Origin: an uncultured Bdellovibrionales bacterium
GTDB lineage: Bacteria; Patescibacteriota; Minisyncoccia; Moranbacterales; UBA1568
DNA length: 64,000 nucleotides
Assembly: GCA_964597355.1 (NCBI GenBank)
Contig: CAZQWS010000005.1
Location: 903-64,902, forward strand
Direction: 5' to 3'
The notes under the pieces were generated by a model. That model did no database searches. It was not told where the DNA came from and saw only the letters and a list, made by a program, of their open reading frames with translations. The translations under genes were made by a program, and so were the position numbers. Shown piece after piece: positions 1 to 64,000 of the stretch. How positions within the stretch are numbered: the first letter of the stretch is position 1; each line of letters starts with the position of its first letter.

Positions 1-208
1 TCTCGCTCATATCATTACTCGAATTACGTTTACCGGGGCGCTGTTTCTCGGACTGATTGCAATCCTTCCATTGGTGGTTCAGGGTATGACGGGGATTCAG
101 GCACTCTCAATCGGTGGCGTGAGTATCCTTATTGTCGTTTCGGTTGTGCTCGAACTCGTGAAGCATATCCAGAGCCAGCTCATGATGCGAAGCTATGAGG
201 CTTTTTAA
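1..208 (+). CDS. secY: preprotein translocase SecY, C-terminal end (partial at window edge)
   Basis: Frame 2 translation '...GIQALSIGGVSILIVVSVVLELVKHIQSQLMMRSYEAF*' matches the conserved SecY C-terminus; followed by adk and map as in the spc operon. Confidence 0.85.
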   Translation, partial: LAHIITRITFTGALFLGLIAILPLVVQGMTGIQALSIGGVSILIVVSVVLELVKHIQSQLMMRSYEAF

Positions 209-297
209 TAATTTCAAATTTTAAATGCTAAATTTTAAAATAAGTTCAAATTTTTGACTTTTAAAATTTGAAATTTAAATTTTGATATTACTCTACC

Positions 298-963
298 ATG
301 TCTATTGAAGACGACGTCTATATACTCTTGGGTTCAGCGGGGAGCGGCAAAAGCACTCAAGCAGAACTCCTCAAAAGTTCGCTCCACCTGGTACACATTG
401 ATATCGGTTCCGAACTTCGAGCAGTAGCGGCGCATGATACTCCTTTGGGCCGTCAGGTTAATGACATTATCAATGTAAAGCATGAATTTGTTCCAGATGA
501 GGTAGTGTTTGCGGTGCTCGTTGATGCGGTGCACTCGGTACCCGAATCAGTCGGGCTTCTGATTGATGGTATCCCTCGTCGTGAAAGTCAAATCCAAAAG
601 GTGTTGGATCTCCTCAAAGAGACTGGACGAAATCTCCGTAATGTCATCTTTATTGACGTACCAGAGGCGGTATCGGTGGAACGTATTTCAAGACGCTATG
701 CTTGTGAGAGTTGCAAGCGTCCGTATATTCTTGGTAAAAACTTAATTAACCCCGCTCGGCCTTGTCGCTACTGTGGCGGCAAGATTTCCCAGCGGGCTGA
801 TGATACCGAAGAGGGGGTGCGCAAGCGCCATCAAATTTTTCGAGAGGAAACTTTGCCAGTAGTGAAATATTTCGAAAAAACTGGGCACTTACTTACGGTA
901 GATGGACGACAGGAGACGTATAAAGTGTTTAAACAAATCTTAGAAGCAGTTCGCCCAGAGTAA
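298..963 (+). CDS. adk: adenylate kinase
   Basis: P-loop 'LLGSAGSGKSTQAELL', zinc-lid CxxC...CxxC ('CESCKRPY...CRYCGG'); position secY-adk-map. Confidence 0.9.
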   Translation: MSIEDDVYILLGSAGSGKSTQAELLKSSLHLVHIDIGSELRAVAAHDTPLGRQVNDIINVKHEFVPDEVVFAVLVDAVHSVPESVGLLIDGIPRRESQIQKVLDLLKETGRNLRNVIFIDVPEAVSVERISRRYACESCKRPYILGKNLINPARPCRYCGGKISQRADDTEEGVRKRHQIFREETLPVVKYFEKTGHLLTVDGRQETYKVFKQILEAVRPE

Positions 964-1050
964 GCAGAAAAAGTATTAAGTATATCGTATAGAGTACTTA
1001 GTATTTCTGAGTTCAATACGAGATACGTCATACGGAATACGAAGAGAGGT

Positions 1051-1845
1051 ATGCCAAAAAAATGGATTAAAACCGAAACTGAACAAAAAGCCTTGCGCGA
1101 AGGAGGGCAGCTTTTGGCACGGATTCTTGAGGAACTTTCGGAGGCAGCTAAGCCAGGGGTAACTACCAAGATGATTGGTGATATGGCTGATACCAAGATT
1201 CGGGCACTTGGAGCGGATCCTATTTTCAAGGGTTACGGCAAGGCGTGGGGAGCACCACCATTTCCGGCAGCTATTTGTATTTCGCGCAATGAAGAAGTAG
1301 TCCATGGTATCCCACGTGCTGATGTCATTTTGGTCGCGGGGGACATCCTGAAGGTTGATATCGGGATGCGTTATCGGGGTATGGTGACGGATATGGCGAG
1401 AACGATTGCTGTCGGAGAAGTCTCGCCTGAAAAAAAGAAGTTACAAATAGTGGTAGAACAAGCACTCAATGCAGGGATAGCTGTACTCCGGCCTGGTGCG
1501 AAAATGGAGGATTACGCACAAGCCGTTGAACGCGTTACCAAACAGGCAGGTTTTTCGTGTGTTCGGGACTTGGTCGGTCATGGTGTTGGGCACGAGCTTC
1601 ACGAAGATCCACAGATTGCCAATTATACTCACTCTGGTCTCCCAAACTTTACTTTTGAAGCGGGGATGGTGGTAGCGCTTGAACCGATGATCAATGCCGG
1701 AACTTACCATGTCGAACTCGCTCCCGACGCTTGGACCTTTGTCACGGCAGATGACCGTCCTTCGGCTCATTGGGAAAACACCGTGCTTATTACGAAAGAG
1801 GGAGCTGAAGTGCTGACGCGTTGTAATGTTGAAAACCATGAATGA
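1051..1845 (+). CDS. map: methionine aminopeptidase type I
   Basis: 264 aa, pita-bread fold metal ligands pattern (D..D..H..E..E), conserved context after adk. Confidence 0.9.
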   Translation: MPKKWIKTETEQKALREGGQLLARILEELSEAAKPGVTTKMIGDMADTKIRALGADPIFKGYGKAWGAPPFPAAICISRNEEVVHGIPRADVILVAGDILKVDIGMRYRGMVTDMARTIAVGEVSPEKKKLQIVVEQALNAGIAVLRPGAKMEDYAQAVERVTKQAGFSCVRDLVGHGVGHELHEDPQIANYTHSGLPNFTFEAGMVVALEPMINAGTYHVELAPDAWTFVTADDRPSAHWENTVLITKEGAEVLTRCNVENHE

Positions 1846-2242
1846 GGATAAAAACTACCTTGGCCTTGACTGGGGTGAAAGCAAAGTAGGTGTGGCCTTG
1901 GCTCATGCTGAAACCAAAGTGGCCGTGGCCTGTGGCATTTTTAAAAATAATGAGGATCTTTTGGAAGAACTCGAACGGCTGGTGAAAAGCGAGACGATAG
2001 GAACAGTCATCATAGGGATTCCCAAACGGAAGGAATCACCAGAAGAATATCCGGCTAAGAAGTTTGGGCAAAACATTGCCAATATACTCGGGGTAAATGT
2101 TGTGTACACGAATGAAATGTTTACGACCAAACTAGCCCAAGACACACTCAAAGTTTTGGGAAAAAAGCAGCTGGGAGCGCAAGACGATAGTGAGGCGGCG
2201 AAAATTCTGCTTCAGGATTGGCTTGATCGAGAGGTATTATAG
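1826..2242 (+). CDS. yqgF: Holliday junction resolvase-like protein YqgF/RuvX (putative pre-16S rRNA nuclease)
   Basis: N-terminal 'YLGLDWGESKVGVALA' RNase H-like YqgF signature; 138 aa; overlaps map stop by 20 nt. Confidence 0.8.
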   Translation: MLKTMNEDKNYLGLDWGESKVGVALAHAETKVAVACGIFKNNEDLLEELERLVKSETIGTVIIGIPKRKESPEEYPAKKFGQNIANILGVNVVYTNEMFTTKLAQDTLKVLGKKQLGAQDDSEAAKILLQDWLDREVL

Positions 2243-2307
2243 GCTCTCTTATATTTGTGTTACAATAAAAACGTAATCCGGAGGTGCTTTGATCCGTCTT
2301 TTTTGTT

Positions 2308-3072
2308 ATGGAAACACCCTATTTGTCAGTGATTATCCCTGCCTATAAAGAAGGGGAACGTATTGGTCACAACTTGCTCGAAATTGATCGGTATCTCAAA
2401 GGGAGAACATATACCTACGAGATCGTGGTTGTCGTGGATGGGTCTCCTGACAATACCGCTGAAATAGCAAGAAATTATGCGTTGCAGATACCACACCTTC
2501 GTGTTATAGATAATGCTGAAAATCATGGTAAGGGCTATGTGGTTCGGCAGGGACTTCTGGAAGCGGTAGGTCAATGTCGGTTATTTTTAGATGCAGATGG
2601 ATCAACTTCGATTACACATCTTGATACGTTTCTTCCTGTTTTCCAAGAAGGGTATGATGTGGTGATTGGATCGCGTAAAATTTCGGGATCATTTATTCAG
2701 GTGCATCAACCGAAGATTCGTGAAATTATGGGACAAGGAGGGAATGTTCTTATTAAACTTGCGCTGGGATTGTGGCGATATCCGGATACCCAGTGTGGTT
2801 TCAAAATGCTTTCTGCTCCCGCTGCCGAAGCTGTCGCAAAACGCATGGTAGTTGATCGGTTTGGATTTGATTTTGAGCTCATCGCTCTGGCTCACGCGCT
2901 CAAATTCAAAGTAAAACAACTGCCTGTTCGTTGGATGAATGAAGAAGGATCGACCGTAGGTGGACTTGTTGGCCCTAACGGATTTATACAAGTACTTATT
3001 GATTTATTCAAAACAAAATGGCGCTTTATTACAGGGCAATATCGTATTGGCACTCCTACGGAGCAGCTCTAA
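2308..3072 (+). CDS. glycosyltransferase family 2 (dolichyl/polyprenyl-phosphate sugar transferase-like)
   Basis: 'LSVIIPAYKEGERIG' GT2 N-terminus, 'VVVVDGSPD' and 'LDADGS' DxD-type motifs. Confidence 0.8.
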   Translation: METPYLSVIIPAYKEGERIGHNLLEIDRYLKGRTYTYEIVVVVDGSPDNTAEIARNYALQIPHLRVIDNAENHGKGYVVRQGLLEAVGQCRLFLDADGSTSITHLDTFLPVFQEGYDVVIGSRKISGSFIQVHQPKIREIMGQGGNVLIKLALGLWRYPDTQCGFKMLSAPAAEAVAKRMVVDRFGFDFELIALAHALKFKVKQLPVRWMNEEGSTVGGLVGPNGFIQVLIDLFKTKWRFITGQYRIGTPTEQL

Positions 3073-3111
3073 AGATTTCTCGAGAGAAGTAGTTTCAAAA
3101 ACACAAATATC

Positions 3112-4143
3112 ATGCAGATTCCCATCGAAAATAAAAAAACAACGAAGCCAGCCGAATCTGAACTCCGTCAAGATATCGTTACTGGTGACTGGGTGATTAT
3201 CGCTACCGCTCGGGCCAAACGCCCGGATGAATTTGTGGCTGGTAAACGCGCTGAACCCGATGAAGGACTGAGTATTTTCGAACGAGCCGAAGAAACAAAA
3301 CAAGAGAAAGATGTCCTTATTTATCGTCAAGGTGATGATGAGTGGAGTCTCCGAGTGTTCCCCAATAAATACCCAGCGGTTTCTCGTGGTCGAGCAGCTC
3401 GTTCTCTTGAGGAAGGGCCGTATTTCGCCATGACGGGCGTGGGGTATCATGAACTTGTGGTTACGAAAGATCGTAAGCGTCATCTGGCGCTCCTCGAAAC
3501 CTGGCAAGTAGCGGAGGTGCTGGATGCCTATCAGGAACGTTATCTTGCCCTGATGAATAAGGCGAATATCAAGTATATTCAGGTTTTTCATAATCATGGC
3601 AAGGAGGCGGGAGCATCTGTGACTCACCCTCACTCCCAAATTATGGCTATACCAGTACTCTCTCCGTATGTGAAGAGTATCCTCGAAGGGGCAGAAGGTT
3701 TTTACAAGAGTCACCGTGAACGAGTCTATACGATGATGATAGAGTATGAGCGTGAGGTTGAAAAACGGGTTGTTTTTGAGAATGATGACTTTATAGTGTT
3801 TACCCCATTTGCTTCACGGGCAGCTTTCGAACTTTGGGTAGTCGGTAAACGTCCCAATGCATATTTTGAACGGATTACTGAGGAAGAGAAATTTACGTGT
3901 GCAGAAGCGCTCCAGAAAGCTCTGCAGGCACTCTTCTATGGACTAGAAAATCCAGCGTACAACTTCTATCTCTACACGGCGCCTGCCTCAGGAGAGGACT
4001 ACCCACACTTCCAGTGGCATATTCAAATTTTGCCTCGTACTAGTACCTGGGCTGGTTTTGAGCTTTCTACGGGAATTGAGGTTTCTACGATTCAGCCTGA
4101 GATAGCGGCTGAATACTTGCGTTCCAAACTAGCTTCCCACTAG
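3112..4143 (+). CDS. galT: galactose-1-phosphate uridylyltransferase (HIT family, GalT type)
   Basis: HIT motif 'HPHSQIMAIPV', two half-domain architecture, 'FENDDFIVFTPFASRAAFELWV' typical of GalT. Confidence 0.8.
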   Translation: MQIPIENKKTTKPAESELRQDIVTGDWVIIATARAKRPDEFVAGKRAEPDEGLSIFERAEETKQEKDVLIYRQGDDEWSLRVFPNKYPAVSRGRAARSLEEGPYFAMTGVGYHELVVTKDRKRHLALLETWQVAEVLDAYQERYLALMNKANIKYIQVFHNHGKEAGASVTHPHSQIMAIPVLSPYVKSILEGAEGFYKSHRERVYTMMIEYEREVEKRVVFENDDFIVFTPFASRAAFELWVVGKRPNAYFERITEEEKFTCAEALQKALQALFYGLENPAYNFYLYTAPASGEDYPHFQWHIQILPRTSTWAGFELSTGIEVSTIQPEIAAEYLRSKLASH

Positions 4144-4150
4144 CCGTCTT

Positions 4151-4939
4151 ATGAAAGATTTTCTTGTGGTCGGTAACCTCAAAATGAATCTACTCTCTGA
4201 GAGTGAGAGTGAGCATTATCTGTCGGAGTTGCGAAAAGCAGCTTATGGGAAACATTTCGCACAGGTTACGGGGGTAATTGCCCCACCGTTTGTCCACCTC
4301 TATCGTTTTGCTCACTTGCCGACTCACTTCTCGCTCGCTGCTCAAGATATGCACTGGGAAAAAAGTGGAGCAGCAACGGGATCAATTTCACCACTCATGC
4401 TCAAAAGTTTTGGGGTGAGCTATGTGATTTTGGGACACAGTGAACGGCGCAGTACGCTTGGAGAAATTGATGCTTTAGTACGTACCAAAGTTGATGCAGC
4501 GCTCAAGCATAATTTGACCCCTATCGTTTGCATCGGAGAAACCCGAGAAGAGCGCGATCGAGATGAAACAACCCGCGTGGTTACGCGGCAACTCGAAACA
4601 ACCTTTGCTGGGCTATCATCGTTTCAAGCAGAAAAAGTGATTATTGCCTACGAACCTCGTTGGGCGATCAGTACAAGTGGCACGGGGCAAATTCCGACCA
4701 CTACGGATATTTTTCAGGTAAAAGTATTTATCCGCAAGTGGTTTACGGAGCACTTTGATGCGAGGGTAGCAGACAAAATCCAAGTCCTTTATGGTGGTTC
4801 AGTTAATAGCATGCTTTTGCCAGCGCTATCTTGGGAAGCAGAAATGGACGGAGTGTTGGTGGGTAAGGAAAGTCTTTTTCCTCGTGAACTTGTCAAAATG
4901 ATGGAGATGGCTGGACAATATTTCAAAACAGTTACTTAG
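4151..4939 (+). CDS. tpiA: triosephosphate isomerase
   Basis: 'VVGNLKMN', 'ILGHSERR', 'YEPRWAISTSG', 'YGGSV' TIM signatures. Confidence 0.9.
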   Translation: MKDFLVVGNLKMNLLSESESEHYLSELRKAAYGKHFAQVTGVIAPPFVHLYRFAHLPTHFSLAAQDMHWEKSGAATGSISPLMLKSFGVSYVILGHSERRSTLGEIDALVRTKVDAALKHNLTPIVCIGETREERDRDETTRVVTRQLETTFAGLSSFQAEKVIIAYEPRWAISTSGTGQIPTTTDIFQVKVFIRKWFTEHFDARVADKIQVLYGGSVNSMLLPALSWEAEMDGVLVGKESLFPRELVKMMEMAGQYFKTVT

Positions 4940-4949
4940 ATAATGGTGT

Positions 4950-5816
4950 ATGATCGTATCATCTACAAAAATCTTGCTCGAAGCACAGGCTGGTAAGTAC
5001 GCCCTAGGCGCTTTTAATACGGTGAATCTTGAAACAACTCGTGCCATTCTTGAAGCGGCTGCCGAGTTACGTTCCCCGGTGATTATTCAGATGACTGAGA
5101 AGACGTTCCAATACGCGGGCGGGCGTGCTATGTACCACCTGGTAAAAAATTTAGCAGATTTTTATTTTCCTGATATCCCATTGGCGATCCATCTTGATCA
5201 TGGGCGTAATACGGCGGTGGTGCGAGAAGCGTTGGCCATTGGATTCAAGTCAGTGATGATGGATGCTTCGACACTTTCCTATGAAGAAAATGTGGCGATG
5301 ACGACTGAAATTGTAACTGAGGCGCATAGCAAGGGAGCGGTAGTCCAAGGAGAGCTGGGTAACGTGCCTTACAAGGGTGAAATTGCTGATACCGATACCA
5401 TGGATTGGGATAAATATATGACCAACCCATCTCAGGCGGAGGACTATGTTCGAGCGACCAATGTGGATGCTCTCGCCATCGCTATTGGTAATGCCCATGG
5501 CAGCTTCCCAGAGCGGCCAGAGCCGGACTTTGATCGACTCATTGCTATGAGTAAACTAGTCAAGCTACCACTCGTGTTACATGGAGCATCGGACTGGGAA
5601 GCAGCCAATGTGAAGCGGGCGATCGAGCTTGGGATCACTTGTTTTAATGTGGAAACGGCAACGAAGGCGGCCTTTATTGAAACCTTACGAGAGACACTCC
5701 CAACCAATGAAGCGGTTGATATCAGAAAAATTCTGATGCCAGCTCGGGAAGCCTTTAAAGAAGCGGTGAAAAAGAAGATGGAACTGTTCGGTTCGGCGGG
5801 TAAGGCAACAGCGTAA
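4950..5816 (+). CDS. fba: fructose-bisphosphate aldolase class II
   Basis: 'AGKYALGAFN' N-terminus and metal-binding 'LAIHLDHG' of class II FBA/tagatose-bisphosphate aldolase family. Confidence 0.85.
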   Translation: MIVSSTKILLEAQAGKYALGAFNTVNLETTRAILEAAAELRSPVIIQMTEKTFQYAGGRAMYHLVKNLADFYFPDIPLAIHLDHGRNTAVVREALAIGFKSVMMDASTLSYEENVAMTTEIVTEAHSKGAVVQGELGNVPYKGEIADTDTMDWDKYMTNPSQAEDYVRATNVDALAIAIGNAHGSFPERPEPDFDRLIAMSKLVKLPLVLHGASDWEAANVKRAIELGITCFNVETATKAAFIETLRETLPTNEAVDIRKILMPAREAFKEAVKKKMELFGSAGKATA

Positions 5817-5838
5817 TTTCTCTAAATGCTTTAGGATC

Positions 5839-6864
5839 ATGGAAACAAAAAAGATACGGGTGGCCATCAATGGGTTTGGACGGATTGGTCGAGCAGCTTT
5901 TAAGATCGCGTTGGAAAAACCGCAACTCGAAATTGTTGCTATCAATGACCTGACGGAGCCAGAAATTTTGGCCAACCTCTTGGCGCATGATACGGCATAC
6001 GGGAATTACCGTAAGTCGATTGAAATAGAGGCTGGGAAGCTCATTGTAGCTGGTAAAGAGTTTTCGGTTTACGCCGAACCAGATCCAGAGAAACTCCCTT
6101 GGAAAGATCTTGATGTGGATGTGGTGCTTGAGTGCACTGGGCGTTTTACCGATAAAACAGCGGCCAGTGAACACATCAAGGCTGGTGCCAAGCGTGTCGT
6201 GCTTTCAGCTCCAGCTAAAGGGGAGGACGCGTCGCTCCCGACCTATCTTATCGGTGTGAACAATGAAAAGTACGCCAAAGATGAAGTGATTTCCAATGCT
6301 TCTTGCACGACGAACTCTCTCGCTCCAGTAGCCCAGATTATTCACGAAAAATTTGGAATTGAGAAGGCACTTATGACAACGATTCACTCGTACACTGCTG
6401 ATCAGAGTCTACAGGATGGACCGCACAAGGACTTGCGTCGGGCTCGGGCGGCGGCTCACAACATCGTCCCGACCACGACGGGAGCGGCAATTGCGGTGAC
6501 CCAAGTGATGCCAGAGCTTGAAGGGCACTTTGATGGATTGTCGATCCGTGTACCAACGATCGTAGTGTCTCTTTCAGATTGTACGTTTCTTTTGAAAAAC
6601 AAAACGACTAAAGAAGAGATTAATCAGGTTTTGGTGGAGGCGAGTCGCAACCCACGGTATGCGCATATTTTGGCAGTAACCAGCGAGCCACTCGTTTCTT
6701 CTGATTTCATCGGTGATCCGCACTCGGCTATCGTTGATTTATCACTTACCAAGGTGATTGATGGCGATCTCGTAAAAATTGTTGCGTGGTATGATAACGA
6801 ATGGGGATATTCCAATCGCTTAGTAGAAATGGCCATGCTCGTGGGCAATGGCATTTCACAGTAA
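5839..6864 (+). CDS. gap: glyceraldehyde-3-phosphate dehydrogenase
   Basis: Rossmann 'VAINGFGRIGR', catalytic 'SNASCTTNSLAP'. Confidence 0.9.
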   Translation: METKKIRVAINGFGRIGRAAFKIALEKPQLEIVAINDLTEPEILANLLAHDTAYGNYRKSIEIEAGKLIVAGKEFSVYAEPDPEKLPWKDLDVDVVLECTGRFTDKTAASEHIKAGAKRVVLSAPAKGEDASLPTYLIGVNNEKYAKDEVISNASCTTNSLAPVAQIIHEKFGIEKALMTTIHSYTADQSLQDGPHKDLRRARAAAHNIVPTTTGAAIAVTQVMPELEGHFDGLSIRVPTIVVSLSDCTFLLKNKTTKEEINQVLVEASRNPRYAHILAVTSEPLVSSDFIGDPHSAIVDLSLTKVIDGDLVKIVAWYDNEWGYSNRLVEMAMLVGNGISQ

Positions 6865-6867
6865 CGT

Positions 6868-8469
6868 ATGTATGATGTCGCCATCCGACGAGGTACTTTG
6901 GTAGACGGTTCTGGTCAGCCGATGTTTTTGGGTGACTTGGGTATTAAAGAAGGGCGGATTGTGGCAATGGGAGAGGTGGTTGGCAGTACGGAACGATTGA
7001 TCGATGCCGAAGGAGCGTACGTCACTCCAGGTTTTATTGATGTGAACAATCATTCTGATACGTATTGGGCGCTCATGGCCGATCCAAGTCTGGAGAGTCT
7101 TTTGTACCAGGGTATCACGACAGTGATTGGTGGAAACTCTGGATCGTCTCTGGCCCCACTCACTCGAGCTGAAGATATTCGTTCAATTCAGAAATGGACT
7201 GATGTTGATAAGATCAACTTCAATTGGCTTAGCATGAAAGAGTTTTTGCAGTCAGTGGAGAGACGCGAACCAGCAGTGAACTTTGCGACGCTCGTGGGGC
7301 ATGGGACACTTCGTCGTGGGGCGATGCAGGATGAAACGAGGCCGATTCATGATGATGAGGTCCGGGTCATGGAAAAGCTCCTCAAAGAATCGCTCCATGC
7401 AGGAGCCTTGGGGTTTTCGACCGGACTGCTTTATACGCATGCTCGTGGGGCACATATCAATGAAATTTTGAAGCTCGTAGAGCTCGTTCATGATGAAAAG
7501 GGGGTTTATGCCACCTATGTCCGCAATGAAGGGGAGGGGCTTGTCAAAGCCGTGGAAGAAGCTATTACGGTGGCGAGGAAAACGAATGTACCACTTCATA
7601 TTTCCCATTTGAAAGCGGTGGGTAAAAATAACTGGTCCCTCATGGACGAAGTATTTAACCTTATCGAAGCAGCAGCTCTTGGTGATCTCGATATTTCCTT
7701 TGACGTCTATCCGTACACGACGACAGGTTCAGTGCTGTATACGTTCTTACCAACGTGGATTACGGAAAATGGTCGTAAACTCATGTTGGCTCGTCTCAGA
7801 GATGAAAAGGTGCGTCAAACAGTCGTTGAAGAAATGCGAAAGAACGAAGTAGACTACTCCGCCATGATGCTTTCAGTGACCAATCTTGGAAGAATGCTTT
7901 CGCGGCGCAAAATATCTGATATTGCCTTGCTTCAAAACAAGAGCCCAGAAGAAGTAGTTATCGACGTCTTGCTTGCGAGTGAAGGCCGGGCGATTGTCTC
8001 GATCGAATCACTCTCCGAAAAGAATGTGATGAAGGCGATTCAACACCCATTTTCTATCATCAGTTCCAATGGTTCTGGATACTCCAAAGAACATGCTGAA
8101 ACAGGTGACTTGGTCCATCCGAGAAACTTTGGGACTTTCCCACGGATTTTTGCTGAGTATGTGAGGCGCCATCGGGCACTTTCTTGGGAAGAAGCCATCC
8201 ATAAAATGACGGGGAAACCTGCCAAGAAGTTTGGTTTAGAGAATCGTGGAATCCTCGCTCCGGGCAATGTGGCTGACATCGCGGTGTTTTTCCCAGGGAA
8301 AATTGCTGATCAGGCAACGCTTGAAAATCCGTATCAGTATGCAGTCGGCATGGAATGGCTTCTCGTGAATGGTGTTCCAGTGATTGAAAATGGAGCTTAC
8401 AATGAGAAGCGGCCCGGCCGGGTTTATCGCGAACCCCATGGTTGGTGGCATGGAAAGCTGCCTTTTTAG
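6868..8469 (+). CDS. N-acyl-D-amino-acid deacylase (D-aminoacylase) family amidohydrolase
   Basis: N-terminus 'YDVAIRRGTLVDGSGQP...GIKEGRIVAMG...YVTPGFIDVNNHSD' typical of D-aminoacylase/DHOase-like metal-dependent hydrolases; 533 aa. Confidence 0.75.
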   Translation: MYDVAIRRGTLVDGSGQPMFLGDLGIKEGRIVAMGEVVGSTERLIDAEGAYVTPGFIDVNNHSDTYWALMADPSLESLLYQGITTVIGGNSGSSLAPLTRAEDIRSIQKWTDVDKINFNWLSMKEFLQSVERREPAVNFATLVGHGTLRRGAMQDETRPIHDDEVRVMEKLLKESLHAGALGFSTGLLYTHARGAHINEILKLVELVHDEKGVYATYVRNEGEGLVKAVEEAITVARKTNVPLHISHLKAVGKNNWSLMDEVFNLIEAAALGDLDISFDVYPYTTTGSVLYTFLPTWITENGRKLMLARLRDEKVRQTVVEEMRKNEVDYSAMMLSVTNLGRMLSRRKISDIALLQNKSPEEVVIDVLLASEGRAIVSIESLSEKNVMKAIQHPFSIISSNGSGYSKEHAETGDLVHPRNFGTFPRIFAEYVRRHRALSWEEAIHKMTGKPAKKFGLENRGILAPGNVADIAVFFPGKIADQATLENPYQYAVGMEWLLVNGVPVIENGAYNEKRPGRVYREPHGWWHGKLPF

Positions 8470-8667
8470 GATATTCTCCTTGCTTGCCTCGCTCCCTCTT
8501 TTCCTCTATGCTGGAGACTCTTTTAGCTCACAGTCTATGTCCGGCAGTGAAATCTCGGCCGGAGAAACAGGGTAGAGAATGAGATGGAAGATAGGGGTGT
8601 TTATTGGTAAATTGTGGGGGGAAGTTCTATTTTTTGAAATAAGAAGTCGAGATTTTACTAATCAGAT

Positions 8668-10071
8668 ATGCTTAAAAAAGATTTTTTCAAAGGCAAGCGA
8701 GTTACTGTGTTTGGTGTTGGCTTGAATGGAGGAGCTCTCGGTGCAATTGAATTTCTCATCCAGTCGGGCGTTCGGGAGGTAATTGCTACAGATATCCGAA
8801 GTCGAGAAGAACTCGCTCCAACACTCGAAAAGCTCAAGAAATACAAAAATATCGTCTATGTTCTCGGTCAGCACCGACCTGAGGATTTTATGAATGTCGA
8901 CATGGTAGTAAAGACGCCTGGTATTCCATGGACCAACGAGTATGTGAAACGAGCGGTAGAAAAAAAGATTCCTGTGGAGACCGATGCTAGTCTCTTTTTC
9001 CAAATGGTGAAAAATAAGACCATTGCAGTAACGGGAACGCGAGGAAAATCAACGACGGCTTCGCTCATAGCCCATATACTCGAACAATCGGGGAAACCAG
9101 TGGTGCGGGTGGGGATTAATCAAATTGGCTTCTTAAGCGAACTCGGGAAAATAACTCCAGAGAGCATTATTGTCGCAGAACTCTCCTCTTGGCGTCTTTC
9201 TTCACTTCGTAAAATAGAGTGGCGGCCAGATATTTCTGTCGTCACCAATCTCTTTCCTGACCATCAAAACTACTACAAGAGCATGGAAGCGTATGCGAAG
9301 GATAAGCAGGTTATTCTTGAATTTCAGAAAGAGACGGATACTGCGGTACTTAACTTCGATCATGAAGTCGTGCGAAGTTGGGGTGAAAAAGCTTTAGCGA
9401 AACGGTATTTCTTCTCTCAGTCAGGGCAGTCTCTGGAAAACGGCGTGAGTCTTGTAAACGGCGAGGCGGTTGAATACGTTCATGGTGTGATCCAGCCATT
9501 ATGCTCACTCGTGACGCCGTTCTTGGTAGGGGAGCACAATAAAGCCAACGTACTCTCGAGCGTGGCAGCTACGCATGCGCTTGGTATTCCAGGAGAAAAA
9601 ATCCAAAAGGCCCTAGAAACATTCCATGGCCTTCCCCATCGATTTGAGTTCGTAACTACCAAAAATGATATTACCTATATCAATGATACGGCTGCGACTT
9701 CGCCAGATGCATTAGTCGCTGCGCTCAATACTTTGACGACCCCAGCCGTGCTCATTGCTGGTGGAGCTGACAAAAATTTTGATTTCACGAGCCTTGTCCC
9801 GGTCATGTATGAAAAGACAAAGGCCATCATTCTTTTCAAAGGAACCGGAACAGAAAAGTTGTTACCACTCTTGGAAAAGTACGCTAAAGAGAAAGGGGAG
9901 GAGCGCATCTTTCCTGTAGTTGGTTCGATGCGTGATGCTGTCACGGTGGCCGAAGAAAATGCCGAAGCGGGAGATACCATCCTTCTCTCCCCAGGGATGG
10001 CGAGCTTTGGGATCTTCAAGAACGAGTTTGATCGCGGGGAACAATTTCGCCAGGCGGTCAAAGAGATGTAG
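8668..10071 (+). CDS. murD: UDP-N-acetylmuramoylalanine--D-glutamate ligase
   Basis: 'KRVTVFGVGLNGGA', Mur ligase P-loop 'AVTGTRGKSTT', 467 aa. Confidence 0.85.
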   Translation: MLKKDFFKGKRVTVFGVGLNGGALGAIEFLIQSGVREVIATDIRSREELAPTLEKLKKYKNIVYVLGQHRPEDFMNVDMVVKTPGIPWTNEYVKRAVEKKIPVETDASLFFQMVKNKTIAVTGTRGKSTTASLIAHILEQSGKPVVRVGINQIGFLSELGKITPESIIVAELSSWRLSSLRKIEWRPDISVVTNLFPDHQNYYKSMEAYAKDKQVILEFQKETDTAVLNFDHEVVRSWGEKALAKRYFFSQSGQSLENGVSLVNGEAVEYVHGVIQPLCSLVTPFLVGEHNKANVLSSVAATHALGIPGEKIQKALETFHGLPHRFEFVTTKNDITYINDTAATSPDALVAALNTLTTPAVLIAGGADKNFDFTSLVPVMYEKTKAIILFKGTGTEKLLPLLEKYAKEKGEERIFPVVGSMRDAVTVAEENAEAGDTILLSPGMASFGIFKNEFDRGEQFRQAVKEM

Positions 10072-10080
10072 TGTCCATAT

Positions 10081-10109
10081 TTGACTTTTTTATCCAGGAT
10101 GCTAATATA
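10081..10109 (+). promoter_or_regulatory. sigma70-like promoter for the csoR-like gene (-35 TTGACT, 17-nt spacer, -10 TAATAT)
   Basis: TTGACT at 10081-10086 and TAATAT at 10104-10109, 30 nt upstream of the ATG. Confidence 0.5.
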
Positions 10110-10125
10110 CCCATAGAGGGTATAT
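10105..10125. promoter_or_regulatory. CsoR-family operator dyad ATATACCC-N5-GGGTATAT
   Basis: Perfect 8-bp inverted repeat 'atataccc ataga gggtatat' overlapping the -10/TSS immediately upstream of the CsoR/RcnR-family repressor gene; matches the ATACCC..GGGTAT architecture of CsoR-type sites. Confidence 0.6.
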
Positions 10126-10137
10126 TTTTCTTTTCCT

Positions 10138-10386
10138 ATGCCAAATGCAAAAATAACTAATCCTGTCTTTTCCCGCATCGCTCGGATTGAGGGACAGCTT
10201 AAGGGTGTGCGGCGCATGGTTGAGGAAAAGAAAGATTGTCTTCAGGTAATCACGCAGATTCAAGCTATCCGCGAAGCGGTCGCTATGCTTGGGGTAGAGC
10301 TCCTCAAGGATGACATTGCCTGTAAGTGGGATGGCAAGAAGAAGATCGATGAAGGCTATCTCAAATCCTTGTTCAAAATGCAGTAG
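10138..10386 (+). CDS. metal/thiol-sensing transcriptional repressor, CsoR/RcnR/FrmR (DUF156) family
   Basis: 82 aa all-helical protein, conserved Cys in 'EKKDCLQVITQIQAIREA' helix alpha2 and a second Cys 'DIACKW'; no intervening His (two-Cys CstR/FrmR-like variant). Confidence 0.7.
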   Translation: MPNAKITNPVFSRIARIEGQLKGVRRMVEEKKDCLQVITQIQAIREAVAMLGVELLKDDIACKWDGKKKIDEGYLKSLFKMQ

Positions 10387-10420
10387 TTCTTTATTTGTAA
10401 CGTAACTAGTGGAGACGCGT

Positions 10421-11185
10421 ATGAACCAGTACATTCCCAAAGTTGAAGGCCATGTGCTTGTTCTTGGCGGCAGCGGTGGCATCGGTTCGGAAGTCGCTCG
10501 GGCCATGGTAGCTCTTGGAGCGAGTGCGGTGACTTTTACTTATGGAAAGAAGCGGGAAGTTGCTGAAGCCTTGAAACAAGAGTTCGAGTCACAAGGTATC
10601 AAAGTTCATTTTGCCTCGATTAATCGCTCGGATGAGGGCGCGTTCAAGGCGTTCCTTCAAGAAGCCATTACGCTTCAGGGTGGGGAAGTGACTGCCATGG
10701 TGGATGCTATCGGTATTTCACCCAATACTCACCATCTCGAACAGACTATGGATGAGTGGCGCAACGTGATGCAGGTGAATGTGATCGATGCTTTTGTTTC
10801 TACCCGTGCCGTTCTTGAGCGGATGCGGGAGAAAGAAGTGAAGGGTTCGGTTGTTCTCATCACTTCAACCAATGGTGTCAATTCTTGGGCTTCGTACTCG
10901 ATGCATTATGATGCATCCAAGGCGGCACTTGTACCCATGCTCCGTGGTTTTGCTGAAGAGTATGCCAAATACGGCATCCGTATCAATGGCTTGGCACCAG
11001 GTTGGATTGACACAGAAATGAATGTTACGTTGCCTCCAGGGGAAAAAGAAAAGGAAACCGCCAAGATTTGGCTCGGACGTTTCGCGACACCAGCCGAAGT
11101 AGCTTCGATGGCTGCGATCCTCAGCAGTTCGTCTGCTTCGTACATTACCGGTCAAAACATCATGATTGATGGCGGCTATCGGTAA
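10421..11185 (+). CDS. short-chain dehydrogenase/reductase (SDR), 3-oxoacyl-ACP reductase-like
   Basis: 'VLVLGGSGGIGSEVA' Rossmann motif and catalytic 'YDASKAAL' (YxxxK). ORF track starts at GTG 10409; ATG 10421 with GGAG SD preferred. Confidence 0.8.
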   Translation: MNQYIPKVEGHVLVLGGSGGIGSEVARAMVALGASAVTFTYGKKREVAEALKQEFESQGIKVHFASINRSDEGAFKAFLQEAITLQGGEVTAMVDAIGISPNTHHLEQTMDEWRNVMQVNVIDAFVSTRAVLERMREKEVKGSVVLITSTNGVNSWASYSMHYDASKAALVPMLRGFAEEYAKYGIRINGLAPGWIDTEMNVTLPPGEKEKETAKIWLGRFATPAEVASMAAILSSSSASYITGQNIMIDGGYR

Positions 11186-11187
11186 GA

Positions 11188-12195
11188 TTGAGAGAGGGTT
11201 TTGTGGAAGCAAGACCCTCTCAATCATTTTTTGAAACGCTAAATTATTTTTCAAACAACAAATATATGTATGATGTAATCATCATTGGGGGAGGACCTGG
11301 AGGAGTAGCGGCTGGTGTATATACAGCCCGCAAACAAATGAAGACACTTTTTCTCACACAGGATTTTTTAAGTCAGTCGGTAGTATCAGCATCAATCGAA
11401 AACTGGATTGGTACGGTGACGGTGCCAGGCTATGAATTTGGCCAGATGCTTGAGAAGCATCTCCGCGCTCAGGAAAACATTGAGATTAAGACGGGGACGA
11501 AAGCTGCGAAAGTTTCTGAACGTGCCGAAGGTGGGTATGTGGTGGAAACAGAAGTCGGAGAAAAATTTGAAACCAAGACGGTCATCATTGCCTCTGGTGG
11601 ACGGCACCGCCATCTCGAAGTACCGGGTGAAGAAAAATTTGTTGGGAAGGGCGTGGTGTATTGTTCGACCTGTGATGCGCCATTTTTCCGTGACCGCAAA
11701 GTGGCTGTCGTGGGGAGTGGTAATTCGGCTCTTGAAGCGGTAGAAGATCTTATTCCGTACGCTAAAGAGATTGTACTCTTGGTTCGTTCTGGAGAATTAA
11801 AAGGGGACAAGGTTACTCAGGATAATATTTTTACTTCACCAAAAGTAAGCGTGCGTTATCATGTGACTACCCAATCGATTCTTGGTGAAAACAAAGTAGA
11901 GGGGATTGCGCTCATGAACACAGAGACAAATACGCCGGAAGAAATTGCTCTCGATGGTGTGTTCGTGGAAATTGGTATGCTCCCCAATACGGAATTCGTG
12001 AAGGATATAGTAGAGCTCAATGAAGGGGGAGAGATTGTGGTAGACGCACGGACTGCCAGCACCTCGAAGCCTGGTATCTTCGCGACAGGAGATGCGACAG
12101 ACCTTCCCTATAAGCAAAACAATATTTCCGCTGGCGTAGGCGTCACAGCAGCTCTCTCAGCTTATGATTTTATTCGCAAAGGCAAGGCAGAGTAG
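11188..12195 (+). CDS. trxB: thioredoxin-disulfide reductase
   Basis: FAD motif 'YDVIIIGGGPGGVAAGVY', redox-active 'CSTCDAPFF' (CxxC), NADPH motif 'VAVVGSGNSALE'. Probable true start ATG 11266 (MYDVIIIGGG); the 11188 TTG extension is doubtful. Confidence 0.85.
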   Translation: MREGFVEARPSQSFFETLNYFSNNKYMYDVIIIGGGPGGVAAGVYTARKQMKTLFLTQDFLSQSVVSASIENWIGTVTVPGYEFGQMLEKHLRAQENIEIKTGTKAAKVSERAEGGYVVETEVGEKFETKTVIIASGGRHRHLEVPGEEKFVGKGVVYCSTCDAPFFRDRKVAVVGSGNSALEAVEDLIPYAKEIVLLVRSGELKGDKVTQDNIFTSPKVSVRYHVTTQSILGENKVEGIALMNTETNTPEEIALDGVFVEIGMLPNTEFVKDIVELNEGGEIVVDARTASTSKPGIFATGDATDLPYKQNNISAGVGVTAALSAYDFIRKGKAE

Positions 12196-12211
12196 ATTAA
12201 TCGTCTTTACT

Positions 12212-12275
12212 ACTTGGAAGCCGAACTTCCAAGTAAGAATAGATGGTAAAAAGAGGTTTATCCAAGCCTCTTTCT
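12212..12275 (+). terminator. trxB downstream tandem hairpins (9-bp stem acttggaag/cttccaagt; second hairpin agagg..cctct followed by TTTCT)
   Basis: Inverted repeats read directly at 12212-12234 and 12251-12275 followed by a T-rich stretch. Confidence 0.55.
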
Positions 12276-12290
12276 CATGCCACAAATGAC

Positions 12291-12318
12291 TAGACAAAAT
12301 AGCAAAAAAGTGTATAAT
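12291..12318 (+). promoter_or_regulatory. promoter of DGR target gene 1 (-35 TAGACA, 16-nt spacer, extended -10 TGTATAAT)
   Basis: tagaca 12291-12296, tgtataat 12311-12318; homologous copies upstream of target 2 (13361-13389) and of ORF 37494 (37332-37360). Confidence 0.6.
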
Positions 12319-12470
12319 GTACTGTTCGTTAAAAATTCAGAGTTTTGCCAGAGCGAAGAGATTTTTACTTGGAGGCCGGATCCCCAAGAAGACCTCCAAG
12401 AAGGGTAGAGACTTCTTCACTCTGGCAGACTACTCGAATTTTCGAGAGGCCATGAGTAAAAGGAATTGTC
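12319..12470 (+). other. ~150-nt structured 5' leader of DGR target 1 (nested inverted repeats gccagagcgaagag.../...cttcactctggc and cttggaggcc.../gacctccaag)
   Basis: Long imperfect hairpins between the promoter and the AAGGA SD/ATG 12471; a homologous leader core (ccagagcg...cttcttc.ctctgg) occurs at 37386-37432. Confidence 0.5.
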
Positions 12471-13100
12471 ATGACACAGCGTGTCGCCGACGAAGTCATC
12501 TCACGTTTTGCACGTCAACAGCACGATTGGATGGGGCGTGTCCTCAAGGGATCGCTTGATCCAACCGAAGTGGCCCGGGTCGTGCAGGCCATTATCGATC
12601 GTGGTTTACGCTACCCACTGCTTTCGGAAAGGAAGCTCCTCAAGCCCGTCGCCACGGCGACCGCGGCCAAGGATCCGCCCTTCGTGAACGAGTTCTTCCA
12701 GAGCCGTCCCGGCCTCTACGTCTGGGACTCGTTCCGTGAACGCTTCGATCTCAAGGCATTATCCCAGTCGGTGGGCGGCCGTCCCTACGTCGCCTCTCTC
12801 TTGAAGTTGAACGCCTACGATCGTGACATTCGCCGGGAACTGCCGGAGAACAACCTCTCGGCCTTGGAAGACATCGCCGGCTTCATCGAGGCCCAGCCGA
12901 ATGGCAAGGAGGGCTTCCTTCTCACTAACGGTTACGCGAACATCTTCTACGTCGAAGGGCGTAACGGTGAAGTCTTCTCCGTGGATGTTTTCTGGTTCTC
13001 CGACCGCCGCCGGTGGAGCGTCCGCGACTGGAGGCTCGACGAGAATGGCTCGTGGAGTGCTGGCGACCAGGTTCTCTGCCCCGGCAACGCCGCACTCTGA
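12471..13100 (+). CDS. DGR target protein paralog 1 (variable C-terminal domain, VR1)
   Basis: 209 aa, ~60% GC vs ~48% background. Shares 'FQSRPGLYVWDSFRER...PYVASLLK.NAYDRDIRRELPEN.LS.LEDIAGFIEAQP.GK.GFLL.NGYAN.FYVEG.NGE' with the downstream paralog; its C-terminal ~115 nt align to the TR with mostly adenine-site differences. Confidence 0.8.
   Translation: MTQRVADEVISRFARQQHDWMGRVLKGSLDPTEVARVVQAIIDRGLRYPLLSERKLLKPVATATAAKDPPFVNEFFQSRPGLYVWDSFRERFDLKALSQSVGGRPYVASLLKLNAYDRDIRRELPENNLSALEDIAGFIEAQPNGKEGFLLTNGYANIFYVEGRNGEVFSVDVFWFSDRRRWSVRDWRLDENGSWSAGDQVLCPGNAAL
12972..13086 (+). repeat. VR1: variable repeat at the 3' end of target gene 1 (diverged from TR)
   Basis: Aligns codon-for-codon with TR 14504-14620; ~20 differences at TR adenines plus ~12 non-adenine differences. 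Confidence 0.6.
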
Positions 13101-13142
13101 CCCTTCAGTCCATTGGGCAAAGACCCTTGGATACTTAGTCCC

Positions 13143-13193
13143 TTAGACCCTTGGAAACCGCATCGCGGCTACCGGGGGTCTTTTTGTTTTGCT
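13143..13193 (+). repeat. 51-bp element ttagacccttggaaaccgcatcgcggctaccgggggtctttttgttttgct downstream of VR1 (identical copy downstream of VR2); hairpin plus T-run, candidate terminator/IMH-associated structure
   Basis: Exact 51-bp identity between 13143-13193 and 14224-14274; contains ccgc-atc-gcgg hairpin and gaccc/gggtc flanks, then TTTTTGTTTT; preceded by tandem GACCCTTGGA motifs. Confidence 0.6.
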
Positions 13194-13195
13194 CC

Positions 13196-13281
13196 CCTAC
13201 AAGCAGAACAATATTTCAGCCGGTGTAGGTGTGACCGCGGCGTTGTCAGCCTATGACTTTATCCGTAAAGGCAAAGGTTAG
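13196..13281 (+). pseudogene. duplicated 3' fragment of trxB (encodes '..PYKQNNISAGVGVTAALSAYDFIRKGKG*', no start)
   Basis: ~80% nt identity to trxB 12111-12195; followed by duplicated hairpin (13283-13303, compensatory changes preserve stem), terminator hairpin (13318-13346) and promoter. Confidence 0.8.
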
Positions 13282-13360
13282 ATTGGGAAGCCCGGCTTCC
13301 AAGTAAGAAGAGGTAGTAAAAAGAGGCTTGAGTAAGCCTCTTTTTCGTACCCCGTATGAC

Positions 13361-13389
13361 TAGACAAAAGTACCAAAAAGGTGTACAAT
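13361..13389 (+). promoter_or_regulatory. promoter of DGR target gene 2 (-35 TAGACA, 17-nt spacer, -10 TACAAT with upstream TG)
   Basis: Duplicate of the 12291-12318 promoter module. Confidence 0.55.
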
Positions 13390-13463
13390 TATAGGTTGCA
13401 GGTGAGAACTTGCTTCTGCCCCGATTCCCGGCATATGGGAATTACCTTGAAAAGGAGACTGCG

Positions 13464-14168
13464 ATGACGACTCAGTCGATCACGCAAGACCAGGAAAAGC
13501 AACTGAAGCGCTTCCTCGAAGACGCGTCCATAGCGGCGACCCGTTCGGCCCTTGCGCAGGTGTCCCTCGACAAAGAGGGCTCCCAGCAGGTCATCGAACG
13601 GGGCGACCAGCTCAAGGCCGAAATCGAACGCGCCACCGTCGCCATCCTGAAGAAGTTGAGTTCCCGCTATTCGGTCGTCGGTGAAACACGGCTCCTCAAG
13701 CCCGCCGCCGCCTCGACCGCTCGGGCCCGGACTAAGCCGTTCGACCCCTCCGAGTTCTTCCAGAACCGTCCCGGGCTTTACGTCTGGGATTCGTTCCGCG
13801 AGCGGCTCGACATCGAAAACCGCAAGCTCGTTCCGTCGGCTCCCGAACGTCCCTATGTGGCGTCCCTCCTGAAGTCGAATGCCTATGACCGAGACATCCG
13901 CCGGGAATTGCCCGAGAACCATCTCTCGACACTCGAAGACATCGCGGGCTTCATCGAAGCCCAGCCGGAAGGCAAGTCGGGGTTCCTCCTGAACAACGGC
14001 TACGCGAACAACTTCTACGTCGAAGGACACAACGGCGAAATCTTCGCCGTGCGTGTCCTCTGGTACTCGGACAACCTTGAGTGGGACGTCCGCGTTTGGT
14101 TCCTCGATGAGCGTGACTGGTGGCGCGCCGAGCGCCAGGTCGTCTGTCCCGGAAACGTGTCGCTCTGA
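13464..14168 (+). CDS. DGR target protein paralog 2 (variable C-terminal domain, VR2)
   Basis: ATG 13464 with AAGGAG SD (ORF track extends to TTG 13410); 234 aa, GC-rich, paralog of 12471-13100; last ~38 codons are the VR matching the TR. Confidence 0.85.
   Translation: MTTQSITQDQEKQLKRFLEDASIAATRSALAQVSLDKEGSQQVIERGDQLKAEIERATVAILKKLSSRYSVVGETRLLKPAAASTARARTKPFDPSEFFQNRPGLYVWDSFRERLDIENRKLVPSAPERPYVASLLKSNAYDRDIRRELPENHLSTLEDIAGFIEAQPEGKSGFLLNNGYANNFYVEGHNGEIFAVRVLWYSDNLEWDVRVWFLDERDWWRAERQVVCPGNVSL
14040..14153 (+). repeat. VR2: variable repeat at the 3' end of target gene 2
   Basis: 114-nt alignment to TR 14504-14617: 21 substitutions, every one at a TR adenine (aat>cgt, aac>ctc/tac/gac/cgc/ttc, aag>gag, gat>gtt, agg>tgg, cca>ccc), zero at C/G/T positions. 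Confidence 0.9.
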
Positions 14169-14223
14169 CGCTTCGGTCCCTTGGGTCTCTGATTTGTATT
14201 CTGACCCTTGGACCCTCAGTCTC

Positions 14224-14274
14224 TTAGACCCTTGGAAACCGCATCGCGGCTACCGGGGGTCTTTTTGTTTTGCT
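14224..14274 (+). repeat. second copy of the 51-bp post-VR hairpin/T-run element
   Basis: Identical to 13143-13193. Confidence 0.6.
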
Positions 14275-14503
14275 ACAGTAAAAGCGGTATGTTGAAAATC
14301 CCTTCCGGCTACGGCTGGCAGAGCAAGATGCTGGAATGAAAGCGGATGAGAGCCGGAGCAGATACCAACTTCTTCGGGAGAACGCTTTTGTTTCAAAAAA
14401 TATATTGCGTTGGTGTCTTGAGCTTGAGGACTTCGAGGTCCCGCATACGATACAGCTCTGAGAGTAGTCGAGGAGCAGTGGAACGGACGGCTCAAGGCAC
14501 GGA

Positions 14504-14620
14504 ATCTTCGCCGTGAATGTCAACTGGAACTCGGACAACCTTAAGTGGAACGTCAACGATTGGAACCTCGATGAGAATGACAGGTGGAACGCCAAGAACC
14601 AGGTCGTCTGTCCAGGCCAC
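14504..14620 (+). repeat. DGR template repeat (TR)
   Basis: Truncated copy of the target 3' end lacking the N-terminal gene body and start codon; encodes '...IFAVNVNWNSDNLKWNVNDWNLDENDRWNAKNQVVCPG' with 8 AAC + 2 AAT codons exactly at the positions that vary in VR1/VR2. Confidence 0.9.
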
Positions 14621-14638
14621 GCACAAAGTTTCTCTCGC

Positions 14639-14989
14639 CTATTTCGGCGGGAGTTTTGTTTCGAGGCCTTTCTTCCAACCGCCAAGCATCCGGCCTGTTT
14701 CGTTCAACTCCATTGAAAGAGTAGAATACTTCTTGTGATCAATGAGTTTATTTTCCCAACCAAGCTGAAGAAAAAACTTTATGATATCTACCTTTCCGAC
14801 GGTGGCTGTTAAATAGGCTATTTTTTGTTCTGATTTGGTATACTGAGCTCGAAAGATATACTCGAGAGCTTCAAGAAAAATTGCATCTACTTTACCGCCA
14901 AAAGTATAGCGATGGGTTTTGGGAATATGCGGAACACACTGAAGCCACAAATTATATGAAAGTTTTAACTTCTGAACCACTGGCAACAC
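14639..14989 (-). CDS. avd: DGR accessory variability determinant (Avd), four-helix-bundle / 23S rRNA-IVS protein family
   Basis: ~113-116 aa. The pattern 'PKTHRYTFGGKVDAIFLEALEYIF...KIAYLTATVGKVDIIKFFLQLGWE...ETGRMLGGWKKGLE' parallels Bordetella phage Avd ('PRKHGVAREMFLKCLLGQVELF...EVGRILGSWIARVNRK'). Likely start GTG 14980 preceded by AGGTG SD; it lies between TR and RT but on the opposite strand. Confidence 0.7.
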   Translation of the reverse strand: MLPVVQKLKLSYNLWLQCVPHIPKTHRYTFGGKVDAIFLEALEYIFRAQYTKSEQKIAYLTATVGKVDIIKFFLQLGWENKLIDHKKYSTLSMELNETGRMLGGWKKGLETKLPPK

Positions 14990-14993
14990 CTGC

Positions 14994-15002
14994 GGGGGGG
15001 GG
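14994..15002. repeat. G9/C9 homopolymeric tract between divergent avd and RT
   Basis: Nine consecutive G (14994-15002) ~5 nt upstream of the avd SD on the minus strand and inside the open N-terminal extension of the RT frame. Confidence 0.8.
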
Positions 15003-15076
15003 TATTAGAGGCATATCGAAAACGTAAAAAATTAGACATCGCTTACCATGATATCATTTCTCTCGACAACCTCCTC

Positions 15077-16048
15077 TTGGCTTGGCAATCCTTTGTGAAA
15101 GGAAAAAGACAAAAGAAAGACGTTCAGGAATTTGAACTTCATTTGATGGATAACCTGATAGATCTTCGCGAGTCGTTCAAAACCAAAACCTATACCCACG
15201 GTTCCTACCATGCCTTCAAAGTAAATGATCCAAAGCCGAGAGATATTCACAAAGCAAGGGTGAAAGATCGAGTTCTTCATCATCTTCTCTATCAAGCTCT
15301 CTCACTCTTCTTCTTCAAGCGCTTCATTCATGACTCTTATTCTTGCCAGGATGGCAAAGGCATTCACAAGGCTTTACTCAGGTTTGAAACTTTCTCAAGG
15401 AAAGTTTCCAAGAACCATACGAAACAGTGTTTTGTCTTGAAATGCGACATCCGCAAGTTTTTCGCGAGTATTGATCAGGCAATACTTCTCAAGATTCTCG
15501 AAGAGTGGATTGAAGACAAAGAGGTACTGTGGCTTCTCAAAAGAGTGATACAGAGCTTCTGGATCCCGGATCACCCGCCCGAACGTACCAGTTCGGTACG
15601 GGCGGGAGTCCGGGATGACACAAAGAGAGGATTACCCCTGGGCAATCTGACATCCCAGCTTCTGGTGAATATCTATCTGAATGAGTTTGACCAGTTTGTG
15701 AAGCATGTTCTTAAAGTACGGCATTATATCCGGTATGCCGATGACTTTGTAATCCTCTCGCACGACAAGAGTGAACTTCAAACACTACTTATCAAGCTTC
15801 AAACCTTTCTCAAGTTGAGGCTTAATCTTGACCTTCACCCGAACAAAGTCTCAATAGAGACTCTTGGAAGTGGAGTAGACTTCTTGGGTTGGGTGCATTT
15901 TCCTGATCACAGAGTATTACGAACGGTAACGAAGCGGAGGATGATGAAGAAGGTGAATCCGAAGAATATTGCTTCGTACTTGGGAATGCTTGATTGGGGA
16001 AATGGGTGGAAATTAAAACAATTGATAGAAGATTTGTTTGACTTCTAG
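15077..16048 (+). CDS. DGR reverse transcriptase
   Basis: RT motifs: 'LLAWQSFVKGKRQKKDVQEF' (DGR RT N-terminus), 'PKPRDIHKARVKDRVLHHLLY', motif 4 'LPLGNLTSQLLVNIYL' (DGR-specific [LIV]GxxxSQ) and motif 5 'RYADDFVIL' (YxDD). The frame stays open upstream to 14969 with RT-like residues ('LEAYRKRKKLDIAYHDIISLDNLLL') but no in-frame ATG/GTG; TTG 15077 is the track start. Confidence 0.9.
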   Translation: MAWQSFVKGKRQKKDVQEFELHLMDNLIDLRESFKTKTYTHGSYHAFKVNDPKPRDIHKARVKDRVLHHLLYQALSLFFFKRFIHDSYSCQDGKGIHKALLRFETFSRKVSKNHTKQCFVLKCDIRKFFASIDQAILLKILEEWIEDKEVLWLLKRVIQSFWIPDHPPERTSSVRAGVRDDTKRGLPLGNLTSQLLVNIYLNEFDQFVKHVLKVRHYIRYADDFVILSHDKSELQTLLIKLQTFLKLRLNLDLHPNKVSIETLGSGVDFLGWVHFPDHRVLRTVTKRRMMKKVNPKNIASYLGMLDWGNGWKLKQLIEDLFDF

Positions 16049-16082
16049 GTAAAAAGCTGCTATACTGGTAGAGTAAATGAAG

Positions 16083-16110
16083 AAACGGGTGAATGCCCGT
16101 TTTCTTTTTT
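16083..16110 (+). terminator. rho-independent terminator after RT (aaacggg-tgaatg-cccgttt + TTTCTTTTTT)
   Basis: 7-bp GC-containing stem and T-run read directly. Confidence 0.7.
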
Positions 16111-16136
16111 ACAAGAGGAAATCCTCTTACAAATAC

Positions 16137-16195
16137 ACCACCACACCAATAGTGCCTTGAGTAAAGAGTATTTAGGGCTTTATTGGTGTGGTGGT
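16137..16195. other. perfect 15-bp stem-loop (accaccacaccaata ... tattggtgtggtggt, 29-nt loop) within a ~250-bp structured intergenic region
   Basis: Exact reverse complement arms; followed by further hairpins (ggcgaaagcc, ctggga..tcccag, gccgctt..aagcggc) up to 16330; no recognised ncRNA family motif. Confidence 0.4.
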
Positions 16196-16395
16196 ACATA
16201 GTAGTTAAAAGGCGAAAGCCTCCTATTCTGGGACAGGGTTCCCTCTCCCAGCGAGCAGTGCCAATTAAACGGTCCTGCCGCCACCAACAGTCTGCCGCTT
16301 CGGTCCATTGTGATCTAAGCGGCTTTGAATTTCCCCCTTGTCTTAGGTAATTTTTCAGCTTGAAAAAGAGGGTGTTTTGGGCTATACTCCCCCTT

Positions 16396-17667
16396 ATGGA
16401 AGTATTTGAAATTGAGGGCGGAAAACGCCTTGCTGGTACCATTGCCGTAGCTGGACTAAAGAATGCCGCTACGCCGATTATCGCGGCGACTTTATTGTCA
16501 CGTGAACCATCAATTTTGGAAAACATCCCTCGGATTGAGGATGTGTTTCGCATGCTTGAAATCGTGGAGAGTCTCGGAGCGACCGTAGAATGGGTAGGTG
16601 GGCAGACAGTAAAGATCACCCCGACGGATATTGACCCGAGTCACATGGATCAGGAAAAGGTAAAACGCCTGCGTTCCTCGATTCTCCTCTTGGGGGCACT
16701 CTCTGCCCAATTTGATAATTTTGAACTCTGTCAACCTGGTGGCTGTGTTATCGGTACTCGACCAGTAGAAGCGCACCTTGATGCCTTGATGAAGTTTGGG
16801 GTGAAAGTGGAACAAAAAGAAAAAGGCTATGTGATCGATGCGAGCGAACGACATGCAGCCAAAGTTGTTCTTCGTCAAATGTCAGTAACCGCCACCGAGA
16901 ATGCGATGCTGCTGGCAGCACGCTTGCCAGGTGATACCATGATCAAGATTGCCGCTTGTGAACCGCATGTGGTTGATCTGGGCCGTTTCCTGGAAAAAAT
17001 GGGAGTGGAGATTGATGGACTGGGTACGCATACGCTTACCATTCGTGGGAAGAAAGAGCTGCATGGAGCAACGCATGCGATCATGCCTGACCACAATGAA
17101 GCGGCGACCTACCTTATTTTGGGAGCAGCTACAGAGAGTGAGATTACGGTAGAAAACGCCCGTGAAGATGATCTTGATCTCGTACTAGAAAAACTCCGTG
17201 AGCTTGGTGTCTCGTTCACGATTACCCCTAATGCTATTACTATTCATCCAACCGATCACCTCAATGCCCCATCGCTCTTCATCGACCCACGTCCGTATCC
17301 AGGTATCCCAACTGATATCCAGGCACCCCTTGCTGTGCTTGCAACCCAAGCCGAAGGAGAAACACTTATTTTTGATACGCTTTACGAAGGCCGTTTTAAT
17401 TACGCTGTGGAATTAGAAAAAATGGGAGCAAAGCTTTCTGTGCTCAATCCTCATCAGGTGGTGGTGCATGGCAAGACACTTTTGCGTGGTACGGTGATCA
17501 AAAGTTATGACCTGCGTGCTGGGGCAGCCCTCATCATTGCTGCGCTGACTGCTCAAGGGAAAACAGTGATCGAAGATATCTATCAAGTAGACCGTGGCTA
17601 TGAGCGAATCGAAGAACGACTGCAGAAGATTGGCGCAAATATCAAAAGAGTAGGGCGCGGGGAATAG
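16396..17667 (+). CDS. murA: UDP-N-acetylglucosamine 1-carboxyvinyltransferase
   Basis: 'MEVFEIEGGKRLAGTIAVAGLKNAATPIIAATLL' and EPSP-synthase-like fold motifs ('PGGCVIGTRPV', 'YDLRAGAALIIAAL'). ATG 16396 preferred over TTG 16360. Confidence 0.85.
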   Translation: MEVFEIEGGKRLAGTIAVAGLKNAATPIIAATLLSREPSILENIPRIEDVFRMLEIVESLGATVEWVGGQTVKITPTDIDPSHMDQEKVKRLRSSILLLGALSAQFDNFELCQPGGCVIGTRPVEAHLDALMKFGVKVEQKEKGYVIDASERHAAKVVLRQMSVTATENAMLLAARLPGDTMIKIAACEPHVVDLGRFLEKMGVEIDGLGTHTLTIRGKKELHGATHAIMPDHNEAATYLILGAATESEITVENAREDDLDLVLEKLRELGVSFTITPNAITIHPTDHLNAPSLFIDPRPYPGIPTDIQAPLAVLATQAEGETLIFDTLYEGRFNYAVELEKMGAKLSVLNPHQVVVHGKTLLRGTVIKSYDLRAGAALIIAALTAQGKTVIEDIYQVDRGYERIEERLQKIGANIKRVGRGE

Positions 17668-17687
17668 CTATTTTTTCTGAAGACATT

Positions 17688-18701
17688 ATGAATTGGTTTG
17701 TCCGGAAAATCGGCATTGATTTAGGTACGGCGTATACGCTTGTGTTTGTCCCAGGCGAAGGGGTGGTCATTAATGAACCATCCGTAGTTGCCATTTCTCT
17801 CTTTGAAAACAAGGTACTTGCGGTTGGTAATGAAGCCAAAGAAATGCTCGGCCGTACGCCGGATACGATCGTCGCAAGTCAGCCGCTCCGGGACGGCGCT
17901 ATTGCTGACTATCGGGTGACCGAAGCCATGCTCAAATACTTTATCAATCGAGTTACCGGCCGGGTACGGTTTATCCGCCCTGAAGTAGTGCTTTCGATCC
18001 CAGCCGGAATTACTTCGACCGAGCGACGCGCGGTGGTGGATGCAGCCATGAAAGCGGGGGCCAAGGCGGCATATGTCGTAAAGGAGCCGATCCTCGCTGC
18101 CATCGGAGCCGGAATCCCTATTCATACAGCCCAAGGCAATATGATTATCAATATCGGCGGAGGGACTTCAGAGATCGCGATTATTTCTCTTGGGGGAGTA
18201 GTGGCTTCCCATAGCGCGCGAGTGGGCGGAAACAAAATTGACCAAGCTATTTCGGACTATATCAAACGGAAATACAGTCTGGCGATTGGCGACCGTACAG
18301 CCGAAGAGGTGAAGATGAAAATCGGTTCAGCGATCGCTCAGGTAAAAGAAGAGCACATGGAAGTGCGGGGACGGGATCTCATGGGAGGATTGCCAAAAAC
18401 GATCTCTATTGCTTCTAATGAGGTGACTGAAGCGATCCAGGAGGAGCTCCGTGAAATTATCAATGTAATTAAGCAAGTGCTCCAAGAAACTCCGCCAGAA
18501 CTTGCCGCTGATATCATGGACAAAGGGATGGTGCTCTCCGGTGGGACGGCCCAGCTCAAGTATCTCGACCAGCTTATTGCCAAAACGATTAATGTGCCTT
18601 GTTATGTAGCTGATGATCCTGCTTACTGCGTGGTAAAGGGAACAGGGATCGTTCTAGACAATCTTGATGTGTACAAGCGGAGTCTCATGCTTGGCAAGTA
18701 A
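17688..18701 (+). CDS. mreB: rod shape-determining protein MreB
   Basis: Actin-fold motifs 'IGIDLGTAYTLV', 'VVKEPILAAIGAG', 'IINIGGGTSEIAIIS', 'VLSGGTAQLKYLD'. Confidence 0.9.
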   Translation: MNWFVRKIGIDLGTAYTLVFVPGEGVVINEPSVVAISLFENKVLAVGNEAKEMLGRTPDTIVASQPLRDGAIADYRVTEAMLKYFINRVTGRVRFIRPEVVLSIPAGITSTERRAVVDAAMKAGAKAAYVVKEPILAAIGAGIPIHTAQGNMIINIGGGTSEIAIISLGGVVASHSARVGGNKIDQAISDYIKRKYSLAIGDRTAEEVKMKIGSAIAQVKEEHMEVRGRDLMGGLPKTISIASNEVTEAIQEELREIINVIKQVLQETPPELAADIMDKGMVLSGGTAQLKYLDQLIAKTINVPCYVADDPAYCVVKGTGIVLDNLDVYKRSLMLGK

Positions 18702-18705
18702 TGCT

Positions 18706-19845
18706 ATGAAAATTGGGATTGATGCTTCAAGGGCTTTTTTGAAAAATCGGACAGGTATAGAGGAATATAGTTACCAAGTGATCCGACATCTTCGTGAAAG
18801 TTTTTCCGAGGAAAAGGTCGTCCTCTATGTGAGGAAGAAACTGGTTTGGGAAAGTGGCCGGTTGAAATTAGAACCGCAAAGAATTGATTTTGAGCTCTCA
18901 GCAAATTGGGAAGTAAAGGGACTGTGGGCGCCACGCTTTTGGACCCAAATTCGGCTGTCATGTGAAATGTTACTTCATCCCGTGGATGTATTGTTTGTTC
19001 CAGCGCACACAGTTCCCTGTATTCATCCCAAGCAGACAGTGGTGACGATTCATGGACTCGAATACGAGTTTTCCCCAGAGAGCTATTCTTGGTATGAACG
19101 ATGGTACATGCGTTTCTCGATCCGGAATTCAGTTTGCTGGGCAAAGCGAGTGATTGCAGTTTCAGATAACACGAAGCGAGACCTTATAAGACTGTATCAG
19201 GTTCCAGAAGAAAAAATAACTGTGGTGTATGAAGGAGTAGAAAAGTATCGAGTATCGAGTATCGAGTATCAAGTATTAAATACAAAATACTCTATACCCA
19301 ATACTCCATACTTCTTATTCATTGGGCGGGTAGAAGAACGGAAGAATGTCAGTCGAATTATTGAGGCATTTGATAACTTTAAGCAAAAGACTGGACTGCC
19401 ACATAAACTTATTCTGGCTGGAAAACCTGGCTATGGATATGAGAAAATAAGATACAAGATACAAGAGACAAGGTACAAGGGAGACATTTACGAACTCGGA
19501 TATATAACAGAAAAGAAAAAGTGGGAGCTTCTCAAAAAAGCTGATGTTTTGCTCTTTCCAAGTCTCTATGAGGGCTTTGGTCTGCCGATTCTCGAGGCAC
19601 AACAGGTAGGCACGCCAGTGATTACCTCTACTACTTCATCTCTCCCAGAAATTGCGGGTGAAGGAGCTATTTTAGTTGATCCACTGGATTCTCGGGCTTT
19701 GGCGGAAGCCATGGAAAGGGTAGTTACTAACCCAGAGCTCCGGGCTGGTATAATAGACAAAGCGACCCGGAACGCGGATCGCTTTAGTTGGGCAACATGT
19801 GCCGATGGAGTGGCTCAGCTCTTGAAGAGTTCGTCGCCATCGTAG
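18706..19845 (+). CDS. glycosyltransferase family 4 (GT-B, group 1), contains two heptanucleotide tandem-repeat tracts
   Basis: C-terminal GT4 motifs 'LLFPSLYEGFGLPILEAQQVGTPVI'; (GTATCGA)3-GTATCAA-GTATTAA at 19245-19279 and GATACAA-GATACAA-GAGACAA-GGTACAA at 19451-19478 inside the inter-domain linker. Confidence 0.8.
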   Translation: MKIGIDASRAFLKNRTGIEEYSYQVIRHLRESFSEEKVVLYVRKKLVWESGRLKLEPQRIDFELSANWEVKGLWAPRFWTQIRLSCEMLLHPVDVLFVPAHTVPCIHPKQTVVTIHGLEYEFSPESYSWYERWYMRFSIRNSVCWAKRVIAVSDNTKRDLIRLYQVPEEKITVVYEGVEKYRVSSIEYQVLNTKYSIPNTPYFLFIGRVEERKNVSRIIEAFDNFKQKTGLPHKLILAGKPGYGYEKIRYKIQETRYKGDIYELGYITEKKKWELLKKADVLLFPSLYEGFGLPILEAQQVGTPVITSTTSSLPEIAGEGAILVDPLDSRALAEAMERVVTNPELRAGIIDKATRNADRFSWATCADGVAQLLKSSSPS

Positions 19846-20030
19846 AGGTAGTGATAAAGGAGCGAGTTGGGAAACCCAAGAGCGACGACCATGACCTGAG
19901 TTGTGATCCAGCCAACCAAGTAGATGGACATCCCAATTTCGAAAGCTGTAGGCATTCTCAGTCCTTAAAGTTGCACAGGTCCGTTATTACGGACATTGAA
20001 ATATGACATTAAGCTATTGCAAAGTCAAGT

Positions 20031-21161
20031 ATGGAAGAACTTGAAAACAATAAGATCGTTCAGTCATTTAACAATAAAAAGATAGCCTTAGCTCACGATT
20101 TTTTGGTTACGTGGGGTGGGGCCGAACGGGTATTCAAAGTGATGACGGATATATATCCTGAGGCGCCGATTTATACATTGTTTTATGATGAGGTTTTGGT
20201 CCGAGAGCGCTTTCCAGGCAGGGAAATCCGTACTTCGTTCTTGCAGAAACTTCCCAAATGGCTTCGCCAGTCACCACTCCTTATGCCACTCTATCCAGTG
20301 GCTATAGAAACACTGGATTTGCGTGACTTTGATACCGTGCTTTCATCGTCAGGAGCCTGGATGAAGGGACTGGTCACACGGCTTCATACTCGTCACATTG
20401 CTTACCTTCATTCACCGATGCGATTCGCATGGGATACCTTTCATGAACACCCAGGTATTACTTCAGGCGTCAAGTTTTTCAAGCGACTTCTCATAAGTTA
20501 TCTTCGCCTTTGGGACAAGGAAGCAGCCGATCGACCAGATATACTTCTTGTGAATTCTGAATACACGAAAAGACGGGTGGCCAAATATTATCGTCGAGAT
20601 AGCCAGGTGGTCTACCCGCCCCTTACTCTGAAAGTGGAACAGAGAGAATCTGCTATGCCAAAAAATGAACGACCATTTCTTGTTGTGGCCCGGCTTACCG
20701 CCTCTAAACATGTTGACATTGTCGTTGAGGCATTTAATAAATTAGGGCTCCCTCTCAAAATTATTGGGACTGGCAGGGAGAATAAGTCTTTACGTTCTTT
20801 GGCAGGCAGTCAGATTACCTTTCTTGGTGTGCTGAGCGATGAAGCTTTGCGGCAAGAGTATGCTGTTGCTCGAGCCCTGATCCAGCCGAGTGAGGAGGAT
20901 TTCGGACTTGTAGCGCTTGAAGCATTGGCTTTTGGCGTGCCAGTCATTGCTTATAAAGAGGGAGCGGCGAGAGAGATCGTCACTCCAGGAGAAACGGGGG
21001 AACTGTTTGACGACCTTGTACCTGAGTCAGTGGCTGATGGTGTGCGTCGCTTTGTGGTTCACGAAGAGCAGTATCGTTTTGCTCCGGAACATCTTGAGGG
21101 ATTCTCGCGAGACGCCTTCGCAGCGAATGTGAGAAAAACTGTTGACTCGCTTGATGCATAA
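20031..21161 (+). CDS. glycosyltransferase family 4
   Basis: 'IALAHDFLVTWGGAERV' N-terminus, 'EEDFGLVALEALAFGVPVIA' EX7E motif. Confidence 0.8.
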   Translation: MEELENNKIVQSFNNKKIALAHDFLVTWGGAERVFKVMTDIYPEAPIYTLFYDEVLVRERFPGREIRTSFLQKLPKWLRQSPLLMPLYPVAIETLDLRDFDTVLSSSGAWMKGLVTRLHTRHIAYLHSPMRFAWDTFHEHPGITSGVKFFKRLLISYLRLWDKEAADRPDILLVNSEYTKRRVAKYYRRDSQVVYPPLTLKVEQRESAMPKNERPFLVVARLTASKHVDIVVEAFNKLGLPLKIIGTGRENKSLRSLAGSQITFLGVLSDEALRQEYAVARALIQPSEEDFGLVALEALAFGVPVIAYKEGAAREIVTPGETGELFDDLVPESVADGVRRFVVHEEQYRFAPEHLEGFSRDAFAANVRKTVDSLDA

Positions 21162-21164
21162 CTT

Positions 21165-22034
21165 ATGCAGACATGCATTGGCCACGAAATACTCCAAAGT
21201 GAACTCGAGCGTTTAGCCGGTCTTCCGGAGATGCCTCAGAGTTTTCTCTTTTGTGGGCCACGTCATGTGGGGAAACGATTCATGGCTGAATGGTTTGCTC
21301 AAAGACTGATCGATGCCGATCACCCCGGTGACTTTTCGCAGAATTTGTTGATTGTGGAACCGAACGAGGCTGTTTCGGCCAAACGAACACGTGAACAACT
21401 CATCCCTGTTGATACTATCCGTGAAGCGCAGAAGTTCCTTTCTTTGTCGCCAGTGGCAGGTAAGTGCCGAGTACTTATCGTTGACGGAGCAGAAAAATTG
21501 AGTACCGGGGCAGCTAATGCACTACTTAAGATTTTGGAGGAGCCACCGGAGAAGAGTTTACTTATCCTTATTACGGCTGAACCAGGGAGTCTCTTGCCGA
21601 CTATTCTTTCACGACTGGTCAGTATGCATTTCCATCCTGTCTCTAGCAAGGTAGTACAGAAGTATGTCGTTGGGGCCCAAGATCTCCCACAGTTTTTCTT
21701 TGACCTTGGGCTGCCAGGAGTGGTGGTGGAGGCAGTCCGTTCGCCTGAACAATTTTCGGTAAAAAAAGAAATGCTTCGTAGTCTGTTCCAACTATCAAAA
21801 CTTTCACTATATGACCGGATGACACTGGCTGAAACGCTTGCCAAAGACGAGAGGGTTGCCCGTGATCTTTTGGAAATTTGGTGCATCGGTCTCGTATTTC
21901 AGGCGCGGAGAAGGTCCGGAGGTGTATCAACACACTATATGTTCCTTGAACAGGTGCTTGCAACACTGAGAGCACTTTATCGAGGAGAGGGGTCACTTCG
22001 GTCACTTCTCGAAAAGCTTTTCTTTTGTCTCTAA
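21165..22034 (+). CDS. holB: DNA polymerase III delta-prime subunit-like AAA+ clamp-loader protein
   Basis: 'FLFCGPRHVGKRF' P-loop-like, 'LIVDGAEKLSTGAANALLKILEEPPEKSLLILIT' (SRC/sensor region). Confidence 0.75.
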   Translation: MQTCIGHEILQSELERLAGLPEMPQSFLFCGPRHVGKRFMAEWFAQRLIDADHPGDFSQNLLIVEPNEAVSAKRTREQLIPVDTIREAQKFLSLSPVAGKCRVLIVDGAEKLSTGAANALLKILEEPPEKSLLILITAEPGSLLPTILSRLVSMHFHPVSSKVVQKYVVGAQDLPQFFFDLGLPGVVVEAVRSPEQFSVKKEMLRSLFQLSKLSLYDRMTLAETLAKDERVARDLLEIWCIGLVFQARRRSGGVSTHYMFLEQVLATLRALYRGEGSLRSLLEKLFFCL

Positions 22035-22037
22035 CGT

Positions 22038-23021
22038 ATGGCCCACTCCTCTCATCGACAGCAACTCTTTCGTGAAGCACTTTCACGTGAGTCAGCCAAA
22101 CAAAAAAAGAATGTTGACCGAGGAGAGAGATTTCGTTCGAAGTTTCCGTACGGAGTGCTTGTACTATGGATCGCTTTTTTTGGAATACTAGGTTACATCC
22201 TCCTCTTTAGTCCCTTCCTCGTGCTTTCGCAGATAACAGTGATATCGTCTGGTCGTGTCGGTGCCGAGGAAGTACAGTCGGTCATTAACCCGTTACTTGA
22301 TACGAAGCGCTGGTTTGTTTTTCCAGCAAGAAACTTTTTCGTCGTTCCAAAAACAAAAATAACTGAGAGTCTGCTTACGGAATATCCATTACTTGAGTCG
22401 GTCAGAGTGGAACGTACTTTTCCAAACGCACTGGAAGTTATCACTACGGAACGATCAAAACTTCTCCTCTGGTGTTCAGGTGGCCCATGCGCCATGCTCG
22501 ATGCTGACGAGCGAGCAAGGGTACACGAAAAGAGTTTTCAGTCTCGTTACGATGAGTTGCGCCTGAGCGTGGTAGATACGAGTGCTCTTCCGTTTGACAT
22601 CGGGGCGATCCTTCCTGTGAGAGAGTACCTCACATATTTTTCTCTTCTTCAGGGACGTTTCCCTGAGGCAGCGGGTATTGATCTCTCACTTCAGGCTACG
22701 ACCCCATCACGTTTTTCACGCGAACTTCGGGTAACGACAAGTGAAGGATGGTTCCTTTTGGTCAATATTGATATTCCTTTCGAGGAAACTATCTCAAGCC
22801 TCCAGGCCTTTTTTGAAGAACGGCGATCCCAGGTATCTCGGCCGGCTTTGATAAGCATAGATGCTCGAGTCCCTGGAAGAATATTTTTTACAGAGGTAAA
22901 CAGTGGGGAGAGTGAAAATGATAAAGCGGTCTTGAGTGACACAGAGGTCTTGGACGAAACAAAGAAACAAGAGTTGCTCAAAGAGAATACAAAAGACACA
23001 AAGAAAAAGAAAGAGCGGTAA
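22038..23021 (+). CDS. ftsQ: cell division protein FtsQ/DivIB-like (N-terminal TM + POTRA), Lys-rich tail
   Basis: TM 'VLVLWIAFFGILGYILLFSPF' then POTRA-like 'ITVISSGRVGAEEVQSVINPLLDTKRWFVFPARNFF...YPLLESVRVERTFPNALEVITTER'. Confidence 0.55.
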   Translation: MAHSSHRQQLFREALSRESAKQKKNVDRGERFRSKFPYGVLVLWIAFFGILGYILLFSPFLVLSQITVISSGRVGAEEVQSVINPLLDTKRWFVFPARNFFVVPKTKITESLLTEYPLLESVRVERTFPNALEVITTERSKLLLWCSGGPCAMLDADERARVHEKSFQSRYDELRLSVVDTSALPFDIGAILPVREYLTYFSLLQGRFPEAAGIDLSLQATTPSRFSRELRVTTSEGWFLLVNIDIPFEETISSLQAFFEERRSQVSRPALISIDARVPGRIFFTEVNSGESENDKAVLSDTEVLDETKKQELLKENTKDTKKKKER

Positions 23022-23065
23022 GCCATTTCTTTTTATCTTGCCCAACCTGGTCCAGGAGAGATAGC

Positions 23066-25003
23066 TTATGGTCGGTAGAAGACGAAGATGGAGTCTCCTA
23101 TACGAGCGACAGGAATCTGATCACGGAGCCACTCGTATGTCTGGTCTTCTGAGTTATGGGTCTTGTACAAATTCTCCATGAGGAAGCCAATAGAGATAGC
23201 GTACCAGCCAGATTCAGGAGCTCGATGTGAGTGCCAAGGGATATACTTGTCACCCAAGTGATAGCGCGGGTTGGATCCGCCAAAGTAGTCGACGCGGATG
23301 TACTCGATAGAGGAGTGGGGAACATTCATTTGAGAGAATTGAGTGCAGTCAGACGAACTGAATGAGATTTCAATACATTGGTTGTACTGGTTGACGAATC
23401 CACCCAGGCGTTTCAGGTCCTGGCCCCAATCATAGTTGGAGTCAGTAACGTAGAGATAGCCATCTCGATGACCTCCACCAATAGGGTTGAAATAGGAGAG
23501 ATAACTTGGGAATGAGAGTGCGGGAATGGCAATAATAGCAAAGACAAAGATTCCTATCATTGTAGAGAGAAGATTTTTCGTGAGAACCTCTTCCTGGACG
23601 CGATTGAGGATATCAAAGACGACTTTGGCCACCAAAACATAGATGAAGGGGAGGATAGGGAAGAGGTGTCGGAAGCCAATGTTGAGGTTGCCGGTGATAC
23701 TGACGTAGCTGTAGAAAAGAATGAAGAAAATCATCATCACTTGAGTAATTCGATCCCGCAAGAGCTCCGTGAGGAGACCTGACCATTCACGTATTTTGAC
23801 GCTAAATAGGTTCTTTATGCAGCGGAAAAACGTGTAACTGCTCGTGATAACAATAAGAAAGAGCATGGGCAAAGTTTCTTTGAGAAGGAAAACCACTGGG
23901 AAATACCAAACACTTGCCTGGTTGGAAACAGTTCCGAGGAAGTAGTAGGTATTCCCTCCGGCCACACGGGCAAACACCATGAACAGCCCGAGGAAGTATT
24001 CGGCGAGCGGTTTTAAGACGGGATTGTTACTTATGAAGATGACTGCTGCTTCCGCTATTCTCCCGACGGCGCGATCATTCGGGAATTGGGCGCGAGCAAT
24101 CTCAGCGATCACTTCACCGGGCATATGCCAAGTGTTGGGGACATAAAGTATCCAAATGACGATAAAGCAGATGAACACACTCACACCATATTTCCACCCG
24201 TAAAGGAACGCATTTTTGAGACGAACCTTCCATGCTCCTGGTACCTGGTCTACAGCAACGACTAGGCCATAAAGAACAGCAAACATTCCAAAAATCGGGA
24301 AAAGAAGAACAGCTGAGAATTTGGCGAGTTGAGCTAATCCAAGAAATACACCACTTATCACCACGTTCTTCCAAGTAGGGGCTTTGAGGAAGCGGACGAA
24401 GTAGTAAAACGAGATAAAGATAAAAGCAGCGATACCAATATCGGTTGTAACGTAATGGCTATGAGCGATAATGTGAGGGTTGGCAAAGTAGAGGAGGGCT
24501 CCAAAGAGACCAGCAACAGTGCCGGCTAATTCGCGGGTCCAGCGGAAGACAAAGAAACCAAGCAACAGCGAAACAAAGATCATTGGAAAGCGTGCCCAAA
24601 AGGTAATGCTATTGGCATTATTACCGTTTTCATGCAGAATCTTGTCGCCAAAAGCCCATTGGGCGAGCCCCCAAGTGCGAGCTGGTCCCTCGGGGAACTT
24701 GCCTGGTGTAAGGTAATCGCCACTTTCCCATAGAGGATCAGTCTTCGGCATGATGGGGGCAGGATGTAAAAAGAGAAGTGGCAAACCAGCGAGGTCTTTG
24801 AGGAGTGGCGGGTGTTCGGGGTTAATACGCATATCCTGATATTTCACGTAACTGTAACCGGCAGGGATATGAGCCTTTTCGTCCATAGTGGTCGATTCCG
24901 TGTGTGACACGAAGAGTGAAACTACGAGAAATGTGACCATCATGAGACCAAGTAACTGTGGAGCGAGACGCTTCAGGTTGTCCATATTATTGAGTGAAAA
25001 CAA
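23066..25003 (-). CDS. GT-C fold membrane glycosyltransferase (PMT/ArnT family, GT39/83-like), 645 aa
   Basis: Multiple TM helices; N-terminal loop 'DEKAHIPAGYSYV...NPEHPPLLKDLAGLPL' resembling the DE..Y / PPL motif of phospholipid-carrier dependent glycosyltransferases. Confidence 0.65.
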   Translation of the reverse strand: MFSLNNMDNLKRLAPQLLGLMMVTFLVVSLFVSHTESTTMDEKAHIPAGYSYVKYQDMRINPEHPPLLKDLAGLPLLFLHPAPIMPKTDPLWESGDYLTPGKFPEGPARTWGLAQWAFGDKILHENGNNANSITFWARFPMIFVSLLLGFFVFRWTRELAGTVAGLFGALLYFANPHIIAHSHYVTTDIGIAAFIFISFYYFVRFLKAPTWKNVVISGVFLGLAQLAKFSAVLLFPIFGMFAVLYGLVVAVDQVPGAWKVRLKNAFLYGWKYGVSVFICFIVIWILYVPNTWHMPGEVIAEIARAQFPNDRAVGRIAEAAVIFISNNPVLKPLAEYFLGLFMVFARVAGGNTYYFLGTVSNQASVWYFPVVFLLKETLPMLFLIVITSSYTFFRCIKNLFSVKIREWSGLLTELLRDRITQVMMIFFILFYSYVSITGNLNIGFRHLFPILPFIYVLVAKVVFDILNRVQEEVLTKNLLSTMIGIFVFAIIAIPALSFPSYLSYFNPIGGGHRDGYLYVTDSNYDWGQDLKRLGGFVNQYNQCIEISFSSSDCTQFSQMNVPHSSIEYIRVDYFGGSNPRYHLGDKYIPWHSHRAPESGWYAISIGFLMENLYKTHNSEDQTYEWLRDQIPVARIGDSIFVFYRP

Positions 25004-25137
25004 ATTATGTTTCTTTTAGAATCTGATGAATCTTATTGACCTTCTCTTCCATAAAGAGCGTAATCCTGGTGGGTGGGTGGCGAATTATGTTCAGTAGAGA
25101 GTGTGTTTGCGATTCCTATTAGTCTCACGGTTTGATT

Positions 25138-26763
25138 TTACGGTAAACGAATTATTGTAAAATCACTGTTTGTCCTTGGGTAGAGATCAATTTTTTCCCG
25201 TTTTGCTCCCGGGATTTTTGTTTCAATCTTGTTTAGGAGGGTTTCATCGTGGTTCATAAGGATGACAATGTTTTTCTGGCCGAGTCTGAGAAGAGTCTCT
25301 GGCTCTATAAAGACAATATTGGCTACTTTGCCATGAGTAAGGAAGACAATCGGTTGAGCAGAAACAGGCAATCCATTGTCGAGCATACGGCCACCGCCGT
25401 TTGGAACGATATATTTGATGGTTTCCGGAGGAAGTGTTGCGACATACTCTGCTATGTTACGGAAGTTTTTATTGAAGGCGCCGTGTTGTTCCGGACTCTC
25501 GGCAAAGAAAACAAAGTACTTGGTGAGATTGATGGTGGCTCCTAAGAAAAGGCTAAAGAAAATGAGTGAGTAGAGTGCTAGGCGAGTCCCGAGGAAAACA
25601 CTCTTGGCATGCTTCATAAAGAGAGAGATTGCTAGGGTAGCCATGAGGAAGACGGGAGTCTGGGTGCCGATAGCTCGCAGAGCATGGGGCAGTCCTTCTT
25701 CGGTAAGAAATTCTGGCATGAGCATGGCAAAGAAGAAAGCGAGAAGAAAGGCAGCCCGCGCGAGAGCGGGGTCACGAATTTTTTCTCGGAAACGTCGACC
25801 GATGAGTCGAACAAAATCATAGATGAGATAAGTAAATCCAGCTAGGAAGAAAATACCAGTAAAGGGATCAAGGATTGGGTAGGGCGGATAATTATGACGC
25901 CAGTTCTGATCACCCCAGAAGTTGTACTTCACGAGTGAGAGGCCGAGCGTTTTTCCAAACGTACCCCAGAAGTCGCCTTTGTTTATTTCTGGTGAAAAGA
26001 TAGAAACTGCTCCAGTCCGGGAATTGAGCTCTTCGGGATGAGTCACAAAATGAAATACGAGTGGCGCGGCCGTGAGGAAGGCGCCAAGAATAAAGATAAG
26101 ACCATGCTTCCAGAAACGTTTAAGGAAATTTTCGTACGAAAGGATGAGAAAAGGAAGAATGGCGATGAGAATAAGTGGAGCGAGTCGATAGGCTACGTAG
26201 GTATGAAGCCCAAGGCCAAAAATAAGTCCAGCGAGGAAAAAGGTACGCAGGCGCTCGGTGCGAAGACCCTTGAAGAAGAAATAGAAGGCAAAGGATAGGA
26301 GAAAGGTCACCATAATGGCTCGAAAGCCAATACGGGAGAAATTGATGGCCCAATAGGAGGTAGCGATGAGGAAAGCAGCGATAAGGCCAGCCGACCGGCG
26401 TTGGAACAACTCTTTTGCTAGGAGGTAGACACCGAGGACGGCGAGCGTACCAAAGACAGTGGACCAGAATTTGAGTACAGGAACAGTGTTGCCAAAGTAC
26501 TTGACGGCGAGAGCTTGCAGGTTGATGAAGAGCCCCTCGCGACCGTAATTATTTGAATAGAAGAGTTTGTAATCGCCAGTTTCGATCGCAGTGAGAGCGT
26601 CGGTACCATTGGTAGCTTCATCAGGGTACAAGCCACTAGGGATGTTATCGATTTGGTAGACACGAACGAAGAGTGCGATCGCAAGAATAGTAAAAAGGAG
26701 CAGAACACTCAGCATCCTCCGAAAAGAATAGTCCGGTTTCTCGGGCCGTAGGTAAGGTGACAT
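25138..26763 (-). CDS. GT-C fold membrane glycosyltransferase (ArnT/PMT family), 541 aa
   Basis: 'YPDEATNGTDA...GREGLFINLQALAVKYFG' first extracytoplasmic loop DE motif; ~12 TM helices. Confidence 0.65.
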   Translation of the reverse strand: MSPYLRPEKPDYSFRRMLSVLLLFTILAIALFVRVYQIDNIPSGLYPDEATNGTDALTAIETGDYKLFYSNNYGREGLFINLQALAVKYFGNTVPVLKFWSTVFGTLAVLGVYLLAKELFQRRSAGLIAAFLIATSYWAINFSRIGFRAIMVTFLLSFAFYFFFKGLRTERLRTFFLAGLIFGLGLHTYVAYRLAPLILIAILPFLILSYENFLKRFWKHGLIFILGAFLTAAPLVFHFVTHPEELNSRTGAVSIFSPEINKGDFWGTFGKTLGLSLVKYNFWGDQNWRHNYPPYPILDPFTGIFFLAGFTYLIYDFVRLIGRRFREKIRDPALARAAFLLAFFFAMLMPEFLTEEGLPHALRAIGTQTPVFLMATLAISLFMKHAKSVFLGTRLALYSLIFFSLFLGATINLTKYFVFFAESPEQHGAFNKNFRNIAEYVATLPPETIKYIVPNGGGRMLDNGLPVSAQPIVFLTHGKVANIVFIEPETLLRLGQKNIVILMNHDETLLNKIETKIPGAKREKIDLYPRTNSDFTIIRLP

Positions 26764-26885
26764 GTGTGTTTGTGTTTAAGCTTGTGTTAGAATTATAACA
26801 CTAGCTTGTTCTCATCGCCTAGCAAACTGTCAAAGGCGGTAGCGAGGTAAGTTTCTTATTTTATGTAACACTTTTCCTCTCGGGT

Positions 26886-29111
26886 ATGGGTGAAAGTATA
26901 CAGGAACAATTGCGAGCGTTGAGTGGCCAAATACGCCGACCAGAGATCTCTGCAGAAGAGGCAATTTCTTCGGCTGAATCGCCGTCTCATGTGGTGGTAG
27001 GTAGTGTTGCTGGAGAGATGGTCCATGCTCGTGGAGGGGTTTTGATTAACCTTGAAGTTGAACGACAGAAGCGTTCTAGTGAAGTCGAAGTCGGGAAAGT
27101 AAATACAGTACACGGCAGTCCAGAGACTGAACTAGGAGTAGCAGATCAATTGCTTCGCAAAGGCGACATTTTTACTAATCCGGAGACAGGAGCCAGACAA
27201 ATCATCGAGGGAATCAGGAGAGAGGGTGCTACCAAGATGGTTTTGTTTACCAATGAACTCGAACCCGGCGTGCGTGCGGAACCAGGGGAAGTTATTCGTC
27301 AACTGCCGTTTGAGAACTTTGAGGTGCAGCGCAAAGCTGGAGGATTCATGGAATGGAAACCGGTTTACGAGCAAGAATTTGATGAGATTTTTGATACCTG
27401 TCAGGAAGCGTTTGAGGCTGTTAATGTTCTAGAATTACAGCGTACTAAAGAACACACACCCGAATCTTTGGAAGTAGTGACAAGAGTAGAAGAGTTGGCG
27501 GCTGATATTAGTGTTCTTGAAGAGATGTGGGACATAGCGAAAGGAATGGAGAATCAGAAAGCCGCGATTAAGGAAAAGCTTGACATTCTCGATCGCCTGA
27601 AAGAGACAGTGGCTCTGTTGCCGGAATCGCTGACTCAATCGTATGCTCTTCTTAAAAAAGTTCAGGATGAGTGGAAGCACGGACATAGGGATGATGAGGA
27701 AGAACCTATCGAGGATGGGGTGGTTGATAATAAACAGAAAACCAAAAAGGGATCAATCTGGAGGAACCATCGTGAAACTCTCCGCAAAGAAGATGGTGCC
27801 GGTAAGGGTCGTGTACGGGATATGGAAGGTTTGAATGTGGCAGTGAGTGGGGAGAAGGTGGCAGAGAAAACGAGGAGAGAAGCACGTCGAGGAGAAGTCC
27901 ATCAACCGATGATAGATTTTCATGCCTACCGAACAAGCACAGAGGAATTGGAAACCCTTTGGAGTGATGAAACTATCCCACTTGCAGCGTGGATTGATAC
28001 TATCCGACAAGAGCAGGCAGACCTCGCTGTGGTGATAAATGAACTGGAGCGCCTGGGTGGAATAGGGCGCTGGGAGGAAGCACTTGAGTCTCTTGGTGCT
28101 GGTTATCAGCAGCTTACCCTGAAAGCCGATCGTGAATCGGTGGCCCAATACTTGGATAATCTCGATACCATCTTTATCAAAAGGAAAACGATCAAAAAGA
28201 AGGATCAAATGGCTGAAGCAGAGAAAGCGACCAGAACACAACGATTCGTTGAAGAGAGGCCGAAATTGAAAGAAATATTGTTCAAATATTACGGTATTCT
28301 CCGAACGGGTGAAGCAGTCATTAATGAGTTACGCCAGGCAGCATTGCAAAGAAATGAGATAGAGGGAGAAGTTCCAGCTTCACCAAAAAGAAATGAGAGG
28401 AGGGAACAATCCCATGAAAGGATGCCAAACAACAACAAAATTCAGTCTATGCTTTTCGAAGCGAGGGTGCTTCTTGCTGATTGGAGTGAACTGCGTCAGA
28501 GCGTAGATCCAAAGAAAAGGACAGTCTTCGATCAGGCTGTAAAAAAACGTCTTGGGATTACTCGGTTACCGCAGTTTGACTTTCAAGTACGGTGGATAGA
28601 AACGCAGAGTGAGCGAGACGACTGGCGAACGTCGGAAGGGAGGGAAATGTTTGTGAAGCTGGATGACCAACTCAGGAAGTATGGGCTCATTGTGGCGGCC
28701 TGTCGACGCGAAGTTGGCAAGTTTAGGAAAAAATCAAAAAAACCTGGACGTCCTACCGCAACCGTTGGTTCGAGATCGCTTATCGTTGAGCAGGCTTCAA
28801 AGAGCATGGGTGAAGTCTGGGAGAATACGAATTCGAAGTTAAAGGAAGAGCTTTTGACTGGATTGCAAGCATTGGAAACTCAAAAAAATGAAGATGCTGA
28901 ATCTGCATTCGAAATTTTGAAAGATTCCGGTATACCTCCTGAAGATCAAGGAACGGTTGTGATACAAACGCTGGCACCGGCATTTAATGAAGAAGTAAAG
29001 AGGATGCTCAGGTATGTCAATATACAGCTGCCACCTGCTGAGATGGCTGAATTTACCCAAGGCTTACTCAGTGTTAATCCAACAAAGGAAAACGATGATG
29101 TCGGAAAATAA
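26886..29111 (+). CDS. hypothetical protein, 741 aa, highly charged / coiled-coil
   Basis: No recognisable catalytic motif; E/K/R-rich heptad-like segments. Confidence 0.5.
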   Translation: MGESIQEQLRALSGQIRRPEISAEEAISSAESPSHVVVGSVAGEMVHARGGVLINLEVERQKRSSEVEVGKVNTVHGSPETELGVADQLLRKGDIFTNPETGARQIIEGIRREGATKMVLFTNELEPGVRAEPGEVIRQLPFENFEVQRKAGGFMEWKPVYEQEFDEIFDTCQEAFEAVNVLELQRTKEHTPESLEVVTRVEELAADISVLEEMWDIAKGMENQKAAIKEKLDILDRLKETVALLPESLTQSYALLKKVQDEWKHGHRDDEEEPIEDGVVDNKQKTKKGSIWRNHRETLRKEDGAGKGRVRDMEGLNVAVSGEKVAEKTRREARRGEVHQPMIDFHAYRTSTEELETLWSDETIPLAAWIDTIRQEQADLAVVINELERLGGIGRWEEALESLGAGYQQLTLKADRESVAQYLDNLDTIFIKRKTIKKKDQMAEAEKATRTQRFVEERPKLKEILFKYYGILRTGEAVINELRQAALQRNEIEGEVPASPKRNERREQSHERMPNNNKIQSMLFEARVLLADWSELRQSVDPKKRTVFDQAVKKRLGITRLPQFDFQVRWIETQSERDDWRTSEGREMFVKLDDQLRKYGLIVAACRREVGKFRKKSKKPGRPTATVGSRSLIVEQASKSMGEVWENTNSKLKEELLTGLQALETQKNEDAESAFEILKDSGIPPEDQGTVVIQTLAPAFNEEVKRMLRYVNIQLPPAEMAEFTQGLLSVNPTKENDDVGK

Positions 29112-30741
29112 ACCAGGACTCACACCAGAGCTCCAGGCCAAACTCAGTGCTCTGGCAGCCAAAAGTAAAGAGGGTTTCCGTCAGATCGCGGACGACACTA
29201 TGCAACGCATGGATGCAGCTCGAGTGGCTACGGAAGAAACAGCTACCCCGCCCCGTGTTCAGGGGGAGGAGTCAGGACTACCTAGCTCCGATGATCCAAT
29301 AACTGTAGGTCAGTCTGGAGAAAGGGCAGATCAGAATGATCATCACAGGATAGAAGATACAGTGATCTTCTCAGAGGTGAATCGGGATAATCTGGAAAAA
29401 GATATTCGAGAGAAAACGGATTATCGCGGCAAGTTGCTAGCAGTAAGAAAGAGTCTTGGTGCTTTAGGTGGTATTTGTCGTGAAATCAGCGATCGGAAAG
29501 GTTGGTCCATATTGGTGGAAGTGGTAAAGGATTTGCCTGAAAAGAACCTTATTGACCAAGTTTATTGGAAGAAAAAGTTCGGCTGGACAGATAAACAGTT
29601 GGATGCGTTGAATGCTAATAAACAGGATGAAGTTGTATCAGCCAAGGAGTTAGAATATCTCTTTCTCTCGTTGCATGATTTGTTAGCTGCGAGTCAGCGA
29701 GTGTTGTTTGAATTACGCCAATCCCAGAAAACAAGACAAGATATCGATGGTGATAAAGAAGTGCTTACGCGACGGGTATCGTTTGCAGAGAGACTAAAGC
29801 GTGTTTATACTCTTGCTGAGGAGTGGGAAAAACTTATGATTCAGTTTGGTCAGGAGCCGAATCGATTTTATGAGGCAGTGGGCATAGAACTTAATCAGAA
29901 ACGTATTCTGAATGTGAAACACTTTGTTGATGAATTGGAAGAGCAAGGCAAACAACATGATTGGAAGGGAGAGGCATCAAAAGGGGATAAGACGGACGCG
30001 GTGAAAAAACTGAGCTATCTGGAAGTGCAAGTGGCTGCGGCGAGAGCAGTTATTGGAAAACTGAAGCAACAGTTACCTAAGGAGGATCAAAAAACGCCAG
30101 TCTCCTCTCCTGTTGCCACAGAACCCGCCGTGTCCTCGTCCCCTGATGCTATTCCCCCCACTCCCTTTGTTGTACCAGAACCAATTACAGCCCAACCGAG
30201 AAATGCTGCTTCACCAGACAAACCGCATCTTTCTCATCTTGATATCGAAAATGGGTTATTGAATCTCAAACAGCACGACAAAGAACTCTGGTACCGAGGA
30301 CCATCGGGTGAGTGGTTTATCGTTCGTCCGACACGTAATCAAGATGTGTTTGAACTCTGGCAACCAGGTGACATGATGAGTCGCCATCATTATCGTGAGC
30401 TGGCAAGTTGGCTGTATGCTAGAAATGTCACTTTTGCTGGGAAGAAAAAACAACCAGAAAACATGGCTGATCCATCGAAAGAGGAACGGCGTGAAGCGCA
30501 AAAGCAACTTAAGAGAATACTAGAGCATAAACTCACTTTGTTTGCTGAGCGTATGGACACACATCTGCGTCAGGAAAATCCGAGCTTGAGTTACGCAAAG
30601 CGTCGGGGGCGTATTTTGTCCCAACTACCAGAGTTCGCCGAGCAGGTGATTGAGCATTTCGGAAAAGGATTGACTTTGTCGAGCTCGGAACAAGAGGCTA
30701 TGATAGAGGAAAATACAGCGTCAATAAAAATACAAAGATAA
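29095..30741 (+). CDS. hypothetical protein, ~548 aa, coiled-coil with Pro/Ser-rich linker
   Basis: ATG 29095 with AAGGA SD (overlaps upstream stop by 17 nt); 'PVSSPVATEPAVSSSPDAIPPTPFVVPEP' linker. Confidence 0.5.
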   Translation: MMSENKPGLTPELQAKLSALAAKSKEGFRQIADDTMQRMDAARVATEETATPPRVQGEESGLPSSDDPITVGQSGERADQNDHHRIEDTVIFSEVNRDNLEKDIREKTDYRGKLLAVRKSLGALGGICREISDRKGWSILVEVVKDLPEKNLIDQVYWKKKFGWTDKQLDALNANKQDEVVSAKELEYLFLSLHDLLAASQRVLFELRQSQKTRQDIDGDKEVLTRRVSFAERLKRVYTLAEEWEKLMIQFGQEPNRFYEAVGIELNQKRILNVKHFVDELEEQGKQHDWKGEASKGDKTDAVKKLSYLEVQVAAARAVIGKLKQQLPKEDQKTPVSSPVATEPAVSSSPDAIPPTPFVVPEPITAQPRNAASPDKPHLSHLDIENGLLNLKQHDKELWYRGPSGEWFIVRPTRNQDVFELWQPGDMMSRHHYRELASWLYARNVTFAGKKKQPENMADPSKEERREAQKQLKRILEHKLTLFAERMDTHLRQENPSLSYAKRRGRILSQLPEFAEQVIEHFGKGLTLSSSEQEAMIEENTASIKIQR

Positions 30742-30749
30742 GAGTCGTT

Positions 30750-33700
30750 ATGCCAGAGAATGGAGATGAAATTTTTAAGAGGGATCAGATCGCAGCAAGA
30801 AAAATTGCTGAGGAGCTTTTGGGTGATGCTCCAACAGTGGGGGATGTTCAGGCTGTACACACTCCTCAGACATCAGATATGTCCGCAGATCCAACGTTGA
30901 CCACGGCTTCAATCGATGCTCAGAGACCATTGAGACGGAAAACAAACAGAGGCTCGGGTGTTGGTCCAAAAGCTCAACAAACTCGAGTTAGGCAACCTTC
31001 TTCGAATGCTTCTGTAACGGCTAGCGCTTCTACTCCCGTATCGCCATCTAAACTAGAACCGGTACTTCCTGTTGCACCTGCTCCGGCTATCATGTCGCAC
31101 CCCGAACCAATTCCAGCGCCCACTCCAACCTCTGGACCAGAACCGAATATTCCGGATGCCATTGTGGATACATCCGAGAAGAAAGGTTGGACCACAGAGC
31201 GACTCTTGGATGAAATTTCTGATGGAGGGGTGTTTGTGTTGGTGAGTTCCGACAAGGGAACGAGGGCGATGTATCGTCGGAAGGGAGATGATTTCTTTTT
31301 GGTGGGTAAAACTAAAGAAAGCCAAGTTCCAGCCGAGAGGATCATCGGATTACTCAGTAATGCTGGCAAGTGGGATATAGATCTGATCGGAGATCACTCA
31401 AAAGAGCTGCCGATTTTGAATGATGTGGTTACGCCTGGGAATACTGATAACCAACGGGAAGGATTAGCGGGAGCAGACTTTGTTTTGGAATTACCTACTG
31501 AGGGGGAAACATTTTTCTATCGAGATAAAGATGGGGTGGAGTTTGGGGTTAGTTTGGCAGCTACCGGAGACTTTGTTTTAGTCGTAGTCAATACGGGTAA
31601 GGAGCGCCTAGTCGATGAGGTCAAACTTCAGGCTTTGGCCGAAAAAAATGAATGGCAACGGTTTGAACGCGCGCAGCCATCAGAAACAGCGATAGAACGA
31701 GTTGTTCCTGAAGAAGAGTTACGTAAAGCAGCGGAGGTCGTGGGCCAAACGAGGACAGATTTTGTGCGAGTTGAGAGTGAACAGAAGGGTGCTCTTGAAC
31801 GATTGAGCCGTATATTTCGCAGCTTGCGAGGCAAAGAAGAATTGAATCCAGAAATTCGTCAGTACTGGGAGGCGTATGAAAGCGCGCTGGTTGTGTGGCA
31901 AAGTTTGAAGATTGAACAATTGAAGCAAAGCGACCTTCCCCCAGAACTTTTAAAGAAGGAGATTGCTGGATTAATTCGTGAGTCAGAGTTTGACGAGGCG
32001 GAACGACTGGATGATGCCAAACGGGAATTACGACTCAAAGCACAGAAACCACTATTTGAAAAAGCTAAAACATTATGGAGAAGTACGCTGCATAATGAAT
32101 TTGATGGGGAGAATCCTGGAGGCAAACAGTGGCGGGATTGGCCTATGGTGATGATAGGAGGGACTGCCCTTGCTGGGGAAGCGCTGTATCGAGGTGTCAA
32201 AGCAACAGGAGAAGGCTACAACAAGCTCATGCGAACCAAGGGAGGGAAGATAACCATGATGGCGGCTGGTGGAGCAGCTCTTGGGACAGCGATACTTTTC
32301 TCGGGTGGAGCGGCGGCCAGTATGGCCGTGGTGATGCTCGGGGCCAAGCGAGCGGTAGCAGGAGCCGGTCTAGCGGTAGCAGCTGAGGGAGTTCTGGACT
32401 TTGGGGCGGCTCAGCTTAGGAAGCGGCGGGCCAATAAACAGGGACAGGAATTTATTGAAGACTCTCTCGAAAGTATAGAGGGACAAATAATTGAAGACCA
32501 GATTAATCTTGGTGATCAGGCGTCCGAGCGTGATGTTACGGAAGAAATATTGAAAAAGTTGGAGACCTACCTTAAGGAAGACGTAAACAAGCGAGCGTAC
32601 CAGGAATTCTACAAACGAAGAGTGGGCCATAGAGGCCGGAAGAGCTTGGCTATTTTGGCTGGAGCTGTTCTTGGATCGGGAGCGGCACAGATGCTTTTCC
32701 CAGATAACACAGGGGCAGCGGGGAGAATGTCCGGTTTCCTATTGGGTGAGTCGAGTGCTGTAGCGGCGGGGGATGCTTCGGGAGTGCCTACTCAGAAATT
32801 TCAGTTTCTGGCACGGCAAATTGAAGAAGCGAATAACCCAGGCAATCAAAGCAGTAGTGGTTCAATCACGCCTCCATTTACAGCAGGAAGACACTTGATT
32901 CCAGTTCAGGGTGTGGTTATCGAGAATGGGAAAAATTTGGCTAGTAATGGACTGTTTGGCGAGCGGACGATAGTGCAAGGAGATACGCTTTGGAAGTATG
33001 CAGTTGAGGGAGGAAAGGCGGTTGGGTTGGAATCAGATCAACAAAACCGTTTTGCGAGTCTCGTCCGTGAAAAAATCAACGAGAAACTTGCCAGCATAAA
33101 CCTGGATGACGCCAAGGCAGCTGGCTTTGTGCCAAATAAAGATGGAGTACTGACTGCTGATTATATTCGTGCTGGAGAGAAGCTTGATCTTGGGAAAATT
33201 TTGAGTGCCGATGAAATAAAAGCCTTGGCAGAAGAAGTGAAGTCAGTTCCAGAAACCACCACATCAACTCCTCCTGGAGGAGTGGTTAAGATTTCGGAAT
33301 CAACAGAACCGAGAGTTGCTGCAGCCATCGCGGAGGCTCCACGAGAAGCTGGAACATCACCGACAGATGTGGCAGAGGTTACGCTTAGTACTGCCTCGCC
33401 AACACCAAGTCTCCAGGAGCTTGCTACCAGTAACAAGGGAGTGACGGAATACATCAAAGGATTACCACAAGCTGAACAGGTGGAGGTATTCCGTACCATG
33501 CGCCGCACTGTACGTGATCTTTTCAATACACCGGAAATTTCTATCTATGGAAATTACGACATGAACTATGATTTGAGTGAACACCCTGAAATGGCCAGGG
33601 TCTCTCTCGCACAGGTTTTGGAGGATCATAAGACGCTCAGTAGTCGGGCTTTCTATATGTATAATCGATCTCTCAATCCACTGCACTGGACGCAGATGCA

Positions 33701-33857
33701 AGAGCTAGTGAAGTTTTCCGAAGGAACCGCCAAGATATTGGGCGAAAAGCTAGCTACACCTTTTGAGCGTGAGACTATCGAACAGTACGTGCTTCGTATG
33801 GCTGTGATAGCCAAAGAAACAAATAAAGTATTGCCAGGCCTCCATATGCTAAAATAA
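30750..33857 (+). CDS. hypothetical large protein, 1035 aa (Pro-rich N-terminus, coiled-coil, Gly/Ala-rich membrane segments)
   Basis: Hydrophobic Gly-zipper-like segments 'MMAAGGAALGTAILFSGGAAASMAVVMLGAKRAVAGAGLAVAAEG' and 'LAILAGAVLGSGAAQMLF'. Confidence 0.5.
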   Translation: MPENGDEIFKRDQIAARKIAEELLGDAPTVGDVQAVHTPQTSDMSADPTLTTASIDAQRPLRRKTNRGSGVGPKAQQTRVRQPSSNASVTASASTPVSPSKLEPVLPVAPAPAIMSHPEPIPAPTPTSGPEPNIPDAIVDTSEKKGWTTERLLDEISDGGVFVLVSSDKGTRAMYRRKGDDFFLVGKTKESQVPAERIIGLLSNAGKWDIDLIGDHSKELPILNDVVTPGNTDNQREGLAGADFVLELPTEGETFFYRDKDGVEFGVSLAATGDFVLVVVNTGKERLVDEVKLQALAEKNEWQRFERAQPSETAIERVVPEEELRKAAEVVGQTRTDFVRVESEQKGALERLSRIFRSLRGKEELNPEIRQYWEAYESALVVWQSLKIEQLKQSDLPPELLKKEIAGLIRESEFDEAERLDDAKRELRLKAQKPLFEKAKTLWRSTLHNEFDGENPGGKQWRDWPMVMIGGTALAGEALYRGVKATGEGYNKLMRTKGGKITMMAAGGAALGTAILFSGGAAASMAVVMLGAKRAVAGAGLAVAAEGVLDFGAAQLRKRRANKQGQEFIEDSLESIEGQIIEDQINLGDQASERDVTEEILKKLETYLKEDVNKRAYQEFYKRRVGHRGRKSLAILAGAVLGSGAAQMLFPDNTGAAGRMSGFLLGESSAVAAGDASGVPTQKFQFLARQIEEANNPGNQSSSGSITPPFTAGRHLIPVQGVVIENGKNLASNGLFGERTIVQGDTLWKYAVEGGKAVGLESDQQNRFASLVREKINEKLASINLDDAKAAGFVPNKDGVLTADYIRAGEKLDLGKILSADEIKALAEEVKSVPETTTSTPPGGVVKISESTEPRVAAAIAEAPREAGTSPTDVAEVTLSTASPTPSLQELATSNKGVTEYIKGLPQAEQVEVFRTMRRTVRDLFNTPEISIYGNYDMNYDLSEHPEMARVSLAQVLEDHKTLSSRAFYMYNRSLNPLHWTQMQELVKFSEGTAKILGEKLATPFERETIEQYVLRMAVIAKETNKVLPGLHMLK

Positions 33858-33873
33858 ACTTAGCTACAAAACT

Positions 33874-34185
33874 ATGAACACTATCGATTACACGCAGCTC
33901 AAAAAAGATTTGATCGAAGAATTGGCTTTGTCGGGACTGACTCCAGAAAAGCAGGACGAACTCTTGGGGAAAATGCTTGAGGCATTGCTCAAGCGGATTT
34001 TTATGAATACGATGGAGCGACTCGGGGAAACTGGAGTAGATGAATATGAAAAGCTCATTGAGAGTAATCCTGAGGAAAAAGCCGTAGCAGAGTTTCTCGA
34101 AGCCAAAATTCCTGATTACAATGCATTTGTGCAAGGAGTGATCGATCAGTTCAAAAAAGACATCAAGGCTGTAGCAGCCGCTTGA
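33874..34185 (+). CDS. hypothetical small acidic protein (103 aa)
   Basis: ORF with SD, immediately after the 1035-aa gene. Confidence 0.4.
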   Translation: MNTIDYTQLKKDLIEELALSGLTPEKQDELLGKMLEALLKRIFMNTMERLGETGVDEYEKLIESNPEEKAVAEFLEAKIPDYNAFVQGVIDQFKKDIKAVAAA

Positions 34186-34214
34186 ATGTTTAATAACTGA
34201 TTGTTAATTGTTGA

Positions 34215-34634
34215 TTGAAATGTATGTCTGAGGAAATACTGGAACCAAGAGGAGAAAGTGTGCCGGTAGCGGGAGGGGACAAGCCAGAAAGTGTGCCTGG
34301 AACCCTTCCTACTCCGGAAAAAGAAACTGGGAATGAAGGAGTAACCGAACGAGCGAGCGAACAGTATAGTAAAATCCTCTCTCAAGTACAGCCAGGGAGT
34401 GCCAATACTAGTGATGATGAGGTAGAAGGGGATGCCAACACAGTAGGCGCTCTCGAAGAGGCTGAGAAGAAAGCACATGCTCTCGTCGAGTTGGCTCAGG
34501 TAAAAGGGGTGGCACATGCAGTACGCGTAGCCAAGCGCATGAATGATCTCTATGTGCTTGACACCATGCACGATGAGTTAGCTGATAAACTGTATGACGG
34601 ATTGGTATCCAAGGGATTGATTGTGAAGGAATAG
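34215..34634 (+). CDS. hypothetical small acidic protein (139 aa)
   Basis: ORF in the same orientation within the cluster. Confidence 0.4.
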   Translation: MKCMSEEILEPRGESVPVAGGDKPESVPGTLPTPEKETGNEGVTERASEQYSKILSQVQPGSANTSDDEVEGDANTVGALEEAEKKAHALVELAQVKGVAHAVRVAKRMNDLYVLDTMHDELADKLYDGLVSKGLIVKE

Positions 34635-34767
34635 AGAACCCAGAAGGAGTCAGAAAGACTGAATAAATAGTCAGAAGCATTTTATTCTTTCTGAAGCAGA
34701 ATAGTTTCGCGGTCGAACAAAAGTTTTTCTTCCTGTATCATACAGTTGTGAAAAAAGAAAAATAAAT

Positions 34768-37278
34768 ATGGAAACGAGTGGGGGATGGGATTTGAACGTT
34801 GTTTTGGTGCCGCTTGCCTTTTTCTCGGGAGGGCTTGCTTTGGTTATGGGGCTCGTCTTGATTGTCCGGAGTTTTTTCCTTATGCGCTTTGAAGTGGCTC
34901 AATCACTCAATACTGATCTCGAGGTGGTGAAAGTGAGTCGGGTCAAAACTGATGAAACGAAGCCAAAAGGAGGAGAGGAATGGCGAGAAGAGATTAAGGG
35001 GATGGAGCAACTACTAACCTCTTTGGCTAATCTCAAGCGCAATGTTCCGTGGTGGCAAAAACTCCTCTTTACCTTGCCGCATCTTATTTTTGAAATCGCC
35101 AACCCCTCGTCCAGTGAGGAAATATTTTTTTACCTTTCAATTCCTAAGCGATTCAGAGAGAGTGTCGAGAAACAGATTCATAGTTTTTTCCCGCATGCCG
35201 TGATCGAAAAAGTACCTGAGTACACTATTTTCTCTCCAGCTGGGGAAACTGCCGTGTCGACGCTTCGGCTCAAAGAAAGTGCCGCTTTGCCACTAAAGAC
35301 CTACAAGACGCTCTCAGTTGACCCTCTGAATGAAATATCGAATGCGCTTTCTAAGCTCGAAACGGTGGCTGAGGGAGCTGCGATTCAGATTGTCCTTGCA
35401 CCTGCCCCAGCAGGTTGGCGTAAAACCAGTCGTTATATCGCTGAGAAGATGCAGGAGGGAAAACGCCTCAAAGACGCACGACCTGAATCAATAGCGGGAA
35501 AATTAGGAAAAGATGTATTAAAGAATACTGGTCGGGCGCTGTTGCAACAGAATCTTGGAAGCAAGCAGGAGGAAGAAAAAGTAGTGGCACTTACTCCTGA
35601 GGAACAGGAGCTAGTCAAAATAATTGATGCCAAAGGAAGTCAGGCAGCCTTTTCAGCTAATATCCGTTTGCTAGCTTCCGCCAAAACCAAAGAACGAGCC
35701 GAAGATATCTTGGCGCATATGGAGAATGCGTTTAGTCAGTTTGAAAACCCTGAAATCAATGCCTTTCGAGTCCAGCGCAAGCATCGAGACAAACAAACAG
35801 CCTATCACTATATCTTTCGTAATTTTGACCCAGAAGCGAGTATCCTCCTTTCGGTGGATGAACTCGCTAGTATCTTTCATTTCCCTATTTCGACGACCGA
35901 AACTCCCAAAATAAAATGGCTGAAAGCTGGAAGTGCTCCGCCCCCAGTCAATATTCCAAAAGATGGGATCCTCTTGGGCTATAACGAATACCGTGGAGTC
36001 AAATCTGAAGTACGGATTACTGAGAGTGACCGTCGTCGTCATATGTATGTAGTTGGGCAAACCGGTGTCGGTAAATCGAACTATCTCCAAGAAATGGCTA
36101 AGAAGGATGCCAAGAGCGGCAAGGGATTTTGCTTTATTGACCCTCATGGGGATGCGATCGAGGATATCTTGACCGCCATCCCCAAGGAGCGAGCTGAGGA
36201 TGTGATTGTCTTTGATCCGAGTGACACCGAACGGCCGATGGGTATCAACATGCTCGAATACGATTCTAAACATCCAGAACAAAAGACTTTCGTCATCAAC
36301 GAAATGATCGGCATCTTTGATCAACTTTATGATATGAAGACCACCGGAGGGCCGATGTTCGAACAGTATATGCGTAACGCCATGCTGCTTATCATGGAAG
36401 ATCCTGAAAGCGGCTCGACCCTAATGGAAATCCCCAAGGTCTTGGCGGATGAAGAATTCCGGCGCTACAAACTGACCAAGTGTACGAACCCGATCGTGCG
36501 GGATTTCTGGCTCAAGGAGGCGGAGAAGGCGGGTGGGGAAGCAGCACTCGCCAATATGGTACCGTACATTACTTCCAAGTTGACGGCGTTTATCAGTAAC
36601 GACATGATGCGGCCGATTATCGCGCAGCAAAAGAGCACGCTCAACTTTCGTGAAATCATGGACGGCGGTAAAATTGTTCTCATTAATCTTTCCAAGGGGA
36701 AAATCGGGGAAATCAATGCCCGACTTTTGGGGATGGTGATCGTGGGAAAAATCCTCATGGCAGCCCTCTCACGGGTTGATATACCAGAAGCAGAGCGTAA
36801 GGATTTCTACCTCTATCTGGATGAATTCCACAATGTTACGACGACCTCAATCGCTCAGATTCTTTCCGAAGCCAGAAAATATCGGCTCGTCCTTATCCTT
36901 GCGCATCAGTTTATTGCTCAGCTTAAGGAAGAAATTTCAAAGGCAGTGTTTGGTAATGTTGGATCGCTGACGGCGTTTCGCGTCGGACCGGAAGATGCGG
37001 AATTTCTTGAAAAACAATTCGCCCCGGTCTTCACCGCCCAAGATATCGTCAATGTTGATAACTATCAGTGTTTCGTTCGTCTCCTCATGAATAATGAACT
37101 CACTAAGCCTTTCAACATGAAAACCTATCCGCCAACGATCGGGGATCAGGAAGTAGCTAATGCTTTGAAAGAACTTTCACGTCTCCGTTTTGGTCGCGAT
37201 GCCACTATCGTGAATCGGGAAATCATGACTCGTATCCGTATGGCTGAAGCCACAAAACCTACACACTCACCTTTGTAG
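34768..37278 (+). CDS. TraD/TraG/VirD4-family type IV secretion coupling protein-like P-loop ATPase (N-terminal TM)
   Basis: N-terminal TM 'VVLVPLAFFSGGLALVMGLVLIV'; Walker A 'YVVGQTGVGKSNYL' followed by 'FIDPHGDA' (coupling-protein IDPKGD-like), Walker B 'LYLDEFHNV', C-terminal 'ARKYRLVLILAHQFIAQL' (TraG-D_C-like RKYG..Q..QL). Confidence 0.65.
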   Translation: METSGGWDLNVVLVPLAFFSGGLALVMGLVLIVRSFFLMRFEVAQSLNTDLEVVKVSRVKTDETKPKGGEEWREEIKGMEQLLTSLANLKRNVPWWQKLLFTLPHLIFEIANPSSSEEIFFYLSIPKRFRESVEKQIHSFFPHAVIEKVPEYTIFSPAGETAVSTLRLKESAALPLKTYKTLSVDPLNEISNALSKLETVAEGAAIQIVLAPAPAGWRKTSRYIAEKMQEGKRLKDARPESIAGKLGKDVLKNTGRALLQQNLGSKQEEEKVVALTPEEQELVKIIDAKGSQAAFSANIRLLASAKTKERAEDILAHMENAFSQFENPEINAFRVQRKHRDKQTAYHYIFRNFDPEASILLSVDELASIFHFPISTTETPKIKWLKAGSAPPPVNIPKDGILLGYNEYRGVKSEVRITESDRRRHMYVVGQTGVGKSNYLQEMAKKDAKSGKGFCFIDPHGDAIEDILTAIPKERAEDVIVFDPSDTERPMGINMLEYDSKHPEQKTFVINEMIGIFDQLYDMKTTGGPMFEQYMRNAMLLIMEDPESGSTLMEIPKVLADEEFRRYKLTKCTNPIVRDFWLKEAEKAGGEAALANMVPYITSKLTAFISNDMMRPIIAQQKSTLNFREIMDGGKIVLINLSKGKIGEINARLLGMVIVGKILMAALSRVDIPEAERKDFYLYLDEFHNVTTTSIAQILSEARKYRLVLILAHQFIAQLKEEISKAVFGNVGSLTAFRVGPEDAEFLEKQFAPVFTAQDIVNVDNYQCFVRLLMNNELTKPFNMKTYPPTIGDQEVANALKELSRLRFGRDATIVNREIMTRIRMAEATKPTHSPL

Positions 37279-37301
37279 GACTGCTACGATCTTCCTTGTA
37301 T

Positions 37302-37327
37302 AAATAAGGCTTATGCAAGCCTTATTT
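37302..37327. other. perfect 11-bp stem hairpin aaataaggctt-atgc-aagccttattt after the ATPase gene
   Basis: Exact inverted repeat; no downstream T-run, so terminator function uncertain. Confidence 0.5.
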
Positions 37328-37331
37328 AGTA

Positions 37332-37360
37332 TAGACAAATATAAAGAAATAGTGTAGAAT
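37332..37360 (+). promoter_or_regulatory. promoter (-35 TAGACA, 17 nt, extended -10 TGTAGAAT) homologous to the DGR target-1 promoter
   Basis: ~70% identity to 12291-12360 including downstream leader core. Confidence 0.55.
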
Positions 37361-37385
37361 ATAACGTCGTAACTTAATAAGTATT

Positions 37386-37432
37386 TACCAGAGCGCAGAG
37401 GCATTTTGGCGAGAGTCTTCTTCGCTCTGGTA
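37386..37432 (+). other. leader hairpin taccagagcg...cgctctggta (10-bp stem) homologous to target-1 leader
   Basis: Shares 'ccagagcg.agag...ttttgg...cttcttc.ctctgg' with 12344-12428. Confidence 0.5.
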
Positions 37433-37493
37433 AACCGCGATTCACCGAGTTCTGGAGCAGTGCTTCTTATGAAGCGTTCAACAAGGAGATCTC

Positions 37494-37931
37494 ATGATGA
37501 ATGATATCGTGTGTGTCCGCGAACGGAGCACTTGGCTCGAGATTGATTGGTTGGAGGAAATCCCTCCTTTCAAGATTTTCGGGTTTGCTATTTGGCCAGG
37601 GAGTAGCAAAAAGCGGGTCACTCGGACAGTCCGGCTCTATCCAAGGAATTTCGGACTCGACCCGCGGACGGCGACCCGCGAGCAAGTCATAGCCTGTGCC
37701 GAAAAAGAAGGCTATGAGTATTGTCCCACGAAGGTGGTGGAAGTTATCCGCAGCGCTGCCCTGGTGCAGCGGCGGGGATACCTGGTGTTTCCGTTGAGCG
37801 ATGGGACGCAGATCGTTCTCTTTGCTAATGGTAGTGGCGCCCAACTCTTCCTCGATGAGGATCTCACACCAACGACGATTGAGAATTCTCATGGTTGGTC
37901 GATCGTAATGGCTATCCCGGACAACGACTAA
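37494..37931 (+). CDS. hypothetical protein, 145 aa, GC-rich (~55%)
   Basis: ATG with AAGGAG SD; shares promoter/leader module with DGR target 1; no recognisable domain. Confidence 0.55.
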   Translation: MMNDIVCVRERSTWLEIDWLEEIPPFKIFGFAIWPGSSKKRVTRTVRLYPRNFGLDPRTATREQVIACAEKEGYEYCPTKVVEVIRSAALVQRRGYLVFPLSDGTQIVLFANGSGAQLFLDEDLTPTTIENSHGWSIVMAIPDND

Positions 37932-37969
37932 TGAGTAAGTCGATAGTCCCCGAACCAAAAGTTTAAACT

Positions 37970-38005
37970 CCCGTGTGTAGCAATCGCTACACACGGGATC
38001 ATTTT
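37970..38005. terminator. bidirectional terminator hairpin cccgtgtgtagc-aatc-gctacacacggg + TTTTTG
   Basis: 12-bp perfect stem between convergent genes. Confidence 0.7.
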
Positions 38006-38018
38006 TGAAAAAGGTTTC

Positions 38019-40388
38019 TTAGGGCAATTGAAAGGAGAAAGTACCGCTGGGGCGAGCGATGAGGAGTTCGTTGTTTCTGGTTACGTTGATAGTCCTTGCA
38101 TCACTGAGCGAATTATGAAAGTACTGGGCGATGAGGGTGCCGGTAGAAGACCAGCGTACAATCCGTTTTTCTTTGGGATCGAGAGCATAGACATCACCAT
38201 TTTTTGGATCGATGGTAAGAGCTTTGGTTTCGAGGGGTGTTTGGGTTCCGGCGAACGCAGCTTCAGTTTTACGACCGCTGCTATAGAGGGCTGGGTGACC
38301 GTCTGGGAGTACGATAGCTACATTTTCAAAGATGGACAAGGGTGAAATGGGGTGGATAGTGAGCGTTTCTTTGGACCATCGTGTGGGAGCGCCAAAACCT
38401 CCTTCGACTCGAGGGAAACGATAGAGAGTGCCAGCTTTGCGATCGAGTACATAGAGATAGGTGAGATAGGTTCCAAGAGCATCAATCTGAGTATTGCCCG
38501 GAAGAGGGAGAGTATTTTGCTCAAACTTTTTGTTAGCGACGGTAAAAATATACAGTGTTCCGGATTGACCGAGGAGGAACAGTGCATCGAGGTCATCCAT
38601 GGCAGTAGCTAAACGAATAGGTTCAGGTAGAGCAGTAGACTCGCTAGTTTTTAGGTTAACGATACGCTCGCTACGGATATCGAAAGGAGTATTATTGATA
38701 AGACTGAGTGCGATAGGTTCGCCATTGAAAGAAGAGATCACACGGCTTTCACTGAGACGGACTGCGAGTGGTTCATTTTCTGATGTAATTGATGAAGGTG
38801 TGAGAGGCGCAACAGTATCGGATAGCGAAGGAACTACTACTGCTGGTTGCTCCCAGACGGGAGAGCGGTTGAGGTAGAACCATGTTCCGAGGCCAATGGT
38901 GACAAGAACTACGCCACTACCAGCCATGATCTGCCGGGTGCGTTTGCTTTGATCTTGCCAGAATATGAGACTGCGTTGCCAGGCGGCTTGGATATATCGG
39001 AGAGTACTATGGTTCACTTGAATGAGTACCTGCTTAGTTTGACCTATCCAGGCAACGAACGTATCGAAGGGAAAAGAGATCGATGGTTTTGGTAGTCGGG
39101 GCAGGGTAACTTTTTTCCAATTGTCTTTTAGGTTTTCTTTGAGAGAAAAGGAAGGGAGTGACGAAGCAGAAGTAGTTGTAGTAGCTTCGGTTGGAGGGAC
39201 TGGAAGAGTGATTGCTGATGATTTTCTAGTCTCACGAATTTTGCGTATATGGCGGAGGGAGGAACGGATGCGGCGCAGTCCCTTGCGTCCGGAACTAGCC
39301 ATCTGGTCTTCAACACCGCTTATGAAAAAAGCAATGTTTTTGCGACTTCGGCGACCAAAACGACGAAGCTTTTCGCGACTAAGTTGCCATGATTGTGAAA
39401 GTGAGTGAGACCAAAGAGTCAGTCGAGTTTTCCATGGCTCCTCCTCTTGTTCAGCTTCTTCTTCTCCATGGACATAAATATGGCCAGTTTTTTTGTCGAT
39501 GTATTCTTGCTGGTGTTCTTTTGGGGGGGTAGTCGGTGGGGGGGATGTAAAAGCCTTGAGGCGGGATGATCGAGCTTTTTCAAATGTCTGGCCACTCCAT
39601 ACATTGAGAAGTTTAGTGGCTTCTGTTTCTTCTCCCAAAGCCTCCTTTGTCTGTTTGGGAGTTGGGGTGGTTATCGGGGCAGCTGAGACGTTGATTACCA
39701 CGGCTCCAGCGATGGGGAGCTCGTTTATGAGGGCAGTATGGAGAAACTGTTCAAAGCCTTTCTGACCAAGCCGGGCTAAATTTTTCTTAAGGTCTTCTGG
39801 GGTAAAGAGAGTCCAGACGGCAGGGGAGAGAGCGAGGAGTACGTCGCTTTCAATGAGCTTACCACTCGAGACCTCGGTGAAGGTTTTGAGAGGGTGGGGT
39901 TCAGTTGAGACTTCCGCCAATCCATCACTAATAGGCCGCAAGGTCTGCTCGCGAACGAGAGCCAGTACCCCATCGCCAGTTGCCGAGAAATGAACGGTGT
40001 TATCAGCAATAGCGCCCAAGATTCCATGCAGGTGTCCAAGCCACGAAACATTGCCTTCCTTGGCAATTTCAGCGAGAGCAACATTGACTTTGTGGAGAGT
40101 GGTTTCGAAACTATCACTTACCTCTCTCCGCGGGTTGGTGAAGTATTCTTTTTTAGCGACGGAGGCAAGAAAGTTAACAATGTAGGCCGCGTCTTCGTCG
40201 TGTATCTCCACTTCAAAGAAGCCAAAAAGCGTACCAAGCGGTTTGCCAGCGACATTGTCACTTTTGTAGTGGAAAGCAATGATATAAGGTTCGGCATGCC
40301 GCCCTGACCCAACCGCAATAGCATTGAAAACACACTGAACGGAGGATGGCGATTTCCCTTCCTTCCGGCGTGAGACTCGTTCTTTCAT
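38019..40388 (-). CDS. hypothetical membrane protein, 789 aa (cytoplasmic N-terminal domain with weak PP2C-like features, single TM, large extracytoplasmic C-terminal domain)
   Basis: TM 'IMAGSGVVLVTIGLGTWFYL'; N-terminal 'IAVGSGRHAE...VHFSATGDGVL' faintly PPM-like; C-terminal beta-rich repeats. Confidence 0.5.
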   Translation of the reverse strand: MKERVSRRKEGKSPSSVQCVFNAIAVGSGRHAEPYIIAFHYKSDNVAGKPLGTLFGFFEVEIHDEDAAYIVNFLASVAKKEYFTNPRREVSDSFETTLHKVNVALAEIAKEGNVSWLGHLHGILGAIADNTVHFSATGDGVLALVREQTLRPISDGLAEVSTEPHPLKTFTEVSSGKLIESDVLLALSPAVWTLFTPEDLKKNLARLGQKGFEQFLHTALINELPIAGAVVINVSAAPITTPTPKQTKEALGEETEATKLLNVWSGQTFEKARSSRLKAFTSPPPTTPPKEHQQEYIDKKTGHIYVHGEEEAEQEEEPWKTRLTLWSHSLSQSWQLSREKLRRFGRRSRKNIAFFISGVEDQMASSGRKGLRRIRSSLRHIRKIRETRKSSAITLPVPPTEATTTTSASSLPSFSLKENLKDNWKKVTLPRLPKPSISFPFDTFVAWIGQTKQVLIQVNHSTLRYIQAAWQRSLIFWQDQSKRTRQIMAGSGVVLVTIGLGTWFYLNRSPVWEQPAVVVPSLSDTVAPLTPSSITSENEPLAVRLSESRVISSFNGEPIALSLINNTPFDIRSERIVNLKTSESTALPEPIRLATAMDDLDALFLLGQSGTLYIFTVANKKFEQNTLPLPGNTQIDALGTYLTYLYVLDRKAGTLYRFPRVEGGFGAPTRWSKETLTIHPISPLSIFENVAIVLPDGHPALYSSGRKTEAAFAGTQTPLETKALTIDPKNGDVYALDPKEKRIVRWSSTGTLIAQYFHNSLSDARTINVTRNNELLIARPSGTFSFQLP

Positions 40389-40491
40389 GGACGTTATTAT
40401 ACCATATTTCCTCTCTTTTTTATGGTTTTTACCCTTTAACCAAGCCTTGAACTGCTTGCTCTGGTTTTGGTTCTTTCAAAATGCCTTGGCT

Positions 40492-40525
40492 ATACCACTA
40501 CACCAATGCATTAGTGTAGTGGTAT
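40492..40525. promoter_or_regulatory. 34-bp near-perfect palindrome ATACCACTACAC-CAATGCATTA-GTGTAGTGGTAT overlapping a TATACT -10, upstream of the wHTH regulator gene
   Basis: 12-bp perfect arms read directly; 37 bp upstream of ATG 40563. Confidence 0.6.
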
Positions 40526-40562
40526 ACTGAGAGAGATTTATTGCTTTAATTACCCTACTGTT

Positions 40563-41168
40563 ATGTCTGTCGCTCTCTTTGAAGCACTGTTTGGATCGCG
40601 GGTTCGGGCGCGTCTCATTCGTTTTTTTGCCATGAACCCAGATGGTGAGTTTTTTGTGAATGATATTGCTGAGCGTACCTTGCTTTCTCGGACTGATGTG
40701 GCCCGTGAAGCGAAGAAATTGGCCAAGATGAAATTTATTCACGAGCGTTCGCGTCAGAATAAAAACTACTATGTGAGTAATACAGATTTTCCTTTTTACG
40801 TCGAGCTCAAGACACTGGTCTCAAAGCTTAATGTGAATGCCGAAGCACATGTGTTTCGTAAGCTCAAAACCGTCGGTGAAGTAAAACTTATTCTCATTAG
40901 CGGTCTTTTTTTGAATTATCCTAAGTCCAAAGTCGATATGATTTTGGTGGTGAATAATATCAATCGTGCTAAGTTACGTCAGGCCATCACGCATCTTGAA
41001 GCTGAGGTGGGCAAGGATGTCCGCTTTGTCTTAATGAATAGTGAAGAATTACAGTATCGTTTGAACATGTTAGACCGATTCCTGATGGAGTTTCTAGAGG
41101 GTCCGTACGAGGAAGTGGTCAATAAAGTAGCCGAACTGAAGCGTTTTATTGCCGGCATTCGAAAATAA
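40563..41168 (+). CDS. winged-helix transcriptional regulator-like protein (201 aa)
   Basis: N-terminal wHTH-like 'RARLIRFFAMNPDGEFFVNDIAERTLLSRTDVAREAKKLAKMKFI'. Confidence 0.5.
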   Translation: MSVALFEALFGSRVRARLIRFFAMNPDGEFFVNDIAERTLLSRTDVAREAKKLAKMKFIHERSRQNKNYYVSNTDFPFYVELKTLVSKLNVNAEAHVFRKLKTVGEVKLILISGLFLNYPKSKVDMILVVNNINRAKLRQAITHLEAEVGKDVRFVLMNSEELQYRLNMLDRFLMEFLEGPYEEVVNKVAELKRFIAGIRK

Positions 41169-41171
41169 TAT

Positions 41172-42266
41172 ATGAACGATGGGGTGTGGATTATTGTTGG
41201 AGTACTCGCCCTTGGTATCGGAGGGGTATTGTTTCTTTTGTGGCGGAATCGTTTTGAGACAGCTCAGTCCCAGGGGAAAGAGTTTGAGGAGCGCCTCCGT
41301 CTCGTAGATCAGGGGATGCGACAGGAAATGCTGCAGTTTTCCCAATCCCTCTTCCAGGAATTTCATCATTTGCGGGATAGTCTCGACAAGCGGCTTCATG
41401 ACAATACGGAGCGTCTCGACAAACGTCTTGAGAATGCTGGGCGCTCATATGTTGATGTGCAGAAACAACTGGTCGAGGTGACCAAGATGAACCAAGCTAT
41501 TCTCGATGTGACCAAGGATGTGGCTTCGCTTCAAGATATTTTGAGGGCACCAAAGATTCGAGGTGGATTTGGTGAGCTTATGCTCAATGATTTGCTTTCC
41601 CAGATGCTCGCGCCAGATCACTTCAAAATTCAGCACACCTTCAAGAGCGGTGAAACGGTAGATGCTTTGATCATTCTTCATGGGGGGAACATTAGTGTTG
41701 ACTCTAAGTTTCCTCTTGAGAACTTTAAACGTTTGTTAGCCTTACCAGATGGGTCAGGGCGGCAAAGCGCTCGGCGGCAGTTTCTTTCGGACGTGAAGAA
41801 GCATGTGGATGCTATTGCCACCAAATATATCGTTCCGAGTGAAGGGACGATCGATCTTGCGCTAATGTATATTCCTGCCGAAAACGTTTATTATGAGACG
41901 ATTATTAAAGAAGATGGGGATAGCGGTCTGTATGAGTACTTCAACCAGAAACATGTGGTGCCTGTTTCACCTAATTCTTTTTACGCGTACCTCAAGACCG
42001 TGATGTATGGCCTTCAGGGGATGAGGATAGAAAAGCGGGCCAAGGAAATGTTTGTCGAGCTTGAGCGTCTTGGCCGCGAGTTCGGGAAGTTTGAAGCTGA
42101 TTTTGATGTGCTGGGCAAACATATTGGTAATACCGGCAAGAAATACGAAGAGGTAGAGAAGCGATTACTGCGTTTAGGAGAGCAGTTTGAACGGACGCGG
42201 CTTACGGATGAAAGAGAATCTGCGCTACTTGAGAAAGTGCCTACACCTACGGATAAGCTTTTATGA
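41172..42266 (+). CDS. rmuC: DNA recombination protein RmuC
   Basis: N-terminal TM, long coiled-coil, C-terminal RmuC nuclease-like domain 'GGFGELMLNDLLSQMLAPDHFKIQHTF'. Confidence 0.65.
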   Translation: MNDGVWIIVGVLALGIGGVLFLLWRNRFETAQSQGKEFEERLRLVDQGMRQEMLQFSQSLFQEFHHLRDSLDKRLHDNTERLDKRLENAGRSYVDVQKQLVEVTKMNQAILDVTKDVASLQDILRAPKIRGGFGELMLNDLLSQMLAPDHFKIQHTFKSGETVDALIILHGGNISVDSKFPLENFKRLLALPDGSGRQSARRQFLSDVKKHVDAIATKYIVPSEGTIDLALMYIPAENVYYETIIKEDGDSGLYEYFNQKHVVPVSPNSFYAYLKTVMYGLQGMRIEKRAKEMFVELERLGREFGKFEADFDVLGKHIGNTGKKYEEVEKRLLRLGEQFERTRLTDERESALLEKVPTPTDKLL

Positions 42267-42637
42267 TTGCTCAATTTTTCTTATCACAAACAGAAAAGCC
42301 ATTGCTTATTCGCCATGCTTGGCCGATAGTGTGGTTGCTCGTTTTGACGCTTCATGTAATTGCTTTTGGAATTTTGTTTTGGTCGGTACGTTCGACAGAA
42401 GATCTCATTATTTTACGATATAATGCCTATCTTGGTATCGATCTCTTGGGGGTATGGTGGCAGGTGTATCTTATGCCGGCCATCACGTTCTTGTTTGTAC
42501 TTATCAATCTTGGGATGGCCAAGCTGCTTATAGTACGGGGATATCCAAATGTGGCTGCACTCTTTCTTATCGGGAGCATCTTGCTTGCTGGATCAGTGGT
42601 AGTGGTAGCTGGCACGCTCTCGTTTATCAATATCTGA
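42263..42637 (+). CDS. hypothetical small membrane protein (124 aa)
   Basis: 3-4 predicted TM helices; ATGA-type overlaps at both ends. Confidence 0.45.
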   Translation: MIAQFFLSQTEKPLLIRHAWPIVWLLVLTLHVIAFGILFWSVRSTEDLIILRYNAYLGIDLLGVWWQVYLMPAITFLFVLINLGMAKLLIVRGYPNVAALFLIGSILLAGSVVVVAGTLSFINI

Positions 42638-43683
42638 TGTTGAACTACTTTTCTTTTGCGTTTGATACAGCATGGATATTCTTGGTGGCTTTTGGGACGA
42701 CGCTGGGACTGCTTTTTTCTTTGTGTCACTGGACGCCTTTCAAGTCGATACTTAGGCGTTCTGAAAAAGGTCGTGAGAGTGCTGCGCCTCGCTATTTTCG
42801 TCTGGGGGGATTAGCCCTTGCCGGGGGATTCCTCGCTACTCTTTTTTTTGACCAGCGATTAGTGTTTGATGTTTCACTTCAAATCCTGCTTACAGGAGGT
42901 GGGTTGGCGTTTCTCTTTGGTCTGGTCGATGATTTTTGGCCGCTGCCATGGTTTTTTCAATTGAGTAGCCAAGTATTTCTCGGGGCCATCCTTTTTTTCG
43001 CTGGCATGACGATTGAAAGTATCCATCTGGGTGGAGGCCGAGTGATAGAATTTACAACGTTGCCTGGGGCAGTACTAGGTATCACCGTTGCCTGGACAGT
43101 GCTGGTGATGAATGCTGTTAATTGGGTCGATGGAGTAGACGGGTTGATGGCCGGAGTGCTTAGTATTGCTTTTGTCACACTCTTTACTCTGAGTTTACGA
43201 CCTGAGGTGAACCAGCCGACGTTAGCCTTGCTTGCCACGATGTTGCTTGGGTCACTTATAGCCTTCCTTTTTTTAAACTGGTTTCCAGCTAAGATCTTGG
43301 CTGGAACTGGTGGCGCAGCCTTTCTTGGTTTTATGCTTGCGGCACTCTCAGTATATGCGGGAACCAAGGTAGCCACCGCTCTTTTGGTATTGGTGGTACC
43401 TATTCTTGATACCTTTTCAGTGATTGTGGGGCGATTACTGCAGCGGCGTTCTCCTTTTCTTCCTGACAAACACCATCTCCACCACCATCTTCTTGAGCTG
43501 GGTTGGTTGCCAAGCCAAGTAGCAAGTGCTTATATGTTGGTGACAAGTTTGATGGCCTTCCTCGCCCTTTCTACGAGGTTGCTGGAAAAACTTGGAGTGT
43601 TTGTCGCGGTAGCTTTTCTCTTCTTCGGAACAGCTGTTTGGGTAGAGCGATGTCTCAATTCAAAGCAGGGATCGTGTGAGTGA
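42637..43683 (+). CDS. polyprenyl-phosphate N-acetylhexosamine-1-phosphate transferase, MraY/WecA (GT4 PNPT) family
   Basis: 'FGLVDDF', 'NAVNWVDGVDGL', 'DKHHLHHHL' PNPT signatures; ~10 TM helices. ATG 42637 preferred over the track's upstream start. Confidence 0.75.
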   Translation: MLNYFSFAFDTAWIFLVAFGTTLGLLFSLCHWTPFKSILRRSEKGRESAAPRYFRLGGLALAGGFLATLFFDQRLVFDVSLQILLTGGGLAFLFGLVDDFWPLPWFFQLSSQVFLGAILFFAGMTIESIHLGGGRVIEFTTLPGAVLGITVAWTVLVMNAVNWVDGVDGLMAGVLSIAFVTLFTLSLRPEVNQPTLALLATMLLGSLIAFLFLNWFPAKILAGTGGAAFLGFMLAALSVYAGTKVATALLVLVVPILDTFSVIVGRLLQRRSPFLPDKHHLHHHLLELGWLPSQVASAYMLVTSLMAFLALSTRLLEKLGVFVAVAFLFFGTAVWVERCLNSKQGSCE

Positions 43684-43708
43684 GTAAAGGTCTTTCTTTA
43701 GAGAGTAT

Positions 43709-44161
43709 ATGTTTTCTACTTCCCGTCCAAAACAAAAGATTGTTATCCTGCTTATTGTTGTGAGCTTTATTGGCATAGGGTGGTTTGCGCTGGTGGCTTC
43801 GCCAGATGAAACTGTCTATCAACGTGTTGAGATTGGAGGAAAAGGTTGGCGTGTCATTGGAGTGGCTGATACGCCGGAGACCCGGGCGCGAGGGCTTTCT
43901 CACCGGGAAACACTTGAGCCGCAAGCGGGACTCCTTTTTGCTTTTCCAAAACCAGGTAAACCCTCTTTTTGGATGAAGGATATGCGTTTTCCTATCGATA
44001 TCATTTTTATCCGTGAAGGGGTAGTCGATTCAGTAGCACTAGATCAAACGCCTGGGGATCTCACGCTTGTCCGCCCCAAAGGGCCGGTGACGCATGTTTT
44101 TGAGGTGAACGCTGGTGAGGCTGAAGGGGTTTATCCAGGGGAAGGCGTTCGTTTACGGTGA
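43709..44161 (+). CDS. DUF192 domain protein (COG1430)
   Basis: N-terminal TM plus 'LLFAFPKPGKPSFWMKDMRFPIDIIFI' DUF192 core. Confidence 0.65.
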   Translation: MFSTSRPKQKIVILLIVVSFIGIGWFALVASPDETVYQRVEIGGKGWRVIGVADTPETRARGLSHRETLEPQAGLLFAFPKPGKPSFWMKDMRFPIDIIFIREGVVDSVALDQTPGDLTLVRPKGPVTHVFEVNAGEAEGVYPGEGVRLR

Positions 44162-44264
44162 TGGTTCTTTTTCAAAAAAGTGGTCTAGAGCCAAACTAAA
44201 AACCCCGATTTCGGGGTTTTTAGAGCAATTGCGATCAAAGGTACTAGAGAAAAGAAACAGAAAT

Positions 44265-44861
44265 TTACGAACGATAGACACTGACACGGTCTGCATACTT
44301 CTGAAGATTCTTGAGCTGACTGTCGGTGAGGGTCTTAGACTGGTCGATAGCCTGACGAATCAGGTCTTTCGAGAATTCGAGTGACTGGCCAGCTGCGAGC
44401 TGTTTGTTGCCAGAAACCTGCTTGCGGAGGTAGTCTTCGATGTACACCTTGTGAGCACCGGTAAGCGATGAATCAGGAGTCTTCTCGAGGTAGTGCATGA
44501 GGGCGCTACGAGCGAGATGGGTAGATCCGTCACCACGAACAGCGGTTTCTACAAAAGCAGTCGTGGTCTCTTGGCTTACTTCAGCGGGACGAGTAGGGGC
44601 AGAAGGAGTTTCTGTAGCATCGGTCTCAGTATCGAGAGCGGTGTCATCAGTCATTTCATCGCTTACTTCATCGGTGATAGCGGTGTCAGTAGTGTCTTGC
44701 ACAGTATCTTCAGAACGCTGTGAGTAAGAGTAAATGCCGAGAGCGATCGCTGCAACAATGAAGATGCTGACGATAACTCGCAAATTCTCTTGTACCCAGG
44801 TTTTAGCCTGGTCTCCGAGGCGTTCCTGTCCATCCATGTTATTTTCTTCCATAGTGGTCAC
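44265..44861 (-). CDS. hypothetical membrane-anchored acidic Thr/Asp-rich protein
   Basis: TM 'VIVSIFIVAAIALGIYSY', strong SD GGAGAGGTGA upstream of ATG. Confidence 0.5.
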   Translation of the reverse strand: MTTMEENNMDGQERLGDQAKTWVQENLRVIVSIFIVAAIALGIYSYSQRSEDTVQDTTDTAITDEVSDEMTDDTALDTETDATETPSAPTRPAEVSQETTTAFVETAVRGDGSTHLARSALMHYLEKTPDSSLTGAHKVYIEDYLRKQVSGNKQLAAGQSLEFSKDLIRQAIDQSKTLTDSQLKNLQKYADRVSVYRS

Positions 44862-45354
44862 CTCTCTTCCTAGTTTATTGATTTAAATGTGAACGTACTG
44901 CTTGCGTTGAAGCCAGAATCGGGAGAGTACCCCCTATCTTTTGGTCCGGGGAACTCTTTCGACCCCCTTCGTTACCCATACTAGAAGGGAAAAAGAAGGG
45001 TGTCAATCTCGACAAAATCCTTTAAATGAGCCGTAATTTTGAGTTTTTATCCCTAGGGTGTTTCTTGAAGGTGGTAATGGAAAGATTTGGTAAGTAGGGT
45101 TTAATGAAGACAGTCAAAGAGGAAATATATGTTTGTCCAGTGGATGAAGCTCAATTGTTTGTTATAACAAAAAAGATCATAGATCCTTTGAGATACAAAA
45201 GTGAACAGCGTTTTTCTTGTGCAGAATTCTTTCGTAGCGGATAGTAATTTATTTTTTTTCACTAAACTATTGTTATAAAGTATGAGTGTGAGGTAGATCT
45301 TTCATATAAATGTAAAGTTTACTTTGAATGAGTGTTGACAAAACTTTTATTTGC

Positions 45355-45383
45355 TTTGCATTTTAAAAAAAGAGTGTATAATA
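45355..45383 (+). promoter_or_regulatory. promoter (-35 TTTGCA, 17 nt, extended -10 TGTATAAT) for the lysine-rich micro-ORF transcript
   Basis: Read directly; followed by a ~130-nt leader with three consecutive hairpins (gtgtgaag/cttcacac, acaaaac/gttttgt, ctctgta/tacagag). Confidence 0.45.
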
Positions 45384-45515
45384 AAAATACGTGTGAAGAA
45401 CTTCACACAAAACAAGATACAAAACAAAACTTTGTTTTGTAGTTAAATAGAAAAACAAATCGCGCTCTGTAAACATACAGAGGCGAAAACAAAAACTGGG
45501 AGGAGGTGACCTATT

Positions 45516-45584
45516 ATGGCAAAAAAGAAAAAGGCAGCAAAGAAGAAAGGCACCAAGAAGAAGGCTACTAAGAAGCGCCGATAG
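45516..45584 (+). CDS. 22-aa lysine-rich peptide MAKKKKAAKKKGTKKKATKKRR
   Basis: Very strong SD GGGAGGAGGTGA 8 nt upstream, immediately followed by a 9-bp-stem terminator (45611-45646); below the ORF-track length cutoff. Confidence 0.45.
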   Translation: MAKKKKAAKKKGTKKKATKKRR

Positions 45585-45610
45585 TTCTGGTGATTCTGTC
45601 TTCAGAAAGT

Positions 45611-45646
45611 AAAAGCTCTAGCGTAATGCCAGAGCTTTTACTTTTG
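45611..45646. terminator. terminator hairpin aaaagctct-agcgtaatgcc-agagctttt + ACTTTTG (serves convergent micro-ORF and prmC)
   Basis: 9-bp perfect stem read directly. Confidence 0.65.
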
Positions 45647-45663
45647 TAGAGCTTAGCTATGTT

Positions 45664-46533
45664 TTAGAAAGTACCTTGCACCATGCGACTTCGCCCTGTA
45701 AGGTCGGGGATAATAGTATGGGATTTTACCCCAAATGAGGGGAGTATCTTTTCGAGAATGGATACCTGTTCGGGGCTTATTTCAAGCAAAAAAGTAACTC
45801 TTTGCTCTTGGCTGAACTTTTTGAGCTGCGTGAGGAGTTTCCGGTAGTGGTCGAGTCCATCCATGCCACTCACGAGTGCCGTTTTTGGCTCAAAGCTTTG
45901 TACGGTTGGCTCGGTGTTCTGATACAGTTCTTCTGAGAGATAGGGGAGGTTGGCGAGGACAGTAATTTCATCGAATGTTTGTAAGTTTTGTTGAATCTGA
46001 TTGAGGAGATTGGACTGCGCGAAAGTAATGCTTTTCTCAACATCATGGCGTCTTGCATTTTCTTTGGCGGTTTCAAGTGCTTCGGGAGAGATATCGATGG
46101 CAAAAAGTTGAGTAGTTGGCAGTGAGTAGTTGGCAGTGAGTAAACTTTTCATTAATGAAATAATAATACAGCCACTACCGGTACCGACATCAATCACTGC
46201 AACTTTTTTATGCACATTCGTTTTTTGCTTCCCTTGGAGTATCTTTAATCCTGCTTCAACGAGCAGTTCTGTTTCTGGTCGAGGAATAAGGGTGAACTGA
46301 TTAATGTTGAATGATAAACCAAAGAATTCTTTCTCGCCCAAAATATACGCGAGAGGTTCATGAGTCTCTCTTCGCTGTATTAATTTTTGAAATCGTTTGA
46401 ATTTTTCTTCCTCTATAGGTTGTTCAGGGTGAGCCAAGACAAAAGAACGGTCCTTTCCAAGGACCATTCCAATAATGAGTTCGCGATCGAGTGGATCAAT
46501 GGTGCCTAAATGAAGAACATCACGGATAAGCAT
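45664..46533 (-). CDS. prmC: release factor glutamine N5-methyltransferase PrmC/HemK
   Basis: SAM motif 'VIDVGTGSGCIIISL', substrate motif 'NLPYLS' (NPPY variant); directly downstream of prfA. Confidence 0.8.
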   Translation of the reverse strand: MLIRDVLHLGTIDPLDRELIIGMVLGKDRSFVLAHPEQPIEEEKFKRFQKLIQRRETHEPLAYILGEKEFFGLSFNINQFTLIPRPETELLVEAGLKILQGKQKTNVHKKVAVIDVGTGSGCIIISLMKSLLTANYSLPTTQLFAIDISPEALETAKENARRHDVEKSITFAQSNLLNQIQQNLQTFDEITVLANLPYLSEELYQNTEPTVQSFEPKTALVSGMDGLDHYRKLLTQLKKFSQEQRVTFLLEISPEQVSILEKILPSFGVKSHTIIPDLTGRSRMVQGTF

Positions 46534-46544
46534 AGTTTTACCTG

Positions 46545-47630
46545 TTAGTTTGCCTCAGCTGCTTCGATTTTCATGCGGATATCCTCTGACTCAAGGGCAT
46601 CGAGAATAGATCCGAGGTTTCCTTGGAGGATGCCGGGGATATTGCTCCAGTTTTGGTGGATACGGTGGTCGGTAATGCGATCTTGGGGGAAATTGTAGGA
46701 GCGGATCTTTTCGCTGCGGTCTCCAGTCCCGATTTGACTCTTGCGGGTGTCGCCGAGTTCCTTGAGTTGGCGTTTTTCTTCCTGTTCCCAAAGCCTAGCC
46801 CGCAAAACCTTCATGGCTTTCTCGCGGTTTTTGATCTGTGACTTTTCATCCTGGCAGGAAACGACGAGATTCGTGGGGAGATGTGTAATTCGTACCGCAC
46901 TGTACGTGGTATTGACTGACTGCCCACCAGGGCCCGAAGAGCAAAATGTATCGATGCGGAGGTCTTCGGGTCGGACGACGATCTCGATGTCGTCGACCTG
47001 GGGCAGCACCGCGACGGTCACGGTGGAAGTATGCACTCGCCCCATTTTCTCGGTCTCAGGGACGCGCTGGACACGGTGCACGCCAGACTCATACTTAAAT
47101 TTCCGGTAGACGGAGATATCGCTGTGGCCGCGGTTGACCTCAAAGGTAACTTCTTTGAAACCACCGGCTTCAGTCTGGTGCGAGTCGAGGAGGGTAGTTT
47201 GCCAGCCGAGAGCCTCGGCATAGCGGGCGTACATGCGAAAGAGTTCCGCGGCGAAGAGGCTGGCCTCGTCGCCACCAGCTCCAGCCCGAATCTCAACGAT
47301 GATGTCTTTTTCGTCATTCTTATCCTTTGGAAGGAGGAGTTTGGTGAGTTCAATCTCGAGTACTTCTTTTTCCTTGGAGAGGGCAATATTGTCTTCGAGC
47401 GCCATCACCTTGAGCTCTGGGTCAGTTTCCCCCTGAGTAAGTTCCGCATTGTTCCGGAGATTTTGCTCGACTACCTTGAGGCGGGCAATTTTCTCCATGA
47501 CGATATCAAGCTCCGCTTTGCGCCGCCCGAGCACCATGAGTTTTTTGGAATCGTTCAAAGTAGCACTTTCCATGAGCTCACGCTCAACCGCTTGGTATTC
47601 CGCTTCAATTTTACTAATCAAATCTTGCAT
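46545..47630 (-). CDS. prfA: peptide chain release factor 1
   Basis: '[11 protein letters not shown]' GGQ motif, 'QRVPETE' tripeptide region of RF1 type. Confidence 0.9.
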
Positions 47631-47751
47631 ATTGACTAAAGAAGACTATTATGATATTTTTCCCCATCGAACCTTTCCAATAGAATAACTCGAATTTCCG
47701 TATTTCAACCCACTACGCACATACGCGTGGTACTTAACCAGGAGTAATGAA

Positions 47752-47967
47752 ATGATGCGATATACAAAATTTATGTTGGTGTTCTTTGCTGTCGAACTTC
47801 TTGGTCTCTTCATCTTTGGCAATACCTGGATGATTGCCAACGCCCTCGGAGCTGAAACGAAAGCAATCCACTCCGCTATTGCGGGAAATTCGATTGCGCT
47901 ATCTTCGATTCTGGTGGTGGCCGGACTGATGTTTGCTGCAGCGTCGGTCATCAAACTGGAGAAGTAG
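47752..47967 (+). CDS. hypothetical small membrane protein (71 aa)
   Basis: Two hydrophobic helices; weak support. Confidence 0.3.
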   Translation: MMRYTKFMLVFFAVELLGLFIFGNTWMIANALGAETKAIHSAIAGNSIALSSILVVAGLMFAAASVIKLEK

Positions 47968-48094
47968 TTCTTGCGACAGAGTTTGGCAGATACAGGGCAG
48001 TTTGCGCGTCGCGCGAGCTGCCTTGAATCATTTTATATACTTTCAAGTAACTTCTATCGCTTAGACTACAGGGCTTTGCCTTCTCTCGCAAACA

Positions 48095-48125
48095 AAAAAC
48101 GACCTAAAAACGGTCGTTTTTTTAA
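48095..48125. terminator. terminator hairpin aacgacc-taaaaac-ggtcgtt flanked by A/T runs (rpmE 3' end)
   Basis: 7-bp stem with T-runs on both strands. Confidence 0.65.
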
Positions 48126-48136
48126 TCGAAACCAAG

Positions 48137-48454
48137 CTAAGCTTTGGTCTTGGTGACTTTTTCAGCTTTTGGAGTCTCGTCTTCTTTCTTCTTGGTTTCG
48201 GCCTTCTTGGCGCGCTTGGCCTTAGTAGCAGTGTGAACCGCAGCAGCTTTGGCAGCCCGCTCGGCGAGTTTCTTGAAGCGGTCTACACGACCACCAGTAT
48301 CGACGAATTTCTTTTCACCAGTGTAGAACGGGTGACAGTTGGAGCAGATTTCAGTCGAGATCTTGGGGATAGTCGAACCAGTGAGAAAGGTTTTGCCACA
48401 GACACACTGGACGGTTACTTCGTGATGGTAGGTGGGGTGAATGCCGGACTGCAT
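48137..48454 (-). CDS. rpmE: 50S ribosomal protein L31 (with Lys-rich C-terminal extension)
   Basis: '[10 protein letters not shown]...VQCVCGKTF...[10 protein letters not shown]'. Confidence 0.85.
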
Positions 48455-48683
48455 AGGGATAATGTGAAATTCAATGGATAGAGTCTAGCATGGACATTGT
48501 AAATTGACAAGTGTCAGGCTTTCTCCTATACTGCCATCGCTCATCTCTGCTGGTCTTTTTATAAAACCAGCGAGAAACCCAGCCTCTTTTTGATCTATAG
48601 CTGCCTTTCCTGCCCTGAGCTTGTCCGAGGGTCCAGGTAGCTCAAGGACAAAAGAGAAGTAATTTATCCTAAGGAAGACCAGT

Positions 48684-49466
48684 ATGAGTCAAACTGAAGG
48701 GGCAGCTTTTGCTCCGTTAACGCTTGTTCGCGCTCTCGAACGCGCTTCTTTCGAGAATTTTAATTTCGACACGCTCGACACGAGTATTGAGGCTCTCCTC
48801 AAAGCTGGAGTACATTTCGGGCATGTCAGTTCTCGCCGGCATCCACGGATGGCCCCGTATATCTTCACCACGAGGAAGAATATCTCCATCATGAACTTAG
48901 AGAAGACCAAGGAAAAGCTTGAAACGGCAGCTCAGTTTCTCGAGACAACGGTAAAAAGCGGTAAGTCGGTGCTGTTCGTCGGTATCAAGAAACAAACCCA
49001 CGATGTTGTGAAGTCTCTCGCCACTCGTCTCGGCCAATCATATGTAATTGATCGTTGGCTTGGTGGCACACTCACTAATGCCGGACAGATTCAAGGTCGG
49101 GCTAAGTATCTCGTCGAAAGTGAACGCATGAAAGAAGCTGGCGAGTACAAAAAGTACACCAAGTTTGAACAGCAGAAGAAAAGCGAAGAGATCGAGAAGC
49201 TCGAGCACAAAGTGGGTGGACTGAAGCGTCTCGTCACGCAGCCTGGGGCTGTTGTGATCGCCGATGGCAAAGAGGCTAGTCTCGCTATCAAAGAGGCTCG
49301 TCGAATGGGTGTACCAATCGTGGCTATTGTCGATAGCAACATGGATCCGACGCTTATCGATTATCCTATTCCGGGTAATGATGATGCTCTTTCCTCACTC
49401 CACTTGCTTTTGGGACGTCTTGGCCAAGCAGTGCTTGCTGGTATTCCCAATGTTCCCAAGGCTTAA
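48684..49466 (+). CDS. rpsB: 30S ribosomal protein S2 (N-terminal ~30-aa extension)
   Basis: 'LLKAGVHFGHVSSRRHPRMAPYIF', 'VLFVGIKKQ', 'VVIADGKEASLAIKEARRMGVPIVAIVDSN'. Confidence 0.9.
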   Translation: MSQTEGAAFAPLTLVRALERASFENFNFDTLDTSIEALLKAGVHFGHVSSRRHPRMAPYIFTTRKNISIMNLEKTKEKLETAAQFLETTVKSGKSVLFVGIKKQTHDVVKSLATRLGQSYVIDRWLGGTLTNAGQIQGRAKYLVESERMKEAGEYKKYTKFEQQKKSEEIEKLEHKVGGLKRLVTQPGAVVIADGKEASLAIKEARRMGVPIVAIVDSNMDPTLIDYPIPGNDDALSSLHLLLGRLGQAVLAGIPNVPKA

Positions 49467-49647
49467 GTCTTTTGACGCAGCTGAAACAAGGGAAAAAGTG
49501 AAAAAGAGTTATCAACAAGCGTGTTTTGGTACAAACGTTATTTTCGTCTAGAATAACGGATAGACATTCGATTTTACCAGTCCTCCGTTCGGAGAAAAAC
49601 ATTGAATGCGTATTTTCCTCACTCACTACATTTGGTAATAAACACAT

Positions 49648-50232
49648 ATGAGTTCAATTGAAGCAGTAAAAAAACTTCGTGAAAAGACAGGTGCAGGGAT
49701 TGTTGAGGTTCAGAAAGCCCTTGTCGAGGCCAATGGTGATGAGGAGAAAGCTATCTCCCTTCTCAAAAAACGCGGTGAGGCCAAGGCTCTCAAGCGGACT
49801 GATCGCGAAGCAGGGGAGGGGATCGTAACGACCTATGTCCATTCCAATGCGCGAGTTGGGGTAATGCTGACACTTCTTTGTGAGACCGATTTTGTCGCAC
49901 GCAACGATGATTTCCAGACGCTTGGACGTGACCTTGCTATGCATATCGCGGCGCTTGCCCCTCTCTATCTCGCTCCCGAAGATGTTCCGGCTGAACTTGT
50001 TGCCAAAGAGCGAGTAATTTGGGAAGAACAGGTGAAGAACGAAGGGAAACCTGCCGAAATTGCTGAGAAAATCCTTGCTGGAAAAGAAAAGAAATTTCGC
50101 GAAGAAATCGCGCTTCTCACCCAGCCGTTCGTCAAAGACCCTTCAAAGACGGTTGGTGAACTTATTACAGAAAACATTCACAAAATTGGAGAAAAGATTC
50201 AAGTTGGTACGTTTGTTCGGTACGAAATATAA
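49648..50232 (+). CDS. tsf: elongation factor Ts (short form)
   Basis: 'AVKKLREKTGAGIVEVQKALVEANGDEEKAISLLKKRG' UBA-like N-terminus. Confidence 0.9.
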   Translation: MSSIEAVKKLREKTGAGIVEVQKALVEANGDEEKAISLLKKRGEAKALKRTDREAGEGIVTTYVHSNARVGVMLTLLCETDFVARNDDFQTLGRDLAMHIAALAPLYLAPEDVPAELVAKERVIWEEQVKNEGKPAEIAEKILAGKEKKFREEIALLTQPFVKDPSKTVGELITENIHKIGEKIQVGTFVRYEI

Positions 50233-50270
50233 GATCTTGATAGTCAAGTTTCGCACAATTCTCCACCATC

Positions 50271-51074
50271 ATGTGGCCACTTATTATCCCACCGATTGTC
50301 TTTGCCCTCTCTCTCGGGTTTTTGGTATGGTTTTTGTCCAAGAAAAGCGCTGATCCAATCCTTCAGGAGCATCTTGCTCTCGCGGGACAAACGTCCAAGT
50401 CAAAACGTTTCCTATTTCTTTTCAAAGAGGAGACGGGACTCCGGCTTCTCGAGCGTATTCTTCAGCGGCTCAAGCTCCTTTCACTCAAATTCCACAACCG
50501 ATTTCAAGAGTTCTCTAACTTTCTCAAACGAAAACGTGAACAGGCCGCTGAAATTCGAGAGATGGCGCTCAAGGATAAAATAACGGTACTTCCCGAAGAG
50601 GATAAAGATGGATTTTGGGATCGTTGGCATCGACGCCACCGTGCTACTCTTGATCCGGTGACCAAAGAAGAACCACTTGAAGTGCAAACTGACCCAGCGT
50701 TAGGGGAACGAGTGGCGATAACCAACGCGACTCCTGAACGCAAAACACATTCACGGTTTGGGGGGCTTCGGAGGAAAGTGAGCGAGTTGGCTTCCGGTTC
50801 GACAGATGAACATTTCACTCGTTCTAAACGGACTCCAGTTCCCACGAGGAAACTTCTCTCTGAGGAGGAACTTATTGACCGGATAGCGAAGAATCCCAAG
50901 GACGCAGCTTCCTATGAGGAACTGGGTGATTACTATATGGCAAGCGAGAACCTCGAGGATGCCAAGGCATGTTACCGCCAGGTGATCAAACTTTTGCCTT
51001 TGAACCGAGAGGTGAAGGATAAGGTGCGGAAGCTTGAGCGGCTCCTCGTACAGCGAGAGAAACACAAAGGATAG
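50271..51074 (+). CDS. hypothetical membrane-anchored protein with C-terminal TPR-like repeat
   Basis: TM 'LIIPPIVFALSLGFLVWFL'; 'YEELGDYYMASENLEDAKACYRQVIKLLP'. Confidence 0.5.
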   Translation: MWPLIIPPIVFALSLGFLVWFLSKKSADPILQEHLALAGQTSKSKRFLFLFKEETGLRLLERILQRLKLLSLKFHNRFQEFSNFLKRKREQAAEIREMALKDKITVLPEEDKDGFWDRWHRRHRATLDPVTKEEPLEVQTDPALGERVAITNATPERKTHSRFGGLRRKVSELASGSTDEHFTRSKRTPVPTRKLLSEEELIDRIAKNPKDAASYEELGDYYMASENLEDAKACYRQVIKLLPLNREVKDKVRKLERLLVQREKHKG

Positions 51075-51128
51075 GCCTCATTATTGCTCTCTCTTTATTC
51101 TTCCGCTAAGATACAAAAGTTCTCTTTG

Positions 51129-51201
51129 GCCATCTTAGCTCAGTTGGTAGAGCAACGGTTTTGTAAACCGTGGGTCGTCGGTTCGAGCCCGACAGATGGC
51201 T
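51129..51201 (+). tRNA. tRNA-Thr (anticodon TGT)
   Basis: Cloverleaf folded by hand: acceptor gccatct/agatggc, D-arm gctc-agttggta-gagc, anticodon stem acggt/accgt loop tTTGTaa, T-arm gtcgg-ttcgagc-ccgac; no encoded CCA. Confidence 0.85.
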
Positions 51202-51222
51202 CTGGTAGTATGTGAACAATAT

Positions 51223-51305
51223 GGGTAGGTGGCCGAGTGGTTAAAGGCGGCAGACTGTAAATCTGCTCTCTCCGGAGTACGGGGGTTCGAATCCCTCCCT
51301 ACCCA
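51223..51305 (+). tRNA. tRNA-Tyr (anticodon GTA, long variable arm)
   Basis: Acceptor gggtagg/cctaccc, anticodon loop cTGTAaa (GTA), long variable arm, T-loop ttcgaat. Confidence 0.85.
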
Positions 51306-51415
51306 CAAAAGTTAAAGCTGTGCCCTTGTGGCACAAATTTAACTTTTTGAAGTACATGGAAGGGATGAAAAGTTTATGCCCCGCAGGGGTAAATCCCTTC
51401 CCACCCACAGTTTAT

Positions 51416-51488
51416 GCCGTTGTAGCTCAGTCGGTAGAGCAATTCCATGGTAAGGAATAGGTCACCAGTTCAAATCTGGTCAACGGCT
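51416..51488 (+). tRNA. tRNA-Thr (anticodon GGT)
   Basis: Acceptor gccgttg/caacggc, anticodon stem attcc/ggaat loop atGGTaa, T-arm accag-ttcaaat-ctggt. Confidence 0.85.
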
Positions 51489-51575
51489 CAAGATTGTTTT
51501 CGGACAGTTGACGGGAAGAAAGAACTCCCGTAGAGTAAACTGCGTACTCGTTAGAGGTAATTTTTACGTTTTGTT

Positions 51576-51737
51576 ATGGGTAAGATCAAGGAAAACATGG
51601 CCAAATTGAAGTGCTCGGTTTGTGGTCGCATCACGCACTACACCAAGCGTAACAAGAAGAAGGTGAAGGAAAAGCTGTCACTCAAAAAGTACTGCAAATT
51701 TTGCCAAAAAAGCAACCTTCACAATGAGTCGAAGTAA
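51576..51737 (+). CDS. rpmG: 50S ribosomal protein L33
   Basis: 53 aa 'MGKIKENMAKLKCSVCGRITHYTKRNKKKVKEKLSLKKYCKFCQKSNLHNESK' with the two CxxC zinc-ribbon pairs; below track cutoff; rpmG-tRNA-Trp linkage is common. Confidence 0.85.
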   Translation: MGKIKENMAKLKCSVCGRITHYTKRNKKKVKEKLSLKKYCKFCQKSNLHNESK

Positions 51738-51772
51738 GCCTTTAAACGGGCTTTTCTTCTTTTGACTCTTTT

Positions 51773-51843
51773 AGGGGCGTCGTATAGTGGTAGTACAACG
51801 GTCTCCAAAACCGTTAGTGAGGGTTCGATTCCTTCCGCCCCTG
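51773..51843 (+). tRNA. tRNA-Trp (anticodon CCA)
   Basis: Acceptor aggggcg/cgcccct, anticodon stem acggt/accgt loop ctCCAaa, T-arm ...gggttcgattcc.... Confidence 0.8.
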
Positions 51844-51903
51844 CAAAAGAGAAATGCTGGTGAGATTTTGGCTCTTTGATGTTTGCTTTTTGATTTTTCA
51901 AAA

Positions 51904-51975
51904 GGCCCCATCGTCTATCGGCTAGGACACTTGGTTCTCATCCAAGAAAGAGGGGTTCGATTCCCCTTGGGGCTA
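51904..51975 (+). tRNA. tRNA-Glu (anticodon CTC)
   Basis: Acceptor ggcccca/tggggct, D-region tcgtctatcggctaggacac typical of tRNA-Glu, anticodon loop ttCTCat, T-arm gaggggttcgattcccctt. Confidence 0.75.
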
Positions 51976-52124
51976 CTAGATAAATGAAAAGCGCCGGATT
52001 TTTTCCGGTACTTTTCATTTTTTAATATCCAAGGGGAAGAGAAGGGTATTTTGAAAAGCCAACTGCTTGGCTTTTCAAAAACCCAGGCTCCGAAGGAGTC
52101 ACGGAGTCTCTGGCGGAATGATGG

Positions 52125-52152
52125 GTGAGGAGGATTCCCCTTGGGGCTACTG
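52125..52152 (+). pseudogene. tRNA-Glu 3'-half fragment (gaggaggattccccttggggctact)
   Basis: Near-identical to the T-arm and acceptor 3' strand of the tRNA-Glu at 51949-51977; followed by its own terminator hairpin and a repeated 'aatatccaagg' motif. Confidence 0.6.
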
Positions 52153-52333
52153 TGAAACAAAAAAGACCCTGAGAGAACCCAGGATCTTTTTTGTTTTGTA
52201 ATATCCAAGGAGGAATCGAACGGGTAGGAGCGAGGTTGGTCTAATTTACTTTTGACACTTTTTTGATTCGGAGTAGAGTTGAGGCACAGTTCTTCACAAC
52301 TTCATTTAAGGTCATTGGTCTCAAGGAGTCATC

Positions 52334-52756
52334 ATGAGCATCGTTGCTATTAGAATGTTTCTCCTATTGTCCTCGTTGAGCGGCCAAAGTGTTGCTCAGT
52401 GCTCCTTGCCTGAGTGTCAAGGGCTAGAATTGAAATGGAAATCGGCTTTTGGAGCGAGTGCAGCCACTCGCATTGGGAACCTTGAATTCAATATTCCCAA
52501 GGCTAAAAAGTGGCCTGAGACGAGTCTTCAAATTGTCCAATCTGCTACCACTACTCAAGATCAGTTCTGGCTTTCGGACAATCCACCAACCGTAGGTATT
52601 AATATACCTGATCCTGATAAGCATTTGAGAATCAGGGCAAAGACGGTCGTCTATAAATCCGTGGGAGAGGATGGGACCGTGACACAGTGGTCGGTCGGAA
52701 TTCTTGGGAAGCCTAAGAGAGGAGTGGGGGTTGAGTTCAGGCTTTCGTGGAAATGA
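52334..52756 (+). CDS. hypothetical secreted protein (140 aa, signal peptide)
   Basis: 'MSIVAIRMFLLLSSLSGQSVAQ' signal-peptide-like N-terminus; AAGGAG SD; TTGACA-17-TAGAGT promoter at 52251. Confidence 0.5.
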   Translation: MSIVAIRMFLLLSSLSGQSVAQCSLPECQGLELKWKSAFGASAATRIGNLEFNIPKAKKWPETSLQIVQSATTTQDQFWLSDNPPTVGINIPDPDKHLRIRAKTVVYKSVGEDGTVTQWSVGILGKPKRGVGVEFRLSWK

Positions 52757-52850
52757 GGAATGGTCATGTCACGTTGGCCAAGACGACTGTACCAGGAACC
52801 CGTGAAAGCCAGAGCCAAAGAAGGAGAGGTAGTAATACTTTTCCCAAAGA

Positions 52851-53189
52851 TTGACGCCAACGTCTACCTCTTCGTGCAGTATTTCTTGCGAGCACTGCCC
52901 TAGAAACTATCACAACAAGTATGTCTTTGGATGGCTGTACATACCTTCTCCAAGCGGTAGCGGATCTTGCTCATCGAAACCAATGGAGTTTTGGCACGGC
53001 CTGAAGGAATGCTGCGGGGGACTCACCTTCCTGAACGGCCAACGGAAGGAGGAGTTTTGCTGGGGGTTCTCTGAGATTATCCGCGTGTTGTTCCCTAAGC
53101 GGACTGCAAGGCTTTGCATTGAGGAATTTGAACGGCGCAATGCGGAGATGGTAGCTCTGAAGAAGAGGGGGTCGCCGCCGATGGAGTGA
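52851..53189 (+). CDS. hypothetical Cys-rich protein (112 aa), weak
   Basis: ORF only; TTG start, no clear SD. Confidence 0.25.
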   Translation: MTPTSTSSCSISCEHCPRNYHNKYVFGWLYIPSPSGSGSCSSKPMEFWHGLKECCGGLTFLNGQRKEEFCWGFSEIIRVLFPKRTARLCIEEFERRNAEMVALKKRGSPPME

Positions 53190-53262
53190 ATTGTTTGAGG
53201 GTGTTGGTGAACTGCCGACACCTTTTGTTATACTAAGACGGTAAGGTTTAACGCAGCGTGTT

Positions 53263-53985
53263 ATGGCTACCCTTATTTTTGACATCGAAACGGTTGGAGA
53301 GGACTTTGCAGCACTCGATGAAACGACGCAGGAGAGTCTCACGCGCTGGATCAAGCGTGAGGCGGGGAATGAGGATGAGTATCAAACAGCTCTCAAGGAT
53401 CTCGAAGAGGGGCTCGGGTTTTCGCCTCTCACCGGACAAATTGTAGCTATTGGCGTTCTTGATGCTGAGCGAGAGAAATCAGCGGTGTATTATCAGCCGG
53501 CGGACGGAGATACAGATTTTGAGGAGGATGGGTGCAAATACGAGGCTCTCTCCGAAAAAGCTATGCTAGAGAAGTTCTGGGATATCGCCACCAAGTACGA
53601 TACGTTCGTGACGTTCAATGGGAGGCAATTTGATGTACCTTTTCTCTGGACGCGTTCGGCAGTGCATGGTGTGAAGCCAACGAAGAATCTCATGAGTAAC
53701 CGGTATCTTAATTATCAACCCTGGAATGCCAAACACGTCGATCTTCTTGATCAACTTTCTTTCTATGGTACCGTGCGGAGGAAGGGAAGCTTGCATCTTT
53801 GGACCAGGGCGTTTGGTATCGAAAGTCCCAAAGCACAAGGAGTAACCGGGGATGATGTACGTGGACTTTTTAAGGAAGGCAAGTACCGAGAAATTGCTCG
53901 TTATAATGCCAGAGACTTGTGGGCGACACTGGAGCTTTATCGCCGTTACCGAGATTTCTTTGTCTTCACTGAGGATGAACGCTAA
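53263..53985 (+). CDS. RNase H-like 3'-5' exonuclease (PolB exonuclease-domain-like, YprB/COG3298 type)
   Basis: Exo I motif 'LIFDIETVG' (DxE), downstream 'YNARDLWAT' Exo III-like YxxxD. Confidence 0.65.
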   Translation: MATLIFDIETVGEDFAALDETTQESLTRWIKREAGNEDEYQTALKDLEEGLGFSPLTGQIVAIGVLDAEREKSAVYYQPADGDTDFEEDGCKYEALSEKAMLEKFWDIATKYDTFVTFNGRQFDVPFLWTRSAVHGVKPTKNLMSNRYLNYQPWNAKHVDLLDQLSFYGTVRRKGSLHLWTRAFGIESPKAQGVTGDDVRGLFKEGKYREIARYNARDLWATLELYRRYRDFFVFTEDER

Positions 53986-54049
53986 TCCTTTGGCTCGATA
54001 GGCCATTTCTGTTACAATGCCAGAGACTTTTTAGTGGCATAGTTTTTTT

Positions 54050-55117
54050 ATGGATATCCAAGCCTCCCTAAAGCAGTTTAAGGCGAATTTTGATCCTCGG
54101 CTCAAGGCTTATTTCGATGCGCGTATTGCTGAAGCCGAGAAAGAAGATGCATTGGTGGCGGAAGCGCTCGAACATGTAAAAATGATGACTTTAGCAGGAG
54201 GGAAGCGCCTTCGTCCCGCCTTTATGCTGGCTGGGTATGAGAGTGCCAATGGAGCGGAGCGTGAACGTCTGCTCCAAACAGCGATCGCAATCGAGCTTAT
54301 CCACATGTTTCTCCTGATTCATGACGACATTATCGATCGAGACGCCCTACGGCATGGAGTGGCGACGTTGCATGAGCGTTATGCCGATTGGGGCCGCCTC
54401 AAACTTGGTCTTACTGATCCAGCCCATTTTGGGAATTCGATCGCACTTATTATAGGTGACCTCTTGTTTTCACTCGGTAATGATATTATTTTCCGTTCTG
54501 GCTTCCCTTATGAACGCGTATTTGAGGCACTTTCCAAAACACAGAAAATTGTCTCTCACACGAGCGTTGGCGAAGCCAAAGACATTTATCTCGAGTACCG
54601 CAAGCGAGCGAGTTCGGAAGAAGTGCTTAAAATGTATGAACAAAAAACGGCCCGGTATACGTTTGAAGGACCACTTCATCTCGGAGCTATCCTTGCTGGT
54701 GGCTCGGCCGAACTCCTCCAAGCTCTTTCGGCCTATTCCCTGCCACTTGGCATTGCTTTCCAAATCCAGGATGATATTCTCGGTATTTACGGTAATGAAG
54801 AACGCATTGGCAAACCAGTAGGCTCTGATATAAAAGAGGGTAAGATGACGATCTTGGTAACAAAAGCCTATGAACTCCCTGGTAACCATCACGCTGAACT
54901 TTCGGAAATTTTGGAGAAAGGAGCATCGCTCACTGCGGACGATGTTGAGCGTTTTCGGGTGTTGATTCGAGAATCAGGCTCACTTGAAGAAGCAAAAAAT
55001 TTAACGCATACTTCTATTCATGCTGCCAAACAAGCTCTTGAGGGAGTTTCTTTGCCAGAACCTACCCGAGCGTTTCTTTTGGGCATAGCTGATTATATGC
55101 TTGCCCGAGAGTACTAA
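54050..55117 (+). CDS. polyprenyl diphosphate synthase (geranylgeranyl/farnesyl diphosphate synthase family)
   Basis: First and second aspartate-rich motifs 'LIHDDIIDRD' and 'FQIQDDILG'. Confidence 0.85.
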   Translation: MDIQASLKQFKANFDPRLKAYFDARIAEAEKEDALVAEALEHVKMMTLAGGKRLRPAFMLAGYESANGAERERLLQTAIAIELIHMFLLIHDDIIDRDALRHGVATLHERYADWGRLKLGLTDPAHFGNSIALIIGDLLFSLGNDIIFRSGFPYERVFEALSKTQKIVSHTSVGEAKDIYLEYRKRASSEEVLKMYEQKTARYTFEGPLHLGAILAGGSAELLQALSAYSLPLGIAFQIQDDILGIYGNEERIGKPVGSDIKEGKMTILVTKAYELPGNHHAELSEILEKGASLTADDVERFRVLIRESGSLEEAKNLTHTSIHAAKQALEGVSLPEPTRAFLLGIADYMLAREY

Positions 55118-55121
55118 TACT

Positions 55122-55838
55122 ATGCCTTCTCTTGCCTCACAACCGCTACCTCGTCATATCGCGATTATTCCCGATGGCAATCGCCGCTGGGCCAAAGAAC
55201 GCGGTCTCGAACCATGGGAAGGACATGAAGCTGGCGCTGAACGCATGGAAGAAATTGTCCGCGAGGGTCGCAAGCTCGGAATTCGCGAAGTGTCTTTTTG
55301 GGGTTCATCCATCGAGAATCTTTCCAAACGGCCACTGCCTGAGAAACAAGCTCTTCTCCGTATCTATGAAACGCAATTCAAGAAACTCATTTCAGATGAG
55401 GATGTTTTTCGCGACAAAGTACGGATTCGGTGTATCGGCCATTGGGAAGAACAGTTTCCCGAGAGTCTGAAAAAAATCCTCAAGGAGGGGATTGAGGCAA
55501 CCAAAGACCATGATCAATACTTCATCAATTTTTTTCTGGCGTATAGTGGCGATGACGATATGCTCAGGGCTATCCAACATATCGCAGGCGAGGGGCTGGC
55601 TCCTGGCATGGTGACCGAAGAAGTGATCAAATCACATCTCATGACCGCCGAACTCCCACCGGTAGATCTCCTCATTCGCACCGGCGACGATCCACATCTT
55701 TCGGCCGGGTTCATGATGTGGGAAACCAAGGACGCCCAACTTTACTTCCCCAACTGCCATTTCCCTGATTTTGGCGCCACTGGGCTCCGAGCCGCTATCG
55801 AAGAATACCAGACCCGCGAACGCCGTTTCGGGAAATAG
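55122..55838 (+). CDS. uppS: undecaprenyl diphosphate synthase (cis-prenyltransferase)
   Basis: 'PRHIAIIPDGNRRWAKERGL' and 'ELLIRTGDDPHLSAGFMMWETKDAQLYF' UppS signatures. ATG 55122 (track TTG 55101). Confidence 0.9.
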   Translation: MPSLASQPLPRHIAIIPDGNRRWAKERGLEPWEGHEAGAERMEEIVREGRKLGIREVSFWGSSIENLSKRPLPEKQALLRIYETQFKKLISDEDVFRDKVRIRCIGHWEEQFPESLKKILKEGIEATKDHDQYFINFFLAYSGDDDMLRAIQHIAGEGLAPGMVTEEVIKSHLMTAELPPVDLLIRTGDDPHLSAGFMMWETKDAQLYFPNCHFPDFGATGLRAAIEEYQTRERRFGK

Positions 55839-56040
55839 GAAACACCATTTGACAAGTTTTTGATTGTCGTTTACACTGTCAACACATTGAAAAAATGCAT
55901 ACGGCTCCCGTGGAGAGGGTATATGACGCGACGCAAGATCGAGGAACGCACGGAATTATACTAAGACCTCTCTTTTTGCGTTGGTTATTACATTTTACCA
56001 AGCGCCCTCACTTTTTCCACTGGAAACTCGCATGCCTCAT

Positions 56041-56262
56041 ATGGGCAATACCAAAGAACTTATTCGTTTTGAAGGCGAAGTGATTGAATCACTACCTTCT
56101 ACCACTTTCAAAGTCCGTCTCGAAAACGGTCATGAGGTGCTCGCCCATATTTCTGGCAAAATGCGTGTTCACTATATCCGCCTCCTGCCTGGAGACAGGG
56201 TATTAGTGGATATGAGCCCGTATGACCTTACCAAAGGGAGAATTGTGCAGCGTTTAAAATAG
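56041..56262 (+). CDS. infA: translation initiation factor IF-1
   Basis: S1-like '[59 protein letters not shown]'; start ATG 56041 or 56032. Confidence 0.85.
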
Positions 56263-56277
56263 TCATGTAGTCACGGT

Positions 56278-56391
56278 ATGAAAGTCCGCGCTTCAGTCAA
56301 AAAAATCTGTGCCCACTGCAAGCTCGTGAAGCGGCAACGAGTTATTTTCGTTATCTGCAAGAATCCGAAACATAAGCAACGACAAGGGTAA
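56278..56391 (+). CDS. rpmJ: 50S ribosomal protein L36
   Basis: 37 aa '[37 protein letters not shown]' (C..C...C..H zinc ribbon); between infA and rpsM as usual. Confidence 0.9.
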
Positions 56392-56397
56392 TCTACT

Positions 56398-56787
56398 ATG
56401 CTCCGTATTTCCGGTATCAACTTGCCTGATCAGAAACGTATCGAGATTGCGCTTACGTATATCTACGGTATTGGTCGTCCGACCAGCAACAAAATCTTGA
56501 CCACTCTTTCGATCGATCCCAATACTCGAACCAAAGATCTCTCAGAAAAAGATGGCAACCGCTTGCGCGAAGCGATTGAGAAGACTTATCGAGTGGAGGG
56601 AGACCTTCGTCATCAGGTCAAGATGAATATCAAACGCCTCAAAGAAATTGGTTGTTATCGAGGAAGTCGTCATGCCAAGAGCCTCCCGGTTCGCGGACAG
56701 CGTACCAAGACCAACACTCGTACTGTGCGTGGCAATGTCCGTAAGACGATGGGTAGTGGCCGTAAGAAAGCATCAGATAAGACCTAA
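56398..56787 (+). CDS. rpsM: 30S ribosomal protein S13
   Basis: '[26 protein letters not shown]'. Confidence 0.9.
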
Positions 56788-56819
56788 ACTAACTTGATGA
56801 GAAGATTTCTCTAGCGTGT

Positions 56820-57266
56820 ATGGCAGAAGAAGATCTCAAAAATGAATCAGTGGCCAAAGCCGTTTCCGAAGTTCCTGAAGAGGGATCTGCCAAGAAGCGG
56901 GGCAAGAAAGCCAAGCGCACCGTCGAAAAAGGCCGTGCCAGCATTCAGTGTACCTACAACAATACGATTGTAACGATTGCCGATCTCAATGGAGGCGTGC
57001 TTGCTTGGTCAAGTTCTGGTCACCTTGGTTTCAAAGGTGCTAAGAAATCTACTCCCTATGCAGCTACTCAAATCATTGCTGAGCTCTCTGAAAAAGTGAA
57101 GAAGTTTGGAGTACAGGAGCTTGAAGTCTATGTCAAAGGTGTAGGGAGTGGCCGTGAAGCTTGTATCCGAGCCTTGGCTAATAATGGTTTCAATCTCATT
57201 TCCATCAAAGACATTACTCCGATTCCACACAATGGTTGTCGCCCACGTCGCCCACGTCGCATGTAA
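56820..57266 (+). CDS. rpsK: 30S ribosomal protein S11
   Basis: 'IQCTYNNTIVTIADLNGGVLAWSSSGHLGFKGAKKSTPYAA'. Confidence 0.9.
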   Translation: MAEEDLKNESVAKAVSEVPEEGSAKKRGKKAKRTVEKGRASIQCTYNNTIVTIADLNGGVLAWSSSGHLGFKGAKKSTPYAATQIIAELSEKVKKFGVQELEVYVKGVGSGREACIRALANNGFNLISIKDITPIPHNGCRPRRPRRM

Positions 57267-57298
57267 TTTTCTACTCGATATTTTGTAAACTCGTTATT

Positions 57299-57931
57299 AT
57301 GGCCCGTCACCTTGATTCAAAATGTAAACTCTGCCGTCGCGCTGGCGAAAAGCTCTTTCTGAAGGGAGATCGTTGTTTTTCTCCGAAGTGTGCTATTTCA
57401 CGCCGTCCATATGCTCCTGGTGTGCATGGTCAGAACCCAAGCCGTAACAAAAGTGAATTCGGCCGCCAGCTCGCTATGAAGCAGAAGATCAAGCGTATCT
57501 ACGGAGTCCTTGAACGACAGTTCCGCCACCACTTTGAAGAAAGCCAGGAGCGCAAAGGCGCCACAGGTGACCTTTTGATTGAACGTCTTGAGCGCCGTCT
57601 CGACAATGTGATTTACCGATTGGGTTTTGTTCCTTCTCGCGCATTGGCTCGACAGCTTGTGGGGCATAAATTCTTTACCGTCAACGGAACTCGGATGAAC
57701 ATCTCTTCCTACGAAGTTCAAGTAGGGGATGTGATCGCTCTCAAGGGGAGCAAGACTAACAAGGGTATTGTTAAAGCCAATGAGGAAATTTTGAAAAATA
57801 AGAAGGATGTACCACGCTGGCTTGCTCTTGAAGCAGATAAATTGGAAGGTAAGGTAGTAGCTCTTCCAACAAAGTCTGATGTCGGAGTGTTTGTCGACGC
57901 ACAGGCAGTGGTCGAATATTATTCGAAATAA
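57299..57931 (+). CDS. rpsD: 30S ribosomal protein S4
   Basis: 'MARHLDSKCKLCRRAGEKLFLKGDRCFSPKCAISRRPYAPGVHG' zinc-finger N-terminus; ATG 57299 (track extends to 57236). Confidence 0.9.
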   Translation: MARHLDSKCKLCRRAGEKLFLKGDRCFSPKCAISRRPYAPGVHGQNPSRNKSEFGRQLAMKQKIKRIYGVLERQFRHHFEESQERKGATGDLLIERLERRLDNVIYRLGFVPSRALARQLVGHKFFTVNGTRMNISSYEVQVGDVIALKGSKTNKGIVKANEEILKNKKDVPRWLALEADKLEGKVVALPTKSDVGVFVDAQAVVEYYSK

Positions 57932-57973
57932 GCGTAATTTTATTAAATATCGCTAATATCGCTCTAGTCGTAA

Positions 57974-58762
57974 ATGACGAGCCCTAACCATATGCAAAAC
58001 ATCGCTCTCCCATCCAAGCCAAAGTATACCGAGATTAAGAAGAATCACGGGAAATTTGAAATTGGTGGTTGCTATCCTGGCTATGGTTCTACGTTGGGGA
58101 ATGCCCTCCGCCGGGTGCTACTCTCTTCTCTTCCAGGAGCTGCTATCCGTTCCGTCAAGATCAAAGGAGTTTCTCACGAGTTCTCTACTATCCCAGGGGT
58201 GATGGAAGATGTGGTGCAGGTTATTTTGAACCTCAAGCAAGTACGTTTTCGCTCGCATTCCGATGAAGCAGTGACGGTAACACTCAAGGCCAAGGGTGAG
58301 GGTGTTGTGACTGGCAAAGACATTAAATGCTCTTCGTCAGTTGAAGTCGTCAATCCTGATCAAGTGATTGCTACTCTTTCTGACAAAAAAGCTGAACTTG
58401 AAATGGATATTGTTGTTGACCGTGGACTTGGTTATGTGGCCGTGGAAACTCGCGAGGACGAAGAACGTGAAATTGGTGAAATTGCTGTAGATGCCATTTA
58501 CACCCCCGTCAAACGTGTCAACTACGAAGTAGAGAACATGCGTGTTGGGAAGCGTACTGACTATGACAAGATTACGCTTGAAGTAGTGACTGATGGTTCT
58601 ATTAGTCCGGAAGAGGCATTCAAACAGTCAGTACAGATCCTGGTTGGTCAGTTCTCGGTGCTGCTCGAAGAGGAAGTAACCGAAACGGAAACTAAAGAAG
58701 AAACTCCAGCAGAGGAAGTAAAGCCAAAAAAGGTGAAGGGAGAAGGAAAGGAAGAGAAATAA
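57974..58762 (+). CDS. rpoA: DNA-directed RNA polymerase alpha subunit, N-terminal domain only (no alpha-CTD)
   Basis: 262 aa; alpha-NTD motifs 'LGNALRRVLLSSLPGAAI', 'EDVVQVILNLKQVRF'; ends in acidic/Lys-rich tail instead of the ~80-aa CTD. Confidence 0.8.
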   Translation: MTSPNHMQNIALPSKPKYTEIKKNHGKFEIGGCYPGYGSTLGNALRRVLLSSLPGAAIRSVKIKGVSHEFSTIPGVMEDVVQVILNLKQVRFRSHSDEAVTVTLKAKGEGVVTGKDIKCSSSVEVVNPDQVIATLSDKKAELEMDIVVDRGLGYVAVETREDEEREIGEIAVDAIYTPVKRVNYEVENMRVGKRTDYDKITLEVVTDGSISPEEAFKQSVQILVGQFSVLLEEEVTETETKEETPAEEVKPKKVKGEGKEEK

Positions 58763-58786
58763 TTTTACCGAAACTGATTTACTCGT

Positions 58787-59200
58787 ATGCAACATCGGAA
58801 CAGAGGTCGAATCTTAAGCCGAGATCGTGGCCAGCGGCACGCTCTCTTGAAGACGCTTATCGGGAGCCTTATCATGCGTGAGCGTATCACGACGACTCTT
58901 GCTAAGGCCAAGGAAGTCAAGAATTTTATTGATCAGATCGTCAATAAGGGGAAGGTGGCCAAGAACGATGACAAGCGCCGAGCAGCTATGCTTCGCCTGC
59001 TCCGTTCACGTCTCTCCCTCGAATCTACTAAGAAAATTTCTGGTGACTTTTCGACTCGTTTTGCTAGCCGTACGAGTGGCTACAGTCGAGTGATTAAGCT
59101 TGATCGTCGCAAGGGTGATGGAGCCGAGATGGCGGTCATTGAGCTGGTGCTTGATCCAGAAAAAGTTGAAAAGAAGACCAAGAAGGAAGCTGCAAAATAA
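58787..59200 (+). CDS. rplQ: 50S ribosomal protein L17
   Basis: 'MQHRNRGRILSRDRGQRHALLKTLIGSLI'. Confidence 0.9.
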   Translation: MQHRNRGRILSRDRGQRHALLKTLIGSLIMRERITTTLAKAKEVKNFIDQIVNKGKVAKNDDKRRAAMLRLLRSRLSLESTKKISGDFSTRFASRTSGYSRVIKLDRRKGDGAEMAVIELVLDPEKVEKKTKKEAAK

Positions 59201-59209
59201 TAGATACCT

Positions 59210-59632
59210 ATGAAGTCAACTCCTAAAAATCCTACCAAGCCTACCAAGCGCACCGTACATCTCTTTGATGCCCAGGGAAAAGTATTGGGACGCCTGGCAA
59301 CTGAAATCGCAACTCTTCTTTCCGGGAAGAACAAAGTAAACTATGCCCCGCATATTGATGGCGGTGACAGTATTGTTGTGATCAATACCGATGGGATCGA
59401 AGTAACTGGCAATAAACCAAACTCCAAGATCTACAATCGTTTCTCAGGGTATCCAGGCGGTATTACCGCTATTTCCTTCAGGGATCAGCGTAAGAAGGAT
59501 TCTCGGAAACTTATTTGGCAGGCAGTTTACGGTATGCTCCCCAAGAACTCTCTCCGAGCTAAGATGCTTACTCGCCTTCGTTTGTTCCAAGGGGCAGAGT
59601 ACACGAAACGCCAAATTGATGTGACTCACTAA
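59210..59632 (+). CDS. rplM: 50S ribosomal protein L13
   Basis: 'LFDAQGKVLGRLATEIATLLSGKNK'. Confidence 0.9.
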   Translation: MKSTPKNPTKPTKRTVHLFDAQGKVLGRLATEIATLLSGKNKVNYAPHIDGGDSIVVINTDGIEVTGNKPNSKIYNRFSGYPGGITAISFRDQRKKDSRKLIWQAVYGMLPKNSLRAKMLTRLRLFQGAEYTKRQIDVTH

Positions 59633-59646
59633 AGATTTTTAACTCT

Positions 59647-60117
59647 ATGGTAACCAAAGCCACCACCAAGAAAGTAGCAGCTCCTAAGGAGAAGGAAACG
59701 AAGCCGACATCAAAAGAAGGACGCTATATTTATGCTGTTGGACGTCGCAAGACTGCCGTGGCTCAGGTGCGCCTGTATGGTGACGCTAAGGACGAAACTG
59801 TAGAAATCCTCGTTAATGATCGGCAGTTTGACCAGTATTTCAATACTGCTTCACAACGCGAAGCCGTACTCGCCCCGCTCAAGGCAGTCGGTCAGGAAAA
59901 AGCTGCCCACATCACTATCCATGTGAATGGTGGTGGGCTTGCGGGTCAGGCTGATGCCGCCAAACTTGGTATCGCTCGGGCGCTTGTCGAGAAAGATGCG
60001 CTGCTCCGTGCCGCACTTAAGGCAGAGAAGCTGCTCACTCGTGACCATCGTTCAGTCGAACGTAAGAAACCAGGGCTCAAGAAGGCTCGTCGGGCGCCAC
60101 AGTGGGCCAAGCGTTAA
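59647..60117 (+). CDS. rpsI: 30S ribosomal protein S9
   Basis: 'YAVGRRKTAVAQVRL' ... C-terminal 'RKKPGLKKARRAPQWAKR'. Confidence 0.9.
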   Translation: MVTKATTKKVAAPKEKETKPTSKEGRYIYAVGRRKTAVAQVRLYGDAKDETVEILVNDRQFDQYFNTASQREAVLAPLKAVGQEKAAHITIHVNGGGLAGQADAAKLGIARALVEKDALLRAALKAEKLLTRDHRSVERKKPGLKKARRAPQWAKR

Positions 60118-60135
60118 TCTTCGAAACTTCCCAAA

Positions 60136-60162
60136 GCACCCCGAAAGGGGTGTTTTTTCTTT
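60136..60162 (+). terminator. rho-independent terminator gcacccc-GAAA-ggggtg + TTTTTTCTTTTG after rpsI
   Basis: GC stem with GNRA tetraloop and T-run. Confidence 0.8.
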
Positions 60163-60292
60163 TGTTTAAGCCATTATCTAATATTGATTTTTTTGTTAAA
60201 AAGGTGTATAATATATAGTTTGGTAGAATTATCTCCCAAACGTGAGCAGTAGCTCATTCACAACTCACACCCCACTTTGAAGGAGAGTTTCT

Positions 60293-60895
60293 ATGGCACA
60301 CTATGCTGTCGGTTCGTTCAAGCCCAGTCGTAGCGGCAGCCCGTCTCAGTTTGTTTCGACGGACCTGCAACCGAAAGGGCCATTTGCCAAGCTGGATCTC
60401 AACCGCTTGAAGATCAAGCAGTCTCAGTTTGATTGGGTGCATCACCGGTTCCTCTTCGAACTTGAGGACTGGCGCTCGGCCAATCAGTCGGTTCAGTATG
60501 TAACGAAGCTTATTACTTCGCTTCGTGACGTCAGAGCAGAGCTCCACCAAGCGCTTAAAGGTGCAACTTGGGAGATGGTTCAGATGGAGTGCCTTCGTCG
60601 GAAGATCCAGATTGTCGGCGAGATCCTCAAGACGAAATACGGCTACTTCCGTCCCGAATACCACAGCGGACTCAATGCGTTTGGTCCGGGGCAAGACGTG
60701 GATCCATGGATCACTTTCGAACCTTGTCCTGTTTCCACCGAGAACCCCTATGGGGATGCGTGGATGGCCGTGTCGGAGCGTGAATATCTCTGCTGTGTGG
60801 ATGAGGCAGAGATCAAGCGGGCTCATGACGCCGGCATCGCCAATGGGGGTCTCGGCGAACTCCTTGCTGCCAAGATGTCCCAACAAGGGAAGTGA
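60293..60895 (+). CDS. hypothetical protein, 200 aa, GC-rich (~55%)
   Basis: Preceded by TTGATT-18-TGTATAAT promoter (60184-60213) and followed by terminator accgcg...cgcggt+T-run (60904-60950). Confidence 0.55.
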   Translation: MAHYAVGSFKPSRSGSPSQFVSTDLQPKGPFAKLDLNRLKIKQSQFDWVHHRFLFELEDWRSANQSVQYVTKLITSLRDVRAELHQALKGATWEMVQMECLRRKIQIVGEILKTKYGYFRPEYHSGLNAFGPGQDVDPWITFEPCPVSTENPYGDAWMAVSEREYLCCVDEAEIKRAHDAGIANGGLGELLAAKMSQQGK

Positions 60896-61368
60896 AGAAA
60901 GAAACCGCGCGCAAGAATAACAATTCTAAAGCACGCGGTTTTGATTTTGTCTTTATTTCTTCCGCTTATTCATCATTCCCCATTTCTTTTGGCAGCAAAA
61001 GAAATGGAAAAAGAAAACTGCCCGTCCCAGTCTCTCGATTCGTGTTTTGTTACCTCTCGCTTCCAGCAACAGCCTCGCGTCTTAGAGAAAGACTGATCCT
61101 GTTGTTCTCTTCCAGCGAGAGAACAAAAAGACTCATCTTCCGCCAGGACGGGATTTAAATCTCTTCTTCTACACCCGCGTTGGGAGGCGAGGGAAGTATT
61201 ACCGATTCATGAAGGATCACCATTGGATCATTCTGAGGCGATGCAATGGCCGGAGGGAATCGTGTAATGCTCCGAGATGGGAAACCAGGGTAGCAATCTT
61301 TCTTTGGAACTTTCTTTTGTTGGCAAAAGAAAGTGGGAAATGACTTGCTGAAAAAAGAAGTGGCGAAA

Positions 61369-62820
61369 CTATTGCCCGAAGAGGCCTTGGGGTTCAGGGA
61401 AAACGATAGAGGTAATGTCGTAGCCGGGGACGACAAAGAAGAGGCGATTTTCGGAGAAAAGATAGAAGATTTGGAGGGGATGTCCTGGGAGGATTTGAAG
61501 GTCGCCGATCAGACGGTAGTCCCGGCCGTCAAGCTCAATAAACTTTACCACGTTGCCGTGGCTAAAGATGATATGCTCATAATTTTCGGTCCAGTGTACG
61601 TTCTTTATGGCATCAGAGAAGCGCGCTACCTGGACGACTTCGCCAGCCTTCCTTCGTGGCTGAACTTCCCAGTCGTCAGCAAAGGCCACACTAATTTCAT
61701 TGTCACCATAGAAAAGAAGTTTCTTGCCGTCATTAGAAAACTGCATGCCGTTAATGAAACGGGCTACTTCTCTGATGATCGGGACGCGGTTTTCGGAATT
61801 GGGATAGACCAAGAAGAGGCGATGCTCCCCAGCGTGTTCCAGGAGCGCGAGACGGTCTTCATCGTAGACAGTGAGTGTTATAGGGGTGCCTGGTACTAGC
61901 GGCAAAGACGGGGTAATTGTAATGAGGCGGTCACCGTCTTCTTGCCACACCTCACCGGTGTCCATGAGGAGGTAGAGAGTATCGTCGGAGATAGTATAGG
62001 TGGTGACGTTGTCAGCCAAGGAATCAAGTGTTCCGTTGGGATTGATACCGAAGCGGTAGAGAGTGTTCCCAGCTATGAAAAGGAGTTCGTGGGAGCGGTT
62101 GGTTTGCCAGCGAGCCTTTTCGATGCCACTCAGACCAAACCGTTCTTCAAGCGAGAAATAGCTTCCATTGGTGGCGTCAATCACAAAGTGATAGGGAACG
62201 CCTTTGACCGTGAGAGGAAAGATCACAAATCGACCGTTTTCAAACCAGGACCACTCGAGGTTTTCTTTACGGTTCGGATCAAAAAAACTTTCAGGGAGCG
62301 AAAATACTTGACGGTTATCGCTTGTCTGGTAATTGTAGAAAACGAGACTAGTTTCATCATCTTGCCTTTTGATGAGGGCGAAACGAGTGGGCTCGGTCGG
62401 GTGTGGGAAAACTTGCTCGGTGAAGTTGGTGGCGGAAATAGTCTCGTAAGGATAGTCGGTGTGGGGCAGGATGACATTCCAGAATTCCCGTGAGACTCCG
62501 CTTTCGATGATAACCCGTTTTTCCCAAGGGAGGTACCCGGGAGCACTGATACGGATGGTATGTTCGCCTGGCATGAGGCCGGTAATATGGATCGAGTTAT
62601 TGAGGATGCCCAGCCGTTTCCTCGGGATGATGTCGCCATCAACCGCAATGTCGACGGTTTCTGGCAGAGTTTTGACGGTAATCGAGCCAGAAAAAATGAA
62701 AATACCCCGCTCGAAGCTGTAGCGGTAGCCAAAAGCGTGGAAGAGGACAAGACCGGCAGTGGCCCAAAAGGCCATGACCACGATCCAGAAAATAAGAGAT
62801 CGATAGCGGGAGAGCAACAT
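61369..62820 (-). CDS. PEGA domain protein with C-terminal TolB-like beta-propeller (N-terminal TM)
   Basis: TM 'LIFWIVVMAFWATAGLVLF', PEGA 'PGEHTIRISAPGYLPWEKRVIIESGVS', C-terminal repeated beta-strand-rich segments. Confidence 0.6.
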   Translation of the reverse strand: MLLSRYRSLIFWIVVMAFWATAGLVLFHAFGYRYSFERGIFIFSGSITVKTLPETVDIAVDGDIIPRKRLGILNNSIHITGLMPGEHTIRISAPGYLPWEKRVIIESGVSREFWNVILPHTDYPYETISATNFTEQVFPHPTEPTRFALIKRQDDETSLVFYNYQTSDNRQVFSLPESFFDPNRKENLEWSWFENGRFVIFPLTVKGVPYHFVIDATNGSYFSLEERFGLSGIEKARWQTNRSHELLFIAGNTLYRFGINPNGTLDSLADNVTTYTISDDTLYLLMDTGEVWQEDGDRLITITPSLPLVPGTPITLTVYDEDRLALLEHAGEHRLFLVYPNSENRVPIIREVARFINGMQFSNDGKKLLFYGDNEISVAFADDWEVQPRRKAGEVVQVARFSDAIKNVHWTENYEHIIFSHGNVVKFIELDGRDYRLIGDLQILPGHPLQIFYLFSENRLFFVVPGYDITSIVFPEPQGLFGQ

Positions 62821-62857
62821 GGTTTCAACCTAGCATACTTCACTCCTCCCCAACAAG

Positions 62858-63445
62858 GTGCCCCAAGCGTTTCAAAAGAGGGGAGTTTTAGTGCTAAACT
62901 GTAAGCATCCAAAGGATAGCTGTTTCTGCCTGATAGATAATCTCTACACGCCTATGATTGATCGTTTGAATGCCTTTCTTCCTGATAAGATTGCCGGGGA
63001 CCTCTCTCTTATTTTGCTTTTTGTTGGTATCTCGCTTTTGGCGGGGTTTATCTTTGGTCGTTGGAAACTCGTCAATATCCTCATCAACGTCTATATCGCG
63101 GTCGCTATCGTCGGTATCGTGCCAGGAGAGTGGTTTGAGGTGAGCGTGTATGCCAAAGCCATGGCGTTTTTTGTTCTGTTGGTTGTGCTCACTATGTTTG
63201 ACGATCGTCTCTTCGATATCCATATCACGAGCGCTGGGACCGATTTTTTCTGGCGCTTTTTTGTTACGTCGTTTCTCGTGACTGGCTCGGTACTTTCGAG
63301 TATCTTTAATTTCCTCCCGAAAAGCGTTGTTCTCGAGTGGGTCAGTCCCAATCTTTACTTTTACATTGCTTCACCCTGGGCACTCATGTTCTGGCTTGTC
63401 GTGCCGATTTTCTCTCTCTTTGTCATCAATACACGCTTGCGCTAG
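62858..63445 (+). CDS. hypothetical polytopic membrane protein
   Basis: 5-6 hydrophobic helices; start may be the internal ATG (MIDRLNAFL). Confidence 0.45.
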   Translation: MPQAFQKRGVLVLNCKHPKDSCFCLIDNLYTPMIDRLNAFLPDKIAGDLSLILLFVGISLLAGFIFGRWKLVNILINVYIAVAIVGIVPGEWFEVSVYAKAMAFFVLLVVLTMFDDRLFDIHITSAGTDFFWRFFVTSFLVTGSVLSSIFNFLPKSVVLEWVSPNLYFYIASPWALMFWLVVPIFSLFVINTRLR

Positions 63446-63510
63446 TTCGTGCGAGGCAAAAGAAAACACGCACCTGAAACGTTGGTATAGGGGTGCGCGT
63501 TGATGAGAAT

Positions 63511-63699
63511 TTAACCATGGCGATGGGACGGGCTGGAACTACCGAGATCAGCCAAGGCATGAAAGAGCATTACCAGAACGACTACGACAAGGCCGATGAA
63601 GATGATCCAACCAAATCCTGTGACAAAGAAGGGGACGATGATGATCCCGAGGATGGCCCCGAAGAACAGTCCGATGGTAGTGTAGTCTTTCCAATTCAT
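63511..63699 (-). CDS. hypothetical small membrane protein (62 aa)
   Basis: Strong SD GAGGGGAGG upstream on minus strand, two TM helices, terminator hairpin downstream; preferred over the overlapping acidic + strand ORF. Confidence 0.45.
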   Translation of the reverse strand: MNWKDYTTIGLFFGAILGIIIVPFFVTGFGWIIFIGLVVVVLVMLFHALADLGSSSPSHRHG

Positions 63700-64000
63700 G
63701 CAGGCCTCCCCTCAGGAAAGGTTTTTTTCTCGATGATTTCTCTCGGCTGGGTCAGCATGAGATGCTCCTAGAGGTTGTTGAAGGACGATTTGCTGGCCTA
63801 AAGCTCGGGATCTCCCAATCTTATCCATCGAGAATATATCTCTTTTTGACTCCTTTGTAAAGGGTAAAATAGGCCAAAAATACATCCTTTTTTCTCCTCT
63901 TAAGACGGTACAGACAAGACCCTTGACAGCCCCTGGAACACCCCCTATACTGTTTAAGCAATCGAGAAGAACTATCTTCTCTTTTGTTTTCCTTAAAAAC

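Follow-up and report, generated by a model that had tools for sequence, protein, structure and literature searches.

Background

To our knowledge, no system for the targeted diversification of proteins is more powerful than the DGRs, and little has been established about the control of their activity. CPR bacteria very commonly carry them. The DGR of Bordetella phage BPP-1 is colinear (target-avd-TR-RT), and its TR RNA continues into a spacer reaching brt. Control by simple repeats is familiar from contingency loci; excerpts of that literature describe poly-G tracts in genes of Campylobacter and Neisseria and repeats in the promoter region shared by hifA and hifB of Haemophilus.

For CPR bacteria, Wu et al. 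2018 (Nucleic Acids Res 46:11, PMC5758913) defined the architecture B3 as 'TR-(avd)-RT'. It makes up 90% of their CPR set, and its cassettes need at least two transcription units. The junction repeat, missing start codons and conserved terminator after the TR that we report below are not described in that account of B3.

Layout of the locus

The window, by which we mean the whole 64 kb stretch of DNA that was analysed, holds an ordinary CPR-type DGR of architecture B3. It has a DGR-clade RT, an adenine-biased TR/VR pair with the VR at the 3′ end of the target, and an Avd protein; the TR is followed by a reverse-strand avd and then by the RT, with no further accessory gene. Component order, orientation and host group match the B3 DGRs of PMC5758913. 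The parts are as follows.

12471–13100, plus strand: DGR target gene 1, 209 aa, with C-terminal VR1 at 12968–13089
13464–14168, plus strand: DGR target gene 2, from ATG 13464 (the ORF is open from TTG 13410), with VR2 at 14036–14157
14500–14621, plus strand: template repeat (TR), from repeat comparison with VR1 and VR2
14632–14663, plus strand: terminator-like hairpin and T-run after the TR, overlapping the opposite-strand avd stop codon
14639–14989, minus strand: avd, 116 aa, with a GTG start 4 nt past the C9 tract
15002–16048, plus strand: DGR reverse transcriptase (RT) coding region, in a frame open from 14969
15563–15616, plus strand: G+C-rich palindromic in-frame insertion inside the RT, about 16–21 extra residues, IPDHPPERTSSVRAGVRDD

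A preliminary description of this DNA had put avd on the minus strand and TR and RT on the plus strand, and we confirm those coordinates. It had also regarded the divergent avd as a non-canonical oddity. This is not borne out, as the B3 layout is typical of CPR DGRs: among related loci with sufficient upstream DNA, which alone were counted, avd lies on the opposite strand directly upstream of RT in 72/72 and 73/73 relatives (two samples). The close relatives of this DGR are all in Patescibacteria MAGs.

Target genes and TR. Target gene 1 has no Pfam match. Target gene 2 has a G+C content of 61%, against 47% for the window. VR2 is 80% identical to the TR and 21 of its 24 mismatches fall at TR adenines. 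VR1 is 69% identical, with 21 mismatches at A positions and 18 at non-A positions, and is therefore older or decaying. The TR ends 17 nt from the avd stop codon (CTA on the plus strand, 14639–14641). A terminator-like feature at this place was found on the plus strand in 69/73 related loci and on the minus strand in 6/73. An Rfam search of 12000–16500 at E ≤ 1 gave no match. The locus would thus fall into three units, namely the two target genes with their C-terminal VRs, a separate short TR transcript that would end at the intrinsic terminator overlapping the avd 3′ end, and the divergent avd/RT pair.

Proteins. Avd matches Pfam bAvd (E = 5e-14, 53 bits, cut-off 40) and, slightly under the cut-off of 80, NCBIfam DivGenRetAVD (E = 2e-20, 73.1 bits). 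The RT matches Pfam RVT_1 (E = 3e-24), and its best solved relative is the Bordetella bRT 8ub7 (E = 2.5e-38); the next-best solved matches, group II intron and retron-type RTs, score 1.5e-14 or weaker. The motifs LGNLTSQ and YADD are present in its translation. The insertion has a DNA fold of −22.1 kcal/mol (z = −4.5), and 63 aa separate the KCD motif from GLPLGN, vs 42–48 aa in most relatives.

The locus shares with the BPP-1 DGR (bRT, bAvd; 8ub7–8ube) a related RT, an Avd-family protein and adenine-specific TR-to-VR differences. Unlike in BPP-1, avd is reversed, a terminator-like hairpin stands right after the TR, and the RT N-terminus abuts a repeat.

No canonical start codon for the conserved RT N-terminus

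The RT frame does stay open upstream of TTG 15077, as had been claimed. It opens at 14969, after the TAA at 14966–14968, and reads LLNHWQHLRGGVLEAYRKRKKLDIAYHDIISLDNLLLAWQSFVKGKR. It has no in-frame ATG or GTG ahead of TTG 15077, which is its first in-frame ATG, GTG or TTG; the ATG at 15048 is indeed out of the RT frame. The residues encoded upstream of TTG 15077 were rightly described as RT-like: DIISLDNLLLAWQSFVKGKR aligns with residues 11–30 of 8ub7. TTG 15077 and the deposited start, ATG 15146 (P0001, 300 aa), therefore both cut the conserved N-terminus. Homologue N-termini begin 12–25 codons upstream of the equivalent of TTG 15077, so a start of homologous RTs at that position does not hold and the start problem is real.

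The missing start coincides with a simple-sequence repeat. The features at this junction are as follows.

14956–14958, plus strand: upstream ATG, antisense to avd codons, which at G9 misses the RT frame by one base
14990–14992, plus strand: near-cognate CTG in the RT frame directly before the tract (TTG in related locus L082, CTG in L081 and L117)
14994–15002, no strand: G9/C9 simple-sequence repeat between the divergent avd and RT starts
15002–15004, plus strand: GTA codon at the site of the called GTG start in L081 and L082 (GCG in L117)
15012–15014, minus strand: far-side avd ATG (CAT on the plus strand), one base out of frame at C9

G9 is the sole G or C run of at least 9 in the window. 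It is placed between the avd start codon (14989) and the conserved RT N-terminus, and as at a contingency locus its repeat unit is not divisible by 3, it sits in or next to a 5′ coding end, and its length alters the frame. Loss of one G (G8) brings the far-side ATGs of both RT (14956) and avd (15014) into frame. From ATG 14956 the product then reads MKVLTSEPLATPAGGVLEAYRKRKKL..., and the RT would continue across the shortened tract as MKVLTSEPLATPAGG-VLEAYRKRKKL...; from ATG 15014 at C8, avd reads MPLIPPPQVLPVVQKLK.... At the assembled G9, avd can still start from GTG 14989.

Could the extra base be a sequencing or assembly error, the true tract being G8 (or G11) and the RT starting at ATG 14956? 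A contraction by one base does yield an in-frame ATG, long G runs are error-prone on some platforms, and across loci it is n−1 that most often restores ATG starts. We nevertheless hold an error to be very improbable. An independent Logan assembly of SRR11524805, though from the same reads, also gives G9, and the closest sub-clade relatives (L081, L082 and L117), from other samples, share both G9 and the frame offset. The assembly indel suggested in the preliminary description thus finds no support. Out-of-frame states also recur across metagenomes in other species (L018/L147, L151/L153 and L175/L176), and the same states are seen in loci with (GA)n repeats, a kind of repeat not liable to homopolymer error.

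A repeat at the avd/RT junction of relatives

Nearly all relatives have a simple-sequence repeat conserved where avd and RT meet. Over 615 kb of related loci there are 64 G/C runs of at least 7 within 160 nt upstream of RT and 7 elsewhere, two of the latter also adjoining an avd start. The G tracts are 7 to 13 nt long, most often 9–10. Among the 12 GTDB loci lacking a G tract, (GA)n or (CT)n takes its place in nine, and about nine copies of a heptamer do so in one; the repeat-free loci L063 and L065 have clean ATG starts for both avd and RT. A metagenome sample of 73 loci gave 62 G tracts and seven (GA)n repeats. Units of 1, 2 and 7 nt occur, none of them divisible by 3, and nearly all of the repeats are homopurine on one strand.

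Tract length differs in 3/16 clusters of contigs with near-identical flanks (G9 in L032 vs G10 in L166; G12 in L021 vs G11 in L149/L160; 29 vs 27 nt of (GA)n). The consensus length is constant in the three deepest-sampled populations (20, 8 and 4 contigs). Length variants were also sought among contigs with identical RT proteins and not found, all 20 Moranbacteria contigs being G10; the protein-length differences in that cluster come from gene-caller choices and not from tract length. An origin of the poly-G in two-colour chemistry was likewise rejected, since the tract is internal, orthologous and present in MAGs of many independent studies, among them groundwater MAGs of 2015–2016.

Our searches of full-text literature and of DGR papers found no mention of the junction repeat, although an earlier description is possible; the words 'homopolymer', 'start codon' and 'promoter' do not occur in the text of PMC5758913.

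Start codons and reading frames

Start and phase counts were made over 96 non-redundant G-tract loci, treated as phylogenetically independent. No avd has an ATG after the tract (0/96), while a GTG or TTG is present there in 50/96, the window's avd included. The RT has its own ATG downstream of the tract in 55/96 loci, so that tract length cannot alter the RT frame there, and lacks any canonical start in 14/96. In 12 of these 14 startless loci the ORF of an upstream ATG runs into the tract with an offset of exactly one base, against only 13 of the 55 loci whose RT has its own ATG past the tract (Fisher P = 3e-5).

The relative phase of avd and RT is also biased. The preferred phase is found in 54/96 loci, against 33.8 ± 4.5 when tract lengths were permuted, and 0/20,000 permutations reached 54; tract length therefore compensates for flank length. 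Both genes have ATG-initiated ORFs at n−1 in 55/96 loci, at n in 25 and at n+1 in 22. The commonest G-tract state is 'one base too long' and not an on/off mixture, as would more readily be expected of a programmed shift than of random phase variation. The far-side ATGs are in part by-products of conserved opposite-strand codons (His in RT; Ser/Thr-Tyr in avd). The avd frame is not preferentially open upstream of the C tract, the most open frame there being offset by one base, and the avd/RT phase has no association with a GTG or TTG start of avd past the tract.

In the (GA)n group avd and RT both have far-side ATGs, and the two genes share their phase in 10/10 clear cases: four are in frame and three fall in each out-of-frame phase. 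In the four in-frame loci translation runs cleanly across the repeat and on into conserved parts of RT and Avd.

Near-cognate start. The RT might instead begin, at a low level, at CTG 14990 on the tract edge (L/M-R-G-G-V-L-E-A-Y...), tract length then being irrelevant. All four sub-clade members have (C/T)TG-C-G9 in frame, and in L082 this is a canonical TTG. The window and L117 share the conserved post-tract peptide xLxAYRKRK+L, which requires translation to start no later than the tract. Shine-Dalgarno sequences are rare in this genome (7/43 genes), and its initiation rules may therefore be unusual. Against this, the NTG codons found in the 12 nt ahead of the tract fall about equally in all three frames (35, 35 and 30; 96 loci), so the NTGC motif looks like a nucleotide-level feature and not a start codon. 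The startless loci L017, L029 and L034 also lack an in-frame near-cognate codon, and CTG is a poor initiator in the bacteria studied so far. We think such a start unlikely. Of the non-canonical start proposed in the preliminary description, then, an in-frame candidate stands, whereas across relatives the RT frame shows no excess of NTG codons beside the tract.

The tract itself was also tried as a Shine-Dalgarno sequence for RT and rejected, its usual spacing of 13 nt to the ATG being too long in a genome that seldom uses such sequences.

Lost start. About as unlikely, in our judgement, is that the start of the sub-clade is a GTG, made of the last tract G and TG as called in L081 and L082, which became GTA here by G-to-A at 15004, leaving the RT null or strongly weakened and the DGR decaying. 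The aligned sequences allow this (G9-TG-TTT-GAG/GCG-GCA-TAT in L081/L082 vs G9-TA-TTA-GAG-GCA-TAT in the window), decaying members exist (the RT of L078 has an internal stop), and the 18 non-A mismatches of VR1 would suit it. However, L117, the most similar locus over this stretch, has GCG yet retains the downstream peptide, so GTG is not a conserved start. The RT frame of 347 codons is otherwise intact, catalytic motifs included, and the concentration of VR2 mismatches at adenines argues for recent activity. The 14/96 startless relatives moreover show a biased frame relation, which independent decay would not produce.

Promoter element. The typical layout of loci with a downstream RT ATG is tract, TAnnnT, 7 nt, ATG, which resembles a leaderless promoter. 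The tract might accordingly be a DNA element, a spacer of the RT promoter or non-B DNA between divergent promoters, that tunes transcription, with the missing RT start incidental. It stands directly before TAnnnT-7 nt-ATG, and so in the promoter spacer, in about 14/17 loci with 13-nt spacing (judged by eye) and also in L105. The same arrangement precedes other genes of the window (for example TATAAT-aacgtcc-ATG), and the homopurine character of nearly all repeats would be in keeping with it. A role in transcription leaves unexplained the co-variation of tract and flank length modulo 3, the want of an avd ATG past the tract in every locus, the way both genes of the (GA)n group are in or out of frame together, and the lack of any repeat unit divisible by 3. 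The window's sub-clade moreover has neither the TAnnnT consensus nor the ATG, and a sigma-70 promoter scan of 14150–15250 gave one plus-strand match (14835–14862), at chance level. We regard this explanation as distinctly improbable.

Comparison with known switches

Contingency loci. The junction resembles contingency loci, as far as excerpts of the literature describe them, in having a hypermutable 5′ repeat whose unit is no multiple of 3, in one repeat serving a divergent gene pair, in differing repeat types at the same position in homologues, and in natural in-frame and out-of-frame alleles. It differs from the loci in those excerpts in that the repeat would lie within the 5′ coding ends of two genes at once, overlapping in antisense, and a mutagenic retroelement instead of a surface structure would be under its control, and in that three well-sampled populations are invariant.

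Programmed shifts. As in the +1 frameshifts and slippage of prfB, dnaX and IS elements, the gene is one base off an upstream ATG ORF at a slippery GGG/CCC run, and the offset is directional, n−1 restoring the frame. Unlike in prfB-type shifts, no conserved stop or rare codon just past the tract and no stimulatory element were identified: although the slippery run is present, stops within 12 nt past the tract in the incoming frame are not enriched, and there is no prfB-like stop. The dinucleotide and heptamer repeats in sister loci are also hard to reconcile with a ribosomal shift.

Tract length as a possible gate on translation

We tentatively favour the explanation that tract length gates translation of avd and RT, and give it nearly an even chance. 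In its favour are the conserved repeat, the coordinated frames across the tract and in the (GA)n group, and the G8 frames of the window; against it count the invariant populations, the RTs with their own ATG past the tract, the avd genes with a GTG or TTG there, and the partial by-product origin of the far-side ATGs. The repeat lies in or against both 5′ coding ends, and the choice of in-frame start codons therefore depends on its length. At G9 the RT has no in-frame canonical start, and the sole ATG reading into the tract (14956) is one base off. Judged from the sequence, the consensus genome most likely carries the RT in a translationally 'off' or low state. A productive RT would require loss of one G. 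Slippage during replication might remove it in a sub-population (phase variation), slippage during transcription might do so in the RNA, or a +1 ribosomal shift on GGG might have the same effect. Slippage in DNA, RNA or ribosome would then decide translation of Avd and RT, and hypermutation would be active in only a fraction of cells, with the window one G from 'on'.

Recoding had been mentioned among the possible causes in the preliminary description. The comparative data favour it or slippage, and the place where it would act, the poly-G tract, did not figure there. What we observe is the layout of the locus, a conserved repeat and the frame counts; that switching occurs, and the level at which it would act, we infer. 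The broader reading, that the activity of CPR DGRs is gated by a hypermutable repeat within the 5′ ends where avd and RT overlap in antisense, the window carrying an RT-'off' allele, we consider possible rather than probable on the comparisons made here.

The current RT annotation (15077 or 15146) and many related avd and RT annotations are wrong at the 5′ end. A gate of this kind, if real, would account for the truncated or odd annotated starts of many CPR DGR genes. It would also mean that in these bacteria a repeat-length switch stacks stochastic phase variation or slippage on targeted hypermutation.

A complete diversity-generating retroelement (DGR) lies at 12.4-16.1 kb of the window, with these parts:

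12471-13100, + strand: target gene 1, whose 3′ end is variable repeat VR1 (12968-13089)
13464-14168, + strand: target gene 2, a paralogue of target gene 1, whose 3′ end is VR2 (14036-14157)
14500-14621, + strand: template repeat (TR), matched by both VR1 and VR2
14632-14663, TR strand: terminator-like hairpin and T-run, directly after the TR and overlapping the avd stop codon
14639-14989, − strand: accessory gene avd (Pfam bAvd, E = 5e-14; NCBIfam DivGenRetAVD, E = 2e-20)
ORF end at 16048, + strand: reverse transcriptase (RT); its best match among solved structures is bRT, the DGR enzyme of Bordetella (8ub7, E = 2.5e-38)

Of the 24 positions at which the TR differs from VR2, 21 are TR adenines; from VR1 it differs at 21 A and 18 non-A positions. 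G+C content is 60-61% in both target genes, 40-43% in avd and RT, and 47% in the whole window; a Shine-Dalgarno-like GGAG is present at the targets and absent from most window genes. The target gene has been duplicated in tandem (12471-13100 and 13410-14168) along with its flank (12103-12310 and 13192-13380), as traced by repeat families D1-D7 at a spacing of about 1070 nt. The duplicated unit took in ∼80 nt from the 3′ end of the thioredoxin-reductase-like gene upstream (11188-12195), with the terminator region, which leaves a pseudo 3′ fragment of this gene between the targets. Within the RT, a G+C-rich, near-perfect palindrome at 15563-15616 (DNA fold −22.1 kcal/mol, z = −4.5) sits in frame between RT motifs, lengthening the protein by some 16-21 residues (IPDHPPERTSSVRAGVRDD). 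Other inserts occupy this site in several relatives, some coding for similar peptides (IPGHPP...RDD), and the palindrome resembles a small insertion element that a surface loop can accommodate.

Reversed avd and the TR transcript

Related DGR loci (L001-L198) included 80 from species-representative genomes, all of them MAGs and mostly labelled Patescibacteria/CPR, and 80 from metagenomes. Wherever there was enough upstream DNA, avd lay directly upstream of the RT on the opposite strand (72/72 and 73/73 loci, respectively). The preliminary description was thus right about the strand of avd relative to TR and RT, and wrong to consider it anomalous: the layout is architecture B3, 'TR-(avd)-RT', found in 90% of the CPR set of Wu et al. 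2018 (PMC5758913). The cassette architecture is already known, and in that respect the element is ordinary.

Of 73 relatives (among L001-L080), 69 have a terminator-like hairpin and T-run around the avd stop codon on the TR strand and 6 have one on the avd strand; the TR RNA is therefore probably transcribed separately as a short RNA, not together with the RT. No terminator of its own follows avd before it runs antisense into the TR.

RT start at the assembled length

Reading the frame from the sequence bore out the report of a missing start: from 14969 the RT frame runs open with no ATG, GTG or TTG before TTG 15077, and ATG 15048 is out of frame. The deposited start is ATG 15146 (P0001, 300 aa). 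Both TTG 15077 and ATG 15146 truncate the RT, because the conserved N-terminal motif of the enzyme, DIISLDNLLLAWQSFVKGKR, lines up with bRT residues 11-30. A feature not mentioned before is a run of nine Gs at 14994-15002, 4 nt from the avd GTG start and, at its other end, abutting the conserved RT peptide. At this length (G9) GTG 14989 is usable as avd start, and the RT has no in-frame canonical start. With one G fewer (G8), the RT would join ATG 14956 (MKVLTSEPLATPAGGVLEAYRKRKKL...) and avd the far-side ATG 15014 (MPLIPPPQVLPVVQ...).

When the closest relatives are aligned, L083 and L116 show the most frequent layout, in which G8-9 is followed by TAnnnT, 7 nt and ATG. A sub-clade of four (the window, L081, L082 and L117) has lost this downstream ATG; all four have G9, with the RT frame running up to and through the tract. 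The codon formed by the last tract G and the next two bases is GTG in L081 and L082 (the called start), GTA in the window and GCG in L117. Beyond the tract the window and L117 share the peptide LxAYRKRK+L, which is therefore very likely translated. A Logan assembly, independent although of the same run, also reads G9-TATTAG. The assembly indel suggested earlier thus finds no evidence, since the G9 and frame are common to the sub-clade and the Logan assembly agrees; we consider a sequence error very improbable. Within the sub-clade, neither the GTG at the end of the tract nor the in-frame (C/T)TG before it is conserved as a start. Initiation at CTG 14990 is unlikely. A decaying element whose start codon has been lost is given about the same low weight. 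Decay is probable in some family members: roughly 30 codons ahead of GLPLGN, the RT of L078 is interrupted by an in-frame stop (SFS*KPDTGLPLGN). The L078 tract is G10; in the near-identical L049 the tract is G9 and an upstream ATG is in frame.

Repeat at the avd/RT junction

Across the 615 kb covered by related loci, 64 G/C runs of at least 7 lie within 160 nt upstream of the RT and only 7 elsewhere, of which 2 also adjoin avd. Tract lengths in relatives range from 7 to 13, mostly 9-10. Twelve GTDB loci lack a G tract; at the same junction 7 of them have (GA)n, 2 (CT)n and 1 a heptamer repeated ∼9 times, while the 2 repeat-free loci have plain ATG starts for both avd and RT. The metagenome sample follows the same pattern (G tract 62/73, (GA)n 7/73). 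All these repeats are built of units of 1, 2 or 7 nt, and none of the units has a length divisible by three. The heptamer is GATTGCT, in tandem between avd and RT at about 3890-3990 of L008, and the (CT)n of L019 and L046 is on the RT strand, opposite in orientation to the (GA)n loci. We found no mention of the repeat in the searchable literature, which did not include the main CPR DGR paper. The missing RT start is a real anomaly, pointing to a conserved and apparently undescribed feature of CPR DGRs.

The only other G/C runs of at least 7 in the window are two G7 runs 8 nt apart (39523-39529 and 39538-39544), C7 on the coding strand of a 789-aa ORF (38019-40388, −) and encoding ...SPPPTTPPK.... 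This pair could be a second slippage-prone site.

Reading frames across the repeat

Frames were counted in 96 non-redundant G-tract loci, with tests that ignore shared ancestry (Table).

Table. Starts in 96 G-tract loci
RT: ATG downstream of tract, 55; only GTG/TTG downstream, 9; canonical start only upstream, in frame through tract, 18; none, 14 (window included)
avd: ATG after tract, 0; GTG/TTG after tract, 50; only on far side, 17; none, 29

The avd GTG/TTG mostly coincides with the Leu of a conserved Leu-Pro motif, encoded by TTA, CTG, CTA or CTT in other loci. An upstream ATG ORF enters the tract exactly one base off in 12 of the 14 start-less RTs, versus 13 of 55 with a downstream ATG (Fisher P = 3e-5, kinship ignored). 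In 54 of the 96 loci avd and RT stand in one and the same relative phase across the tract; with tract lengths permuted the count was 33.8 ± 4.5, and 0 of 20 000 permutations reached 54 (kinship again ignored). By these counts, tract length modulo 3 compensates for flank length. We consider a purely promoter or DNA-structural role for the tract to be still less likely than initiation at CTG. ATG-initiated ORFs for both genes would be available in 55 loci at n−1, 25 at n and 22 at n+1. The favoured phase sets third codon positions facing each other, and the commonest state is one base longer than the length giving both genes in-frame ATGs. No conserved stop or known stimulator was found after the tract in the 96 loci.

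In the (GA)n loci the ATGs of both genes are on the far side of the repeat, and in 10 of 10 clear loci avd and RT share the same phase: 4 in frame and 3 in each out-of-frame phase. In the four in-frame loci the RT reads M...(Arg-Glu)n...HxxYxxIIS and Avd M...(Leu-Ser)n...ILQRxKEGYLxW, the two ORFs overlapping head to head by 102-114 nt. This group is the clearest case: a repeat that turned both genes on and off would give such a pattern.

Contigs with near-identical flanks formed 16 clusters, in 3 of which tract length differs (L032 G9 versus L166 G10; L021 G12 versus L149 and L160 G11; (GA)n of 29 versus 27 nt). In the three populations with the deepest sampling (20, 8 and 4 contigs) the consensus length does not vary. 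Tract length therefore varies in nature, yet consensus sequences, in which minority variants are invisible, are mostly stable.

Initiation signals and proposed gating

Of the 43 window ORFs with at least 180 aa, only 7 have a Shine-Dalgarno-like motif and 5 have TAnnnT 6-9 nt before the ATG, which suggests frequent leaderless or Shine-Dalgarno-independent initiation in this organism. Examples with TAnnnT are TATAAT-aacgtcc-ATG at gene 38019-40388 (−) and TATACT-ccccctt-ATG at 16396. Such layouts (TATAAT-7 nt-ATG) fit the relatives' common RT form, tract-TAnnnT-7 nt-ATG. With the ATG downstream of the tract, the RT frame is immune to tract length, and therefore a frame effect there would fall on avd.

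Gating of translation by tract length is our best explanation for this window, held tentatively at somewhat under even odds; the frame shift could act at the level of DNA, RNA or the ribosome. For G-tract loci we lean towards a programmed shift, given the directional n−1 bias and stable consensus lengths. For the other loci, the even phase spread and dinucleotide or heptamer units incline us towards phase variation at the DNA level. Gating of this kind would be testable with read pile-ups and metatranscriptomes.

Follow-up and report, generated by a model that had tools for sequence, protein, structure and literature searches.

A chromosomal ATPase of the VirD4/TrwB coupling-protein lineage and its small acidic partner in a Patescibacterial gene cluster

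In the 64,000-nucleotide stretch of DNA analysed here (the window), a cluster of six genes ends with an 836-aa ATPase that belongs to the VirD4/TrwB lineage of type IV coupling proteins (T4CPs) and not to the FtsK/HerA housekeeping proteins. Comparison of 85 loci across classes demonstrated that, of the six-gene set, only a 136-aa acidic protein is tied to the ATPase, and that the pairing is obligate, the partner being either a separate protein or a fused module that replaces the membrane helix. Starting from the observed family membership, architecture, partner pairing, chromosomal context and contrast in evolutionary rate, we tentatively prefer to describe the ATPase as an orphan T4CP that has been domesticated and that works with an adaptor of its own and with lineage-specific clients or envelope partners.

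The six ORFs are all encoded on the plus strand at the positions given in a preliminary description of this DNA, which had rightly presented them as co-oriented genes for charged proteins, two of them small and acidic (Table 1). Asp, Glu, Lys and Arg account for 27-33% of the residues in the proteins of the cluster, and the two small proteins have pI values of 4.55 and 4.66. The probable start of gene 2 is the ATG at 29095 or 29098, resulting in a protein of 548 or 547 aa; in the closest relative (L090) a 547-aa gene 2 was called, with the identical 14-nt overlap with gene 1. The true start of gene 5 is the ATG at 34224, and the protein P0290 is 100% identical from there. Moving from gene 1 to gene 6, a 14-nt overlap (14-17 nt according to the start chosen for gene 2) is followed by gaps of 8, 16, 38 and 133 nt. 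Judging from its sequence, an inverted repeat beyond the last gene may mark the putative end of the operon; it was not scored by a consensus terminator scan. The 36 larger ORFs in the first 46.5 kb of the window (past that point no ORF exceeds 483 aa) were scanned with Pfam and yielded no family of relaxases, VirB4, VirB6 or pilins, in agreement with the preliminary description as far as relaxase, VirB4 and pilin are concerned. Homologues of VirB3, VirB6 and VirB8 were also absent from the scanned ORFs.

Table 1. Coordinates of the genes and sequence features of the cluster in the window
Feature	Position (nt)	Strand	Description
Gene 1	26886..29111	+	ORF, 741 aa, charged; no signal peptide, no TM
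Gene 2	29098..30741	+	ORF, 547/548 aa, charged; maximal ORF 29014-30741, 575 aa
Gene 3	30750..33857	+	ORF, 1035 aa
Gly/Ala-rich region of gene 3	32157..32705		aa 470-652, conserved, hydrophobic
LysM-like motif of gene 3	32967..33203		GDTLW...AGEKL, about aa 740-818
Gene 4	33874..34185	+	ORF, 103 aa, acidic, helical; Pfam DUF5663
Gene 5	34224..34634	+	136-aa acidic partner; ORF 34215-34634, 139 aa
Gene 6	34768..37278	+	ORF, 836-aa ATPase
TM helix of gene 6	34789..34899		aa 8-44, single N-terminal hydrophobic helix (hydropathy)
DUF8128 domain of gene 6	34909..35961		aa 48-398
Walker A of gene 6	36055..36078		
Walker B of gene 6	36811..36834		
Inverted repeat	37384..37434	.	16-nt arms around a 19-nt loop, past the stop codon of gene 6

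The ATPase begins with one hydrophobic helix, followed by an extra domain of 350 aa, a Pro-rich linker and the motor, a nucleotide-binding domain of T4CP type (aa about 400-825) that is interrupted by a helical insertion. The motifs quoted in the preliminary description, namely GQTGVGKS (430-437), IDPHGD (457-462), DEFHN (685-689) and RKYR..Q..QL (703-719), are all present, are invariant in a 30-sequence family alignment and can all be aligned to TrwB. HMMER matched the P-loop and IDPHGD to GATGTGKS and VDPNGD of TrwB at 13.6 bits, while the stretch from DEFHN to RKYR..Q..QL was matched weakly to IDEL and GRKAGL..Q..QL, with 4.9 bits on its own. The catalytic residues K436, D685, E686, K704, Q714 and Q718 are invariant in the family, together with R703 (90% or more). 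Pfam analysis returned TrwB_AAD_bind (4.4e-8), TraG-D_C and T4SS-DNA_transf, all over their cut-offs, and a search of the PDB sequences with the family profile returned TrwB at 6.6e-8, DotL at 1.7e-5 and HerA at 1e-3. The full-length AlphaFold model (pLDDT 85.5) was superimposed by Foldseek on TrwB with a TM-score of 0.64-0.69 and an rmsd of 4-5 Å over about 420 of 437 residues, and on HerA with a TM-score of 0.55. In the model a helical insertion (aa 504-633) separates Walker A from Walker B, corresponding to the all-alpha domain inserted in the nucleotide-binding domain of T4CPs. TrwB is thus the best solved match both by sequence and by fold, and Pfam, profile, Foldseek and the plasmid-module homologues described below agree on the VirD4/TraD-like nature originally ascribed to the ATPase. 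The protein scored far under the cut-offs of the curated TraD/VirD4 models of NCBIfam; in that collection it also weakly resembled CedD and CedB, ATPases for DNA import in archaea.

It is very improbable that the protein is an FtsK/HerA-type housekeeping translocase or repair helicase misread as a coupling protein. Pfam DUF87, the central domain of HerA, is barely over cut-off, HerA structures occur among the Foldseek matches (4d2i, E 3e-12), and genes for the cell envelope and division (ftsQ-like, mreB, murA) lie near the ATPase gene; however, FtsK_SpoIIIE (E 0.11) and HerA_C (E 0.13) both stay under cut-off, TrwB and DotL outrank HerA by profile, and the TM-score is higher on TrwB. Moreover, the FtsK accessory and HerA N-terminal domains gave no match, VirB4 being matched instead, and no NurA-like nuclease partner is present. 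An FtsK/HerA fold combined with unconserved neighbours, which the preliminary description had named as speaking against its proposal, is not what was observed, because the fold is T4CP/VirB4-like and some of the neighbours are conserved with the gene.

The 350-aa domain located between the membrane helix and the motor corresponds to Pfam DUF8128 (PF26449), an assignment precomputed on homologues 71-90% identical to the window ATPase, and full-length alignments of the family hold down to 30% identity. When the domain was modelled alone (pLDDT 85.2, pTM 0.83), its top 14 Foldseek matches in the PDB were all TrwK/VirB4 structures (E 5.6e-7 to 1.7e-4), the next match being unrelated with an E value of 1e-2. 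VirB4 also provided the top Foldseek matches of the full-length ATPase (E 5e-15), with modest TM-scores of 0.41-0.46. The models suggest that the ATPase unites a VirB4-like N-terminal domain with a VirD4-like motor. The layout and fold, an N-terminal domain of about 350 aa and a C-terminal motor as in TrwK/VirB4, would also suit a protein acting as a VirB4, i.e. as an assembly or extraction motor building or remodelling a lineage-specific surface structure for attachment, formed by its large neighbours, whose charge, mosaicism and fast evolution are common traits of surface proteins; the N-terminal TM helix, in addition, recalls VirB3-VirB4 fusions. Such a function is nevertheless decidedly unlikely, as the motor is VirD4-like in sequence, the VirB4 Pfam families AAA_10, CagE_TrbE_VirB and TraC_F_IV gave no match on the ATPase at E up to 1, TrwK was absent from the profile search of the PDB at E up to 10, the TM-scores are modest and, outside Moranbacteria, the ATPase is not accompanied by the large proteins. 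Furthermore, since a separate, bona fide VirB4 adjoins the homologue of the ATPase on plasmids, this homologue occupies the slot of the coupling protein.

The plasmid homologues, WP_345805471.1 from B. subtilis (NZ_CP154917) and WP_331738717.1 from Embleya (NZ_CP108778), show 24-29% identity over 79-87% of the window protein and are recognised by the N-terminal-domain profile with E values from 1e-18 to 2e-32. These actinomycete and Bacillus proteins are full-length and are encoded inside genuine conjugation modules. Replic_Relax, TcpC, TcpE and a VirB4 (AAA_10, E 8e-116) come after the homologue on the B. subtilis plasmid, and on the Embleya plasmid the order is PrgI, VirB4, homologue, Replic_Relax and NlpC/P60. 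As the nearest non-Patescibacterial homologues are on conjugative-type plasmid modules, and the large upstream genes vary in number and content among relatives, the cluster could be seen as the decayed remnant of an integrated conjugative or mobile element that lost the rest of its genes, but this explanation is hardly credible. The Patescibacterial ATPase gene is chromosomal, syntenic with housekeeping genes and slow-evolving, with a dN/dS of 0.067 against the closest relative (0.08-0.24 for the flanking housekeeping genes), a value unlike that of a decaying gene, and it is near-universal in the phylum. The same housekeeping flanks are shared by at least 12 Moranbacteria genomes, those recurring in relatives including two PMT_2 genes, ftsQ-like, holB, rmuC, mraY-like, prmC and prfA. 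The locus, whose flanks had been proposed as a place to look for att sites, showed no integrase, no relaxase, no junction with a tRNA and no direct repeat of att type, and the GC content of the cluster (0.45-0.49) is like that of the rest of the window. In terms of integrase, repeats, composition and variable presence, the cluster bears no marks of a genomic island or mobile element.

In the 136-aa protein the N-terminal half varies, whereas a helical module of about 55 aa at the C-terminal end is conserved and carries the motif KG[IV]..A..VA.K..DPY.LD..HD.L; the protein has no match in Pfam or in the PDB. The converged profile of this partner domain returned exactly one match each in 59 of the 85 loci. 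At 33 loci a separate gene for the partner stops shortly before the ATPase gene, and the TM helix occurs in 32 of these 33 ATPases; at the other 26 the partner is fused to the N-terminus of the ATPase and the helix is missing from all of them (0/26). In independent public gene calls, 88 ATPases have the TM helix and no partner domain, and 15 are fused and devoid of the helix. Membrane attachment is not a constant of the family, because the fused variants, the Bacillus plasmid homologue and the phage homologues have no anchor. The partner was absent from two plasmid and two phage loci (L086-L089), and in the Uhrbacteria- and Falkowbacteria-type loci the small protein upstream of the ATPase comes from an unrelated family. 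Against the closest relative, the 136-aa protein showed a dN/dS of 0.31, with the variation limited to its N-terminal third. The idea that the six genes form one conserved apparatus did not hold, since across the 85 loci only this protein travels with the ATPase.

The remaining genes have a narrower distribution. DUF5663 and the 1035-aa protein are linked to the ATPase within Moranbacteria-type loci only, and the 741- and 547-aa proteins in the closest relatives only. The 103-aa protein matched PF18908 (DUF5663) with 37.2 bits against a cut-off of 23.7 (E 4.5e-9). Its position is kept in 12 Moranbacteria-type loci and in L077, and in four other loci it is encoded 2-8 kb from the ATPase, in a non-adjacent position. 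This is the slowest-evolving of the six genes, its product being 99% identical to that of the closest relative, with a dN/dS of 0.015; no sequence similarity to any solved protein was detected either for it or for the 136-aa protein.

Both the helical core and the C-terminal domain of the 1035-aa protein are conserved, and its N-terminus is rich in P/S/T. Its homologues are located immediately upstream of DUF5663 in the 12 Moranbacteria-type loci, with 20-31% identity, and a search of 5.8 billion proteins returned 6 matches in total. The Gly-zipper membrane segments initially attributed to this protein correspond to conserved Gly/Ala-rich, moderately hydrophobic segments (aa 509-546 and 632-652); their composition was borne out, whereas their membrane span is plausible rather than proven because the hydropathy is borderline for spans and Lys/Arg residues occur inside. 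Downstream of them lies a LysM-like motif, and the Pfam LysM family was matched by one of 10 members of the 1035-aa family (E 0.01). In comparison with the closest relative the protein is a mosaic, 97-100% identical over aa 331-510 and 872-1035 and 38-57% identical over aa 601-720, with a dN/dS of 1.4-2.2 over aa 752-870. The 547-aa protein, which has no family match in Pfam or NCBIfam and a dN/dS of 0.30 against the closest relative, gave a profile matching the N-terminal part of a 1255-aa protein at locus L001 (E 3.4e-12), thus indicating that genes 2 and 3 are fused in some relatives. No match was obtained for the 741-aa protein in Pfam, NCBIfam, PHROG or PADLOC, and homologues occur only in L004, L005 and L090, with 35-39% identity where the ATPase shows 86-90%. 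Against the closest relative the 741-aa protein is 70.7% identical with a dN/dS of 0.30, and the contrast in dS within the gene (about 1 over aa 1-500, 0.11 over aa 528-650) points to a recombinant mosaic. Weak paralogy (E 0.006) was seen between this protein and the product of gene 2. No export signal shared by the large proteins was detected, and their gene-wide dN/dS values of 0.3-0.4 fit relaxed constraint as well as diversifying selection.

In the reading that we tentatively prefer, the ATPase would be a chromosomal orphan of a monoderm T4CP family carrying a VirB4-like domain before the motor. By analogy with TrwB and VirD4, we infer a ring on the cytoplasmic face of the membrane, held by the N-terminal helix, which upon NTP hydrolysis would receive macromolecular substrates and feed a membrane conduit, the identity of the substrates and the membrane topology being presumptive. 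The 136-aa protein would serve as a dedicated subunit with an adaptor, docking or regulatory function, probably binding at the N-terminal end of the ATPase, where in other Patescibacteria the module is fused instead of the membrane helix. To this unit the Moranbacteria operon adds DUF5663, which is under very strong constraint, and the Gly/Ala-rich 1035-aa protein with its LysM-like motif, predicted to be membrane-embedded; in this genus the two charged proteins of 741 and 547 aa, lacking signal peptides, also join. The added proteins might be lineage-specific envelope partners, clients of the motor, or both, whose exposed parts would turn over fast. Export could proceed through a chromosomal Patescibacterial type IV secretion system (T4SS) encoded elsewhere or through the 1035-aa membrane protein, and the cluster may have a role in host attachment or translocation. 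Operon membership could, however, reflect lineage history and not shared function, because the large proteins are unconserved outside Moranbacteria and the small protein of the Uhrbacteria- and Falkowbacteria-type loci is unrelated.

The notion of a lineage-specific apparatus, put forward in the preliminary description, was not sustained for the ATPase, whose family includes 5,832 clusters at 50% identity with E<1e-30 and whose stand-alone VirD4-like relatives in Patescibacteria have already been reported (PMC12102498). In that paper 5,713 such genes were counted in 2,918 genomes, 148 of them near virB4; VirD4-like genes thus occur in 2,918 of 3,035 genomes (96%) and VirB4 in 2,417 of 3,035. 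The same source describes about two T4CP-like genes per genome and reports that in Southlakia epibionticum the T4CP homologue, which may not be of the DUF8128 type, is not essential for epibiotic growth, while the T4SS genes are. Since the Southlakia T4CP is dispensable and the T4SS is essential (PMC12102498), a strict T4CP-T4SS partnership is argued against.

These figures are consistent with a different explanation, possible but somewhat doubtful in our opinion, in which the ATPase and its small partner were exapted for a T4SS-independent core function, most plausibly the movement of nucleic acid (DNA or RNA) across the membrane or along it, for instance the uptake or handling of host-derived nucleic acid, the large upstream genes being mere neighbours in Moranbacteria. 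T4CP-like genes are more widespread than VirB4, and exaptation of T4CP homologues is raised by the authors of PMC12102498 themselves. Full-architecture homologues also occur in large Bacillus phages without a T4SS (phage G gp156, JL, SP-10, Goe26, TP-84), where they sit among early or DNA-metabolism genes, with neither the TM helix nor the 136-aa partner; the phage G gp156 group (PHROG 5156) contains full-length homologues, with a PHROG E value of 6e-95, 23% identity over 84% by tblastn and E 7e-45 by Foldseek against BFVD. The fused variants without a membrane helix, the weak similarity to CedD and CedB and the very strong purifying selection on the ATPase point in the same direction, as do the nucleotide and RNA metabolism neighbours in 16-17 Paceibacteria-type loci, with the order secY-adk-map-[ATPase]-ndk-beta-CASP RNase, functions of this kind being highlighted in a 2026 preprint on host-RNA uptake (10.64898/2026.06.21.733656). 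However, the Paceibacteria synteny may be due to a single clade and to common descent alone, an ATPase of this type is not named in the preprint, and no nuclease or nucleic-acid-binding partner accompanies the ATPase across classes. Moreover, the operon that the ATPase forms with DUF5663 and the 1035-aa protein, tightly packed and with some overlap, is kept in 12 Moranbacteria loci, among which the ATPase is about 67-90% identical; a chance neighbourhood explains the operon poorly because it is conserved across these otherwise diverged loci. A bolder and unlikely proposal would regard the ATPase and the 136-aa protein as a phylum-wide, T4SS-independent machine derived from a conjugative coupling protein, which would import or process host-derived nucleic acid or export lineage-specific hypervariable surface proteins with no classical T4SS channel, and the family as an evolutionary link joining a VirB4-type N-terminal domain to a VirD4-type motor.

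Patescibacteria depend on host cells, with which they exchange macromolecules; the Patescibacterial T4SS is essential in the single genetically tractable species. The near-universal VirD4-like genes located away from the T4SS have no assigned role, and the present locus makes this puzzle testable, as it defines a conserved two-part unit, i.e. the ATPase and a small partner that is encoded separately or, when fused, replaces the membrane anchor, and as it offers candidates for clients or envelope partners in a single lineage. A unit working without a T4SS would represent a new use of the conjugation machinery; should it feed the T4SS, the proteins encoded upstream would become the first substrate candidates of the phylum.

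Among known systems, TrwB, VirD4, TraD and DotL share with the window ATPase a P-loop motor that contains a helical insertion and the signature motifs Walker A, DP.GD, Walker B and RK..L..Q..QL. As to the N-terminal membrane anchor, canonical T4CPs have two TM helices with the motor immediately after them. The window ATPase differs in having one predicted helix followed by the VirB4-like domain, and no relaxase or T4SS linkage occurs in the scanned ORFs. With VirB4/TrwK it has in common the two-domain layout, a similar length and the fold of the N-terminal domain; in contrast, no sequence-level match to the VirB4 families was found, and on plasmids a separate VirB4 coexists with the homologue. 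The closest architecture is that of the DUF8128-type coupling proteins of plasmids, which likewise combine DUF8128 with a T4CP motor. The Embleya protein has a single N-terminal TM helix like the window ATPase, whereas the Bacillus one lacks the membrane anchor and bears a long acidic C-terminal tail that is missing here; the plasmid genes lie within T4SS modules with Replic_Relax, while the window gene is chromosomal and has none of these nearby.

As for the 136-aa protein, no more than an analogy can be drawn with CagZ-Cagbeta (PDB 8dol) and IcmS/IcmW-DotL, in which a T4CP is bound by small helical or acidic partners, some of them encoded nearby, that regulate it or recruit substrates; Cagbeta also appears among the Foldseek structural matches of the ATPase. 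The known adaptors attach to the all-alpha domain or to the C-terminal tail, whereas in the fusions observed here the partner sits at the N-terminus.

Finally, the work of Quinonero-Coronel et al. 2025 (PMC12102498), in the parts compared here, concerns the same phylum and likewise describes T4CPs away from virB4 with no relaxase; one of its approximately two T4CP matches per genome presumably represents the DUF8128-type family. The N-terminal domain, the small partner and the Moranbacteria operon are unmentioned in those passages of its text and supplement. Stand-alone coupling ATPases in Patescibacteria were already known, whereas the small partner and the surrounding operon had not been described there.

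The six co-oriented genes of the preliminary description were recovered by ORF calling on the + strand, exactly where it had placed them, with ORF lengths of 741, 575 (maximal ORF), 1035, 103, 139 and 836 aa in order. For the second gene the most likely start is ATG 29095 or 29098, which gives a protein of 548 or 547 aa and an overlap of 17 or 14 nt with the first gene; in the closest related locus (L090) a 547-aa gene with the identical overlap is called. The start of the fifth gene is ATG 34224 (136 aa), from which a database protein matches at 100% identity. The remaining intergenic gaps measure 8, 16, 38 and 133 nt in order and, owing to this tight spacing, the six genes look like a single operon. 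A scan for consensus promoters and terminators returned counts equal to the shuffled expectation, with no signal above chance. D, E, K and R together account for 27-33% of the residues of the large proteins, and the two small proteins, the 103-aa DUF5663 protein and the 136-aa protein, are acidic (pI 4.55 and 4.66).

The operon is surrounded by housekeeping genes (adk, map, tpiA, fba, gap, murD, murA, mreB and holB), together with genes for an FtsQ-like POTRA protein and two PMT_2 glycosyltransferases, rmuC, a mraY-like gene, prmC and a tRNA cluster. A synteny comparison, which the preliminary description had proposed along with a search for att sites, showed the same housekeeping genes flanking the locus in six relatives, and no att-like repeats were found around the block. 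Since the flanks are syntenic, the GC content is ordinary and att-like repeats are missing, the block is not an island; there is no adjacent tRNA either, and a decayed mobile element is an unlikely origin for the operon. The ATPase gene is thus shown to reside in a chromosomal core context. Among the 36 larger ORFs in the first 46.5 kb of the window, Pfam assigned none to a relaxase, VirB4, VirB6 or pilin family; the preliminary description had likewise recognised no relaxase, VirB4 or pilin. A defence system was also considered and rejected, as PADLOC returned weak matches to the ATPase domain (mad8, 9.5e-14; HerA, 1e-3 or weaker) and none to the neighbours.

Some features adjacent to the operon were also recorded (Table). 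For the 145-aa ORF located 3' of the ATPase gene, the related loci L004 and L005 have weakly similar counterparts in the corresponding position (E about 1e-5). This slot varies, being occupied by a HIT-family gene in the related locus L001 and by extra genes of 483-550 aa in L004 and L005. The 789-aa basic protein carries one or two hydrophobic segments, had no match in Pfam, NCBIfam, PHROG, PADLOC or PDB, and occurs in 13 Moranbacteria-type loci at 32-44% identity, usually convergent with the ATPase gene. Elsewhere in the window lies a diversity-generating retroelement (DGR) with a GC content of up to 0.55, whose template differs from the nearer variable repeat almost only at template adenines. 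Targeting of the six-gene cluster by this element was rejected, as the template repeat matches its two adjacent target genes only.

Table. Positions of features in the window and dN/dS values of the window genes against L090, the closest relative.
Feature	Position (strand)	dN/dS	Remark
741-aa protein		0.30	
547-aa protein		0.30	
1035-aa protein		0.42	
DUF5663 protein		0.015	
136-aa protein		0.31	
ATPase	34768-37278 (+)	0.067	
Flanking housekeeping genes		0.08-0.24	
145-aa ORF	37494-37931 (+)		probably a real gene
175-aa ORF	37467-37994 (-)		probably not a gene
789-aa protein	38019-40388 (-)		pI 9.3
DGR, whole	12200-16050		
DGR target genes, two, tandemly duplicated	12471-13100 and 13410-14168		
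DGR C-terminal variable repeats, one per target gene	12958-13098 and 14026-14166		
DGR template repeat	about 14490-14630		
DGR reverse transcriptase	15077-16048		RVT_1, E 2.6e-24

The identity of the ATPase was then assessed by sequence and by predicted structure. The Pfam families TrwB_AAD_bind (4.4e-8), DUF87, TraG-D_C and T4SS-DNA_transf were each matched above their own cut-offs, while the NCBIfam matches, to VirD4/TraD-type models and to archaeal CedD/CedB, were all weak and partial. By sequence, no protein of solved structure is closer than TrwB. Of the coupling-protein motifs quoted in the preliminary description, Walker A and IDPHGD align with TrwB, and the stretch from Walker B to RKYR aligns weakly (4.9 bits). 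A 30-sequence family profile searched against PDB matched TrwB (6.6e-8), DotL (1.7e-5) and HerA (1e-3), with no match to VirB4. The ATPase bears a single hydrophobic helix at its N-terminus, and its AlphaFold model, built on the 30-sequence alignment, had a pLDDT of 85.5. The Pfam matches, the profile matches to TrwB and DotL and the TrwB fold support the proposed VirD4/TraD-like coupling ATPase. A housekeeping identity with FtsK/HerA proteins, to which the HerA match might point, is unlikely, since FtsK_SpoIIIE and HerA_C remained below the Pfam cut-offs and TrwB outranked HerA.

Foldseek comparison of the predicted model with PDB aligned TrwB to the C-terminal half (TM 0.64-0.69, rmsd 4-5 A) and TrwK/VirB4 along the entire ATPase (E 5e-15). 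As these two kinds of match differed in extent, residues 48-398, publicly annotated as DUF8128 (PF26449), were modelled separately, resulting in a pLDDT of 85.2 and a pTM of 0.83. The top 14 PDB matches of this N-terminal domain model were all TrwK/VirB4 (E 5.6e-7 to 1.7e-4, TM 0.41-0.46), and the first match after them was unrelated (E 1e-2). The sequence profile of the domain found nothing in PDB at E up to 10, so that the VirB4 likeness is visible by predicted fold only. This likeness might suggest a VirB4-like assembly role, which we regard as improbable. We conclude that the ATPase belongs to a DUF8128-containing subfamily of type IV coupling proteins (T4CPs); judged by its sequence, this T4CP-family motor is catalytically intact and under strong purifying selection.

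The family is large, with 5,832 clusters at 50% identity for E<1e-30 and 21,891 for E<1e-3. The best 120 database matches were all of about 830 aa and 71-90% identical, those with names being Moranbacteria. When a single genome was scanned for each species, 80 loci were obtained, covering Moran-, Uhr-, Falkow-, Komeili-, Doudna-, Nomura-, Taylor-, Staskawicz- and Zambryskibacteria and other groups. This spread fits the near-universal occurrence described in PMC12102498, where VirD4-like genes are counted in 2,918 of 3,035 Patescibacteria genomes (5,713 genes in all, only 148 of them near virB4) and virB4 in 2,417 genomes. Several records of metagenome-assembled genomes with near-identical Moranbacteria-type loci (L006-L009, L019, L021, L022, L027 and others), annotated by third parties, are titled "uncultured Bdellovibrionales", "Gammaproteobacteria" or "Candidatus Saccharibacteria", labels that are probably wrong.

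Outside the phylum, full-length homologues are carried by large Bacillus phages (PHROG 5156, E 6e-95), amid early or DNA-metabolism genes; tblastn retrieved phage G gp156, SP-10, Goe26 and TP-84, and gp156 was also recovered in BFVD (E 7e-45). A further 244 plasmids, mainly of Streptomyces, Bacillus, haloarchaea and Sulfolobus, encode homologues. Some database homologues are long (1,267-2,006 aa), and some of these, e.g. P0174 with 2006 aa and P0185 with 1584 aa, have C-terminal tails of 800-1,200 aa containing the recurring short motifs PPPIGAPPVD and ITGGR.P and ending in a conserved GEV[YF]VDERGNVI[VI]GE. No Pfam domain was found in the extensions of the five scanned, and the tails of the two examined in full are Pro/Ala/Gly-rich and of low complexity.

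To identify conserved neighbours, domain-trimmed profiles were searched against all ORFs of 85 related loci, the 136-aa profile being iterated to convergence with domain-trimmed hits rather than whole fused proteins. This profile gave exactly one match per locus in 59 of the 85. In 33 loci the homologue has a gene of its own that stops shortly before the ATPase gene, and 32 of these ATPases carry a TM helix at the N-terminus; in the other 26 the partner is fused to the ATPase N-terminus (ORFs of 850-968 aa) and none of the fused ATPases has a TM helix. Independent public gene calls gave the same picture, with 88 proteins that have the TM helix but lack the partner domain, 15 that are fused and lack the helix, and one that is fused and has it. 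Such a Rosetta-stone fusion identifies the small protein as a partner of the ATPase at its N-terminal end. The pattern across loci indicates that this partner is obligate and can stand in for the membrane anchor, or the anchor for it. The partner family has no relative in Pfam or PDB and is conserved over a helical module of about 55 aa.

At 16-17 Uhrbacteria- or Falkowbacteria-type loci an unrelated protein of 150-190 aa with a conserved C-terminus (...IPGVNKFFLEQEAKIKTD) is encoded upstream, which hhalign related neither to the 136-aa family nor to DUF5663. This unannotated family, with a disordered N-terminus and a C-terminal ...WLK.IPGVNKFFLEQEAKIKTD, was seen in L019-L032, L062, L070, L071 and L075 (Uhr-, Falkow- and Komeilibacteria-type). 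Paceibacteria-type loci (L037 and 15-16 others like it) have the fused ATPase gene in the order secY-adk-map-[ATPase]-ndk-beta-CASP/RMMBL RNase, adjoined by infC and rplT.

Only about 12 of the 85 loci searched, all of the Moranbacteria type, combine the ATPase with DUF5663 and the 1035-aa family, and the number of large genes there ranges from one to three; in L001 a region like the second gene is fused to a protein like the third. The six genes do not form a single conserved apparatus: the 741- and 547-aa proteins have homologues in the nearest relatives only, and the ATPase is spread far wider. The membrane-spanning Gly-zippers attributed to the 1035-aa protein correspond to conserved Gly/Ala-rich segments, but their hydrophobicity is only moderate. 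A LysM match in one of ten members of this family (E 0.01) provides a lead only. The large neighbours were shown to be lineage-specific, fast-evolving and devoid of signal peptides, and no convincing export motif is shared among them.

In distant relatives with an ATPase identity of 89-90%, homologues encoded on the same contigs share about 71% identity with the 136-aa protein and 51-52% with the 1035-aa protein, the latter across 76% of its length. Identities of the large proteins drop to 27-39% in L004 and L005. Against L090 the 741-aa gene is mosaic, with dS of about 1 at aa 1-500 and 0.11 at aa 528-650, which implies that a divergent allele replaced part of the gene. The 1035-aa gene is also mosaic, being 97-100% identical at aa 331-510 and 872-1035 and 38-57% at aa 601-720, with a dN/dS of 1.4-2.2, based on few substitutions, at aa 752-870. 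This pattern fits exposed, interaction-prone segments, and may also reflect relaxed constraint.

By analogy with TrwB/VirD4, the ATPase would form a ring at the membrane that takes in macromolecules and pushes them at the expense of NTP. The 136-aa protein might be a subunit with an adaptor, docking or regulatory role at the N-terminal end of the ATPase, and in Moranbacteria DUF5663 might be another small subunit. The 1035-aa protein might serve as an envelope partner, given its Gly/Ala-rich segments and weak LysM-like motif, and the 741- and 547-aa proteins as possible clients. We hold this reading of a T4CP with clients tentatively, at slightly less than an even chance. The motor may feed the Patescibacterial T4SS encoded at a distance, or may act alone. 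A T4SS-independent function, probably in nucleic-acid handling, is possible, although we lean against it. It would agree with the phage homologues, the fusions lacking a membrane anchor, the adk/ndk/RNase neighbourhood of Paceibacteria-type loci and, from PMC12102498, the wider distribution of T4CP-like genes compared with VirB4 and a Southlakia T4CP homologue reported as non-essential; that study also raises a possible exaptation of VirD4-like genes. It would further agree with recent evidence that members of the phylum take up host RNA (10.64898/2026.06.21.733656), although that paper does not implicate the ATPase. The main text of the 2023 Cell paper on Southlakia mentions neither VirD4 nor T4CP.

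Orphan T4CP homologues in Patescibacteria have already been published (PMC12102498). Because none of the papers searched mentions DUF8128 or DUF5663, three points appear new: the predicted VirB4-like N-terminal domain, the small partner that is encoded on its own or joined to the ATPase where the membrane helix would otherwise be, and the Moranbacteria operon with hypervariable large proteins.

Compared with known systems, the ATPase resembles T4CPs in sequence and fold but shows no linkage to a relaxase and T4SS among the ORFs scanned in the first 46.5 kb, and it is not a VirB4 by sequence, though the predicted fold of its N-terminal domain is VirB4-like. In monoderm conjugation modules a separate VirB4 adjoins a DUF8128-type homologue. 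A 27.5-kb B. subtilis plasmid encodes the homologue followed by Replic_Relax, TcpC, TcpE and VirB4 (AAA_10, E 8e-116), and an Embleya plasmid shows the order PrgI, VirB4, homologue, Replic_Relax and NlpC/P60. The N-terminal domain profile matches both plasmid homologues (E 1e-18 to 2e-32), and the Embleya protein has one N-terminal helix, as in the window ATPase. These gene orders and the shared architecture thus place the homologue in the coupling-protein slot of monoderm conjugation modules.
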